Virus record (IMG/VR): IMGVR_UViG_3300009170_000002
Span: 1 to 54,268 of that record
DNA: 54,268 nt
DNA from: a virus
Taxonomy: Duplodnaviria > Caudoviricetes
Strand: one strand, 5' to 3'
A program made the translations under genes and the position numbers. The notes below the pieces were generated by a model, which ran no database searches, was not told the origin of the DNA, and saw nothing but the letters and a program-made list of their open reading frames with translations. Shown here in pieces: positions 1-54,268 of the stretch. The first letter of the stretch is position 1; every line of letters starts with the position of its first letter.

Positions 1-123
1 CAAATCCCGTTTCAAAGTTTCTCTTCGGTCAAACTTTACAAAAACTTAACCCAACCGGAACAGAGCACCGGATCAGAACTTTTGCAGCCGGAACCACTTA
101 CACCATGATCGCAGTGACAATCA
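1..123. repeat. Terminal direct repeat (copy 1), identical to 54146-54268; circular assembly overlap
   Basis: Bases 1-123 (caaatcccgt...gtgacaatca) match 54146-54268 exactly, and an ORF reads through the junction. Confidence 0.95.
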
Positions 124-190
124 GGGGTTTTCGGACCACCGCATACGTCATCGACGGCGAGACTTTCGTTCAGATTTAAGGAGAACCCAA

Positions 191-841
191 ATGCCAGCAG
201 CAGCAACCACCCGTCACATCCTGTTCGTTTCTAGTCTTTCCCAAAAAATCATGTTTGATGAATTTTTTCGTAGTGAAATTGTGGAGGGGATCTGGGCCGA
301 GTGGGGGAGTTCATCGAGTTATCTTCGTGAACACACGCGCCATTGGAAGGACATCAAGGTTGAGGTCGTTTCCCGTGAACTTATCCCCGGGCGTTCATTT
401 TACGCGTGTAAGTCCGATTACCAATTGGCCAGGAATGATTTGTTGACCTGTTTGGCCTCCAAGATTTTGGCAAAGGTCAATATAATTCTGAATTTTGGGA
501 TTGAGGAAGATTATTGGCCGCAAATTCCCAATGACTATGACGCTTTTGCATTTTGGCTTTATGACTCGACGACAAAATCGTTTATGACGTCTCATGGGAT
601 TACGGAAGAGGCTATCAACAATTTGAAATTCGAGCCAATATACCTTTACATCCACATGAGGCGTGACATCACCAAACTTAAGAAAGCAATGACGAACCTT
701 ATCAAGGCGAAAGACTTTCCTAAATATCCGAATCTCATGATCTCTCTCGAGGACCAAACGCGGACTTTGAACGAGTATCGTGAAAGCATTGGAAGAGATT
801 CTTACTCATCCATCGCTTACCTGGTTATTGAGACCTCATGA
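191..841 (+). CDS. Hypothetical early protein, 216 aa
   Basis: Long ORF with RBS aaggag at about 178-183. Confidence 0.8.
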   Translation: MPAAATTRHILFVSSLSQKIMFDEFFRSEIVEGIWAEWGSSSSYLREHTRHWKDIKVEVVSRELIPGRSFYACKSDYQLARNDLLTCLASKILAKVNIILNFGIEEDYWPQIPNDYDAFAFWLYDSTTKSFMTSHGITEEAINNLKFEPIYLYIHMRRDITKLKKAMTNLIKAKDFPKYPNLMISLEDQTRTLNEYRESIGRDSYSSIAYLVIETS

Positions 842-847
842 CAATAC

Positions 848-906
848 TCATTACATTTCATTACATTTCTACTATGTACACTTTTGCAATCAGTTGATAG
901 AATTGT
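848..906 (+). promoter_or_regulatory. Family A promoter cassette, copy 1
   Basis: CATTACA x2, CTACTA, TGTACA(875-880)-N17-TAGAAT(898-903). Confidence 0.8.
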
Positions 907-975
907 TTCGTAATTGAGATAATCAACTAATACCACAAATCCACCTCATTCATTCTTTACGATTAGGAGTTCAAA

Positions 976-1170
976 ATGGCAGACCAAGAACGAAGTTTCA
1001 AACTGACAATCACCACTGCTCAGGGTAATACTTTCACTACGAGTTATTATGCCCTCAGCCTCGAATCGGCCGTCAATCGTGCTTATCGAGATTATCCGGG
1101 ATCGACCGTCGGAACCCACAAGGGTGTCGCACTCAGAATTTTAGGAAAATTGGCAGGAGGTGGGCGATGA
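976..1170 (+). CDS. Small hypothetical protein, 64 aa
   Basis: RBS aggag; lies directly downstream of promoter copy 1. Confidence 0.7.
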   Translation: MADQERSFKLTITTAQGNTFTTSYYALSLESAVNRAYRDYPGSTVGTHKGVALRILGKLAGGGR

Positions 1171-1352
1171 ATGCCCATCCTCTTGCCAAAATTTTCTTAG
1201 CCTTTGTCGTCGGATCTGGAGCAGGAATAATTTACCAAATTTGGGCTCCAATGAAGGGGTACTCAACCCAATGGGCAATCCCCATTGCACTTGGTGTATT
1301 CATTCTAATTTGCTGGATTTTGGATGTTGGAAGGGATTTGCGAAATGTATGA
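1167..1352 (+). CDS. Small two-TM membrane protein, 61 aa
   Basis: ATGA overlap with the previous gene, RBS ggagg, two hydrophobic segments. Confidence 0.65.
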   Translation: MNAHPLAKIFLAFVVGSGAGIIYQIWAPMKGYSTQWAIPIALGVFILICWILDVGRDLRNV

Positions 1353-1680
1353 CTTGGAAGAGCAACAGAAAAAATTTGAGGATTGCCTTTGGCTTCTTTA
1401 CAATGCAGGTCTTAGCCTTGAGCATTACGAATTCGTTCACCTCGATCCAATTGCGGATTTTATGATTGCCATTCGATGGTTCAAAACGCGGGAGGAAATG
1501 GGACCCTGGCTTGAACGGTTCGTTACGCGAGCGGTGCGTGGTGAGTCGCAATACAAAACGACCATCGAGGTTGATATGAATTGGGTCGATCAAGCGGCAT
1601 GGGATCGGCGAGTCAAGAAAAATAAGATTTTGGTTTTCGAAAGGCGGGCAGCAATCATCTCAATGAAGTGGCGTTTCTAA
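1345..1680 (+). CDS. Hypothetical protein (start refined to ATG 1345)
   Basis: Overlaps the previous stop; purine-rich ggaaggg upstream. Confidence 0.65.
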   Translation: MYDLEEQQKKFEDCLWLLYNAGLSLEHYEFVHLDPIADFMIAIRWFKTREEMGPWLERFVTRAVRGESQYKTTIEVDMNWVDQAAWDRRVKKNKILVFERRAAIISMKWRF

Positions 1681-1685
1681 TCCAG

Positions 1686-1769
1686 AATGTAATGATTTGT
1701 CATACGATGTTCATTACAAATCATTACATTTCTACTATGTACACCTTGACGATCCTTTGATAGAATTGC
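1686..1769 (+). promoter_or_regulatory. Family A promoter cassette, copy 2
   Basis: TGTAATG...CATTACA x2, TGTACA(1738)-N17-TAGAAT(1761). Confidence 0.8.
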
Positions 1770-1806
1770 CTCATAATCAATCAATCTTAAGTTCAGGGAG
1801 CCCAAA

Positions 1807-2262
1807 ATGTCCACAAAAGTTTTCACCCTCACCAAGAAAGTTGCCGGAAACACTCACCGAGTTTCGTTTGAACAGAGCGTCGCGATCGACAACGTCATGA
1901 TCGTCAAAATTTTTGATCCTCGGTTCCCAGCCAAACTCGTCGATAGCGAAATGATGTCCAAGGCGGGAGCACGGGCAATCTGGACCGAAAAAATTTCTCA
2001 GGGGTTCGTCGCGAATGAACTCGAAATTGGGTTCTCAGATTTTACGAACCGGGGATTTGATCGCTCGGAGAACACTTTCATCATCGAGGCTTCCCAACTT
2101 CAGTTGTTTGTCCCCCCTACCTCATTCAAACTTCTCGTCGATAACAACGTCATGGTCTTCCACCTCCTCGAGATTGGTTGGGACTCGACACTTGAAGATA
2201 TCCTTCTTTGGAAATACGCCACATCAGATCAGAGCATGAAGGCCACGATCTTCAACGACTGA
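1807..2262 (+). CDS. Hypothetical protein, 151 aa
   Basis: RBS gggag; follows promoter copy 2. Confidence 0.75.
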   Translation: MSTKVFTLTKKVAGNTHRVSFEQSVAIDNVMIVKIFDPRFPAKLVDSEMMSKAGARAIWTEKISQGFVANELEIGFSDFTNRGFDRSENTFIIEASQLQLFVPPTSFKLLVDNNVMVFHLLEIGWDSTLEDILLWKYATSDQSMKATIFND

Positions 2263-2285
2263 AATTATCATCCAGACCAAAATAA

Positions 2286-2367
2286 AATGTAATGAAATGT
2301 AATGAGGTAATCATTACAAATCATTACATTTTTACTATGTACATCCGTGGACTTCGAATTAGAATTA
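2286..2367 (+). promoter_or_regulatory. Family A promoter cassette, copy 3
   Basis: TGTAATG x2, CATTACA x2, TGTACA(2338)-N16-TAGAAT(2360). Confidence 0.8.
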
Positions 2368-2401
2368 TCTCATAATCAAAATTCACTTCAAGGAGCGCAC
2401 G

Positions 2402-2611
2402 ATGAAAGCATACAACAGCAAAACGGGAAAATGGGAAACAAAAGCCAAATTCAATCGCAACGACCGCGTAATTTACACCACCTGGACCGGAAGCACTTTC
2501 CGCGGAACGATCGTAAGAATTGGCGAGAAAAATGACGAAATTACTTACGATGTCGATCTCGACAATGGCGAAGGAAAATGGGGTTACGAAGATCAATTCG
2601 AACTTCTCTAA
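2402..2611 (+). CDS. Small protein, SH3/Tudor-like beta-barrel pattern, 69 aa
   Basis: RBS aaggag; pattern F-x-x-x-D-R-V...GTIV...YDVDLDNG. Confidence 0.7.
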   Translation: MKAYNSKTGKWETKAKFNRNDRVIYTTWTGSTFRGTIVRIGEKNDEITYDVDLDNGEGKWGYEDQFELL

Positions 2612-2653
2612 AAAATAATTCAGACACGATAATGATCCTCTAGAAATAGGGGA

Positions 2654-2735
2654 TCATTACATTTGTCATAAAATATTCATTACATTTGTCATTGTTTCTA
2701 CTATGTACACCGGGAGGGTTCGTTGATAGAATTGT
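2654..2735 (+). promoter_or_regulatory. Family A promoter cassette, copy 4
   Basis: CATTACATTTGTCAT x2, TGTACA(2704)-N17-TAGAAT(2727). Confidence 0.8.
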
Positions 2736-2772
2736 TTCATAATCAACCAATCGAAATTTTAAGGAGAAAAAA

Positions 2773-3054
2773 ATGACAAACTCACGAACTTCCCGCAGAA
2801 ACCAAATGAACAAAAGCTTCAAAACCCTCAACAGCACCTACCACATGGAATTCCCCCTCGACGAAATCAAAACGAAATTGGCCGCCGACGGAATGTTCAT
2901 GGTTCAGGAAGACGGAACCCCGTGGAGTGGAATTTTCTGCGGCAGCGACGGAGATGCCGGGATCGCGCTGAGCGGGATCGAACGTTCAGAAATCCGGATC
3001 ATGTGGCACACGATGCAGAGCGGAAAATTTGAAATGACCGTTTACATCCCCTAG
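2773..3054 (+). CDS. Hypothetical protein, 93 aa
   Basis: RBS aaggag; follows promoter copy 4. Confidence 0.75.
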   Translation: MTNSRTSRRNQMNKSFKTLNSTYHMEFPLDEIKTKLAADGMFMVQEDGTPWSGIFCGSDGDAGIALSGIERSEIRIMWHTMQSGKFEMTVYIP

Positions 3055-3071
3055 ACCTTCAAAAACCAAAC

Positions 3072-3089
3072 GAGCCCCTTCGGGGGCTC
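3072..3089. terminator. GC hairpin with TTCG tetraloop (probable terminator)
   Basis: gagcccc-ttcg-ggggctc right after the stop codon; U-tract is poor on the + strand. Confidence 0.55.
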
Positions 3090-3125
3090 AATCCGTTTCA
3101 TTGCGGGGTTTGTGGCAGATCCCCA

Positions 3126-3208
3126 AATGTAATGATTTGTCATACGATATTCATTACATTTCATTACATTGCTACTATGTACGCTGGGGTGGTTTGTATT
3201 AGAATTGT
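3126..3208 (+). promoter_or_regulatory. Family A promoter cassette, copy 5
   Basis: TGTAATG...CATTACA x2, TGTACG(3178)-N16-TAGAAT(3200). Confidence 0.8.
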
Positions 3209-3239
3209 CTCATAATCAAAATTTAGAGGAGAGACGATC

Positions 3240-3422
3240 ATGAAAACCTACGTACTAAAATTCAATTCTCAGGCAAAGCTCGAAAAGAAAGTTAAGGAAG
3301 TTTTTGGTGAGACCGCGACCATCGTAAACGGACGCGTTTTTGTCAACGATAAAGTTCTTCCACTCTCGATCGCATACACCGGCCAAATTGGTCCCCGAAC
3401 TTGGATGTTTCAGTACCGCTAG
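3240..3422 (+). CDS. Small hypothetical protein, 60 aa
   Basis: RBS gaggag; follows promoter copy 5. Confidence 0.7.
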   Translation: MKTYVLKFNSQAKLEKKVKEVFGETATIVNGRVFVNDKVLPLSIAYTGQIGPRTWMFQYR

Positions 3423-3432
3423 GAGCCACAAA

Positions 3433-3681
3433 ATGAAAAACCTTCTCACACTCATCGACTCCCGGAACCACCAGATTGTCAACTGCAACGGCGAACACCG
3501 AGCATCATATCTCTTGCGCCTGAAGAAAAACGCCCTCGTCTCCTTGGCCGCCAAAAAAGACGGGGGATATGATCCGGGTTTTTATGCCACCTTCACCAAG
3601 GTCGAACTTGTGTACCTCATCCTTCTCATTGAAAATTTCATCTGGACCAAGGGCCTCACGGAGAAAGCGAGCCTTTGGTAA
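3433..3681 (+). CDS. Small hypothetical protein (start refined to ATG 3433), possible Rho N-terminal-like helical motif
   Basis: RBS aggag at 3421; LxKxxLVxLA...TKVELV pattern. Confidence 0.65.
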   Translation: MKNLLTLIDSRNHQIVNCNGEHRASYLLRLKKNALVSLAAKKDGGYDPGFYATFTKVELVYLILLIENFIWTKGLTEKASLW

Positions 3682-3696
3682 ACCAAGGACGTGACG

Positions 3697-3734
3697 AAAA
3701 AAGAGAGTCTCAGATCACCGAGACTCTTTTTTTT
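3697..3734. terminator. Bidirectional rho-independent terminator between convergent early and late blocks
   Basis: A-tract, agagtctc-agatcacc-gagactct stem-loop, T-tract. Confidence 0.85.
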
Positions 3735-3737
3735 ATT

Positions 3738-3784
3738 GATGTATATTCTATCATCGGACTGCGCTGCGTGTCTCTGGTCCTCAC
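3738..3784 (-). repeat. Family B 47-bp element, copy 1
   Basis: GTGAGGACCAGAGACACGCAGC-N7-GATGATAGAATATACATC on the minus strand. Confidence 0.85.
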
Positions 3785-5022
3785 TGGGAGGTTGTTGGAG
3801 GTACCCCATTCATATAGGTTGCGAGATTGATTTGCTCATCTTCTTCACCAAAATACATTTTACCATTTATGAGTGCGGTACCGTTTTGGATGTTTACGAT
3901 ATTGGGGGATAATAAATCATTCTCATTGAACGTCAAGATCAAAAATCCCTGCTGCCAATGGTTGTTACTCGAGCCCGGAACTACGCCATTCGTTTTGCAA
4001 AGGCACCCGGGTGAGATACCCCAAATTACTTCTTTCCCTTCATAATTTTTTACCGTTCTTGTTACGGCCTCGATCCGATGGATGTGCCCCTGGATTGTTG
4101 TAACCGTATCACTCATGACGACCTGCCCCATGGTGGATCCGGGTGCTGCTCGGACCACGTTTCCGTGGATACATCGGATTTTTTCGCTCAACCAAAATTC
4201 TCCACTTGGATATCCGGGAATGTATTCGATGCCGATCCCCTCTAGGTCAAGGAGGCGTTCCACTGAGTAGGACGGGGGTGAACTCAACTCGTCGACGGAT
4301 CGCAAGTGATATCCTTGTTTTAGGTTCATGATGATCGAAGTTATAAGCCTCTGTTCGTGGTTCCCAGCAAGGGCGACGTGGACGGCATCAGAGGTTACTG
4401 ATTTGATTTTGGCCATAAATGTGGATGCTGAAATGATTGCGGGTTGCGTGGTGAAGTACATTTCGGGACTTCGTATAAACTTATCACTCCACTCGGCAAG
4501 ATCGAGAATGTCCCCCAACCAGATGACAAAATCAAAGTGGTATTCTTGTGCAATTTGGAAAACGATATCGAGGGCTCGTTGATCATGCATCGAAACCAAT
4601 TGGCCAGTATTCGTGTCCTTTAGGTACCCAAAATGTGGATCTGGGATGATCAATGCGGTTTGGGCTCCTCCAATTTTTGTTTTAGGTTGATGCAAAACGG
4701 GCGGCATGGTAATCTGGATTGGTGATATTACGGGCTCAAAAGAGATTGGGTTCTTTCTCGCTATCCAAACCTTGATTTGGTATAGGTTGGTTTTCTTTAT
4801 TTCGCCCTTATCATTTATGCTTCCCGAAATTTTGCCCTCAACAAATATGAGTTCTTTGGCCTCGTCTCGTCGTCCTATTTGCCACGTGTTGATTAGATAT
4901 CTTTCAACGATCCATTCTTCCTGATCGACCTCAAATTTTTCTAATATTTCACTCAATGTTTGGGGCATTTCATCCACCTGACCCTCGTCAAGTAGGACAC
5001 GAAAATTTTGTGTCTCTTCCAT
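3781..5022 (-). CDS. Calcineurin-like metallophosphoesterase
   Basis: Motifs DPH, GDILD, GNHE, IHG, GHIH. Confidence 0.85.
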   Translation of the reverse strand: MEETQNFRVLLDEGQVDEMPQTLSEILEKFEVDQEEWIVERYLINTWQIGRRDEAKELIFVEGKISGSINDKGEIKKTNLYQIKVWIARKNPISFEPVISPIQITMPPVLHQPKTKIGGAQTALIIPDPHFGYLKDTNTGQLVSMHDQRALDIVFQIAQEYHFDFVIWLGDILDLAEWSDKFIRSPEMYFTTQPAIISASTFMAKIKSVTSDAVHVALAGNHEQRLITSIIMNLKQGYHLRSVDELSSPPSYSVERLLDLEGIGIEYIPGYPSGEFWLSEKIRCIHGNVVRAAPGSTMGQVVMSDTVTTIQGHIHRIEAVTRTVKNYEGKEVIWGISPGCLCKTNGVVPGSSNNHWQQGFLILTFNENDLLSPNIVNIQNGTALINGKMYFGEEDEQINLATYMNGVPPTTSQ

Positions 5023-5031
5023 GCGACTCTC

Positions 5032-5388
5032 CTATTCAAAGATCCAGATTATTTTATAAATTTCTTCAGCGGAAAGTTGTGAGTCACCAAATTTCTCAAT
5101 TGGAACAAGCTGAGATTGAATTTCTATTGAAACACTTTCAAGTTCATGAATTGCTTTGGTGAATTCCTCCATGTTTTCTTCAGGAACGATCCCTTCAGAT
5201 CCCTCACCTTTTGAGAATTTGTCAACATACTCATTGTGTTGTTTTACAAAATCTTCAATATACCCTGATACTTCACGAACAATTGTACTAATCCTGAAAG
5301 CAGCCAAAGGACTAACAGGAATTTTAGAAACCTTTCTCAAATCCTCAATCGATCCAAGAATTTCTCGTAATGTAACTTGTCTTTTCAT
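5032..5388 (-). CDS. Hypothetical protein downstream of the tail fibre (start refined to ATG 5388)
   Basis: RBS ggagag; helical protein typical of this position. Confidence 0.7.
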   Translation of the reverse strand: MKRQVTLREILGSIEDLRKVSKIPVSPLAAFRISTIVREVSGYIEDFVKQHNEYVDKFSKGEGSEGIVPEENMEEFTKAIHELESVSIEIQSQLVPIEKFGDSQLSAEEIYKIIWIFE

Positions 5389-5400
5389 TTTTCTCTCCAA

Positions 5401-8400
5401 TTAGATAAAATAGCCGTAACAAATAGCATAACAGCCTGTTGCATTTGCTCCACCTACAATAATTTCTATGTCGCTATTGGTGGCATCGAGATTGACAATT
5501 CCCGATGAACTAGTGCTTATTGTCGAACTCAGTGATATCGCCCCTACAGGATAATTGGTATTAGACGAACCGCGTGCTCTTGCCCCAACGAAGTTACTCC
5601 CTCCAGCCGTTTGAATAGCTGACATTCTTATAGCAATTGCCTTAGCAGCGGAAGGTATACTACCATTATTCACATCTTGCATATCGAAAGGATAAGTACC
5701 CGTATTTCTCGATAATGACCCGTTCCAAGAATTGCCAGTAGTGTCCATCATAACAAATGGGTTCAAGGGAACGAATATGCAGCCAGCAGTTGAGTTGCGT
5801 TGATACTGACTTGATGTTGTTATTCCTCCAGTGATGGACAAAGTTGGATAACTTGTCGGTAATGTAAGACCGGATGTACCAAATGAGTTTAGATAAAGTT
5901 CTGCTATCTTCCCCGACCCGCCGTCTGACTTTAGCCTTAAATTTGAAACGTATTGCCCGGTAACTAACATTTGCATCGAGTATTCGCCGCTTGCCGCTTT
6001 TGTATTTATAATGCTATTAGAAGTTGAACCGTCCCACATAATATATGTTGAATTCGTTACATTGACGTTGCCATTAGTTGTAAGATTTACGCACCCTGGG
6101 ACTGTTAAAACGTCTTTGTAAATTAGTATTGAGCCAGCATGGATATACCCATCCGAACCTACACTCCACTGTTCTACGCCGCCATTGTATCCGGCAATTG
6201 ATCCAAAATAATCAGGGGCATCGTATTTTGAATAGATTTTTAGGCCTGTCGTGGGACTGCTAAACGTACCAGTGCCTTGATAAATTCCGCCATTCACGCC
6301 AAGAGTGAGAGCTTTTGTAAACTCAGCGCCAGTACTTGCATTGAACGTGAATACCGCATTACCGCCAGAGTCTTTGATCGTCAGGATACCGGACGCATCT
6401 AAGCCGATTCTCTCTGTCGTATTATTGCGTATCGAAAGTGCACCGCTGCTGATCAGGACATTCGACTTACTTACCGCAACTTCGCCAACTGTCAGGACAC
6501 CTGCCGATGTCAACCCGATAATTTCAGTGACGTTATTTCTTATCGATACCGCTCCACTGCTTATTAGAACATTCGACTTACCCGACCCAACTTCGCCAAC
6601 TGTCAAAATACCAGTAGATGCGAGATTGATCAACGTGGTTGTGTTATTGCGTATTGAAAGGCCACCGCTACTGATTATGACATTCGACTTGCTTGAATTC
6701 ACCTCACCTATTGTAATATCACCGTTCATGGCCCATTTCGCAATATTCACAGCTCCTGCCATAAACCTAATCCCGTTTGTGTCATCAATTGTAAGATATG
6801 AAGCAGACGGGTCATATTTGCCAAAGGCCGCTCCATAAGCCGTTGCCGAATAACCATAAACACCGTTCAGATTACCAATCGCAAAATGCTCAGTCCAGTC
6901 ATTATAGGTTTGTGAAAGACGGACATTTCCAACCAAAGTTGGTCCAAACGCTGACGGTGCACTTATTCCGGTTGTCGCATAAAGGTCTATAAATCCATGT
7001 CCCGCCTGTCGAGTATTTAAGACAGCATCCCCCTTTATCCATGCATTTGCTCCAGTTCCGTCGAGATTACGGGTAACGGTATATGAATAAGGGCCGACTC
7101 CACTAGGCCCTGACGTAATCCGCATGAACTCAACTTGTCCACCACCTTCGCAATAAATGGTATCATTATTCACCAAACTATTATGTTTTACATAAATCGT
7201 GGTATCACCGGCAGCCACGTCTGTAGTAAAGATTGTCGTGGGAGCAACCACAACTCGTCCACCAATTGTTGAGAGAACGTTTGCAGCAACCAAATTAGTC
7301 ACAATCAATTCCGCTGCATAAAGTGATAGATATTTTTTGGTTGGCGATCCCAATGAAATGTCATAATTTGTTACAGGGACGACATCATTTCCAGTTGGAT
7401 CAAGAAGAAGGTCACCGGTCGGAGCCATTGTAGCGTTCCCATTTATGTCAATCGTGACGTTCATATAATTTGAACCGTCGTACGATAATTTCATTTGGGG
7501 ATTTGCCGAGGCATTGATTATATTGGCCGTCCCATTCAATATGAGTGAACGGTCGTTTTTCAAAGTCATTATATCTTGCCAACTTGTCGTATAAAAACTC
7601 CACCTAAAATAGGCATTGGGGTCATTAGTCGGATTCGGTACACTAAAACGAAGGTCTTTATTCGAGTTTACTTGAAATTCGCCGGTTGACCACTGGGATA
7701 AGGATGCTGTATAAGACCCTGTTCTAAATCTTAGTTGCGTATCATTCGTTATATTCGATTCGCCAATGTCAATCCAAAACGAGCCCAAAGTTGCGCTGGA
7801 GTTGAGATACATCCTACCCGACGTAGTATGTAATTTCAGATCACTTGCTGTTTGGAACAGTTCGCCAAATATTGCGTCACTATAAGATAATTTTAATTGT
7901 TTATTCGTGCCTTCTCTTATGTCCACTCTGTAACCGGTCGGAGCGGCAACCCCAATCCCTATCGTATTCAACGATCCGGAGGCTACAAGAAGGTTTGTGT
8001 CTAATGCAATTCCACCATTCGCATCGGTAGCCAGAATGCTGGCGGCTGCTCCGGGATTGCTAGATGATGTGATTGCGTGACTGTGCGTTGTTCCTGAAAC
8101 TGAATTTGTTGATGAAACGTTTAGTGTTGAGGGCGTTCCCAAAACAATATTGTTGCTTCCATCTTCAGTGATACCGACGCCCAAAATGTCAGATACATCA
8201 ACAGTAATTGTGATCAGGTTGGTTCCCGCTACGGTATCAATTCCATCACCACTCGCTATTTTTATCCGGTTATTTCCGTCAACTGATACTACCGTATTTG
8301 CGTTATCTAAAAGGCCAGTGAATGCGACGTGATGGGCGGCCGCGTTCGCGGCATGAGCGGAGATATCAATCCCGTCAATCGTAACATTTGAAGCAACTGC

Positions 8401-8601
8401 CAAATTCCCATTTAGTGTTCGTGTTCCATCAATCAAAAGAAATTGGGGACCTTGCGAATCGATCAAAAGACCGGTATGATGCGTCGAAGATAATGGGTGT
8501 GGATCTGGTGCGTAAGCGGCACCGATTGGTGTAACACCGGCTGTCGCAATTACTCTCAGAAAAAATGGCTCTAACTTTTTTGCGAGCTCACTGATATCCA
8601 T
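5401..8601 (-). CDS. Tail fibre / central fibre protein, 1066 aa
   Basis: G/S/T/N-rich beta-structure with about 39-aa internal repeats (TVGEV..KSNVLISSG..SIRNN); last large tail gene. Confidence 0.8.
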   Translation of the reverse strand: MDISELAKKLEPFFLRVIATAGVTPIGAAYAPDPHPLSSTHHTGLLIDSQGPQFLLIDGTRTLNGNLAVASNVTIDGIDISAHAANAAAHHVAFTGLLDNANTVVSVDGNNRIKIASGDGIDTVAGTNLITITVDVSDILGVGITEDGSNNIVLGTPSTLNVSSTNSVSGTTHSHAITSSSNPGAAASILATDANGGIALDTNLLVASGSLNTIGIGVAAPTGYRVDIREGTNKQLKLSYSDAIFGELFQTASDLKLHTTSGRMYLNSSATLGSFWIDIGESNITNDTQLRFRTGSYTASLSQWSTGEFQVNSNKDLRFSVPNPTNDPNAYFRWSFYTTSWQDIMTLKNDRSLILNGTANIINASANPQMKLSYDGSNYMNVTIDINGNATMAPTGDLLLDPTGNDVVPVTNYDISLGSPTKKYLSLYAAELIVTNLVAANVLSTIGGRVVVAPTTIFTTDVAAGDTTIYVKHNSLVNNDTIYCEGGGQVEFMRITSGPSGVGPYSYTVTRNLDGTGANAWIKGDAVLNTRQAGHGFIDLYATTGISAPSAFGPTLVGNVRLSQTYNDWTEHFAIGNLNGVYGYSATAYGAAFGKYDPSASYLTIDDTNGIRFMAGAVNIAKWAMNGDITIGEVNSSKSNVIISSGGLSIRNNTTTLINLASTGILTVGEVGSGKSNVLISSGAVSIRNNVTEIIGLTSAGVLTVGEVAVSKSNVLISSGALSIRNNTTERIGLDASGILTIKDSGGNAVFTFNASTGAEFTKALTLGVNGGIYQGTGTFSSPTTGLKIYSKYDAPDYFGSIAGYNGGVEQWSVGSDGYIHAGSILIYKDVLTVPGCVNLTTNGNVNVTNSTYIMWDGSTSNSIINTKAASGEYSMQMLVTGQYVSNLRLKSDGGSGKIAELYLNSFGTSGLTLPTSYPTLSITGGITTSSQYQRNSTAGCIFVPLNPFVMMDTTGNSWNGSLSRNTGTYPFDMQDVNNGSIPSAAKAIAIRMSAIQTAGGSNFVGARARGSSNTNYPVGAISLSSTISTSSSGIVNLDATNSDIEIIVGGANATGCYAICYGYFI

Positions 8602-8609
8602 GAATTCTC

Positions 8610-10190
8610 CTAAAGTCCAAATCCGGTGATTTGTTCAATATCCGAAACTGAAGCACGTGGTTGTGGTTTGTATGAGTCATCTTCCGCATTGTACTCTGCT
8701 GAGTCAATGAAAAACATGAATTGATCCTCTGTTGATTGAATGGCGTCCACAACCGGAGTCCTTGAAACTAATTCACACCAAACGCCAACCGGACAGAAGC
8801 AATTTGGTACGGGTGTATTAGATACCATTCCAAAAATGTTCCCGTTTTTGTCCATCCGAATGTTTGATGCGGTACTGCGAGCAATCCATTCTGCTGGTTC
8901 TGCATATATTCTAACATGCAAATCCTCATCCACGCCACCAACATACCTGACAAGGCCTGAGGTTCCTGTGATCATCAATTCTTCTGCCTCTTCTTTTGCA
9001 TTCCGCGAACCATCACGATATTGGGAAGAATAAAGACCGGATGCGTCTGTCACTTCCACACCAATATCGAATTGGGCCGATTCGTTGATTACCTCTGTAA
9101 GTTGCCGGCTGGTTTCGTAAACGCCACCGAGATGAAATTTTAGGTCAGCATCCGGAACTCTTGTCACCCAGGAAGATCCGTTCCAAAGTCTCATTTCACC
9201 AGAAGTGTATGATAAGCCTTCATCAACCCCGATTTTATAATGGTTTACAGATGAAAGCGCACCCGAACGACTCACAACAAGAAAATAGGTCGTGGCCAAT
9301 TCAAATGTAACCGGAGTTGAAAAATCTTTAGTAATCTTTTGTGTTCCGCTTTCAATTTCGGATGCGGGTATTGTTGCCGTTGCGAGAACCGTTCCTGGAA
9401 CACCAGCGTTATTGGCACAAAGTTGGACAATAAGATTATCAGTTGGCGTTCCGAAAGTCGAGGCATATATTGAAATATTATAGGCCATCCAAGACTCGCC
9501 AGAATTGTTTATTATCTTTTGATAAATTTTTGTGTTACCCGCTATCTTTCCTAAATCCTGTTCTTCTCCACCTGCGGCATTCGCCTCGACACCCGCAAGG
9601 TGAAGATAATAAACCCATGAAAGCGTTTCCCAATAACCAATACAATCAATCTCAGGAAATTCAAGACCAGAAAAATCCAATTTGGGAGTTGGTACCTTTC
9701 CTATTGCGAGGATCGTATCCCGTTTGGAGGCGGCGGCCATATCGCTAGAGGCTGATGACGAAATGATTTTTTCTTTTCGCCAATATTCCGTTACAGATGA
9801 CGCGTCATTTGCCCATGCTGTCTCTCTGTACTCTGCTGCTCCTCCACCTGGAGGTGAATATGAATATACAATTTTTACGTAATTGAAAAGACGTTCAAGT
9901 GAAAGGCCTATTGAAAAAGAAGCACCAACCCCAATTGGAATTCTCATTTCCGAAACAATACCCCACCAAACCTTTTCTCCTGTTTCGACATCATAAATTT
10001 CAATTGGGTAACGGAGAGCATTGACGAGTTCGGCTGCGTAGTCCTCGTTAGTAGAATTCATTCGTAAACGGGCCCAAAGTGGACCACCAATTGCTGATTT
10101 GGAAAATCCGATTACCTGTAATAAAGACGTAAAATCAGAATTGATATAGTTGCCTTTTCTGTCTTTCATTACGATTGAAAACTTTCTCAT
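8610..10190 (-). CDS. Minor tail / hub protein with an inserted beta-sandwich domain (start refined to ATG 10190)
   Basis: Follows the distal tail gene with an ATGA overlap. Confidence 0.7.
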   Translation of the reverse strand: MRKFSIVMKDRKGNYINSDFTSLLQVIGFSKSAIGGPLWARLRMNSTNEDYAAELVNALRYPIEIYDVETGEKVWWGIVSEMRIPIGVGASFSIGLSLERLFNYVKIVYSYSPPGGGAAEYRETAWANDASSVTEYWRKEKIISSSASSDMAAASKRDTILAIGKVPTPKLDFSGLEFPEIDCIGYWETLSWVYYLHLAGVEANAAGGEEQDLGKIAGNTKIYQKIINNSGESWMAYNISIYASTFGTPTDNLIVQLCANNAGVPGTVLATATIPASEIESGTQKITKDFSTPVTFELATTYFLVVSRSGALSSVNHYKIGVDEGLSYTSGEMRLWNGSSWVTRVPDADLKFHLGGVYETSRQLTEVINESAQFDIGVEVTDASGLYSSQYRDGSRNAKEEAEELMITGTSGLVRYVGGVDEDLHVRIYAEPAEWIARSTASNIRMDKNGNIFGMVSNTPVPNCFCPVGVWCELVSRTPVVDAIQSTEDQFMFFIDSAEYNAEDDSYKPQPRASVSDIEQITGFGL

Positions 10191-11539
10191 AGTGCCCTCT
10201 TCCTGGGGTAATGTGAAATTTTTACGGTTGCCGTATATTTTGATATCCACGAACCCGTTTGACTTCCCCAAAGAAAGTAAAGTTTCGAATCGGCTCCGGG
10301 CCAAAGTTTTATGGGGTCGCCGATACCAATGTAATTACCCAATTTGCCTGTACTACTCCACCCATCCGTATAAAGGGCCCTATTTTTAGGATCATCATAA
10401 AGGGTAACGTTATAACCAAGTCCATAACCATTTGATCGTAAAACTCTGTTCTCATCCACGGAGCCCAAAAGAAGATAATCGAGATCGAAAGGTCTGGATG
10501 TCGAGTTTGTCGTTTTTACAACCATATGAAGACGTAATGGATAAACGGAACCCGTATCCACAAGATAAGGAGGGAGTCTAAACGTGCCAAAATCAACAAG
10601 AGCGCCGGTATAACCTGAAATAATCTTCCATTTTCCTTCTGAGAGTATTGTCAATCCGGCAATCGAAATAAATAATTTTATCCAAGTTGAGGCCACTGAT
10701 GATAGACCTTTGAAGCTTCCATAAATTCTGAAAAGGTTACCTTTCGCATTGTCCAAAACTGTCGTGGTCAAATCCCAATAATACATCGTTGTCTCACCAG
10801 TAGCAGCGATTGTTACCGTTCTAGTATTACCCCCACTTGCATTAGCGTCCGCTACCGTTGACCCACCAGAAGTTGCCGATTCGCCTTCGATCATGTGCTG
10901 GAATGATGCGGGTGCTGAACGCCGATTCAAGAAAAAGTAGACGTCACCGGCGCGTAAGCTGTCATTGAATGTATTTTTGAATTCTATTTTGGTTGCCCCT
11001 GGTAACGATCCAAGAACGTCGGTTCCCGTAATCGTTACGAAATTATCGTGTGTCGAATCGTCTCGGTTATCAACTGCTATGGCCGATGTCGTTCTCGTCG
11101 CATATCTATTCGTAAGAGGGATTACAATAGGAGTTACAGCATCCCAAAAATTTTGACGCCTCACACTAACTGTAATCTCAGCAAATTGAGACACAAGAGA
11201 GATTTGTGGTTTTCGTGAGTTCCAAGAGATCCATCCACCAAGGACTACCGATTCGTAAAGCGACTCACCAGTGTCAAGTCGTGCTCGGATCATAACTCGA
11301 AGTAATTGATTGATTGAGGTTTTTGCATAATCTTCTGCTTCACTTAGAAGACGCTCCCAAACAGAAACCTGAGCCAGAATTTGGGCGCCTGTCCCCTTAA
11401 GTTTTATTAAGATTGACTCGACGACTTCAGTTTCAGTATCGTTCCCGTTCATGGGAACCCAATCGACCCCATAAACGTACGTTCCACTATCGAGTGAATA
11501 CGTTGTGGAATTTTGGTATAGATCGAGGTCAAAGGCCAT
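10187..11539 (-). CDS. Distal-tail-like minor tail protein with a carbohydrate-binding-like insert
   Basis: Directly after the tape measure gene; IEGESAT..G..VADANASGG CBM-like motif. Confidence 0.65.
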   Translation of the reverse strand: MAFDLDLYQNSTTYSLDSGTYVYGVDWVPMNGNDTETEVVESILIKLKGTGAQILAQVSVWERLLSEAEDYAKTSINQLLRVMIRARLDTGESLYESVVLGGWISWNSRKPQISLVSQFAEITVSVRRQNFWDAVTPIVIPLTNRYATRTTSAIAVDNRDDSTHDNFVTITGTDVLGSLPGATKIEFKNTFNDSLRAGDVYFFLNRRSAPASFQHMIEGESATSGGSTVADANASGGNTRTVTIAATGETTMYYWDLTTTVLDNAKGNLFRIYGSFKGLSSVASTWIKLFISIAGLTILSEGKWKIISGYTGALVDFGTFRLPPYLVDTGSVYPLRLHMVVKTTNSTSRPFDLDYLLLGSVDENRVLRSNGYGLGYNVTLYDDPKNRALYTDGWSSTGKLGNYIGIGDPIKLWPGADSKLYFLWGSQTGSWISKYTATVKISHYPRKRAL

Positions 11540-11540
11540 A

Positions 11541-13757
11541 TTATTTTCTCCGTCTTAAGTTTATATACGAGACAACTTTTTGAGCCAAAAGGTCAATATC
11601 ACCCTGAGAGCCTACGTCACCGTGGATGTGTATCTCTACATTAGTGCCAAATGGGTTCATCTGGGCCTCACCAGGAGGTCCTGAGTATGGTTGTGGTGCA
11701 TATGTTGGATTGAGTGAAAAGCCAGTTTGAAGCGCAACCCCTCCAAATGCAGAAAGTCCTTCAAGTGTTCCCATCATAGCCCCCGCTTGTTGTCTTACGC
11801 CTTTCATTTGCTCACTGATATCAGCAAAACCCTGAGCAAGCGGAGGAAGCGAACCAGGCATATATTCTTTGGGGGCTGCCCCTCTAAGTTGGCGAAACCA
11901 GTCAATCAATGTTTTTACTTTGTCGATGACCCATTGAATTGCTTTTGAAACTGCAGTAAACCCTTTTTCCAATCCTGCAAGTAAGAAGTCCGCTATCGTT
12001 TCAAGAATAGGCATAAGGTTTACATCTATCCATTCACCTAATTTCTGTAGAATAGGAATGACTTTGTCTTGGATGAATGCCCAAACAGCAGTGAATGCTG
12101 GAAGAAGTACGTTGTTCCAAAGTGCACCAAGAGCCTCTCCATACGCCACCAAAATCACTCCGATCAGCTCACCGAGAAGGCCTAAAACTGGCAAAATATT
12201 TTGATCGATGAATGCCCAAACGGCATCGAAGGCCGGTAAAAGGACATTATTCCAGAAGTCTGAGAGTGTTTGGATCGCTGGTGGGATTACCGTGGCTAAC
12301 CACTCAAATAAGGTCGCATATAATGGAAAAACTTTTGTTAAGATAAAATTCCAAACAGTTTGAATTGCAGGAAGCAAAACATTTTGCCAAAAGTTGGCTA
12401 ATGCGGTAATCGCTTGTGAAATTACAGGTCCTAGCCAGGTCCATAATTCTGTTAAAATTGGGAGTGCTGTATTATACCAAAAGTCTGTCAATACGGTTCT
12501 GATACCACCCCAGTTTCCTGCCCAGGCTGCTGCTAAGAGAGCGATAATCCCCACGATCAGACCGATTGGTGAAAACAGTGATGCGATTACCGCACCAATA
12601 CTTGCGATTGCTGAAACGATTCCAGCAGCCGCCAAGATTGCGCCCAAGGTCATAAAGAATGTTTTTAGTTGGGGTCCGTATTTTACAACAAACGGAACCA
12701 GTGTTTTGGTTACAAAGTCACCGATCGACGTAAAGACGTTCCCGATTTGGGTAAAGAAATTCATAATGTTCGCGACCATGTCACCACCAAAAAGTGTTGA
12801 CAGAGCCTCTTTGAATTCTAAAGAACCGGGACCCGCGTCAAGGAAGGCTTCGACCACCCAGCCAACTTTTTCAAGAACGTTTCCCAATTTTTCCGTAAAC
12901 ATTGGCAGATACTTTTTGGCCAATTCTGAAATGTACTTGATGAACGGCAAAATAACGGGGATCAGTTTCATCCCAATTTCATCTTTTAGGTTTGTGAAGG
13001 TTACACCCAAACCAACGATCTCTGCTTGGGCAGAACCCGCGACGTCAGGAATATCCTTGGTATTCTCGGCTAATTTTGTGAGGGCCAGATCCATCATACC
13101 CGCTTGCAACTCGGTTTTTGATAAAGCATCTGCCTCTTTTCCGTACATCTCAGCGGCTCTTGCTGTGGCTTGTTCTAACGTCACTTGAATTTGAAGGTTA
13201 TCCAAAATCATTGGGCTTAAACGGCCAACACCCACGACCAATGAATTCATAAGGTAACCCATATCGTCACCGGTCGATGCGGAAATTTTACCTAAATACT
13301 TCATAGCATCGGGCAATTGAACCGCAAAGTCTTTGGAAATTAGTTGTGAGGCCTTGTTGAATGACATCATAAGGTCTCGGTTCGCGATCATCCCCGATGA
13401 TCCCTTTTGGAGTGCCGCGAGCATTTCGTCCATACCGCTTCCTGCCGCAGTGGCCAACCCGTCAAAACTTGCTTGAACGGTTTGAAGAGGTGCGGCATCT
13501 ATTGCCATTTTTATAGCGCCAACTCCAACAGCAGTAAATGCGGCCGCAAACCCCAAAGCTGCCTTCGTTCCAAAAGCAGCAACGTTCGCCCCGAGTTCGG
13601 CAAATCCTTGCTTTCCGGTCGAGGCAATTGTTTTTGCCATTGTCGACATTTGGCCCTTTACCATTCCCTGGGCTGCCGACATATCTGATTTTAGTTTTGT
13701 AGGATCTGCAGTTAGGTCAAGAACCGCTTCACCAAGACTCGCTCCTGATCCGGTCAT
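11541..13757 (-). CDS. Tail tape measure protein, 738 aa
   Basis: N-terminal LGEAVLDLTAD, Ala/Gly-rich helices, periodic Trp repeats (FWNNVLLPA..VW.FI); follows the chaperone genes. Confidence 0.9.
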   Translation of the reverse strand: MTGSGASLGEAVLDLTADPTKLKSDMSAAQGMVKGQMSTMAKTIASTGKQGFAELGANVAAFGTKAALGFAAAFTAVGVGAIKMAIDAAPLQTVQASFDGLATAAGSGMDEMLAALQKGSSGMIANRDLMMSFNKASQLISKDFAVQLPDAMKYLGKISASTGDDMGYLMNSLVVGVGRLSPMILDNLQIQVTLEQATARAAEMYGKEADALSKTELQAGMMDLALTKLAENTKDIPDVAGSAQAEIVGLGVTFTNLKDEIGMKLIPVILPFIKYISELAKKYLPMFTEKLGNVLEKVGWVVEAFLDAGPGSLEFKEALSTLFGGDMVANIMNFFTQIGNVFTSIGDFVTKTLVPFVVKYGPQLKTFFMTLGAILAAAGIVSAIASIGAVIASLFSPIGLIVGIIALLAAAWAGNWGGIRTVLTDFWYNTALPILTELWTWLGPVISQAITALANFWQNVLLPAIQTVWNFILTKVFPLYATLFEWLATVIPPAIQTLSDFWNNVLLPAFDAVWAFIDQNILPVLGLLGELIGVILVAYGEALGALWNNVLLPAFTAVWAFIQDKVIPILQKLGEWIDVNLMPILETIADFLLAGLEKGFTAVSKAIQWVIDKVKTLIDWFRQLRGAAPKEYMPGSLPPLAQGFADISEQMKGVRQQAGAMMGTLEGLSAFGGVALQTGFSLNPTYAPQPYSGPPGEAQMNPFGTNVEIHIHGDVGSQGDIDLLAQKVVSYINLRRRK

Positions 13758-14059
13758 GTTATTATCTCCACCCCAATTCCGATAAGAGCCAATTTTTCAA
13801 TCGAGGGGACTTCCCTCTTCTTTTCGAAGCCGGCCAAGTCGATCAACTGGGAGAACATTTTCTTTTTGTGTTGTTTATCGGCAAGAGCGATGTCAATGGC
13901 TTCTACAAATCCCAGTATCTGTCGTGATCTGAGTTGCGGAATTCTTTCCAAATACGCATCAATTGCCGACTGCGGCATTCTTGAAATTTCACCGAACCCT
14001 AGCCCATACCAATGCGAGAGTTCGGTGAAAACGTAGCCCCAGTCGACGGTCAGTTTCCC
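13754..14059 (-). CDS. Tail assembly chaperone, -1 frameshift extension (gpGT-like)
   Basis: The -1 frame is open from slippery G-GGA-AAC (14059-14053) through KLTVDWGYVFTELSHWYG...MPQSAID to the stop at 13754. Confidence 0.8.
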   Translation of the reverse strand, partial: GKLTVDWGYVFTELSHWYGLGFGEISRMPQSAIDAYLERIPQLRSRQILGFVEAIDIALADKQHKKKMFSQLIDLAGFEKKREVPSIEKLALIGIGVEIIT

Positions 14060-14403
14060 GGGTTATCTTTTGCCTCTTTTGCTTTTGCGGCAAGCCCCGA
14101 CTCTTCCATGTAGAAGTTGATGATCTGAACTTTTCCCATGAAAGGAACCTTTACTTTGGAAAGATCTTCACAAAAGATTGCGATCGCCTTGTCAACCATT
14201 ACCTCGATCTTGGCTGCCTCTTCTTCAGAAATTTCTTCAGTCCCTAAATCAAGGGATAGGGTTTTGTTGAAGTTTGAAAGGGCAGCCATTTGGCGAGGAC
14301 CCATTGCCTCTGGCGGCAACATGAAATATTCATAACCGCCAAAAATAATTTTGATGGTTTTTTGAGTACCAAGAAGTTCATCGAGATTAAGTGTCTTTGT
14401 CAT
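14050..14403 (-). CDS. Tail assembly chaperone (gpG-like)
   Basis: Lies between the major tail and tape measure genes; ends in slippery GGGAAAC-TGA. Confidence 0.85.
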   Translation of the reverse strand: MTKTLNLDELLGTQKTIKIIFGGYEYFMLPPEAMGPRQMAALSNFNKTLSLDLGTEEISEEEAAKIEVMVDKAIAIFCEDLSKVKVPFMGKVQIINFYMEESGLAAKAKEAKDNPGN

Positions 14404-14978
14404 GGTAGGGCCGCCGCACTCTTCACAATCAATTTTCCAAATTTCAATGCTTCGGTTCCTTGTGTAAGGTCAACAAGAACCCTGAATTCAACGGGGATTT
14501 GAGCGACACCATCTTTTACGAATTCACTTTCAGTTTCACCAGCAAAGTACCCCCGTGTCAGTTGATATTGAGCGGGAAAACTGGCTCCATATGGGGATGA
14601 TCCTCTGAAAAGGAATGCTTTCTCAGTAACAGAAACACCGCGATACAATCCGATTGATTTGGTACCAATTACACCAACGCCCGGATTGACGGTAGTGATC
14701 GTTTGAGAAAGGACTTGAGCCAAATTTTCGAGCGTACTCACGGCAAGATTGGTTGAAATAGTGATCCCTTCGGTCGTCCTTACGGCCTTCACTGGGCCAG
14801 TTTCTTGGTCAACAAAAATTTCTTCGTTCTCTTGTTCGACGTTGATGGTCACACCATCAATTGTATTCCCTAAATTGATCCAATTCACGCTAGGGACGGC
14901 ATCAACCAATGGGAAGGTCTCTCCCAATGAGGCGACATAAAGCGTTCCAACACCTGTCAAAAGTTCATAAGAATTCAT
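14400..14978 (-). CDS. Major tail (tube) protein, paralogue 2
   Basis: GxLYVA...W..LG.TIDGV...VDQETGPV tail-tube pattern; own RBS ggagg. Confidence 0.85.
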   Translation of the reverse strand: MNSYELLTGVGTLYVASLGETFPLVDAVPSVNWINLGNTIDGVTINVEQENEEIFVDQETGPVKAVRTTEGITISTNLAVSTLENLAQVLSQTITTVNPGVGVIGTKSIGLYRGVSVTEKAFLFRGSSPYGASFPAQYQLTRGYFAGETESEFVKDGVAQIPVEFRVLVDLTQGTEALKFGKLIVKSAAALP

Positions 14979-14994
14979 AAGTTACCTCCAAATG

Positions 14995-15570
14995 CTAGGT
15001 TGCAGCTGCGTGCTTCACGATAAGTTTGCCGAATTTCAATGCATCAGATCCTGCAGCAAGATCCACCAAAACGCGAAATTCAATAGGAATTTGGGCAACC
15101 CCATCTTTCACGAACTCAGTCTCGGTCTCACCGGCGAAATACCCTCTGGTCAATTGATACTGCCCGGTAAACGCAGCACCATAAGGTGAATTGCCACGGA
15201 AAAGAAAAGCTTTTTCAACGACGGTTGTTCCACGGTAAAGGCCGATTGATTTGGTGCCAATTGTTCCAGATCCTGGTGCAACCGTAGTAATTGTTTGAGA
15301 AAGGACCTGAGCCAGGTTTTCCAAAGTGCTTACAGCCAGGTTCGTTGAAACAGTAACGCCTTCGGTTGTTCTGATTGCCTTCACCGGACCAGTTTCCTGA
15401 TCGACCGTAATCTCTTCATTTTCCTGCTCAATGTTGATCGTTACACCATCAATAGTATTTCCGAGAGCAACCCAGTTTCCCGCTGGGGTAACTTCAAGTG
15501 CGGGGAACACCTCACCAACCGGCGCCACGTACAAAGCTCCAACTCCAGTCAAAAGTTCATAAGAATTCAT
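14995..15570 (-). CDS. Major tail (tube) protein, paralogue 1
   Basis: Same pattern; about 81% identical to the adjacent paralogue by manual count. Confidence 0.85.
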   Translation of the reverse strand: MNSYELLTGVGALYVAPVGEVFPALEVTPAGNWVALGNTIDGVTINIEQENEEITVDQETGPVKAIRTTEGVTVSTNLAVSTLENLAQVLSQTITTVAPGSGTIGTKSIGLYRGTTVVEKAFLFRGNSPYGAAFTGQYQLTRGYFAGETETEFVKDGVAQIPIEFRVLVDLAAGSDALKFGKLIVKHAAAT

Positions 15571-15794
15571 TCATCACCTCCTAAGATTTTTTCAGCAAGG
15601 TTCTCTTGCACAAGGTAATCTGCCGTCTTTTGATCGACTTCAACCACCTCATTGGGACCACCAATTCCGACCACATCATACATTGATCGGATTTTTACTT
15701 TTACATGCGGAGAAAACGTTGCGGAAATTTCAACGTCTTTATTTTCGACATCCCCACTGGGTGAAAGCATTTTGTTTTCTGATTGCTTCTTCAT
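15567..15794 (-). CDS. Small hypothetical virion-region protein (start refined to ATG 15794)
   Basis: RBS ggagg; EVVEVDQKTADYLVQENLAE motif common in small head/tail-region genes. Confidence 0.65.
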   Translation of the reverse strand: MKKQSENKMLSPSGDVENKDVEISATFSPHVKVKIRSMYDVVGIGGPNEVVEVDQKTADYLVQENLAEKILGGDE

Positions 15795-15802
15795 AATACC
15801 TC

Positions 15803-16249
15803 CTAATTCGGTATTTCTTCTTCGATCGTCAAGGTTTCTTCTGAGATAAGACATTCAAAAAAACCAATAATGATATCCATATCGCCAAGATCAGGATCTA
15901 ACATTTTAGTTGGCCCTGATTGTGGAAGGATGTAATAAATCAAACCGTATCCGTCTGCTCCATGAACAACGACTCGCTCAGTTGTCCGTGAGACGTCGTG
16001 AATAGCTCGATAAATTTTGAAGGCATCCTCATAAGTTGACCCATAACATAAAACTTCTAAACGAAGCTTTTGAATTGGAAGATAAATTTCTGGTTGACCA
16101 CCATCGATTGTTACAGAAACGCCACCAGATCCGGGCGCCCAATTGGTTCCATACTCGTGACTTTCGGCAATGTTTACCCCGATTAAGGTCGACAAAGTTG
16201 AATCGGCAATCAAATAATTTATAACTAAATCGAGCGGGTCAATCATCAT
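15803..16249 (-). CDS. Tail terminator / completion protein
   Basis: Position before the major tail genes; YLIADSTL...LEVLCYG...A pattern. Confidence 0.7.
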   Translation of the reverse strand: MMIDPLDLVINYLIADSTLSTLIGVNIAESHEYGTNWAPGSGGVSVTIDGGQPEIYLPIQKLRLEVLCYGSTYEDAFKIYRAIHDVSRTTERVVVHGADGYGLIYYILPQSGPTKMLDPDLGDMDIIIGFFECLISEETLTIEEEIPN

Positions 16250-16722
16250 CTTAATCGATATCTCCCTATGATCGTTGGCATTTCTTTTCGTACTTCAGCA
16301 CCAGACGTTATGAGAAAATGGAGAACGGTTGGATCATTATGTTTTTGGTGAACATAAATCGCATACCTCATTCCAGTTCCCACTTGAACGGTCAATCTGT
16401 CTCCAACCTTACCAGGATCGTGTTTCGTTCCACCTCTTTCCGGCGTACCTGAAGCCGGTTCAACGTCATCAGATGCCCACGAATATCCTGGTGCGGCCGT
16501 ATGGATGCTTCGACGTAACGTTGCCGTTCTAACACCATGCCCGCCTCCCTTTACAAAAACGGCTTTCCCCTTTGCATTCCTTTCTTGCTTGGATGCGCGA
16601 AGTTTTTGCTTACTTTTACTCTCAACGCGTAATCCAGCTTCAGCCAATGCAGGCGAAACCGTTTTGGTAAGGACCGCTTCCGCGACCTCTTTTCCACGCC
16701 AAACTAATTTGAACTTACTCAT
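16246..16722 (-). CDS. HK97 gp10-like neck/tail completion protein
   Basis: VRTATLRRSI and VGT.MRYAIYVH motifs. Confidence 0.75.
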   Translation of the reverse strand: MSKFKLVWRGKEVAEAVLTKTVSPALAEAGLRVESKSKQKLRASKQERNAKGKAVFVKGGGHGVRTATLRRSIHTAAPGYSWASDDVEPASGTPERGGTKHDPGKVGDRLTVQVGTGMRYAIYVHQKHNDPTVLHFLITSGAEVRKEMPTIIGRYRLR

Positions 16723-16736
16723 ATTATATCACACAA

Positions 16737-17090
16737 TCACTCGGACAGGGTCGCAACAACCTCGATATGCGATCGAGATCGTCCATGCGGTTTGAGAATT
16801 GAACGAATAAGAAATGGTCCCGCAAACGTTTCCTCACGTGTAACTACGTTCACAATCTGATCCCTTGACGTAATATCCGTTTCACCAGGTAAATAAATTT
16901 TATACATATGAGCAGCCTCGTCCAATGCACGGTCACTTTGTCCGCCACGAGAACTCATTTCATCCAAACGGCAAAGTACATTGGTCGCCAGCGGAGCAAA
17001 TGCCGGAACTGCTTGATGATAGCGCCCGGTCGTAACCAATGAAGGCCTTTGGATATCGCATGTATGGATCATCAATGAATTTACGGCCAT
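16737..17090 (-). CDS. Head closure / head-tail joining protein
   Basis: Position, size and IYLP..TDITSRDQI pattern. Confidence 0.7.
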   Translation of the reverse strand: MAVNSLMIHTCDIQRPSLVTTGRYHQAVPAFAPLATNVLCRLDEMSSRGGQSDRALDEAAHMYKIYLPGETDITSRDQIVNVVTREETFAGPFLIRSILKPHGRSRSHIEVVATLSE

Positions 17091-17100
17091 ATTTTTTCCT

Positions 17101-17532
17101 TTACTCTAACGCCACGTGACTGAGATTGACGTATAAATCAACGGTTGCCATCTTCTTTACAGGATCGTAAATTTTATAGAACTCAGACCCGCCATCTGCT
17201 TTGACAATTGATGGCCAAACTGGGATCAGGTCGCCAAAAGAAAATTGGATGCGTTGGGTAACCGGAGAACTGTTTGATGGATAGATGGTATCAATAATTG
17301 GAATTCCTTTTGCATTGACACCCCTTTGCATAAATGCATTCACCTTTCCCTCTTCCTTGATGGCTTTTACATATTTGATGATTGGTGCGGGTTCAGGCTT
17401 CGGATCAGGAACCGGATCGGGAACCGGATCGGGTAATGGTGCAATTTGATCAACAACCAAAACAACATTTACGTTCACGATTGTCCCAGTAGGGAGCCTT
17501 GATAAGAATGCCAAAATTTCGTTTGAATTCAT
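17101..17532 (-). CDS. Hypothetical protein with a PDPV repeat linker and SH3-like C-terminus
   Basis: RBS gaggt; Pro-rich linker PDPVPDPVPDPKPEP. Confidence 0.65.
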   Translation of the reverse strand: MNSNEILAFLSRLPTGTIVNVNVVLVVDQIAPLPDPVPDPVPDPKPEPAPIIKYVKAIKEEGKVNAFMQRGVNAKGIPIIDTIYPSNSSPVTQRIQFSFGDLIPVWPSIVKADGGSEFYKIYDPVKKMATVDLYVNLSHVALE

Positions 17533-17540
17533 GGTGACCT

Positions 17541-18038
17541 CTAAATTATTGTGAATGAAAGTTTGCGAAGAATTTTACGAACTTCTATATCCCAATCGGG
17601 AGCATTATACGAGAAGTCACCGAGGCGTTCTGATACTGATGACGTCCTCTCTATCCAAATTCTCAATGCATCAATGGTGACCTGTTTACGTAGAGGTGCG
17701 TCATTTGTGGGACAATAAACCACCACAATCTTGGTGCCCCAAGTTCCATTTATCCTTTCAATTATGCCTTCATTTTCCCAAAGACGATATTCATCGGCAG
17801 TTATTGATGTGCCATCAGAAGTGATTGTCACTATCGAAAGAATTTTTCGTGCAAGGTAAAGGTGACGTGTCCCACCGTGGAACGTTTCGGTGAACTCGAC
17901 ATCTTCGGCCACGGTCTGTGGAAGTCCAACTTTGGAAACGATAAAGGCCTCCAATCGATCGATCATAGTTTGAAGTTGCAAATCATCGAGTTGCGTCTTT
18001 ATTAGAGCACGCGCTTCGTCAACGGTTACTAAAGTCAT
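17541..18038 (-). CDS. Head-tail adaptor protein
   Basis: LVTVDEAR...SERLGDFSY motifs typical of gp6-like adaptors. Confidence 0.75.
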   Translation of the reverse strand: MTLVTVDEARALIKTQLDDLQLQTMIDRLEAFIVSKVGLPQTVAEDVEFTETFHGGTRHLYLARKILSIVTITSDGTSITADEYRLWENEGIIERINGTWGTKIVVVYCPTNDAPLRKQVTIDALRIWIERTSSVSERLGDFSYNAPDWDIEVRKILRKLSFTII

Positions 18039-18046
18039 ATTTCCTC

Positions 18047-18382
18047 CTATAGAACAATCACTTTAAGATATCCAGTGAAGACGGTATCCATTATGGAAGT
18101 AAAATCAATTACAACACAATAATGTGGGAAAACATATGTTGAAATGATATCAGCGAAGTCAACGGGGCCATCCAATAAGAATGAAAAAACGCCATTGACA
18201 GCGTCTTCGATAGTGATATCCGCTCCTTCTTTTCTAAAGAATTCCGTTCCGTCAGCGTTATTGACCACGTATGTGATTACTGCATTCGTAAGGTTCTTGG
18301 GAGTCCCTGCAGGAATTGTTACTGTTACGAGAATTCTCCGTTCTTCTGTTTTATAAAGGCTTATATTTTGTACGCTAACCAT
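18047..18382 (-). CDS. BppU N-terminal-like virion protein (start refined to ATG 18382)
   Basis: P.NLT.A.I...ITIEDAVNGVF pattern; RBS ggagg. Confidence 0.6.
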   Translation of the reverse strand: MVSVQNISLYKTEERRILVTVTIPAGTPKNLTNAVITYVVNNADGTEFFRKEGADITIEDAVNGVFSFLLDGPVDFADIISTYVFPHYCVVIDFTSIMDTVFTGYLKVIVL

Positions 18383-20258
18383 AAATTCCTCCCACATTCC
18401 TATCTCTGGTTGATCCCCTTAGATTTTGGTCAACATTGAAAAGTACACTCAAATTATCCATTTCTCCAAAAAGGCCCGAAATATTTATATCAATTTTAGG
18501 TGACATAATTCTTTCTCCAGATGCCGTTAAGGTTGCGATTGCCACCAAAATGGCCGCCATATCAATCGAAATTTGTCCATCACTAATAAGTTGCGCAATT
18601 CCGTTTAGTAACGCTGATGATGACCTTTCTCTATTCCCTGTTGGGAAAACGTTTGCGGTTCCTCCAACTGAGATTATCCCATTGCGTTCCCTTTGTGATA
18701 TGGCAATCAAACTTCCCAATGAATTCAATTGAGAAATTCCATTCCGTGTAATTGCGCTGGATGCTTCCAGTGATCCGTTTGCGTTTAGATGAATAATATT
18801 ATATCTCGTTCTTGATGGAGTTGCAAGAACGGTTCCCGTACCATTCAACGTTGAAGCACTTTGAAAAACGGAAATAGGGATACCTAAAACTGATGCTATT
18901 CCTGATAAAGTTGAAGCGGCATATTGGAAACCGGTAACTTTACCTTCAGCCGTCAATAATGCTGTCCCCGTCAACACTGAGACAACAAGTCGAACTCTGT
19001 TTGGTGATCCAGTGAGCGTTCCTATTCCACTAAAAATCGCGGCTGTCGAACACGTCCTCGTACCACTTGATAAGAGCAACCCAACTCCTGATAAGGTTGA
19101 AATACCGTTCCGCTGAAGTATTCCCCGAGAAGTAACGCTTGAAATACTACTAAATGTCGTTGCCGCCACTCTAAACCGGTATCCTGTCCCTAATACCTGG
19201 GCTATTCCTGTTACTGACATTTGTGACGAACGTTGTCTTTGCCCAATTGATGAAAGTGTACCAACACTCAATAATGTAACAACACTTACACGTTCGCGAG
19301 CTGCTAATGATATTATTGTTGAAATACCGGTGGCCGTCATTGCTGCCGTTCTCGATCGCATTGGTGAGGAAACAATCAAACCGGATCCGCTTAACACTGA
19401 TTGTGTAACACGGTCACGTAATCCTACACCATTAAGTTGAGCTACTCCTGCCAGAACGGCTGCACCAAATTCATCAGCTGTAGGAGTTATAACCGTACCG
19501 GTGGCTGAAATTTGGATATTATCGAGATTTTTATCCAAATCTCCATCAATCAATACATCACCATTTATAGTCCCTGACACTCCGTCAAGAGTTTTACTCA
19601 GGTCACCGTCAACTAATACGGTCCCATTTATGGTTTTTAGTATTCCGTCAAGAGTTTTACTTAGGTCACCGTCAACTAATACGGTCCCATTTATAGTTTT
19701 TGTTACGTCGTCTAATGTCTTCGATAACGTTCCAATTACTATCTCATTTACTGTGATTGTGGGAGTGGAGGTATAAGCGTTGATTGCTGTTGAACTATCA
19801 TAAATTCTTAAAGCAATCGTATCGTTATAGGCCACTAAAGTCTTGTCAATTGTTAAGCACCATTCAATTTCGAAGAACTGTCCCGCTGCCCCAGTATTGG
19901 TTGCCCCCGTATTCGTCTCCAGCATCCCGTTGTTGTTGGTGACAAACGTTCCCGATCCGCCCGTCAATTGGCTGGTGGTGTCGTCCCCGTTCGTAAAGTT
20001 GTTTGATAACGATCCCTTGATCGGTGTCGCTGCCCCAATTGCCGTATACGTCCCGCTATTCAGACTGTATCTTAAATTCCACGTCTTTGCGGTCCATGCC
20101 CTTGAGTTCGTTTCGTCAATTAAGAACCGCACCCTGAAATTGGTGTCAACGTCAATAGTATCGTCGACACCCTGATTTTGTCGCCACGTTGCCGTCGTTT
20201 CACTTCCATTATCATTTCTTATACGGAATGCTACTTGGGTAAAAAGAGGGGCGGTCAT
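18375..20258 (-). CDS. Repeat-rich fibre-like virion protein, 627 aa
   Basis: About 21-aa S/T/G-rich repeats; near-exact 63-bp tandem duplication at about 19581-19700. Confidence 0.7.
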   Translation of the reverse strand: MTAPLFTQVAFRIRNDNGSETTATWRQNQGVDDTIDVDTNFRVRFLIDETNSRAWTAKTWNLRYSLNSGTYTAIGAATPIKGSLSNNFTNGDDTTSQLTGGSGTFVTNNNGMLETNTGATNTGAAGQFFEIEWCLTIDKTLVAYNDTIALRIYDSSTAINAYTSTPTITVNEIVIGTLSKTLDDVTKTINGTVLVDGDLSKTLDGILKTINGTVLVDGDLSKTLDGVSGTINGDVLIDGDLDKNLDNIQISATGTVITPTADEFGAAVLAGVAQLNGVGLRDRVTQSVLSGSGLIVSSPMRSRTAAMTATGISTIISLAARERVSVVTLLSVGTLSSIGQRQRSSQMSVTGIAQVLGTGYRFRVAATTFSSISSVTSRGILQRNGISTLSGVGLLLSSGTRTCSTAAIFSGIGTLTGSPNRVRLVVSVLTGTALLTAEGKVTGFQYAASTLSGIASVLGIPISVFQSASTLNGTGTVLATPSRTRYNIIHLNANGSLEASSAITRNGISQLNSLGSLIAISQRERNGIISVGGTANVFPTGNRERSSSALLNGIAQLISDGQISIDMAAILVAIATLTASGERIMSPKIDINISGLFGEMDNLSVLFNVDQNLRGSTRDRNVGGIYG

Positions 20259-20593
20259 AATTTTTCCTCACCTTGTGCCCAACCGGTTCGAATGGGAAAG
20301 TCTGGGTCAGTTTCGGCTTGATGGATTGCCTTATAATATTCCTCACGATCTATCAACCGGCCAATTAGTACTTTTTTCCACCCAGGCTGAACCAGATAAT
20401 CAACTAATCCCACAAAATCTACAGCATACCATCGTTCTCTTAAAACATAATAATCTCCATTTGTTACTAAACGTCTTCCATGATCTTTATCAATTTCAAT
20501 AATGCATAATACGCCCAATACCGGTGCCGTTTGAGGATCACCGGTATAGGGCTCTTGACCATCATAAAAAATCTTAAACTTATGCATTTCCAT
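20255..20593 (-). CDS. Hypothetical protein, 112 aa
   Basis: Overlapping in-operon ORF. Confidence 0.65.
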   Translation of the reverse strand: MEMHKFKIFYDGQEPYTGDPQTAPVLGVLCIIEIDKDHGRRLVTNGDYYVLRERWYAVDFVGLVDYLVQPGWKKVLIGRLIDREEYYKAIHQAETDPDFPIRTGWAQGEEKL

Positions 20594-20987
20594 CAGTCAA
20601 TGTAAAGGTCGTGACGGTTACGGTTTGGTTAGTGGTAATTGAGGTATTGTCCAATTCCATATCGCCACCGCCGCCCGTTCCGGAGACACTTCCCTGCAAA
20701 TGTTGTGTCGTTCCGTTACTTGCATAAATTCTGAAATGTCCCGCTGTCCCGGTCCCATCAGCGGTCGCATCCTGCCAAGTTCCCGCTAATGCTTTTGATC
20801 CGCTTGCAGCGTTCGCCATCCAATCACTTGGCAAGTTCATTGTTGCCAAAACAGACCCCGAGTCAGCGTCTGTAATGTTGGTTGGTGGATTTCCGGTTCT
20901 AATCTTCAAAACAGCAGACGTCCCAATAGCTGTCTCTATTGCATCGAGACGCGCATTTCTAACGGTTTCACTCATTTTGATTGCCAT
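20580..20987 (-). CDS. Virion structural protein (small beta-rich)
   Basis: RNARLDAI...LKIRTG.PP...GTAGHFRI...GGGDM.LDNTSI pattern common in phage virion genes. Confidence 0.75.
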   Translation of the reverse strand: MAIKMSETVRNARLDAIETAIGTSAVLKIRTGNPPTNITDADSGSVLATMNLPSDWMANAASGSKALAGTWQDATADGTGTAGHFRIYASNGTTQHLQGSVSGTGGGGDMELDNTSITTNQTVTVTTFTLTDGNA

Positions 20988-20998
20988 GGTTTTCTCCT

Positions 20999-21391
20999 TT
21001 AGGCAACGGAAATGTCAAGATCACCGGCTGGGAATTTGAACGTGTCACCTAACTCAATCAATTTTGACGTGGTCAGTTGACCATGAAAAAGAAGATTGCC
21101 AACCGTCAACGCATCAAAAATTGCTACATGCGAGATCGTTCCCCAGGTTCCACTTGCTTGAGGAAAAGCAATTTCGTTCGTGTTATAGGTTGCCCCGTTT
21201 GACGGGGCGTTCCACGCTGAGACCTGGACACGCTGATAATTGTTTCCAGAAACTTCACCTGCTCCACCAGCATCGGTAGGATCTTGTGTATAAAGTGCCA
21301 CATAAATCGAAGTACCCGGTGTGGTGTATGCCGTATTCCGAAGAATGTGGTTGATCAACTTGTCTTCCAAATAGTTAGAAAAAGCACTCAT
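20999..21391 (-). CDS. Virion structural protein (fibre-associated family)
   Basis: FSNYLE..L...YVALYT.DP.D...EVSG..Y.RV...FP.A...WGTI.H.AIFDA...GN.LF pattern. Confidence 0.8.
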   Translation of the reverse strand: MSAFSNYLEDKLINHILRNTAYTTPGTSIYVALYTQDPTDAGGAGEVSGNNYQRVQVSAWNAPSNGATYNTNEIAFPQASGTWGTISHVAIFDALTVGNLLFHGQLTTSKLIELGDTFKFPAGDLDISVA

Positions 21392-21435
21392 TTTACCTCC
21401 AAAAAATCTGATGATTGAATATACATCTTATAAGC

Positions 21436-21466
21436 AAAAGGTGCCCAGATCACCTCTGAGCACCTT
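21436..21466 (-). terminator. Rho-independent terminator after the capsid genes
   Basis: Minus strand aaggtgctcaga-ggtga-tctgggcacc-tttt. Confidence 0.7.
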
Positions 21467-21520
21467 CAGCCTATATAGAAATTGAGACGCTCACTCCTCA
21501 GAACTGAGGAAAAACCTCAA

Positions 21521-21958
21521 TTATGCGGTCCCTTCAGAAGGGTAGATGTGGCGTTCGCTGTCAGCCACCTGGGTAACCGGAGCCTTAATTGGCCCATAAA
21601 GGATCGCAACCACGGAACACGGAACCGGAGTGGTGATGTTGGGGACAGTCACAACAGCTCGAACGTATCGTTCGGCGGGATGGAAAATGTCCAGGACACC
21701 AATACCATCGGCACCAATGGTCGTATTGAAAGTCACGGCAGATCCAATCAGATCAGCAGCGGTACCCATTCCAACAACGGTATCTTGCTGTGCTTTCATG
21801 ATGTAGTCCGCGGCTTCCCCCTTCAGGGCGACTGCCACGAACAAGACTCCCTCATACCCAGCGGTATCGATGACGGCACCAGTCAGGGTCTCGTTATCGG
21901 CGGTCTTCAGACTCGAGATGGCCGGAACCATCTTTTCAAACAGGCTTGTTGATCTCAT
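21521..21958 (-). CDS. Probable capsid decoration/cement protein
   Basis: Directly after the major capsid gene; G.VIDTAGYEG...RYVRAVVT motif. Confidence 0.7.
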   Translation of the reverse strand: MRSTSLFEKMVPAISSLKTADNETLTGAVIDTAGYEGVLFVAVALKGEAADYIMKAQQDTVVGMGTAADLIGSAVTFNTTIGADGIGVLDIFHPAERYVRAVVTVPNITTPVPCSVVAILYGPIKAPVTQVADSERHIYPSEGTA

Positions 21959-21998
21959 AGTTTACCTCCAAGAGATTGAATTTCAGACTCAAACGACC

Positions 21999-23363
21999 TT
22001 AGGTCGATTTGACTTTCAAATTGCGGAAGGCATCCACGGCCACAACCATGCCGTCAGTTTCTTTCCGACCAATGAAGCCAACCTGATTGGTTGCCGCATA
22101 CAGTTCATCCAAACGTTGAACTTCGAAGTTCAATGCGTCTACGATCCAGTAGTACGCAAAATCGCCGATGGTCGCAACGAGAGCGTTGTTATCAAACGCG
22201 TCATTGGTCAAACCGGTGGGGTACTGATCTGAAACGTAATATGGCCAATCAAGGATTGTGCTTGGAGAACCCTGAGCCAAACCGGGCTGCCAAAGGTACT
22301 GACCAGTACCGGAACCTTCACGCAGAAGGCGGACTTTGCGGATGAAAGAGCGGTTGCACAGGATTACCGCACGTGAAGAGTATGCGGCGGGAAGTGCATA
22401 AGCCCAATTGATGATGTCATCCGAAGTCACGGTGTTCGCGGCCGCGGTAGTCATTGCGGTGATCGCGGCAGTCAAAAGACCAGTTGGCTTCTGAACGCCA
22501 TTCCCACTAATGAAACCAGCTTCCTCAGCGACATCGAACTTGCGGGACAGACGATCAAGGACCCACGACTCAACATTGGCCAGGGTTGCACCACGTAACA
22601 GAGTCCGGGAGATTTTGATCCGCTTGGCAAGAGCCTTGGGAGTCAGCATCCGTTCCCCAAAGGGTTCCACAGTGTCGTCAGATCCGGTACCAACCTCGCT
22701 CGTCCACACTGGGTCACTGAGTTCACTGTCCTCGGAAGGAGCGATCACTGATCCACCTGGGATTGGAGGAAGAACGTTGGAGATTTGGCGCATCGCAGAA
22801 ATTGACTTCTGCAGTTCGATCAAGGTGGACAATTGGGTGTCCGCAACCAAAAAGCCACCTGCAGCACCTGGCTGAGTCGCCAGATCTTTCAATTCAGGAG
22901 CGAATTTGGCAAACGCCTTGGGCAGATTTGCAATGGCGCGATCGAAGTCCTTACCGTATTTCCAATAAATGGACACGGCGACGGCATGCTTCACGGCGCG
23001 ATTGGGATCGTACTGACCGGCGCGGTTCAGATCGACAGGAGTCGGGGCAATCTTGCTGACATCGAGGCCAACGGCAGATGCGAGGCTCTTAACTTCAGCT
23101 GAAACTTCACCAGAAAACTTGGCTTCTGAATTGGTGGGAACGGACATTTCCTCACGAGGTGAAGAAAAGCTGTTTCCCATTTTCTCGATTCGTTCGGCCT
23201 GATTGGCCTGTTCCTTCAACGAATCGACCTGATCCAGCAGATCATTTACCTGCTTCAGATCCTCGGCCGGCATTTCGCTGGCGTTAGCGTAACGATTGCG
23301 GATGCCATCGGCCTGAGTAAAAAGAGTTTTTGCTTCGTCTAACAAAGCACGTGCGTTTTTCAT
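21999..23363 (-). CDS. Major capsid protein, HK97 fold with N-terminal delta domain
   Basis: Coiled-coil N-terminus, GGFLV, ISRTLL, FISGNG.QKPTGLL, YLWQPGL..G.P.TIL, GDFAYY, R.DG motifs. Confidence 0.95.
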   Translation of the reverse strand: MKNARALLDEAKTLFTQADGIRNRYANASEMPAEDLKQVNDLLDQVDSLKEQANQAERIEKMGNSFSSPREEMSVPTNSEAKFSGEVSAEVKSLASAVGLDVSKIAPTPVDLNRAGQYDPNRAVKHAVAVSIYWKYGKDFDRAIANLPKAFAKFAPELKDLATQPGAAGGFLVADTQLSTLIELQKSISAMRQISNVLPPIPGGSVIAPSEDSELSDPVWTSEVGTGSDDTVEPFGERMLTPKALAKRIKISRTLLRGATLANVESWVLDRLSRKFDVAEEAGFISGNGVQKPTGLLTAAITAMTTAAANTVTSDDIINWAYALPAAYSSRAVILCNRSFIRKVRLLREGSGTGQYLWQPGLAQGSPSTILDWPYYVSDQYPTGLTNDAFDNNALVATIGDFAYYWIVDALNFEVQRLDELYAATNQVGFIGRKETDGMVVAVDAFRNLKVKST

Positions 23364-23386
23364 GTGGTACCTCCAAAAAGTTAGAT

Positions 23387-24445
23387 TTATTGCGTTGCAA
23401 AATCGAGTGCGTTTTTCGCGGCTCGAAACCGAACCTCCAGGAGTGCCACGTGGTTGTCATCTACCGGCGTGACGGCTCCCTGCCTGGAATGAATTTCTTC
23501 AGTAAGTGCCTCGAGGGCATCAGCAAATGCTTTCAATTTCATTGGATCTGCAGAGACCAAAGCTTTTCCCTCTTTTACGCTCTTCAGAAGTTGCTCGATA
23601 ACGAGCAATCCATCCCAACTTGGTCCAATTTCCCAAGGGGCCTTTTCACCAAATTGATGAAAGTGACCTGCAAGGTGCTGTTCAACCAAGGGTAAATCGT
23701 CAACAGAAATTATATCATGAAACGCACCGGCGGCCAAGAGACTTGCTGCCTCTTTTACACCATCCAGCACGACATCACCATTGGGGTTGTGGTGCAAAAG
23801 CTGATACCCCAAAACCGATGAGGGGTCCATCTTCACATTCCGCCACGCAAACAGATCACGCATCTGCTGTGGACTTTGTATTTGGGAACGGACAGCTGCC
23901 TCATCCCACTTGGTATCGACCGATGCGGCATTCGCCTCATGATCATTGATTACCGGAAGAGTCATCCGCGATAGGAGTCCCTTAGCCAAAGACACCTGCG
24001 TCAATGGGTTCATGCCCAATGGGACTGGAGAAATTTCAAACAGTTTCACTTCACGAAGGTGACGGATACCCATCTCGTCATAATCGTGTTTGACGGTTCG
24101 GTAACCAAATGAACCTTCGGTCAGTGCTCCATCCTTCATCAACTCATACGCCTCACGACCCCAAAAGCTGCCAACGGTCAATGCCCCCTTGGCGTGAAGC
24201 CCAACCGAGTCCTCTTCCAAAACTTTTGGAGGGGGGCCAATCAGTTTCATCCAATCATGGGCATAAAACACCTTGACACGGTGGCCATTTTCTTTTAGCG
24301 TTTTGGCGAACATACCGGGTTCGGCAATGTCATTGCCATCGTCTACGTTACCGAAAACCGAGAAGTGACCATCGTACGATCCACCATCTCCAGCTTTGAA
24401 CTCGACGGCGGCTGCTTTGAATTCAATTTCGTTTTGATCACTCAT
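23387..24445 (-). CDS. HK97-type prohead protease with C-terminal extension (start refined to ATG 24445)
   Basis: FGNVD..ND...PGMF, H (YAHD), GSFGY, EVKLFEISPV..GMNP motifs. Confidence 0.9.
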   Translation of the reverse strand: MSDQNEIEFKAAAVEFKAGDGGSYDGHFSVFGNVDDGNDIAEPGMFAKTLKENGHRVKVFYAHDWMKLIGPPPKVLEEDSVGLHAKGALTVGSFWGREAYELMKDGALTEGSFGYRTVKHDYDEMGIRHLREVKLFEISPVPLGMNPLTQVSLAKGLLSRMTLPVINDHEANAASVDTKWDEAAVRSQIQSPQQMRDLFAWRNVKMDPSSVLGYQLLHHNPNGDVVLDGVKEAASLLAAGAFHDIISVDDLPLVEQHLAGHFHQFGEKAPWEIGPSWDGLLVIEQLLKSVKEGKALVSADPMKLKAFADALEALTEEIHSRQGAVTPVDDNHVALLEVRFRAAKNALDFATQ

Positions 24446-24860
24446 ATTTGTCCTCCATAAAATCTGCAATGTTGGCGTCTTCGAGCTTGAATAGGGGATC
24501 GCCGCCCTTCATCCTAATTTGAGAAGAAAGAACCTTTACACCCTCAATCAATTTGATGATAACACCACGCTGATCAAATAATTTTTTCTCAAGTGAATTG
24601 ATCTTAGTATCACGCTCAAGCGAAAGTGCCTTTTGACTTTCTAAAGCCAACCTTAGGCTTTCAATATCACATTTTAAGGCAGCATGTTGATCCTTGTAAA
24701 TGTTCAATATACTCACTGTTGCCTCAGTGATAACTTGAACGGCTTCCGATCCCTCTTTTTTTGTCTCAGATCGTAAACGTCTAATCGTTTCAAAAGAAAT
24801 AAAGATGCCAAAAATGATTGTTATGATGCTTAGGACATCATTGTAATTCGGTAAATTCAT
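24438..24860 (-). CDS. Membrane-anchored coiled-coil protein (start refined to ATG 24860)
   Basis: N-terminal TM helix followed by a coiled coil; RBS ggaggg. Confidence 0.7.
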   Translation of the reverse strand: MNLPNYNDVLSIITIIFGIFISFETIRRLRSETKKEGSEAVQVITEATVSILNIYKDQHAALKCDIESLRLALESQKALSLERDTKINSLEKKLFDQRGVIIKLIEGVKVLSSQIRMKGGDPLFKLEDANIADFMEDKYE

Positions 24861-25179
24861 TCTTTCCCTCCAAAAAACTACGAATTTTTCCTTCTTCCAT
24901 TCTCGCACTCTTCCGAAATTCGCTTCGTAAGAGGCTTGTCAATGCACAAGTTCCTTGATTGATCATCAGGAGGGCAAGAAGCGACTCCAAAATTACATGA
25001 TTGGGATGAATACTCGATGCTAAATAATACCTAACAATGAATATTACCAAAAATCCCAATGAAAGAAAGAAATTTACCAGGTGCAACCATTTTCGTTCTC
25101 CCCCAACAATGGCTACGTAAGCGATACTCGTGCATGCCAGATAAATTGATGATAGGATAACACTTAAGTAGGTTACCAT
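24838..25179 (-). CDS. Three-TM membrane protein
   Basis: Three hydrophobic segments; in operon. Confidence 0.65.
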   Translation of the reverse strand: MVTYLSVILSSIYLACTSIAYVAIVGGERKWLHLVNFFLSLGFLVIFIVRYYLASSIHPNHVILESLLALLMINQGTCALTSLLRSEFRKSARMEEGKIRSFLEGKNEFTELQ

Positions 25180-25180
25180 G

Positions 25181-27292
25181 TTATCTCCCCGGTTTGAAAT
25201 AAGGTGCGAATGTTCGCAAACAATTAGGGTGTTGAAGCGGATTTTGGACTCCGGCTGGACCTTCTGTCGGATGACTCCTCGAAGCCCATTCCATCGGGCG
25301 TATTTGACCCGCTATCCACCTACACGTTTCATGACTATCCAAAAGTCCATCATCCATGATGAAGAGTTCCTTCACTCCCCATGTTCCATACTGATCAATC
25401 GTCATCCCATTTTGGGTCTCTCCCAATTCCGTTCTCGCAATCGTCAATGACCGATTTTTGTACGTCTCAGAAACTACACTCGTAATGCCTGGTTGCCCCT
25501 CTATTCCATTCCTAAACTGAGCCACCGACCAACCGTTTTCATATCCATATTTGAGCACTTTACCCAAAGCTTCTCGTGTCGTCTCGGTGATCCCCTTCAC
25601 ACGCACTCCAGCCTTTGATAACTGTCTAACAACGGCGGGATTATTGATATCAAATGCGATATCAAAACCAATCGAGGCCGTCATCTTCGGCCAAGTCGCC
25701 TCCATGATTTGGAGGTAATATCTCTTGTAAATTTTTAGGAGGGCTGCCTCTTCTTCTGGTGTGATGAGGACTTCTGGTGAGGGGATTGCCTTTACTTCCA
25801 TCAACATTATATCACGTTTTTCAGCCGCCAGGACGTCGCTATCTTTGCCGGGATCGTAATACTTTACGAATCGTGACCAAACGAGATCACTCAAATCCTC
25901 AAAATAACCATCGAGATCCGAGGCGAATGGAGAGATGTAGCCACGACGAAGTGACACGAACGATCGAGCAATTCGTCGTGAATTGGCAATCGATTTGTCC
26001 TCATCTACTTTTGTCTCACCGTCATCCAAAGATTTGGCTGGTTCTGGTTCATCGAGAAGATTGACCTCTGTCATGTCCTGGTCAAAGTTTACAAAAGAGT
26101 CCGACATGCCCACTTTGTAAACCTCGTCATTAGCGCTCACGGGTAACTTCATCGCTCTTCGTGCATCAGCACGAGTAATGATACCGGCCTGCCACGCAAC
26201 GGTCACCCGCGTCCATATCGTTGTTTCATCTTTTTGAAGTGACCGAACGGTAGAAGTATTAAATACTATTTGAACGTCGGGATAATCGCGCTTGAAGAAA
26301 TGTTGGTACGTTCCCTGCCAAAGGATCCAAATTGGGATCAACGTATCCTCAGTCATCGCCTCTCTCGCCTCGGCATAATTTGCGTACGTTGATTGATCGA
26401 GGCCAACCGAGAGACCCGCGACGATGGCGGGTACCTTGAAACTTGCAGAGATACGAGACTCGGGTAACTTTCGAAGTGCGTCCCATGCCAAATCCTGCAT
26501 ATTCAAACCAAGAACGGTTGTGGTCATACCAGCTTCCAAAAACGCTGGTCCCCCACGACCTTCACCACCATATTTGTCTATCCACTGCCGACGCAATCGA
26601 GACGCCTTGGCCTCGTCGAAGTCTTCACCCGGTACCAGGTTCACCACAATACGTGGGATGGCGTCATTCTTGAGAAGACGGTACGCGTAATACGAAACTT
26701 CATTGTCTACGTCCGTGTCCCTGGCCGCTGCCTGTAGCGCACCATATCCACGCTCAGGTCGCTCAGGATCAGGTTCCCAAATTTGGTGGATGATGTCGGT
26801 TTTTTCAAGACGTTTCGTTTGTCCATCGACCTTGAGTTCGTAATGTGAAATGAACCCATTTGACGTGTCAGTTGATGCGACGGGTGTGAGGTACATATCA
26901 CTCAACGGCCACAAATCGAGAGGTTGGCCAAATTCGTTTCGTCGAACCCATGTATATGCATTCCCTGAAATGGCCGCGTAACTCATGAGCAACTTTTGGA
27001 AACGCGTTTGTGGAATGTCGGGATTTGGTGACGCGAAGAGGCGCGAAATGGGGTGATTGACAAGAATGTTGCCGTCCATATCCAAAACATGGAGAGGAGC
27101 CTCAATGAACCCACTCGTCAATGCCGAAAGACACGCGAAAACTGCCGAATTCGATTTGACGCCCTCTCTCACGAGAGTTGAAAATGAAACGTCCATAAAG
27201 AATGCGGATGCCCAAGGCGGCATGTAAGAAAGGTTTGCCGCTTTGTAAGCCCGTGATGCCATTGATAATTTGATCCTATCAAATATGTTCAA
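25181..27292 (-). CDS. HK97-family portal protein fused to a Mu gpF-like (MuF) domain, 703 aa
   Basis: Portal motifs (NSAVFAC, PNP, GNAY, L.PL, I...FKVP) in the first ~400 aa; C-terminal RSLTIARTE...C...HPNC.R MuF signature. Confidence 0.85.
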   Translation of the reverse strand: MNIFDRIKLSMASRAYKAANLSYMPPWASAFFMDVSFSTLVREGVKSNSAVFACLSALTSGFIEAPLHVLDMDGNILVNHPISRLFASPNPDIPQTRFQKLLMSYAAISGNAYTWVRRNEFGQPLDLWPLSDMYLTPVASTDTSNGFISHYELKVDGQTKRLEKTDIIHQIWEPDPERPERGYGALQAAARDTDVDNEVSYYAYRLLKNDAIPRIVVNLVPGEDFDEAKASRLRRQWIDKYGGEGRGGPAFLEAGMTTTVLGLNMQDLAWDALRKLPESRISASFKVPAIVAGLSVGLDQSTYANYAEAREAMTEDTLIPIWILWQGTYQHFFKRDYPDVQIVFNTSTVRSLQKDETTIWTRVTVAWQAGIITRADARRAMKLPVSANDEVYKVGMSDSFVNFDQDMTEVNLLDEPEPAKSLDDGETKVDEDKSIANSRRIARSFVSLRRGYISPFASDLDGYFEDLSDLVWSRFVKYYDPGKDSDVLAAEKRDIMLMEVKAIPSPEVLITPEEEAALLKIYKRYYLQIMEATWPKMTASIGFDIAFDINNPAVVRQLSKAGVRVKGITETTREALGKVLKYGYENGWSVAQFRNGIEGQPGITSVVSETYKNRSLTIARTELGETQNGMTIDQYGTWGVKELFIMDDGLLDSHETCRWIAGQIRPMEWASRSHPTEGPAGVQNPLQHPNCLRTFAPYFKPGR

Positions 27293-28713
27293 AATATTGT
27301 ACTCCTCTTTTGGTTTACCAATCGGTTGAAGGCTCCTGAAGAGGCATCAACCTGATCACGATACTTACCAACAGGAAAAGACTCAAGTTCATCGAGGTAT
27401 TCTTCGTTCCAAGGTCCCATAACTAACCGAACATTCCCGCCTTCTGCTTGGTCAGCAAGAGGTTCGGCCCTCGCTTCCTTGTTACCGTGTGGAAGGTCTC
27501 GTTGAACCCGAAAACCTGCCAAATTTTTGGTGGTATTCTCCATCGACTCCTTCCCACCACTACCACCCTCTTGCTCCACAATCGTAACGACCCTCGAACC
27601 GTATCTCTCTTTGTCCGCAATCGCAGTCAATTTGATACGGTTTTCTCGATCGTGTGTCGACCACTGCCCTCTAATCGAGTCGATGATGTAGTATATTTGG
27701 CTCCGCATTCCGATGAGGACACCTGCACTAAAAGTACCCCCACCATCCGTTCCACCCTTGTCCCAATAACGAACGAGAAATTCCATATTGAGAGGTTCAC
27801 TTGGGACTGGGATAAACCACTCACGTTTGAACGCTCCACCTTCACGTGGCACTGGGTTCTGCTGGTAAAGTGCCTCGAATGGACGAGGCGTAAGAACCTT
27901 CTTGATGCCTAACAAATCGGCCGTCGAATACCGTTCAGGCCAAAGTGCTTCATTCACCTTGCGACCGAGAATGTCATTGTCACTTTCAGCAATGGCGGGG
28001 AACCTGATCCGCTTCCAATCCTTATTGATCTCCTCGTCATCGAGGATCTGTCCAACGAGATCGAATTTGTGCCACCTTGTCATGATAACGATTGTGCTCG
28101 CATTTGGATGACGTCGTGTCCACAAATCCGATCTAAACCACTCCCATACTCGGGCTCGGTAGGTGGCGGAACGAGCCTCTTCTGAACTCTTCACGGGATC
28201 ATCGACGATAATAATCTCACCCCCATGTCCCGTTATTCCGCCACCAACACCAACCGAACGAAGTCCACCCCCTATCTCCGTTTCCCAGTCGACTGCACTT
28301 GCGCGCTCATTTGAGAGGGAAAACCTGTCGCGGGCAATTTTCCGACTCATCCTACTGAATTTGGTAGCGAGAGACGCCGAGTACGAACCTACAATTACCG
28401 AATGTTCGGGGTGCCTTTCAAGGTAATAAACCGGAAAGCGCACCGTCACCATTTCACTCTTCCCATGCCGCGGCGGAACCTCTAAAATTAAGTTGCGACA
28501 AACGCCATCGGCAATCCCTTGGAGTTCACGTTGGATAAATCGTTGAAATGGACGATCCCAAGTGAATGCAGGGGTGACCTCATCCAACCACTTGCTGAAC
28601 GGTAACTTAAGCGCCGATAGCGTCGGTATCGGGAGGCGGCGTCGTTTCGCTTCCTGTATCGCTAGGTACAGTCGCTCTAAGTTCTCTCTCGATGAGGGTT
28701 GCGAGTTCAGCAT
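27289..28713 (-). CDS. terL: Terminase large subunit
   Basis: PPRHGKS Walker A, IIVDDPVK Walker B, MTRWH..DLVG, LYQQNP, YWD, DQVDA nuclease motifs. Confidence 0.95.
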   Translation of the reverse strand: MLNSQPSSRENLERLYLAIQEAKRRRLPIPTLSALKLPFSKWLDEVTPAFTWDRPFQRFIQRELQGIADGVCRNLILEVPPRHGKSEMVTVRFPVYYLERHPEHSVIVGSYSASLATKFSRMSRKIARDRFSLSNERASAVDWETEIGGGLRSVGVGGGITGHGGEIIIVDDPVKSSEEARSATYRARVWEWFRSDLWTRRHPNASTIVIMTRWHKFDLVGQILDDEEINKDWKRIRFPAIAESDNDILGRKVNEALWPERYSTADLLGIKKVLTPRPFEALYQQNPVPREGGAFKREWFIPVPSEPLNMEFLVRYWDKGGTDGGGTFSAGVLIGMRSQIYYIIDSIRGQWSTHDRENRIKLTAIADKERYGSRVVTIVEQEGGSGGKESMENTTKNLAGFRVQRDLPHGNKEARAEPLADQAEGGNVRLVMGPWNEEYLDELESFPVGKYRDQVDASSGAFNRLVNQKRSTIF

Positions 28714-29155
28714 CCGATAATTTCCCTACTGGTTTACCCGATATAGTCGTAGTTGTCATGTCAATTTCAGTTCGTTGAGTGGGAGCCACTGTCTCACTCG
28801 CCCATCGAGCAAAATCGCTCGCGTCTTTGTCACGCAACGCAATTATTGTTCCGTCAGGATTTGTGGCCATCCCCGTCATTGCCAATTGGAGGATACGTAA
28901 ACGCAAACCTTCCGCAACGGTCACCTCAACGAATTCACCCTTAAGGTGGTCCCACGCGGTACACATCCGCGTTTCAGTCATCTCAATCAAATCGGTACGA
29001 AAATTGCGAGGACCTCTAGGGGCACCTTTAGGGTTACCACTCTCACCTTTTTTCCATGCCGTTCGTGGTGCTTTCCGTTTTGCTTTGGTAACGGGAGGAG
29101 GTGAAATTGGAGCGCCCAATGACTCGCTAGCCGGAATTTCTTCTTTTTTCTTCAC
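28607..29155 (-). CDS. terS: Terminase small subunit
   Basis: WKKGESGNPKG.P.G motif; immediately upstream of terL. Confidence 0.75.
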   Translation of the reverse strand: MKKKEEIPASESLGAPISPPPVTKAKRKAPRTAWKKGESGNPKGAPRGPRNFRTDLIEMTETRMCTAWDHLKGEFVEVTVAEGLRLRILQLAMTGMATNPDGTIIALRDKDASDFARWASETVAPTQRTEIDMTTTTISGKPVGKLSDAELATLIERELRATVPSDTGSETTPPPDTDAIGA

Positions 29156-29211
29156 ATTTCACCTTATGTGTTCCCGTCTGTTTCGTGACCGTTGTCCGCC
29201 GCCGGCGCCGA

Positions 29212-29976
29212 TCAAAGTTTGAAGACCAATACAACATTGTCATCAATTGGAATATGAACTTCATTGTCAGTGAAGTCACGACCAAGAAGTGCCATCGTTG
29301 ACTTGACAGCAACTAATCGTGGCCCCGATGGTGGTTCAGGTTTTGGTTCGGGCACTAACGTCATAGTCTCAGAAACGTTAGCGTCCAAGTTTGACTTACA
29401 AATCGGATCATTCCGGTAGTGGGAAGTGTACTGCCAAAGTTCGGTATATGTCCATGGTGCCGGTACTAGTCCTGGGTTCCAAACCAGGTCCCTGCATTTT
29501 GGTATATTCGATTCATTTGGATATCGTGCACCCCACCACTCACCTACTTTCTTTGTGGTACCTATCATCCGTTTCCACCACTCATATCGTGAGTAGGTGA
29601 GGATTAAGGCCTCGGCACGGAAACGTTGATAGAGCATCCAGATCAGAGCGTTGTAGGTGTCGGTCCGTTTCGTCATCGTGACACCACCATCCAATTCGAC
29701 ATCGAGTGCCACGATCTTGACGGGGTATCCGGTAACGGCTTTGAGAAAATTATCGTAATGGGATTGTGCCGAGTAAATGGGGGATAAAACACAATAAGCA
29801 CCGAGGGTGAGACCCGCAGCGAGAACTGCCCGTGCATATTCATGAAACCGCTCATCTACGTACCCGGCACCGACAGTGGCACGGACAATTACTGATGTGA
29901 AACCAGCATTTCGTGCCGCTTCAAAACTAGTAATAGTGTTCCATTTGGAAACGTCAAGATGGCATGTTCTCATCAC
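29212..29976 (-). CDS. Endolysin, GH25 muramidase
   Basis: DVSKW, VRAT.G, GAY, ALDVE (DxE), WQYTS, LDAN motifs. Confidence 0.85.
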   Translation of the reverse strand: MMRTCHLDVSKWNTITSFEAARNAGFTSVIVRATVGAGYVDERFHEYARAVLAAGLTLGAYCVLSPIYSAQSHYDNFLKAVTGYPVKIVALDVELDGGVTMTKRTDTYNALIWMLYQRFRAEALILTYSRYEWWKRMIGTTKKVGEWWGARYPNESNIPKCRDLVWNPGLVPAPWTYTELWQYTSHYRNDPICKSNLDANVSETMTLVPEPKPEPPSGPRLVAVKSTMALLGRDFTDNEVHIPIDDNVVLVFKL

Positions 29977-30326
29977 TCACCATCAGTAGGGGCGCCAATA
30001 CGTGCCTTTTCCTCCACCCCTTGCAGGTATTTCTCAACCATCCGGAAAAATAGGGCACCTAACTGCTCATAGAATAGGGCAGCAGTAAAGCCATAGGCCA
30101 ATGAAGCAAAAACGATACCGGTAATGGTCTGAAAGTTCCAAACTGGATTTTGAACGGAACCCACCAGGTAGAGGCCACCAAAGCCAAGGCCAAAAATCAG
30201 AGCAGAGGCGGTGAGCCAATGACCGGTCACGCCAAATTTCTTGACGACGAAGACGGCCGAAATGATGACGAAAATGATGGGAATTCCTTGCCACGCAGCG
30301 TTCCAAAATGATGGATCAATGTTCAT
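29973..30326 (-). CDS. Holin
   Basis: Three TM segments, adjacent to the endolysin, RBS ggagg. Confidence 0.75.
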   Translation of the reverse strand: MNIDPSFWNAAWQGIPIIFVIISAVFVVKKFGVTGHWLTASALIFGLGFGGLYLVGSVQNPVWNFQTITGIVFASLAYGFTAALFYEQLGALFFRMVEKYLQGVEEKARIGAPTDGE

Positions 30327-30489
30327 ACGTTCCTCCTAAGGGTGGGCTCACCGAAATGAGCCATTTGAATTAAGCTTCCAAACAACATTATATCATACTT
30401 TATGTGCATATTGATGTGAATACCAATATGGGGTATGCCCTTTTTATCGTTTTCGTTTGCGGGTTCATAGTCGTTTACTTTGCCGCTAT

Positions 30490-30701
30490 CTTAATCGTAA
30501 CCGTAACGGTTAAGGTAACGATTAAGGTTGATTAGGTCATTTGATATAATCAGTCTAGGTTGATTCGTTATTTTAGTTATTTTTTTCTTAATCAACCTTA
30601 ATCTTAATCAACCTTAATCGTAATCAACCTTAATCGTAATCAACCTTAATCGTAATCAACCTTAATCGTAACCGTAATCTTAATCAACCTTAATCTTAAT
30701 C
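30490..30701. repeat. Iteron-like 16-bp tandem repeats (TAATCAACCTTAATC[G/T]); candidate replication origin
   Basis: Five contiguous units at 30589-30668, a sixth at 30681-30696, one inverted copy at 30519-30534; AT-rich flanks; divergent intergenic region. Confidence 0.75.
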
Positions 30702-30843
30702 TATCATATATCACTATATATATACGTGCCGGCACTTTTACTATGAAATGCCATCGTGCCCTATTTTGAGGAGGTTCGGTCGCGAGCCCCCTCATATCGG
30801 GGCAATTTGGCTAATGATGACCCAACAAACTGCGATAATATCT

Positions 30844-30952
30844 TCCTAAATGAACAGAACACGAATGTTTGTTATTTCACTCCGACACCTAATTCCCTAA
30901 GAATTAGGGGGAAGGTGTGAAATAACACACAGAGTGTTCTGTTCATTTAGGA
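30844..30952. repeat. 109-bp imperfect inverted repeat (long hairpin/cruciform)
   Basis: 19-bp perfect outer arms 30844-30862/30934-30952, 11-bp arms 30870-30880/30917-30927, 8-bp arms 30888-30895/30901-30908. Confidence 0.85.
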
Positions 30953-31063
30953 TACCGGTCGCCAGAACACGGGCGGCATCACGAATTTCAAAACTCGTTT
31001 TGTACCGTGACAAATGTGTATTATAATGACCAAAGTAATTATTTTAGTGTTTGGGAGAATGTA

Positions 31064-31960
31064 ATGGCAGACGAGTCAGTTTTGAAAGTGGGTAACCCAC
31101 TCAAGAGGCACCCGGTAGAGACGGCCCTTTTGACGGGATTGGGATCGGTTGAGACAACGATTACCAAAAATAAATTTCATGGGGCGACGGTGGGCTTTTG
31201 CGCTCGTCAATCAATCCTACACACGATGGTTGACCCCAATTATTCCGAACTCGTATCACCGGCGAGTGCGTTCTATTTTGCAATTGGTTCAGCGATGCAT
31301 CAGGTCGTATCAGGGGGACTCAAGCGGGCAGGCATTCTGGTTTTTTCCGAATTAAAAATAGAGGCACCAGAATTTGGTCCACCAAAATTGGATCTCGTAC
31401 GCGGGTATGTCGATAACATAATTGAGATTGATGGCAAGTTGGCGATAACTGATGTGAAAAGTTGTGGGTCTCTGCCAAAGGAGCCGAAAATGGCTCACGC
31501 GGCACAGGCCCGTGCGTATTCTTTGATCACGGGAATTATGTCGGCCTATATTCATTACATCAGTCGGAGTGTCGCATCCTGGGATGGGAAACTGATCCAG
31601 GCGGTTTTGAAGGTGGACAATTCTAAAACGGCAGTTACGATGACTGCAACGGAAATGGCAAAGAGTCATGTTTTTGCTCAAGAAGATTTGCTCCCTCCAA
31701 TTCCTCCGCACATTACGAACCAATCAAAATGCGGATTTTGTCCATTCAAGGCATTTTGTTGGGAGGGCGACGAAACGATCCCCATTGACGATAACCTAAA
31801 TTGTTTTCCAGAAATGGCTACCGTCGAGGCGCTTATGCTCGAAGTCGATGAGTATGCCCAAAAGTACATTGATGGGATACCGACTCGTCGTGAAGCGATT
31901 ATGGAAAAAATAAATTTCGCCAGGGAGTTTGACGATCCTGAAATGAAGGGGCACGCATAA
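31064..31960 (+). CDS. Cas4-like PD-(D/E)XK exonuclease with Fe-S cysteines (start refined to ATG 31064)
   Basis: GFCAR, G.AMH, GYVD...DVKS, Q...Y, CGFCPFKAFC. Confidence 0.85.
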   Translation: MADESVLKVGNPLKRHPVETALLTGLGSVETTITKNKFHGATVGFCARQSILHTMVDPNYSELVSPASAFYFAIGSAMHQVVSGGLKRAGILVFSELKIEAPEFGPPKLDLVRGYVDNIIEIDGKLAITDVKSCGSLPKEPKMAHAAQARAYSLITGIMSAYIHYISRSVASWDGKLIQAVLKVDNSKTAVTMTATEMAKSHVFAQEDLLPPIPPHITNQSKCGFCPFKAFCWEGDETIPIDDNLNCFPEMATVEALMLEVDEYAQKYIDGIPTRREAIMEKINFAREFDDPEMKGHA

Positions 31961-32226
31961 TGGCCCAATTATTCAAGAACGTCAACGTGACTAAGGCAAC
32001 CTGCAAAATCAGTTGCTATTGCGATCAAGGGGAAATTACCGTAATGTATCCGGTAATGTATCCGGTTCATCAAATTGCTTGTCCGTATTGCGGGAATGTT
32101 CTTCACATTGAATGGATCTTCCAAGTTGCAACTCACATCGAAATACCTTCCGAAGAATTCCTTCAAATTCAAAATGAGCGTATCCAGGAATGGAACGAAA
32201 AGCATGGGAGACCGTATGTCCAATAA
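31960..32226 (+). CDS. Small zinc-ribbon protein
   Basis: CYC and CPYC motifs; TAATG overlap. Confidence 0.7.
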   Translation: MAQLFKNVNVTKATCKISCYCDQGEITVMYPVMYPVHQIACPYCGNVLHIEWIFQVATHIEIPSEEFLQIQNERIQEWNEKHGRPYVQ

Positions 32227-32677
32227 TCCTTGTCCATTATGCGGCGGTGAACTTACCCAGGGTATTTCATCAATCGAAACAGCCCAATCCACTTTGGCTT
32301 TTCATTATGTAATTTGTGAGAATATCGTTGACCTTCATGGGTTCGAACAAGAATGTGAATTTTGGCATGTGTCGGGTTCTGCTGACGCCATGTTCGTTGA
32401 ATTGAATTTGAAACGAGGGATGACTGTTCGACGTGATCACCAATTGGTCCTTCCATTGAGGATGCCCCAAAGTGAGTCAAATCAAACTGTTTGGCCATTG
32501 GTAATCGGCGACATGGTTGACCGGATGGAGTATGGACGGCAAAAGTACGGAGTGGATTTGAAGCCATTTGACGGTCGTGACACTCTGGTTGACGCCTATC
32601 AAGAAGCCCTTGATTTGGCCGTTTATTTGAGAAAAGAGATTTTTGAACGAGATAACAAAATAAAGGAAATTTCATGA
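32216..32677 (+). CDS. Zinc ribbon plus MazG-like helical nucleotide pyrophosphatase domain (start refined to ATG 32216)
   Basis: CPLC N-terminus; R..YG.QKYG...DAYQEALDLAVYL motif. Confidence 0.65.
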   Translation: MSNNPCPLCGGELTQGISSIETAQSTLAFHYVICENIVDLHGFEQECEFWHVSGSADAMFVELNLKRGMTVRRDHQLVLPLRMPQSESNQTVWPLVIGDMVDRMEYGRQKYGVDLKPFDGRDTLVDAYQEALDLAVYLRKEIFERDNKIKEIS

Positions 32678-33630
32678 CACGTCTTTCTGTTGCTCAAAGT
32701 GTTCTTTATGATGCCCCCCGAACAATTTATTTTTATGCAACCTCATATTGTAATTCCAATTGTTCATATTGCATTTTTAGGAATTCGAACTTGGAGATGA
32801 AGCGAGAGCATCTTCCCCTTGATCTTCTTAAGAAAGTTGTCAAAGAGTCAAATCTTCTGAAACGCACGTCTTGGGTAATCCAGGGTGGCGAAATTGGCGA
32901 GCATCCACAGGCGGCTCAAATTGCAGAATTTTTACACCTAAATGGGCACTTCGTAACCTTGTTGACCAATGCGATCCACATTCCCAGTTCAATAAGAATG
33001 CTTCCATTTGTTGATGCGATCACAATTTCATTTGATGGTCGCCGTCATGATATCGTGAGAGGTGCCCCCGGAAATACGGAGTCAATTTTCGAATACATCA
33101 AACAGGTGCGCGAAAAGGCAATCAATCCAGTTGACCTCACACTCCAGATGACTTTGGGACCTTGGAATACGAATTTGGATGAGGTCATATATGTAAAGGA
33201 ACTCGCCGATGAACACCACGTTGGTTTACGTATCAATGTGGCATCGGACACTGGCGTTTTAGGTAATGGTAACTATACCCAAAATATTGAGAAGCTTGCC
33301 AAAATTGAGGTGTATTTCGAAAGTGAAGGCGAAAATTTTACGGCACGCTATCTTCGTGAATATGTCAAACACCTCAAAGGCGAACGATTGCCCTGTGTTT
33401 CGACTTCAATTTATTCGACGATCCTCCAGGACGGAAGGGTTCTTCTGTGTCAGGGATTGGATACTGAAGAGGCAACGATTGGGAACCTGCACGATAACAG
33501 ATTTGACGATATTTGGAATTGGGCCATGGACACCCGAAAAGAGCTTCGAACGTGCAATAAATGTGGGCTTTCATGTCAGTTGATGGGAGATATAAAATTC
33601 GATGAAACCTTCTATGCGCCGGAAAGTTGA
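32674..33630 (+). CDS. Radical SAM protein with SPASM/twitch domain
   Basis: CNSNCSYC (CxxxCxxC), GGE, LTN, ISFDG...HD.VRG; C...DG.V..C...IGNL...IW...C..C...C. Confidence 0.9.
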   Translation: MTRLSVAQSVLYDAPRTIYFYATSYCNSNCSYCIFRNSNLEMKREHLPLDLLKKVVKESNLLKRTSWVIQGGEIGEHPQAAQIAEFLHLNGHFVTLLTNAIHIPSSIRMLPFVDAITISFDGRRHDIVRGAPGNTESIFEYIKQVREKAINPVDLTLQMTLGPWNTNLDEVIYVKELADEHHVGLRINVASDTGVLGNGNYTQNIEKLAKIEVYFESEGENFTARYLREYVKHLKGERLPCVSTSIYSTILQDGRVLLCQGLDTEEATIGNLHDNRFDDIWNWAMDTRKELRTCNKCGLSCQLMGDIKFDETFYAPES

Positions 33631-33703
33631 TAAAGCACTTTGGTGGTTTTTGATCACCGTCATAGTCATATCAGTAATCATGGTTGCGATTGGCGGACGA
33701 TAA
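33602..33703 (+). CDS. 33-aa single-TM protein (absent from the ORF track)
   Basis: MKPSMRRKVDKALWWFLITVIVISVIMVAIGGR; RBS gggag upstream. Confidence 0.45.
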   Translation: MKPSMRRKVDKALWWFLITVIVISVIMVAIGGR

Positions 33704-33783
33704 TGTCACAATCATCTCATTACAACATTTTAGTAAAATCGTAATAAGATAAAAAAGTAAGTATTCTGAAATTAGGAGAGTTT

Positions 33784-34014
33784 ATGAAAATTTCCAAAAG
33801 CCTAAAGAAAGTGATCTTTGCCGCAATTCTTGCCCTCATAGCGGTAACATTTTTTCTTGTTGCGTTTCAAGTTGGCGCGACCGAGGATCCAATCAGATCG
33901 GATAACTTGTATGTTCCGATAGTGGAAAACAGTCACCCAACAGCAACTTATCCAGTAAGAGTTACCGCGACCTATCCTCTTAGAGAAACACCAACTTATC
34001 CAACGAGGCCATAA
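33784..34014 (+). CDS. Secreted/membrane peptide with LYVPIV motif and PTATYP repeats
   Basis: RBS aggag, signal-peptide-like N-terminus, Pro/Thr-rich tail. Confidence 0.7.
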   Translation: MKISKSLKKVIFAAILALIAVTFFLVAFQVGATEDPIRSDNLYVPIVENSHPTATYPVRVTATYPLRETPTYPTRP

Positions 34015-34016
34015 AT

Positions 34017-34235
34017 ATGTTTTCAACTTTCAAGTCGTGGTTGAGGGCTCAAGTCCGAGCCAATGAGGAATTCGTTCCAACTTACGTTTTATTGAATAAG
34101 AATGTTGATCCACAGGCAAAATCTGGTGGCCCTAGCAAACATACCGCAGGAAGAAAAGGTCATCGTTTTGGTCAAACCAAAAAGGCTCGAAAGATCGCAA
34201 AAGAGAGCCGACGTATCAATCGAAACCGTAACTAG
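34017..34235 (+). CDS. Small basic protein
   Basis: K/R-rich C-terminus RKIAKESRRINR. Confidence 0.6.
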   Translation: MFSTFKSWLRAQVRANEEFVPTYVLLNKNVDPQAKSGGPSKHTAGRKGHRFGQTKKARKIAKESRRINRNRN

Positions 34236-34256
34236 AGAGAAAAAGGAGAAAATGAA

Positions 34257-34700
34257 ATGAACGACAATGAACGTGCCCGAAATTTTTCAAAATTGCAAGG
34301 GCAAATTCGTAACCAAGTTAGAGAAATGATCTTCTCATCCCCCGGCAAAGTAACGACTTTGCAAAATCGTCCCTATACCGTTTGCATCATTACTTTCCAA
34401 GACACCTCAGCACCTGGCCTAATCAATACCGATCACCTAATGGGGCTTGGCTTTTCCAAAGTTCTTACTGGTGACGAGTGGCATCCGAAACGTGGTCGAG
34501 AAATTGCAACCGAACGAGCGATTGACAATTTGGTCGAGAAGATTATGGATCTTACCTACCCTGGCGTTTTCGACTTCTCTCGTCGGCCACACAACCCTGA
34601 TAATGGAAAAATCCCTGATGACGGCATGCGGCTTATTGATGCGGAAAGTATGGCAAAAATTCTTCAGGCTTCCGGCGTCGAGGTTGAGGTAAAGGAGTAG
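34257..34700 (+). CDS. Hypothetical phage protein
   Basis: RBS aaggag; G.SK...D.W...GREIA.ERA motif. Confidence 0.75.
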   Translation: MNDNERARNFSKLQGQIRNQVREMIFSSPGKVTTLQNRPYTVCIITFQDTSAPGLINTDHLMGLGFSKVLTGDEWHPKRGREIATERAIDNLVEKIMDLTYPGVFDFSRRPHNPDNGKIPDDGMRLIDAESMAKILQASGVEVEVKE

Positions 34701-34703
34701 GTC

Positions 34704-35012
34704 ATGAACCGAGTCTTCGATGCGGCAATCATTGGTGAAGAACTTTGGAAAGAATTCTTCCCCACTGTTTCAGAAAAGGTCGACCTACACGGGCAATCAA
34801 AATCGAAGTTTGCCAAATCGATAAAGCCTCATTTTATTGAGAGTCGTTCTCTCATTGACATTTTCGTTTACTATCGACTTTTCAAATATCGTGTTTATGA
34901 TTTGAAGAAACTTTCACCATCCATTTATGCTAAAATTGGAAATGAGGTTCTGAGCCTTATCCAACTTTTGGTGAAAAGACATCTTTCTGATGATGAGCGT
35001 GAAAATGGCTAA
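34704..35012 (+). CDS. Hypothetical protein
   Basis: RBS aaggag; in operon. Confidence 0.65.
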   Translation: MNRVFDAAIIGEELWKEFFPTVSEKVDLHGQSKSKFAKSIKPHFIESRSLIDIFVYYRLFKYRVYDLKKLSPSIYAKIGNEVLSLIQLLVKRHLSDDERENG

Positions 35013-35406
35013 AGCGCCTCTTGATAGATATCTGTCTGAAATTTATGGGGTTACCTTTCACAACGGGAAGGTTTCCCAAATTGAAGAAAATTTTTGGATG
35101 GTCCCTAAAGTAAAATTTCTTCAAATCGTTGACGAACACCCCAATCTATGTGTTGATGACGGAATTGGGATGACAGTCTTGGTCAAAGACGACATGAACT
35201 TTCTTATTGGTACTCTGAACTTCAATACAGGGGTGGTTTTTGAAGGGGAATTCCTCCGCACCACTTTTGGGAGTGCGGAATTTATTAGAGTCGTCAAGGC
35301 ACCAAAACTGTTGATAAGACGGACAAACCTTCACACGTTACTTAGCCCATTAGAGATTGAGAAAGTTGCTGAGGGAATTTGTGCGAAAATTGGGGGCGTT
35401 GAATAA
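35005..35406 (+). CDS. Hypothetical protein (start uncertain, 34990-35005)
   Basis: Overlapping in-operon ORF. Confidence 0.6.
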   Translation: MAKAPLDRYLSEIYGVTFHNGKVSQIEENFWMVPKVKFLQIVDEHPNLCVDDGIGMTVLVKDDMNFLIGTLNFNTGVVFEGEFLRTTFGSAEFIRVVKAPKLLIRRTNLHTLLSPLEIEKVAEGICAKIGGVE

Positions 35407-35464
35407 TTTCATATTTTATTGGTAGAAAAAATCCTCTTTTCCGTCTGACATGAAATATGACATT

Positions 35465-35535
35465 TGTAATGCGAAAATCATTACATTTGTCATATTTTAT
35501 TATATGTACTTTTTTCTAAATGTGTAGTAGAATTG
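35465..35535 (+). promoter_or_regulatory. Family A promoter cassette, copy 6
   Basis: TGTAATG..CATTACATTTGTCAT, TGTACT(35505)-N17-TAGAAT(35528). Confidence 0.7.
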
Positions 35536-35577
35536 CATCATTCAAGGATAAAAATTTTTAGAAAAGAGGATAAGAAA

Positions 35578-36825
35578 ATGTTACGAGCCGTGAAGCACAC
35601 CGTTTTAGTGAAAGTTCTTGGAGGAAATAAAGCCCAATTGGTGCATGGTCATCCGTGCATGTGGGATAAGGTCACCGTTTTCAACCACACGAAATTCGGA
35701 CCAGTTGCGATTGGCAAGCAAATTTCCGCAACTTTTTCAGTTACCCCCAAGAGGCGCTATCTTTTAGGAATTCGTGAGTGGGAAACCTCTCTAACCGTGG
35801 AAGAATTCCAGGCGAACTACTCCTCGACTTTGGCGAAGCAAGCCGAAGCTCATGCGAAAGTCGCACGAGAAGATTGGGGAATTGAGACCATCACCCCCCC
35901 AACCGCAGCATTCACTCGTCCTTCAGAGCCCGTTTTTGAAATGAATTCATCTCCATTTCCAGTCGAAGCCCCCAAAGCAGCAGTCCCCAACGTTCTTCCA
36001 AAGGGGAAAAGCGTCAAGGCAGTTTGGCAGGACGGAGTTTATCTTGATCATGACGCAATGAAAGTTTTTGGAACCGCCCTTGCACTTGCGAATGCTGGCG
36101 AGACCGTCAACGTCCTGATGGTTGGTCCTAGCGGTTACGGAAAAACGACCATCCCCGAGAAGGTTGCACGCACCAACGGAATGGACGTTATCCGGATGAA
36201 CTGCGCGGCAGTAAGAGACCCAGAAGAATGGTTCGGTTATCGTGAGGCAGTTGATGGATCGACCGTTTTCGTCCCAACCGAATTCACCAAAACCATCATC
36301 GGCGGGAATGCGATCGTAATTTTGGACGAGTTCAATCGCGTAGAACCATGGTTGACCAACACACTTTACCCACTTTTGGACGACGCACGAAGCACCTTGG
36401 TTCACGGCGAACGGATCACTTGCGGAGAGAACCTCATCTTTGTAGCGACGATCAACCAAGGTTTTGAGTTTACCGGAACCTTCGCTTTAGATGCAGCACT
36501 CACCAATCGCTTCGATATGATTGTCCACGTTTCAGCACTCCCTCAGGATATCGAAGAAGAAGTTTTGATCACTCGAACGGGAGTCACCCCTGTAACTGCG
36601 AAAGTGATTGTGTCAATCAACAATGCACTTCGGTTGATGGTGATGGACGGCAAAATCGATATCGATCCGAGCACAAGAACCTCGATCAAAATCGCCAAGA
36701 TGGTTAGTGGCGGGATCATGAGCCTTAAGGATGCGTTCAAGTTTGTGGTAATGAATTCTGCTCAAGACGGAATTCGCGAAATAAACGATGTCATCAATAT
36801 CGAACTTTCGAAAGTGAACCCCTAA
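35578..36825 (+). CDS. MoxR/CobS-like AAA+ ATPase (start refined to ATG 35578)
   Basis: GPSGYGKT, ILDEFNR, ATIN, LDAALTNRF, STR motifs. Confidence 0.9.
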   Translation: MLRAVKHTVLVKVLGGNKAQLVHGHPCMWDKVTVFNHTKFGPVAIGKQISATFSVTPKRRYLLGIREWETSLTVEEFQANYSSTLAKQAEAHAKVAREDWGIETITPPTAAFTRPSEPVFEMNSSPFPVEAPKAAVPNVLPKGKSVKAVWQDGVYLDHDAMKVFGTALALANAGETVNVLMVGPSGYGKTTIPEKVARTNGMDVIRMNCAAVRDPEEWFGYREAVDGSTVFVPTEFTKTIIGGNAIVILDEFNRVEPWLTNTLYPLLDDARSTLVHGERITCGENLIFVATINQGFEFTGTFALDAALTNRFDMIVHVSALPQDIEEEVLITRTGVTPVTAKVIVSINNALRLMVMDGKIDIDPSTRTSIKIAKMVSGGIMSLKDAFKFVVMNSAQDGIREINDVINIELSKVNP

Positions 36826-36850
36826 ACAGATTATCCTCTTCTCCTTGAAT

Positions 36851-36884
36851 GGGAGGCTTCTAAGCTAAATACTTAGAGTCTCCC
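36851..36884 (+). terminator. Hairpin after the AAA+ gene (probable terminator)
   Basis: gggaggcttctaag-ctaaata-cttagagtctccc; no clear U-tract. Confidence 0.5.
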
Positions 36885-36913
36885 TAAGGGGGGTGAAAAA
36901 TCATGAAACGCTC

Positions 36914-36960
36914 GATGTATATTCTATCATCTAAATCCGCTGCGTGTCTCTGGTCCTCAC
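36914..36960 (-). repeat. Family B 47-bp element, copy 2
   Basis: Same 22+N7+18 consensus, on the minus strand. Confidence 0.85.
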
Positions 36961-37020
36961 CAGGAGGTCACAAATATCAACGTAGAATGTATTTATGTAT
37001 CATTTTGATACATTTTGTGA

Positions 37021-37114
37021 AATGTAATGAAATGTAATGCCAAAATCATTACATTTGTCATATAACGAATTTCATTTCTACTATGTACACTTTACTGCTT
37101 CGGTGATAGAATTG
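37021..37114 (+). promoter_or_regulatory. Family A promoter cassette, copy 7
   Basis: TGTAATG x2, CATTACATTTGTCAT, TGTACA(37084)-N17-TAGAAT(37107). Confidence 0.8.
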
Positions 37115-37151
37115 TGTCAATAATCAATTTTGAGAGAAAAAAGAGGAAAAA

Positions 37152-39299
37152 ATGAGGACACGGAACACGCAGGAATGGTATAAAATGATAAGGAAAGAAA
37201 TTCCCACGGTTGTCACATCGCGGGAGTTCGTCACTTTTGCAGCTTCTGTCTCCGGTTTTATCCGCGAGATTGTTCCCTCCAAGCCGTTTCCAGTCATTGG
37301 GATTACAAATCATGACTCAGCATACTGCGACCGCGGGAACGGAAAAATTTTCTTCCCAACCTCTTATTTCTCACAGGATTTTGTTGAACTTCAAGACGAT
37401 GAGGAACCTTCTCTCGTTTCTCTCGCGATGATCAACGGATCAGCAATTCACGAATGTCTCCATTGGGTTTATTCTCCACTGGATATCGAGGATTTTTTCA
37501 ACTTTTCCGCAGGCGGCAAGGAATTCTTCACCAAGACAGTGGACGTCAGAATTTCCTCGGCAGTCGTCAACGTCATCGAAGATCTTTTTATCGAGTCGCA
37601 GGCAGCCCCATTTTTTGTCCCAATTCTTCATGACAAGAATTCATTCACGGTTTCACAAGATCATTTTGAAATGATGAAAACCTCGGTCACCAAAGTCGAC
37701 CTCATCACTGCAGCAAAAACCTTGGTTTTCTTCAAGAATACGGATCTTCGAGATGATGAATTTTGGTCCCTCTACCCCATCGAGGCAGTCGAAGCTCTGA
37801 TCGAAGCAACCGAATTGAAAAGAAATTATTTTGGAGATCGATCACGATTGGCGAAGAAATTCATTGAAGCTTTCTTGAATGCAGCGGAAGCCGAAAGTGA
37901 ACCGGAACCAGAGGTTGAAGACGAGAGCGAGCCAGAAACTTCCGATGAGAACGAGTCCGAAAGTGAACCACAAACCGACGAGTCCGAGAGTGAAGACGAG
38001 TCCAAGAGTGAAGACGAGTCCGAGAGTGAAGACGAGTCCGAGAGTGAAGACGAGTCCGAGAGCGAGGGTGAGTCCGAGAGCGAAGGCGAGTCCGAGAGCG
38101 AAGATGGTTCTGAAGGTGAAGAAGAGTCCGAAAGTGAAGCTGAAGTTGAAGGTGAAACCGAAAATGAAGGTGAGTCTGACGAAGAAACCCCCGGTGATAG
38201 TGAGTCCGATGGCGAAACTGATGATGAGTCCGAAATTGAAGGAGATGCACAAGGTGAAGTTGCGGACGAACCAACCGATGACGAGAGACTCGCAGAACTT
38301 GGTGAGTACGATCCCAAATTTGGTGCCCAGGGTGCAGAAGAAGTTGAACTTTCCCCAAAAGAGATCAAAGCGATGGCGGAATTCCAAGCCAAAGTCAATG
38401 AAGATCTTCAGAAAGATTTGGAAAAGATCGAGATTACCAAAGGTCGATGTCCAGTGAAAGTCAATAAGCCCCAAACTTTCGAAGCAAAAGATTATCCTTA
38501 CACAAGAACTACTGCAAGGGTTCATGCATCAACCAATTGGGGTTTTGTAAAGGAATTACGAGCACGATTTGCACAACGAGTTCCCGGACAAGCATCAACT
38601 CGCGGACCACAACTCGTAGGAACGAGACTTTCACGAATTGCAACCGATGGAAAAGTGTTCGCATATTCAGCGAACCTCGAAAAAGTTGCCGATCCAGAGA
38701 TCATCATTTTAGTCGACATCTCGGGTTCAACTACAACCCCAATTCACGAGACTGAGGGATTTGAAGGAGCTACCGATTACCTTTCACTTTTCCAGGCACT
38801 CCTTGCAACAAGCGAAAAAATCCACGAAGCACTTCGCGAAGCGAGAATTCCAAATGTGGTAATCACCCACACGAGTGACGAAAGCGGAACGATCCCTACC
38901 TTAGGAATTGTTTCATCTTACGGAATGAAAACCGGAACGACGACAAATTCAGAAAAAGAATTTGATCGAGCATTCAATTTTTACACATCGGAAAATTATG
39001 ACGGTGTGGTTCTTCGAGAAGTTACAAAGAGTTTCTCTGAAAAACCGGGCAATAAGGTAATCATCGTTTTATCAGATGGCGAACCAGCGGGACGCGATGG
39101 ATACAACGGACAGGTTGCAAGAGAGCACACAATCAAGGAGGTTCAATCATTACGAAAAGAAGGATATAAGGTTTTCTCAATTTCAGTTTCAAGTTCAGTT
39201 GTCCGATCGAACGATCTTTTCTACGGAAAAGAATTCAATGTGGACGCCTCCTCAAATTTGAGGACTTCATTCGAGAACGTAATCAAGAAACTTTTTTAG
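37152..39299 (+). CDS. CobT-like VWA protein: HExxH domain, acidic linker, MIDAS VWA domain
   Basis: HECLH, NVIED.FIE, E/S/D-rich linker, LVDISGS, ENYDG, VLSDGEP. Confidence 0.88.
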   Translation: MRTRNTQEWYKMIRKEIPTVVTSREFVTFAASVSGFIREIVPSKPFPVIGITNHDSAYCDRGNGKIFFPTSYFSQDFVELQDDEEPSLVSLAMINGSAIHECLHWVYSPLDIEDFFNFSAGGKEFFTKTVDVRISSAVVNVIEDLFIESQAAPFFVPILHDKNSFTVSQDHFEMMKTSVTKVDLITAAKTLVFFKNTDLRDDEFWSLYPIEAVEALIEATELKRNYFGDRSRLAKKFIEAFLNAAEAESEPEPEVEDESEPETSDENESESEPQTDESESEDESKSEDESESEDESESEDESESEGESESEGESESEDGSEGEEESESEAEVEGETENEGESDEETPGDSESDGETDDESEIEGDAQGEVADEPTDDERLAELGEYDPKFGAQGAEEVELSPKEIKAMAEFQAKVNEDLQKDLEKIEITKGRCPVKVNKPQTFEAKDYPYTRTTARVHASTNWGFVKELRARFAQRVPGQASTRGPQLVGTRLSRIATDGKVFAYSANLEKVADPEIIILVDISGSTTTPIHETEGFEGATDYLSLFQALLATSEKIHEALREARIPNVVITHTSDESGTIPTLGIVSSYGMKTGTTTNSEKEFDRAFNFYTSENYDGVVLREVTKSFSEKPGNKVIIVLSDGEPAGRDGYNGQVAREHTIKEVQSLRKEGYKVFSISVSSSVVRSNDLFYGKEFNVDASSNLRTSFENVIKKLF
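37977..38102 (+). repeat. Seven 18-bp tandem repeats encoding (D/G)ESESE
   Basis: gacgagtccgagagtgaa and variants, x7. Confidence 0.9.
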
Positions 39300-39309
39300 G
39301 AGATAGAAA

Positions 39310-40005
39310 ATGGCTGCAAAAAGTGTAATTCGTAAGGGTACCAAGGTTTTAGAGGGTGGAGGTTCAAGTCAATTCATCGGGATCGAACCCGACGCCGCAA
39401 TCGTCGTTGCGCCCCTTGTGGGAATGGACGAAATGATCAGCATTGATCTTCACTCATTTTGGGAGATCAATCCGGCAGTCCACCTTGTTTGCCTCGGAGA
39501 CAATTGCCCGTGCTGCACTTTGGGTAATGAGTCCGGTTTCAAGGCCTACTTACCGGTCCTGACACGCGAGGGTGAGTCCAAAATCTTTGCATTTGGAATT
39601 GGGGTTGCTCGCCAGTTTTCGGAATTGGAAGAGGAAGTTGGCTCTTTGGCTGGTAAGTTGGTCAAAATTCGGCGCGCTGGATCGGGTTTACGAACTCGAT
39701 ACACGGTTACCGGTTTAGGGAAGTCGATTGACATCTCCACCGCAACCCCCGCTGATATCGAGTCTCAATTGGGACCATTCGATCTTCCCGCAATTATCCG
39801 GAAATTGGAAGAGAATGGATTGGCAGAAGCTGAACAATTCGAAGATTTGCTTCCTTCTAAGAAGGAAAAGCCAGAACCAAAGGCAAAGAAAACTGCCGAA
39901 CCTGCCCCGAAGGGTAAGAAACCCGTCAAGCCCGCTCCCGAAGAAACGGAGAAAAAGGCTGATGATTGGGAAGATGGCGAAGAGTCTGAAGATTGGGATG
40001 CCTAA
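39310..40005 (+). CDS. Single-stranded DNA-binding protein (phage type, Zn-binding, acidic tail)
   Basis: H...C....CPCC, KIRR.GSGL.TRY OB-fold motif, acidic C-terminus DDWEDGEESEDWDA. Confidence 0.75.
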   Translation: MAAKSVIRKGTKVLEGGGSSQFIGIEPDAAIVVAPLVGMDEMISIDLHSFWEINPAVHLVCLGDNCPCCTLGNESGFKAYLPVLTREGESKIFAFGIGVARQFSELEEEVGSLAGKLVKIRRAGSGLRTRYTVTGLGKSIDISTATPADIESQLGPFDLPAIIRKLEENGLAEAEQFEDLLPSKKEKPEPKAKKTAEPAPKGKKPVKPAPEETEKKADDWEDGEESEDWDA

Positions 40006-40007
40006 CA

Positions 40008-40679
40008 ATGAACGAGATGCTTGAGAGTCAAGAGATTTTGATGCGACTCCTGGGCGTTACGGAAAGAGATGGATCCCCCTCAAAAGGGGTCCATCAATCT
40101 CTTATTTTATCCGCAACGATAGGAATGGCAGTGGAAGCAGCTGAAACGCTCGATGAACTTAACCGTGCAAATCGCCCATGGAAACCTACTTCATTGAATA
40201 TGGCTGCTTTCCTCGAAGAAATGACTGATGTAGTGTTTTACATCTTAGAGGATTGCGTCCTTCTGGGCCTCACTGAGAGGCACCTGGCTATGTTGTATGA
40301 ACACAAGTACCTTAAGAATTTATGTCGTATTGTTGAGCGTCTCGAAAGGTCGCAAATCATTTCCATATTTTACAGCATTTTGGAAATAAGAATAAGGGTT
40401 CCTGACTTTAAGATAACTGACTTAACGGAACCATACGGGGCCGATACGATGATCTTGTCATCTGATGATAAACCACTCGGATGGGAAAGTACATTTTGTA
40501 CTGCTGCTGACGAATTGATTAAGAGGCCGTTTTTGGGTTTGATGACATTCGATAACATTGCCGAATTCTCTAAAGATCCCAAGGCCTATTTGGAGGACTG
40601 CTATGGACGTTATGAACCTTATCAAGAAATGCTCCGAATGTCGGAATTGCGATGGGGCGGCTTTCCAAACGAGGCCTAA
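40008..40679 (+). CDS. Dimeric dUTPase/dCTPase-like (all-alpha NTP pyrophosphatase) protein
   Basis: E.AE.LDEL....PWK and EEMTDVVFY...Y..K...N..R motifs. Confidence 0.75.
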   Translation: MNEMLESQEILMRLLGVTERDGSPSKGVHQSLILSATIGMAVEAAETLDELNRANRPWKPTSLNMAAFLEEMTDVVFYILEDCVLLGLTERHLAMLYEHKYLKNLCRIVERLERSQIISIFYSILEIRIRVPDFKITDLTEPYGADTMILSSDDKPLGWESTFCTAADELIKRPFLGLMTFDNIAEFSKDPKAYLEDCYGRYEPYQEMLRMSELRWGGFPNEA

Positions 40680-41226
40680 CCTCGGATGCGGAAACCCTAA
40701 TGCGCCAATTTTGGTTCTCGGATCCTCACCTCAATTGATAAAATCGACTGATCGATTTGGGCTCCAGTCTCTGGAAATTTTGGAGATGGCTTTGGAGAAT
40801 TCGGTAACCGATACCCAAATTTCGTCAATTGCCCAATTTTGGTATGATCTTGAATTCATGACGTCGTTCACCTATACGAGGATCGGGCATATTCTCGGTC
40901 CTCGTTGGTTGGAAACCGGTGATTATTACTACACGACTGCCGTACGATGCCGAACATTCCAAAATCAGGCACCATCAAATGAGATGGTTGAGAAATGTAG
41001 AGAGTTCACAGATGAGCTTCTAGTGGGCCGAGATGCGACAATCTTAATTGGTCGTCTTCCCGTAATTCAACTACTTCAAGAGAAAAGCGACGATCTACAA
41101 CCAGGCGATTTGCGAAACCACAAACATTTTGGTAAACTTTTGGCATTGAAACACCATGCCCATTGGCGACAAGTTGATGTGGACATATACACCTCATTGG
41201 TAAAAAATTTACGGAGAGAGATATAA
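40603..41226 (+). CDS. Divergent family-4 (Fe-S) uracil-DNA glycosylase-like protein (start refined to ATG 40603)
   Basis: CSEC, G.GNPNA.ILVLG.SP, AVRCR....P...E.C, LIGR, H motif; RBS ggagg. Confidence 0.75.
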   Translation: MDVMNLIKKCSECRNCDGAAFQTRPNLGCGNPNAPILVLGSSPQLIKSTDRFGLQSLEILEMALENSVTDTQISSIAQFWYDLEFMTSFTYTRIGHILGPRWLETGDYYYTTAVRCRTFQNQAPSNEMVEKCREFTDELLVGRDATILIGRLPVIQLLQEKSDDLQPGDLRNHKHFGKLLALKHHAHWRQVDVDIYTSLVKNLRREI

Positions 41227-42515
41227 TGTTGAGAGCTGATACCATCATCTTAGGTGGCGGTCTTTCTGGTTTGACCTTGCTAAAGGAACTTTCTGGTGAT
41301 GCAATTCTTATCACCAAAAATGTCGGAGGTCTTATCCAAAATTACGTGACACCAAATGGATTTTCGTTTGACCTTGGTGGTCACGTATATAATTCATCAA
41401 ATCCAGATATCGAAGAGGTCATGAACGTTATCCCCAACACACTTCATTCCCATAGGAAGTCATGGTGGATAAGGAGTGGGACCTTCAACGAATCGGAAAA
41501 GTATACATTCCCGGTGCAATCATCAATGCGTTCACTGGTAACCGATACCCCACAAGACACGAGTTGGTCACCCAACCTTGAGGATTACAGCATCAAAATT
41601 TTTGGTGAAGCATTCACCGAAGAATTCTTCCGTCCATTCAATGAGAGGGTGTGGACAACCGCACTTTCAGATTTGGATGTCGATTGGGTCAAGGGACGTG
41701 TTCAGCACCCACGTGAGTTTAGTGACAAGAATTGGGGACTGAATTCGTCCTTCTATTATGCCCCTGGATCAGAGATCGTAAAATATTTCCTTAAGGATTT
41801 TAGTAACAATATCATCAACGGTACCGTCCTCTCAGTCAATCTAGGGGATAAAACCGTAAGGTACCAGGACGATTTGAGTGGCGTGATCTATTATGTGAAA
41901 TATAACCGGTTGATTGACACGACGGGTCGTTTCCTTGAAGGGGAAAGCATCTTAAGGAGAAACTACATTGCCTATTTTGGAGTTGGTGTTGAGGGTTCTC
42001 CGGCGTATGACTTTCACTGGTGTTACGGCCCGTTTGATCAAAGCGTTCACCGCGTAACACTTCTCAGTTCATACCATCCTGGGCTTGCTCCATCTGGAAC
42101 GCATTCGTATCTTATGGAAATTCCATTTTCGAGCGAATACCGAAGTCCGTGGATCATATCAGTTTTACTTCGAGCAATGAAGACAAAACCAAACTCGTCA
42201 ATCCTCAAATTTGCCGCTTCGGCCGCTTTACGTACAGCGGGCTTTCCAATCGAGAAGGAAAAGGTGATTGATGTCTGGGCAAAAGTTTCATTGGGATACC
42301 CGGTGCCGATGGTGGGATCACGGAAGGTTGTCGCTCAAATCAAAGAAAAACTTTTCAACCAAAATGTATTTCTGGCTGGAAGATGGGGAGCGCACGGATA
42401 TTGGAATTGGGAGCACATCGTCACCGATGCTCGTGTTGTTCGCCGACTTTTGAACGATTACAGTCAAGACAACCTCAACCACTATCTCACTTCTGATTTT
42501 TATTATAAGGTGTGA
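41226..42515 (+). CDS. FAD-dependent UDP-galactopyranose mutase-like enzyme (fungal/protozoan-type motifs)
   Basis: IILGGGLSG, GFSFDLGGHV, FFRPFNERVW...W..GRV, WG.NSSF, GYPVP, GRWG...Y.N. Confidence 0.75.
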   Translation: MLRADTIILGGGLSGLTLLKELSGDAILITKNVGGLIQNYVTPNGFSFDLGGHVYNSSNPDIEEVMNVIPNTLHSHRKSWWIRSGTFNESEKYTFPVQSSMRSLVTDTPQDTSWSPNLEDYSIKIFGEAFTEEFFRPFNERVWTTALSDLDVDWVKGRVQHPREFSDKNWGLNSSFYYAPGSEIVKYFLKDFSNNIINGTVLSVNLGDKTVRYQDDLSGVIYYVKYNRLIDTTGRFLEGESILRRNYIAYFGVGVEGSPAYDFHWCYGPFDQSVHRVTLLSSYHPGLAPSGTHSYLMEIPFSSEYRSPWIISVLLRAMKTKPNSSILKFAASAALRTAGFPIEKEKVIDVWAKVSLGYPVPMVGSRKVVAQIKEKLFNQNVFLAGRWGAHGYWNWEHIVTDARVVRRLLNDYSQDNLNHYLTSDFYYKV

Positions 42516-42516
42516 C

Positions 42517-43017
42517 ATGGGAAAATTGATGATAATTGAAGGTCCACGGTGTTCTGGAAAGACGACATTGGCTCAAACCTCTATCAGATTTGGGTACAAA
42601 AACATGAAAGTGTCTCGTGGTTCAAATCCATTTGAGGACATGACGAATTGGATTAGGGCAATCAGCAGCGGTAATGAGAACATAATCTTCGACAGGTTTC
42701 ACCTAACTGAATTCGTTATGGGGTTACAAGACGGAAGATCAGGTGCGAATTACTTATATAACTTTACATTGAGCGTCGACATGATGATTAAGCATAAAAA
42801 GTGGGATACGATCATTTTGCTGCCATCCGTCGAGGTTCTTGAAAAAAGGCTTGCATCAAGGAACGACGGTCGAGGGTATGACATGCCCCCCGTTTTGGCT
42901 CACCAATTGTGGGAACTGACCGCAACACTTTTCGATATCCCCGTTTTCAAAAATGAGAACGATGACGACTTTGCATTTGTCGCTTCTTTTGTTGAAAGGA
43001 AAATTAGGAATGGCTAA
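42517..43017 (+). CDS. dNMP (thymidylate-like) kinase
   Basis: IEGPRCSGKTT P-loop, IFDRF, L.KRL..R lid. Confidence 0.85.
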   Translation: MGKLMIIEGPRCSGKTTLAQTSIRFGYKNMKVSRGSNPFEDMTNWIRAISSGNENIIFDRFHLTEFVMGLQDGRSGANYLYNFTLSVDMMIKHKKWDTIILLPSVEVLEKRLASRNDGRGYDMPPVLAHQLWELTATLFDIPVFKNENDDDFAFVASFVERKIRNG

Positions 43018-44020
43018 AAAGATTGGATTTTTTACCTGGCAACCGGGCCTTCATTCAGATCAGGCCAAGGATAGTGCAGGCGGAGCAGCGTGGACTCGTT
43101 TCCTTTTCGATAATTTCATTCGATCTGGATACGAGATCATTTGGCTCACGGACAGCAATCCACCTTCAGAAACTCGTATATCACAAGTTGAGGAATGTGA
43201 TATAATCTTCTTATGTTGGAGATGGCAAATGCCCGAGTACCCTGAACGAAATGAATTATATCTTCGCCAAATGGAAATTCTTTCCAAGGCAAACGATGCA
43301 AATATTCGTGTCGTCATCCATGATGAAGATCATAAAATTTCCGATCTCGATCTGGAATTTATGAGAAATAGAGTTTTGCGAGATCGTATCATTCTTACAA
43401 CCCCGGAAATTTATCCACGCGATGGGTTCAAGACGTTATTCTTCCCAAACCCCCATACCAAAATGTTGGGATACAATCGTGGATATCCATTTATGACCGA
43501 ATGGGCAATGACCTATGTTGGGAACGTTTATGAAAGATACGAGCAAGCAGTGAAATTCTTTGCCCCCTTCAGTGTGAGACACAAAACACGCGTTTTTGGC
43601 AATTGGTTGGAACCCGGTCCTGGCCGTCCTGGTGAGAAGAAAGTTAGAAATGATATGCCTCACGTCCGTTTCCCAGGTCGACTTTCACAAGGCATGATCA
43701 GTTCGGTAATGATGGAGTCATCGACCACTGTTCATCTCTTCAAAGAAAGTTATGCAAAAACCGGATTTATGACGATGCGATGGGCAGAGGCTGCGGCAAG
43801 TGGCGTTCCAGCATTCGTCCCAGATGACTTCAACCTCGATAAAAAATTATATTCTGTTCTCCGCGAATCGCTTTTTATCGTGAGTGATGGAGAAGAAATG
43901 GCAAAAAATTATGATAAGATGACGGACAAGCAATGGGTGACCGCACTTTCGGCCCAACAGTTATGGGTTACCGAAAACATGAAAGTTGACAATTGGATGA
44001 ATTTCATTAAGGAGCTTTAG
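43010..44020 (+). CDS. T4 beta-glucosyltransferase-like DNA glycosyltransferase (start refined to ATG 43010)
   Basis: YVGN, VFGN, F.GRL, Y...GFMTMRW.E..AS, DDF resemble the C-terminal domain of T4 BGT. Confidence 0.7.
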   Translation: MAKKIGFFTWQPGLHSDQAKDSAGGAAWTRFLFDNFIRSGYEIIWLTDSNPPSETRISQVEECDIIFLCWRWQMPEYPERNELYLRQMEILSKANDANIRVVIHDEDHKISDLDLEFMRNRVLRDRIILTTPEIYPRDGFKTLFFPNPHTKMLGYNRGYPFMTEWAMTYVGNVYERYEQAVKFFAPFSVRHKTRVFGNWLEPGPGRPGEKKVRNDMPHVRFPGRLSQGMISSVMMESSTTVHLFKESYAKTGFMTMRWAEAAASGVPAFVPDDFNLDKKLYSVLRESLFIVSDGEEMAKNYDKMTDKQWVTALSAQQLWVTENMKVDNWMNFIKEL

Positions 44021-44021
44021 C

Positions 44022-44966
44022 ATGTACAAATATTTTACGCCAAGAAATTATGGCCGACTTTTGGAATGGATCGTGGCCACTGGTGAGGTGGTAAGTCCCA
44101 ATGGAGAAAAGACGGTAGAGGTTTTGAATGCCCCTCTTCTTCTCCGTGATCCTCGCGATCGGATCATAATCAATCAAAATCGGAAAGTCAACCTGGCTTT
44201 TGGGGTTGCTGAATGGTTGGGAATTTTGATGGGAGAGGCGCGCGTGTCGTTTTTCCAAACTTATATCAGTAATTATGATAAGTATTCATCTGACGGCATC
44301 TATGTCGATGGCGCTTACGGGCCACGAATTGTTGGCGAGATTGACCAAATTGAAAAGGTAATTGAATTGTTAGGGAAGGATAAAAATTCTCGACGTGCGG
44401 TAATTTCCTTTTATGATGGGAAGATTGACCTCAATGGCGGTGGCGGAGTGAACACCCCTTGCACGTTATCAATGCAATTCATTGTTAGAGAAAATAAGCT
44501 TCATTCGATTGTCACGATGAGATCGAATGACATCGTTTGGGGGTTGACATACGATCTTTTCGTTTTCACGATGATCCAAGAATACGTGGCGAGACGGTTG
44601 GGTTTGATTTTGGGAAGATATTATCATAATGCCGGATCACTCCACCTGTACGAGCGTCACTTTTCGATGGCTGATGACATCATTGCCCAACCAGAAAATA
44701 GGTGGACAATTGTGATGCAGGAAATGCCCGCAATCGGTAACGTTGAGTTGATCCGTCTTTGGAACCTTTACACTGACCCGTTCAACGTCGACAATGAGGA
44801 CCTCATTTCAAGAATGTATTCTCAGTTCGCCAAAAATCTTGGTTATCTGGCCCTTGCCTTTATCAATCGAAAGAGCCCTGATCTTTTCGAAAAGTATTAC
44901 AAACTTTGCACCGATTACACGATTAGGAAAACCCTTCGCCCTTGGGCAACCGACCAGGAGAATTGA
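44022..44966 (+). CDS. Thymidylate synthase homologue with dCMP-type specificity (dCMP hydroxymethylase/hydroxylase-like)
   Basis: GAYG.R, SRRAV, TPC, MRSND..WG..YD (Asp where dUMP enzymes have Asn), SLHLYE.H. Confidence 0.85.
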   Translation: MYKYFTPRNYGRLLEWIVATGEVVSPNGEKTVEVLNAPLLLRDPRDRIIINQNRKVNLAFGVAEWLGILMGEARVSFFQTYISNYDKYSSDGIYVDGAYGPRIVGEIDQIEKVIELLGKDKNSRRAVISFYDGKIDLNGGGGVNTPCTLSMQFIVRENKLHSIVTMRSNDIVWGLTYDLFVFTMIQEYVARRLGLILGRYYHNAGSLHLYERHFSMADDIIAQPENRWTIVMQEMPAIGNVELIRLWNLYTDPFNVDNEDLISRMYSQFAKNLGYLALAFINRKSPDLFEKYYKLCTDYTIRKTLRPWATDQEN

Positions 44967-44967
44967 A

Positions 44968-53634: not shown

Positions 53635-53973
53635 ATGAGCGAGCAAAAGTTTGTTTCAAGAGAAAATTTCGAAATTTGGGTCGAGCTTCAGAATGCAAAA
53701 GTTTGGGTTACCCCCGATTGGCGATCATCCAAAATTTCAGTTACTGGAAATTTCTCCAACGGCGTAGAGTGGACCCTAAACGCAACCGGAATTCTCGCAC
53801 GAACCGACGGAACCGGAGCCAAATATTTCGCACGCGGAGATGAATACAACCAGGTGCGCGTTTTTGGTTACCAGGGTTCAGTTTTCAACTTCAAGGGATC
53901 CGGCGCCCGATCTTCCGAAACCTACATCGAAGCCCAAAAAATTCTCGACGAACTTACCGCTTGCGCATTCTAA
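53635..53973 (+). CDS. Hypothetical protein, 112 aa (start refined to ATG 53635)
   Basis: RBS aaggag; follows promoter copy 10. Confidence 0.75.
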   Translation: MSEQKFVSRENFEIWVELQNAKVWVTPDWRSSKISVTGNFSNGVEWTLNATGILARTDGTGAKYFARGDEYNQVRVFGYQGSVFNFKGSGARSSETYIEAQKILDELTACAF

Positions 53974-53978
53974 TCCAG

Positions 53979-54059
53979 AATGTAATGAAATGTAATGTGA
54001 TAGTCTTTACAAATCATTACATTTTTACTATGTACATTCAGTGGTCGGGTGATAGAATT
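53979..54059 (+). promoter_or_regulatory. Family A promoter cassette, copy 11
   Basis: TGTAATG x2, CATTACA, TGTACA(54031)-N16-TAGAAT(54053). Confidence 0.8.
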
Positions 54060-54090
54060 TTATCAGAATAAATTTTCTGAGGAGCCCAAA

Positions 54091-54268
54091 ATGACAGTCA
54101 AGACACAAAGATTTATGCCCGCAGCACCAGCCACAAAGTCAGTCGCAAATCCCGTTTCAAAGTTTCTCTTCGGTCAAACTTTACAAAAACTTAACCCAAC
54201 CGGAACAGAGCACCGGATCAGAACTTTTGCAGCCGGAACCACTTACACCATGATCGCAGTGACAATCA
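54091..54268 (+). CDS. 77-aa hypothetical protein spanning the circular junction (ends at TAA 177-179)
   Basis: RBS gaggag; frame open from ATG 54091 through the overlap: MTVKTQRF...YVIDGETFVQI. Confidence 0.7.
   Translation, partial: MTVKTQRFMPAAPATKSVANPVSKFLFGQTLQKLNPTGTEHRIRTFAAGTTYTMIAVTI
54146..54268. repeat. Terminal direct repeat (copy 2)
   Basis: Identical to 1-123. Confidence 0.95.

What the first reader, a model, noticed from the sequence alone, without database searches (positions are those of the whole stretch)
40008..44966. Predicted furanosyl-cytosine DNA hypermodification pathway (UGM + BGT-like transferase + dCMP-type synthase)
Seen: six tightly coupled genes directly upstream of dnaE encode a dimeric dNTP pyrophosphatase, a UDG-like protein, a flavoenzyme, a dNMP kinase, a glycosyltransferase and a thymidylate synthase homologue. 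Known: in the TS family, Asn in the RSxD...G..(F/Y)N motif selects dUMP, while Asp (as in T4 gp42) selects dCMP; here the motif is MRSNDIVWGLTYD. T4 uses dCTPase, hydroxymethylase, kinase and BGT to make glucosyl-hmC. The flavoenzyme carries motifs of fungal-type UDP-galactopyranose mutase (D.GGHV, F.RP.N..VW...W...RV, WG.N..F, GYP.P, GR.G...Y), which makes UDP-galactofuranose. Inference: the phage replaces C with 5hmC (or 5-hydroxy-C) and attaches a furanose (Galf or Araf) made by its own mutase. Arabinosylated cytosine is known in RB69-like myoviruses. I know of no described mutase-fed route in a small DnaE siphovirus.
Basis: partly seen in the sequence, partly recalled or inferred. Interest (0 to 1): 0.85.

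Follow-up and report, generated by a model that had tools for sequence, protein, structure and literature searches.

The report
Phage cytosine-sugar DNA modification gene cluster
An uncultured phage carries, next to its DNA polymerase, a conserved gene set that most likely replaces cytosine with hydroxymethylcytosine and then attaches a ring-contracted (furanose) sugar made by the phage's own enzyme, a variant of the DNA-protecting trick known from phage T4.

Summary
Six tightly coupled + strand genes (40008-44966) lie directly upstream of dnaE in a complete 54,268-bp phage genome. They encode a MazG-like NTP pyrophosphatase, a degenerate family-4 UDG-fold protein, a long-form (eukaryote-type) UDP-galactopyranose mutase homologue, a P-loop dNMP kinase, a T4 BGT-like GT-B transferase and a thymidylate-synthase homologue.

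1. The TS homologue has Asp at E. coli position 177 (cytosine), Ser167 and Arg126 (deoxyribose), and keeps Asp169. Verified 5-hydroxy-dCMP synthases (RB69 gp48, RL38J1) have Asn169. It therefore predicts 5hm-dCMP, not 5-hydroxy-dCMP.
2. A mutase-fed route is no longer undescribed. Lee et al. (NAR 2026, PMC13326640) propose UDP-Galf from a phage mutase for Rhizobium phage RL38J1. Lactobacillus phage ATCCB carries an adjacent TS-BGT-Glf trio.

New here are the enzyme families and the predicted base. The mutase is a different UGM branch and the BGT relative is very divergent; neither matches any of 50,697 GenBank phage records. The predicted base is hmC, not 5hoC. The module is syntenic in an uncultured DnaE phage clade.

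All of this is computational; the sugar and the acceptor are inferred. Verdict: new variant of a known kind, interest about 0.6.

The parts
40008..40679 (+). MazG-like (all-alpha) NTP pyrophosphatase, candidate dCTPase analogous to T4 gp56
   Evidence: phrog_173 E 5.6e-4 and phrog_229. A profile of 4 orthologues hits nucleotide pyrophosphohydrolase 5ie9 at E 0.036. hhalign to T4 gp56 gives E 7.9e-5 and probability 61% over 41 columns. Acidic residues E43, E46, E70, E71 and D74 are invariant in the 4 orthologues. Only the first ~120 residues are shared with relatives. In L003 the domain is fused to an N-terminal P-loop kinase.
40603..41226 (+). Family-4 UDG-fold protein with degenerate catalytic motif; role unknown
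   Evidence: Pfam PF03167 E 2.4e-4, below cut-off. TIGR00758 UDG_fam4 E 5.3e-8, below cut-off. PDB profile hit to 4zbx uracil-DNA glycosylase, E 2.3e-5. Cysteines C10, C13, C116 and C132 are invariant in 4 orthologues. Where the solved UDG reads GEAPGE, the window reads GSSPQL. It lies directly upstream of the mutase in 12 related loci.
41226..42515 (+). Long-form (eukaryote-type) UDP-galactopyranose mutase homologue, predicted UDP-sugar pyranose/furanose mutase
   Evidence: phmmer against the PDB: A. fumigatus and T. cruzi UGM at E 5e-17 over residues 4-393. AF2 model pLDDT 90.9. In Foldseek the first 21 listed rows (to rank 27) are eukaryotic UGM chains, E 4e-30 to 8e-27; protoporphyrinogen oxidase follows at 1e-19 and bacterial UGM at 3e-17. 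The equivalents of AfUGM H63, R182, N207, W315, Y317, R327, R447 and Y453 are invariant, and that of Y419 is kept in at least 90%, of 22 family members.
42517..43017 (+). P-loop dNMP kinase-like protein
   Evidence: phrog_761 'thymidylate kinase' E 3.2e-9. Walker A motif GPRCSGKT. Orthologues occupy the same position in L001, L002, L011, L012, L015, L016, L019 and L023.
43010..44020 (+). GT-B glycosyltransferase, distant homologue of T4 DNA beta-glucosyltransferase
   Evidence: A profile of 15 homologues hits only T4 BGT in the PDB, E 9.2e-8, family positions 149-331 against BGT 171-348. hhalign E 1.3e-5. AF2 pLDDT 92.3. Foldseek top four hits are T4 BGT, E 3.3e-11, TM 0.68/0.65 over ~370 columns. 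No tblastn match in 50,697 phage records.
44022..44966 (+). Thymidylate-synthase-family enzyme, predicted dCMP 5-hydroxymethylase
   Evidence: Pfam PF00303 E 2.3e-24. Best PDB match is MilA CMP hydroxymethylase, E 3.9e-34; T4 gp42 scores 1.4e-11. In E. coli numbering it has C146, R126, R166, S167, D169, G173 and D177. It is the only TS-family gene in the genome.
44968..47775 (+). DnaE-type DNA polymerase III alpha (context; follows the module after a 1-base gap)
   Evidence: Translation. tblastn hits DnaE-like polymerases of Streptomyces phages at 32% identity. It follows the TS homologue directly, or after one short ORF (L002, L019), in 6 of 6 loci that reach it.
39310..40005 (+). SSB-like protein (context; conserved upstream neighbour)
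   Evidence: Weak PHROG hits to single-strand DNA binding proteins, E 5.5e-4. Syntenic in relatives.
32674..33630 (+). Radical SAM/SPASM protein, possible accessory step (speculative link)
   Evidence: Pfam PF04055 E 4.1e-11 and PF13186 E 5e-6. A 42%-identical orthologue lies between the kinase and the GT in L018. Orthologues lie between DnaE and DnaB in G001 and G002; none was found in G003.

Best explanation
The module is a two-stage cytosine hypermodification pathway of the T4 type, with its own sugar-donor step.

Stage 1, before replication (inferred from family membership and active-site residues):
- The MazG-like enzyme hydrolyses dCTP to dCMP.
- The TS homologue converts dCMP to 5-hydroxymethyl-dCMP using methylene-tetrahydrofolate.
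- The P-loop kinase phosphorylates the product towards the triphosphate.
- DnaE, encoded immediately downstream, incorporates 5hmC in place of C.

Stage 2, after replication (inferred):
- The long-form UGM homologue contracts a host UDP-pyranose to the UDP-furanose. UDP-Galp is the most likely substrate.
- The BGT-like GT-B enzyme transfers that sugar to the hydroxymethyl group of 5hmC in DNA. The product would be a galactofuranosyl-hmC.

The function would be protection of phage DNA from restriction and CRISPR nucleases. The roles of the UDG-fold protein and of a clade-conserved radical SAM/SPASM protein are open.
For: TS homologue.
- It keeps the catalytic Cys146 and has Asp at position 177, which selects cytosine.
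- It has Ser167 and Arg126. MilA and BcmA, which prefer ribose substrates, have Ala and Lys at these positions (PMC5175136).
- It keeps Asp169 and Gly173, like T4 gp42. The verified 5hodCMP synthases RB69 gp48 and the RL38J1 enzyme have Asn169 and Val173.
- All 6 clade members aligned share this signature.

Mutase.
- It gives full-length sequence and structure matches to eukaryotic UGM.
- The residues that bind uracil, the diphosphate and galactose in AfUGM are kept across 22 family members.
- Distant relatives are fused to glycosyltransferase-like domains.

GT. T4 BGT is its only PDB sequence-profile hit and its best structural hit. The Arg and Glu of the BGT stretch 'TLRVWET' align with the family's 'T(l/m)RWAEA'.

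Synteny.
- Of 16 related loci, all 8 with at least 1.7 kb downstream of the mutase carry the GT (7 if the near-identical L002 and L019 count once). The short contig L023 carries it too.
- All 6 loci that reach further carry the TS homologue and then DnaE.
- 12 loci carry the UDG-like gene directly upstream.
- L003 fuses the kinase to MazG.

Precedent.
- T4 has gp56, gp42, gp1 and BGT.
- RL38J1 has galactose-bearing 5hoC, and a mutase-fed UDP-Galf route is proposed for it.
Against: - No chemistry was done. The modified base, the sugar and the acceptor are all inferred.
- The D169N rule comes from one paper.
- Position 143, said to govern hydroxymethyl versus methyl products, is Asn in the window but Asp, Ile or Ser in relatives, in a loop that aligns poorly.
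- Only the C-terminal (UDP-binding) half of the GT aligns with BGT by sequence. An equivalent of the BGT catalytic Asp100 was not established.
- BGT itself uses UDP-glucose, so the GT need not use the mutase's product.
- The co-occurrence comes from one phage clade with a syntenic replication module. It reflects shared descent, not independent association.
- The MazG, UDG and kinase assignments rest on weak scores.
- Palindrome statistics are uninformative. Six-base palindromes show no avoidance (mean z -0.18), but TTAA (z -9.2) and CATG (z -4.8) are depleted.
Confidence: 0.55

Rival explanations
1. T4-like hmC with an ordinary pyranose. The BGT-like enzyme puts glucose or galactopyranose from host UDP-sugar on 5hmC. 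The UGM homologue supplies Galf for something else, or has a role not tied to DNA.
For: T4 BGT, the closest structure, uses UDP-glucose. In Lactobacillus phage ATCCB the GT next to Glf is a close T4 BGT homologue, 31% identical over its full length. Glf also occurs at the extreme end of Streptococcus suis phage records (e.g. 58230-59318 of 59334 bases), where no DNA role is evident.
Against: The mutase sits inside the nucleotide and replication operon, between the UDG-like gene and the kinase. It stays there in 12 related loci. No other glycosyltransferase was seen among the 28 window proteins scanned, but the genome was not scanned exhaustively.
Confidence: 0.2
2. The mutase and the GT glycosylate a non-DNA acceptor, such as a host surface glycan, a virion protein or a small molecule. 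The TS homologue, kinase and MazG make plain 5hmC DNA.
For: The acceptor cannot be read from sequence. The N-terminal (acceptor) domain of the GT has no sequence-level match to BGT. Foldseek also lists pterin, serine-rich-protein and small-molecule GT-B enzymes, at E 1e-9 to 1e-6.
Against: T4 BGT is the best structural hit over the whole length and the only profile hit. The GT gene overlaps the kinase gene by 8 bases and is 1 base from the TS homologue. It keeps that position in relatives.
Confidence: 0.12
3. RB69/RL38J1-type chemistry. The TS homologue is a flavin-dependent 5-hydroxy-dCMP synthase, and the sugar is ether-linked directly to C5-OH.
For: The only phage system for which a mutase-fed galactose has been proposed (RL38J1) uses 5hoC.
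Against: The diagnostic D169N substitution is absent. The window and 5 relatives read RSND and keep G173, like T4 gp42. RB69 gp48 and the RL38J1 enzyme read RSQN and have V173.
Confidence: 0.05
4. The TS homologue acts on uracil nucleotides, making dTMP or hm-dUMP, or on CMP as MilA does. No cytosine replacement occurs in DNA.
For: MilA, a CMP hydroxymethylase of antibiotic biosynthesis, is the best PDB hit. Several tblastn hits are annotated as thymidylate synthase or dUMP hydroxymethyltransferase. It is the only TS-family gene in the genome.
Against: Asp rather than Asn at position 177 argues for cytosine. Ser167 and Arg126 are the deoxyribose signature, and MilA has Ala and Lys there. The context is a dNMP kinase and a DNA polymerase.
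Confidence: 0.04

Closest known systems
Phage T4 glucosyl-hmC pathway (gp56 dCTPase, gp42 dCMP hydroxymethylase, gp1 dNMP kinase, beta-glucosyltransferase)
   Same: The same four enzyme roles are predicted. The TS homologue shares the gp42 signature C146, S167, D169, G173, D177. The GT is a structural and profile homologue of T4 BGT. The pyrophosphatase shares a motif block with gp56.
   Different: T4 has no sugar mutase and uses host UDP-glucose. Here the genes form one compact operon in front of a DnaE polymerase, whereas T4 uses a family-B polymerase and its genes are scattered. GT identity to BGT is about 15%. The TS homologue is closer to MilA than to gp42. A UDG-fold gene is part of the module.
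Rhizobium phage RL38J1 / Pootjesviridae hexosyl-5-hydroxycytosine system (Lee et al., NAR 2026, PMC13326640)
   Same: A phage-encoded UDP-galactopyranose mutase is proposed to feed UDP-Galf to DNA glycosyltransferases that act on a C5-oxygenated cytosine. That cytosine is made by a TS homologue plus a kinase (I read sections 24 and 28 and matched passages).
   Different: RL38J1 uses a bacterial-type Glf, 45% identical to E. coli Glf. The window's enzyme aligns with E. coli Glf only over its first ~150 residues (pairwise E 2e-4). The RL38J1 TS homologue has Asn169 and makes 5hoC; here Asp169 predicts 5hmC. In RL38J1 the mutase lies more than 60 kb from that TS homologue, in a ~158-kb myovirus. 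Here the genes are contiguous in a 54-kb genome. The proposed RL38J1 pathway figure is in supplements that I could not open.
Lactobacillus phage ATCCB (MK504445) genes 0045-0047
   Same: The TS homologue, a 'beta-glucosyltransferase' and a UDP-galactopyranose mutase lie side by side. Its TS homologue has D143, D169 and D177, the dCMP hydroxymethylase signature.
   Different: ATCCB's mutase is the bacterial type, 54% identical to E. coli Glf. Its GT is a close T4 BGT homologue (31% identity, E 5e-49) with no detectable similarity to the window's GT. The one search that used the phage's name as a term (any of two terms) counted no occurrence of it in the 10 papers listed.
RB69 / DLP3 arabinofuranosyl-5-hydroxycytosine
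   Same: A furanose sugar on a C5-oxygenated cytosine in phage DNA, from a TS homologue, a kinase and DNA glycosyltransferases.
   Different: The donor there is built by a dedicated NDP-arabinose pathway of isomerase, kinase and nucleotidyltransferase, not by a mutase. The base is 5hoC made by a flavin-dependent D169N enzyme.
Eukaryotic UDP-galactopyranose mutase (A. fumigatus, T. cruzi)
   Same: Same fold, and the same substrate-binding residues. These include Trp315 and Asn207, which PMC3322874 reports as absent from prokaryotic UGMs.
   Different: The phage protein is about 80 residues shorter (429 against 510 aa) and about 20% identical. It belongs to a large prokaryotic and viral radiation, mostly auto-named 'protoporphyrinogen oxidase'. 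Activity is untested.

Membership tests
Thymidylate synthase superfamily, dCMP 5-hydroxymethylase type (T4 gp42-like) | TS fold with catalytic Cys146 (E. coli numbering) | tested here: met
   Pfam PF00303 E 2.3e-24, above cut-off. C146 is invariant in alignment A2 and in the MAFFT table.
Thymidylate synthase superfamily, dCMP 5-hydroxymethylase type (T4 gp42-like) | Asp instead of Asn at position 177 (cytosine instead of uracil) | tested here: met
   D177 in the window and 5 relatives, as in T4 gp42. E. coli ThyA and the canonical RL38J1 ThyA have N. The rule is quoted in PMC13326640 section 24.
Thymidylate synthase superfamily, dCMP 5-hydroxymethylase type (T4 gp42-like) | Ser167 and Arg126' (deoxyribose preference) rather than the Ala and Lys of MilA and BcmA | tested here: met
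   S167. R126 is invariant in A2. MilA reads MRAND and SKRAV in the printed alignment. The rule is from PMC5175136.
Thymidylate synthase superfamily, dCMP 5-hydroxymethylase type (T4 gp42-like) | Polar or acidic residue at position 143 that lets water in (hydroxymethyl rather than methyl) | tested here: inconclusive
   Asn in the window, L001 and L002; Asp in L003; Ile in L015; Ser in L018. The loop aligns with gaps. T4 has Asp and RB69 has Glu.
Thymidylate synthase superfamily, dCMP 5-hydroxymethylase type (T4 gp42-like) | Makes 5hm-dCMP from dCMP and methylene-THF | not testable with these tools
   Needs an enzyme assay or in vivo LC-MS.
5-hydroxy-dCMP synthase (RB69 gp48 / DLP3 gp80 / RL38J1 type) | Asn at position 169 (D169N), proposed as diagnostic in PMC13326640 | tested here: not met
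   The window and 5 relatives have D169. RB69 gp48 and the RL38J1 divergent TS have N169 and V173. Rule.
UDP-galactopyranose mutase, eukaryote-type (long form) | FAD-binding GxGxxG Rossmann start and flavin-side His loop (GGH) | tested here: met
   Pfam NAD_binding_8 above cut-off. G10, G12, G15 and G51, G52, H53 are invariant in 22 sequences. H53 aligns with AfUGM His63.
UDP-galactopyranose mutase, eukaryote-type (long form) | Substrate-binding residues: Arg182, Arg327, Tyr419, Tyr453, Arg447, Asn207, Trp315, Tyr317 (AfUGM numbering) | tested here: met
   In the HMMER alignment they align with window R158, R276, Y358, Y392, R386, N173, W265 and Y267 (my count of chain positions, offset 3). 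All are invariant in A1 except Y358, which is kept in at least 90%. Roles are given in PMC3322874 and PMC4192007. Tyr419 is named from recall; its T. cruzi counterpart Tyr395 is.
UDP-galactopyranose mutase, eukaryote-type (long form) | Overall fold closest to solved UGMs | tested here: met
   In Foldseek the first 21 listed rows (to rank 27) are A. fumigatus or T. cruzi UGM chains, E 4e-30 to 8e-27, TM 0.72-0.79. The next class, protoporphyrinogen oxidase, is at 1e-19.
UDP-galactopyranose mutase, eukaryote-type (long form) | Interconverts UDP-Galp and UDP-Galf | not testable with these tools
   Needs an enzyme assay. Sugar specificity (Gal, Ara or other) cannot be read from these data.
T4 DNA beta-glucosyltransferase family (BGT) | GT-B two-domain fold closest to BGT | tested here: met
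   Foldseek ranks 1-4 are T4 BGT entries, E 3.3e-11 to 8.7e-10, TM 0.62-0.68, ~370 aligned columns. Model pLDDT 92.3.
T4 DNA beta-glucosyltransferase family (BGT) | Sequence-profile homology, including the UDP-binding C-terminal domain | tested here: met
   hmmsearch of A3 against 177,635 PDB sequences matched 2 sequences, both T4 BGT, E 9.2e-8. hhalign E 1.3e-5. R257 is invariant and E260 nearly invariant. They align with the R and E of BGT 'TLRVWET'.
T4 DNA beta-glucosyltransferase family (BGT) | Catalytic base in the N-terminal domain (BGT Asp100; the PDB title names a D100A mutant) | tested here: inconclusive
   D105 and D107 are invariant and follow strand 100-104. No residue-level superposition was available, and the N-terminal domain does not align by sequence.
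T4 DNA beta-glucosyltransferase family (BGT) | Acceptor is 5hmC in duplex DNA | not testable with these tools
   Needs an in vitro transfer assay on hmC-DNA.
Family-4 uracil-DNA glycosylase | Four Fe-S cysteines | tested here: met
   C10, C13, C116 and C132 are invariant in 4 orthologues. That these are the cluster ligands is recalled, not tested.
Family-4 uracil-DNA glycosylase | Catalytic motif GE(A/G)PG | tested here: not met
   The solved UDG 4zbx shows GEAPGE. The window has GSSPQ, L001 and L002 have AQNPGE, and L003 has AKAPSS. Family scores are below the curated cut-offs.
MazG / T4 gp56-type all-alpha NTP pyrophosphatase | Acidic metal-binding motifs (ExxE ... EExxD) on a MazG-like helix pair | tested here: inconclusive
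   E43, E46, E70, E71 and D74 are invariant in 4 orthologues. Database scores are weak: phrog_173 5.6e-4, PDB 0.036, T4 gp56 hhalign 7.9e-5 at 61% probability. The motif definition is recalled.

The most novel reading that the evidence does not exclude
Virions of this uncultured DnaE phage clade carry 5-(galactofuranosyl-oxymethyl)cytosine in place of cytosine. The sugar would be installed by a BGT-derived GT-B enzyme that has become a DNA galactofuranosyltransferase. The donor would come from a long-form, eukaryote-like UGM recruited into a replication operon. The clade-conserved radical SAM/SPASM enzyme and the UDG-fold protein may tailor or proofread it further. This would be the first furanosyl-hmC base and the first Galf transferase of the BGT lineage.
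Probability: 0.4. Interest if true: 0.75.

Novelty: new variant of a known kind. Interest (0 to 1): 0.6.

Why it matters
Glycosylated cytosines decide whether restriction enzymes, type IV systems, DNA glycosylase defences and Cas nucleases can attack a phage. They are also used as tools for 5hmC detection.

If the prediction holds, the mutase-fed donor idea extends from 5-hydroxycytosine myoviruses (2026) to hydroxymethylcytosine in an unrelated small-genome clade. It would add a new base to the catalogue. It would give a compact six-gene cassette that could be expressed in E. coli. It would also assign a concrete function to a branch of a large, mis-annotated 'protoporphyrinogen oxidase-like' flavoenzyme family. 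In that family, 527 representatives of 50%-identity clusters score E <= 1e-30.

The scan also turned up other unstudied mutase-plus-transferase pairs, in Lactobacillus phage ATCCB and in the Aeromonas phage record I opened. Furanosyl DNA modifications may therefore be commoner than is reported.

Tried and rejected
Steps that led nowhere or were set aside:

- DNA similarity of the module to GenBank phages (blastn): no match.
- Single-sequence scan of IMG/VR for the mutase: nothing. The alignment-based scan worked.
- tblastn of the mutase and of the GT against 50,697 phage records: no match. No cultured relative was found.
- Pairwise BLASTP of the window GT against ATCCB_0046, and hhalign of the GT family against it: no significant similarity. 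The two GTs are not orthologues.
- hhalign of the MazG family against the 'ntP-ppase-like' protein of MW202657: nothing.
- PADLOC scan of the module: no hits, apart from weak viperin-like hits for the radical SAM protein.
- NCBIfam: only sub-threshold hits. The radical SAM protein could not be assigned to a subfamily.
- Palindrome avoidance as indirect evidence of modification: not informative for a 54-kb genome.
- 5-hydroxycytosine chemistry: considered and rejected on the D169 signature.
- CMP (ribo) specificity: considered because MilA is the best PDB hit, and rejected on Ser167 and Arg126.
- I did not claim a eukaryotic origin for the mutase, because many bacterial relatives exist.
- I did not use complex prediction, the look-up of sequencing runs or read laying, since none would show the chemistry.

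Literature searches:
- UDP-galactopyranose mutase + hydroxymethylcytosine + phage gave 2 papers, one of them irrelevant.
- galactofuranos + hypermodif + phage gave 2 records, one listed (PMC13326640, which one search shows is also held as its bioRxiv preprint).
- glf + DNA glycosyltransferase + bacteriophage + thymidylate synthase gave 0.
- the phage name ATCCB or UDP-galactopyranose mutase (any of two terms) gave 464 papers, 10 listed, none of them holding the phage name.
- Subscription journals are not covered by these searches.
- Supplements are closed. Supplementary Fig. S11 of PMC13326640, the proposed RL38J1 pathway, was not seen.

Full report
WHAT IS THERE

The window is a complete virus record: 54,268 bp with direct terminal repeats (an exact 123-bp repeat). 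The minus strand carries terminase, portal, protease, major head and tape-measure genes. A plus-strand early and replication block holds the finding.

Six ORFs run head to tail:
- 40008-40679
- 40603-41226 (the ORF opens at 40558)
- 41226-42515
- 42517-43017
- 43010-44020 (the ORF opens at 42953)
- 44022-44966

The dnaE ATG follows at 44968, then a DnaB-like helicase and a primase. Junctions are 1-base gaps or short overlaps, except a 77-base overlap at the MazG/UDG-like junction.

THE TS HOMOLOGUE

It is a clear Pfam Thymidylat_synt member (E 2.3e-24) and the only one in the genome. Its best solved relative is MilA, the CMP 5-hydroxymethylase of mildiomycin synthesis (E 3.9e-34). T4 gp42 scores 1.4e-11.

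I aligned it with E. coli ThyA, T4 gp42, RB69 gp48, both RL38J1 TS-family genes, three other phage enzymes and five clade relatives. In E. coli numbering, the window and all five relatives have C146, R166, S167, N168, D169, G173 and D177. Three published rules apply.

1. Asp at 177 selects cytosine (PMC13326640 section 24).
2. Ser167 and Arg126' mark deoxyribose-specific enzymes. MilA and BcmA, which prefer ribose, have Ala and Lys, and A176S/K133R reverses MilA's preference (PMC5175136). The window has Ser and Arg.
3. 5-Hydroxy-dCMP synthases carry D169N. All nine further D169N homologues that the authors tested made 5hodC (PMC13326640 section 28). In my alignment RB69 gp48 and the divergent RL38J1 enzyme read RSQN with V173, whereas the window clade reads RSND with G173, like T4 gp42.

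The best reading is a folate-type dCMP 5-hydroxymethylase. Position 143 is said to admit water for hydroxymethyl rather than methyl products. It is Asn here but varies in relatives, in a loop that aligns poorly. That feature is therefore inconclusive.

THE FLAVOENZYME

phmmer against the PDB gives fourteen eukaryotic UGM sequences at E 5e-17 to 2e-15 over residues 4-393. Bacterial UGMs appear only at E 0.014 or worse.

An AF2 model built on 22 homologues (pLDDT 90.9) was searched with Foldseek. The first 21 rows listed, down to rank 27, are all A. fumigatus or T. cruzi UGM chains (E 4e-30 to 8e-27, TM 0.72-0.79). Protoporphyrinogen oxidases follow at 1e-19 and bacterial UGM at 3e-17.

I counted chain positions in the printed alignment. 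The AfUGM residues His63, Arg182, Asn207, Trp315, Tyr317, Arg327, Arg447 and Tyr453 fall on window H53, R158, N173, W265, Y267, R276, R386 and Y392. All of these are invariant in the 22-sequence alignment. Tyr419, a name I recall, falls on Y358, which is kept in at least 90% of the sequences.

PMC3322874 (matched passages) describes Arg182 and Arg327 as critical for positioning the diphosphate and the galactose. It places Asn207 within 3.5 Å of the galactose C4-OH and notes that prokaryotic UGMs have Phe there. It also reports that Trp315 is not conserved in prokaryotes. PMC4192007 lists the T. cruzi equivalents. The uracil-stacking motif (AfUGM Tyr104 and Gln107) corresponds to the family consensus VPYPVQ, with P96 and Q98 invariant. 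That correspondence is my reading; HMMER placed this stretch a few residues off.

So the catalytic and substrate-binding apparatus of a UDP-hexopyranose mutase is intact.

The family is not fungal in distribution. A profile search of 1.84 billion representatives found 7,142 proteins at E <= 1e-3 and 527 at E <= 1e-30. The ESM Atlas lists bacterial clusters auto-named protoporphyrinogen oxidase at TM 0.81-0.84; in one of them 99% of members also carry Glyco_trans_1_4. Three distant members are fused to DUF707 or DUF3431 domains. That these domains are glycosyltransferase-like is recalled, not tested.

THE TRANSFERASE

The single sequence finds nothing in the PDB. A profile of 15 homologues matches exactly two of 177,635 PDB sequences, both T4 beta-glucosyltransferase, at E 9.2e-8 over the C-terminal domain. 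hhalign agrees (E 1.3e-5).

An AF2 model (pLDDT 92.3) has T4 BGT as its four best Foldseek hits (E 3.3e-11, TM 0.68/0.65, about 370 aligned columns). Pterin glucosyltransferases, Gtf3/GtfC, SenB and T4 AGT come next.

The label 'BGT-like' is therefore justified. Only the nucleotide-binding half is similar in sequence, and identity is about 15%.

THE REMAINING THREE GENES

- The MazG-like protein has weak database support. It keeps five invariant acidic residues and shares a 41-column block with T4 gp56.
- The kinase has a Walker A motif and a PHROG thymidylate-kinase hit.
- The UDG-fold protein matches family-4 UDGs below the curated thresholds. It keeps four invariant cysteines, but it has GSSPQ where a solved UDG has GEAPG. 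It is not a canonical uracil glycosylase, and I leave its role open.

CONSERVATION

BLASTP of all module proteins against six-frame ORFs shows one order throughout: MoxR, VWA, SSB, MazG, UDG-like, mutase, kinase, GT, TS homologue, DnaE.
- All 8 loci with at least 1.7 kb downstream of the mutase have the GT. L002 and L019 are near-identical, so 7 are independent. The short contig L023 has it as well.
- All 6 loci that reach further have the TS homologue and then DnaE.
- 12 loci have the UDG-like gene directly upstream.
- L013, L014, L016, L017, L020, L021 and L022 end too soon to tell.

Variations are informative. In L003 the kinase is fused to the N-terminus of MazG. L015 carries two kinases. 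L018 has a radical SAM/SPASM gene between the kinase and the GT.

This conservation shows that the genes travel together within one clade. It is not independent co-occurrence.

COMPARISON WITH WHAT IS KNOWN

T4 supplies the paradigm.

The closest published case is Lee et al. 2026 (PMC13326640; I read the abstract, sections 24 and 28, and matched passages). RB69 and DLP3 carry arabinofuranosyl-5-hydroxycytosine. For RL38J1 the base-proximal sugar is galactose, and the authors annotate gp84 as a UDP-galactopyranose mutase. They propose UDP-galactofuranose biosynthesis by this phage enzyme, in a supplementary figure that I could not open.

That mutase is a bacterial-type Glf (45% identical to E. 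coli Glf). It lies more than 60 kb from the 5hodCMP synthase.

tblastn with E. coli Glf finds 90 phage records, of which 22 are Rhizobium, 19 Aeromonas, 5 Agrobacterium and 5 Streptococcus. In Lactobacillus phage ATCCB, Glf sits next to a T4-like BGT (31% identity) and a TS homologue with the hydroxymethylase signature. In Aeromonas phage AS-gz, Glf is followed by three unannotated proteins of 318-348 aa.

So the idea is not unprecedented, but the window's version differs in four ways:
- a different UGM branch;
- a GT with no detectable relative in 50,697 phage records;
- hmC rather than 5hoC;
- all genes in one operon fused to a DnaE replication module whose polymerase is at most 33% identical to any GenBank phage.

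MECHANISM AND CONFIDENCE

- Shown by sequence and structure: family membership and active-site conservation of the TS homologue, the mutase and the GT, and the synteny.
- Inferred: dCTP hydrolysis by MazG, phosphorylation of hm-dCMP by the kinase, incorporation by DnaE, the mutase's substrate, and DNA-hmC as the GT's acceptor.
- I put about 0.75 on pre-replicative 5hmC plus post-replicative glycosylation.
- I put about 0.55 on the full statement, with a furanose donor from the mutase.
- BGT is, from recall, an inverting enzyme. If this holds here, UDP-alpha-D-Galf would give a beta-galactofuranosyl-hmC.

VERDICT

This is a new variant of a known kind. Interest is about 0.6.

Noticed in passing
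window 32674-33630 (+); L018 3041-4012; L001 13451-14452; L002 15774-16784: A radical SAM/SPASM protein is conserved in this phage clade. Orthologues are 42-47% identical. It moves around the replication and modification block: 7 kb upstream in the window, between the kinase and the GT in L018, and between DnaE and DnaB in L001 and L002. None was found in G003. No subfamily could be assigned. It may be an extra tailoring step.
   Followed up: partly
L003 6501-7373: In one relative the P-loop kinase is fused to the N-terminus of the MazG-like pyrophosphatase, and no separate kinase gene lies between the mutase and the GT. This is a Rosetta-stone link between the two nucleotide-pool enzymes.
   Followed up: partly
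window 35533-36825 and 37152-39299 (+): A MoxR/CbbQ-type AAA+ ATPase (PF07728 E 8e-14, CbbQ_C E 6e-6) is paired with a 715-aa protein that has a long acidic Ser/Glu/Asp repeat and a C-terminal VWA-like domain. The pair is conserved upstream of the SSB gene in relatives (L001, L003, L013, L015). Its function in a phage replication block is unclear.
   Followed up: no
L008 (Lactobacillus phage ATCCB, MK504445) 4043-7098: A TS homologue with the dCMP-hydroxymethylase signature, a T4 BGT homologue (31% identity) and a bacterial-type UDP-galactopyranose mutase lie side by side. This looks like an unstudied cultured example of a possible mutase-fed hmC glycosylation.
   Followed up: partly
L031 (Aeromonas phage AS-gz, NC_042019) 5992-10774: A T4-like Aeromonas phage encodes a Glf homologue followed by three unannotated proteins of 318-348 aa and one short ORF. 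19 Aeromonas phage records have such a Glf. They are candidates for another furanosyl DNA modification.
   Followed up: no
whole window: TTAA is strongly under-represented (78 observed, 213 expected, z -9.2), and so is CATG (z -4.8). Six-base palindromes show no general avoidance. The cause was not examined.
   Followed up: no
window 31007-31960 (+) and 49839-50204 (+): A Cas4-like PD-(D/E)XK exonuclease (phrog_1706 E 5.8e-18) and a small TnsA/VRR-NUC-like endonuclease flank the replication block.
   Followed up: no
P0076 (1551 aa), P0095 (651 aa), P0105 (704 aa): Distant members of the long-form UGM-like family are fused to DUF707 or DUF3431 domains, and an Atlas cluster is fused to Glyco_trans_1_4. 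The widely mis-named 'protoporphyrinogen oxidase-like' bacterial family may largely be sugar-nucleotide mutases.
   Followed up: partly
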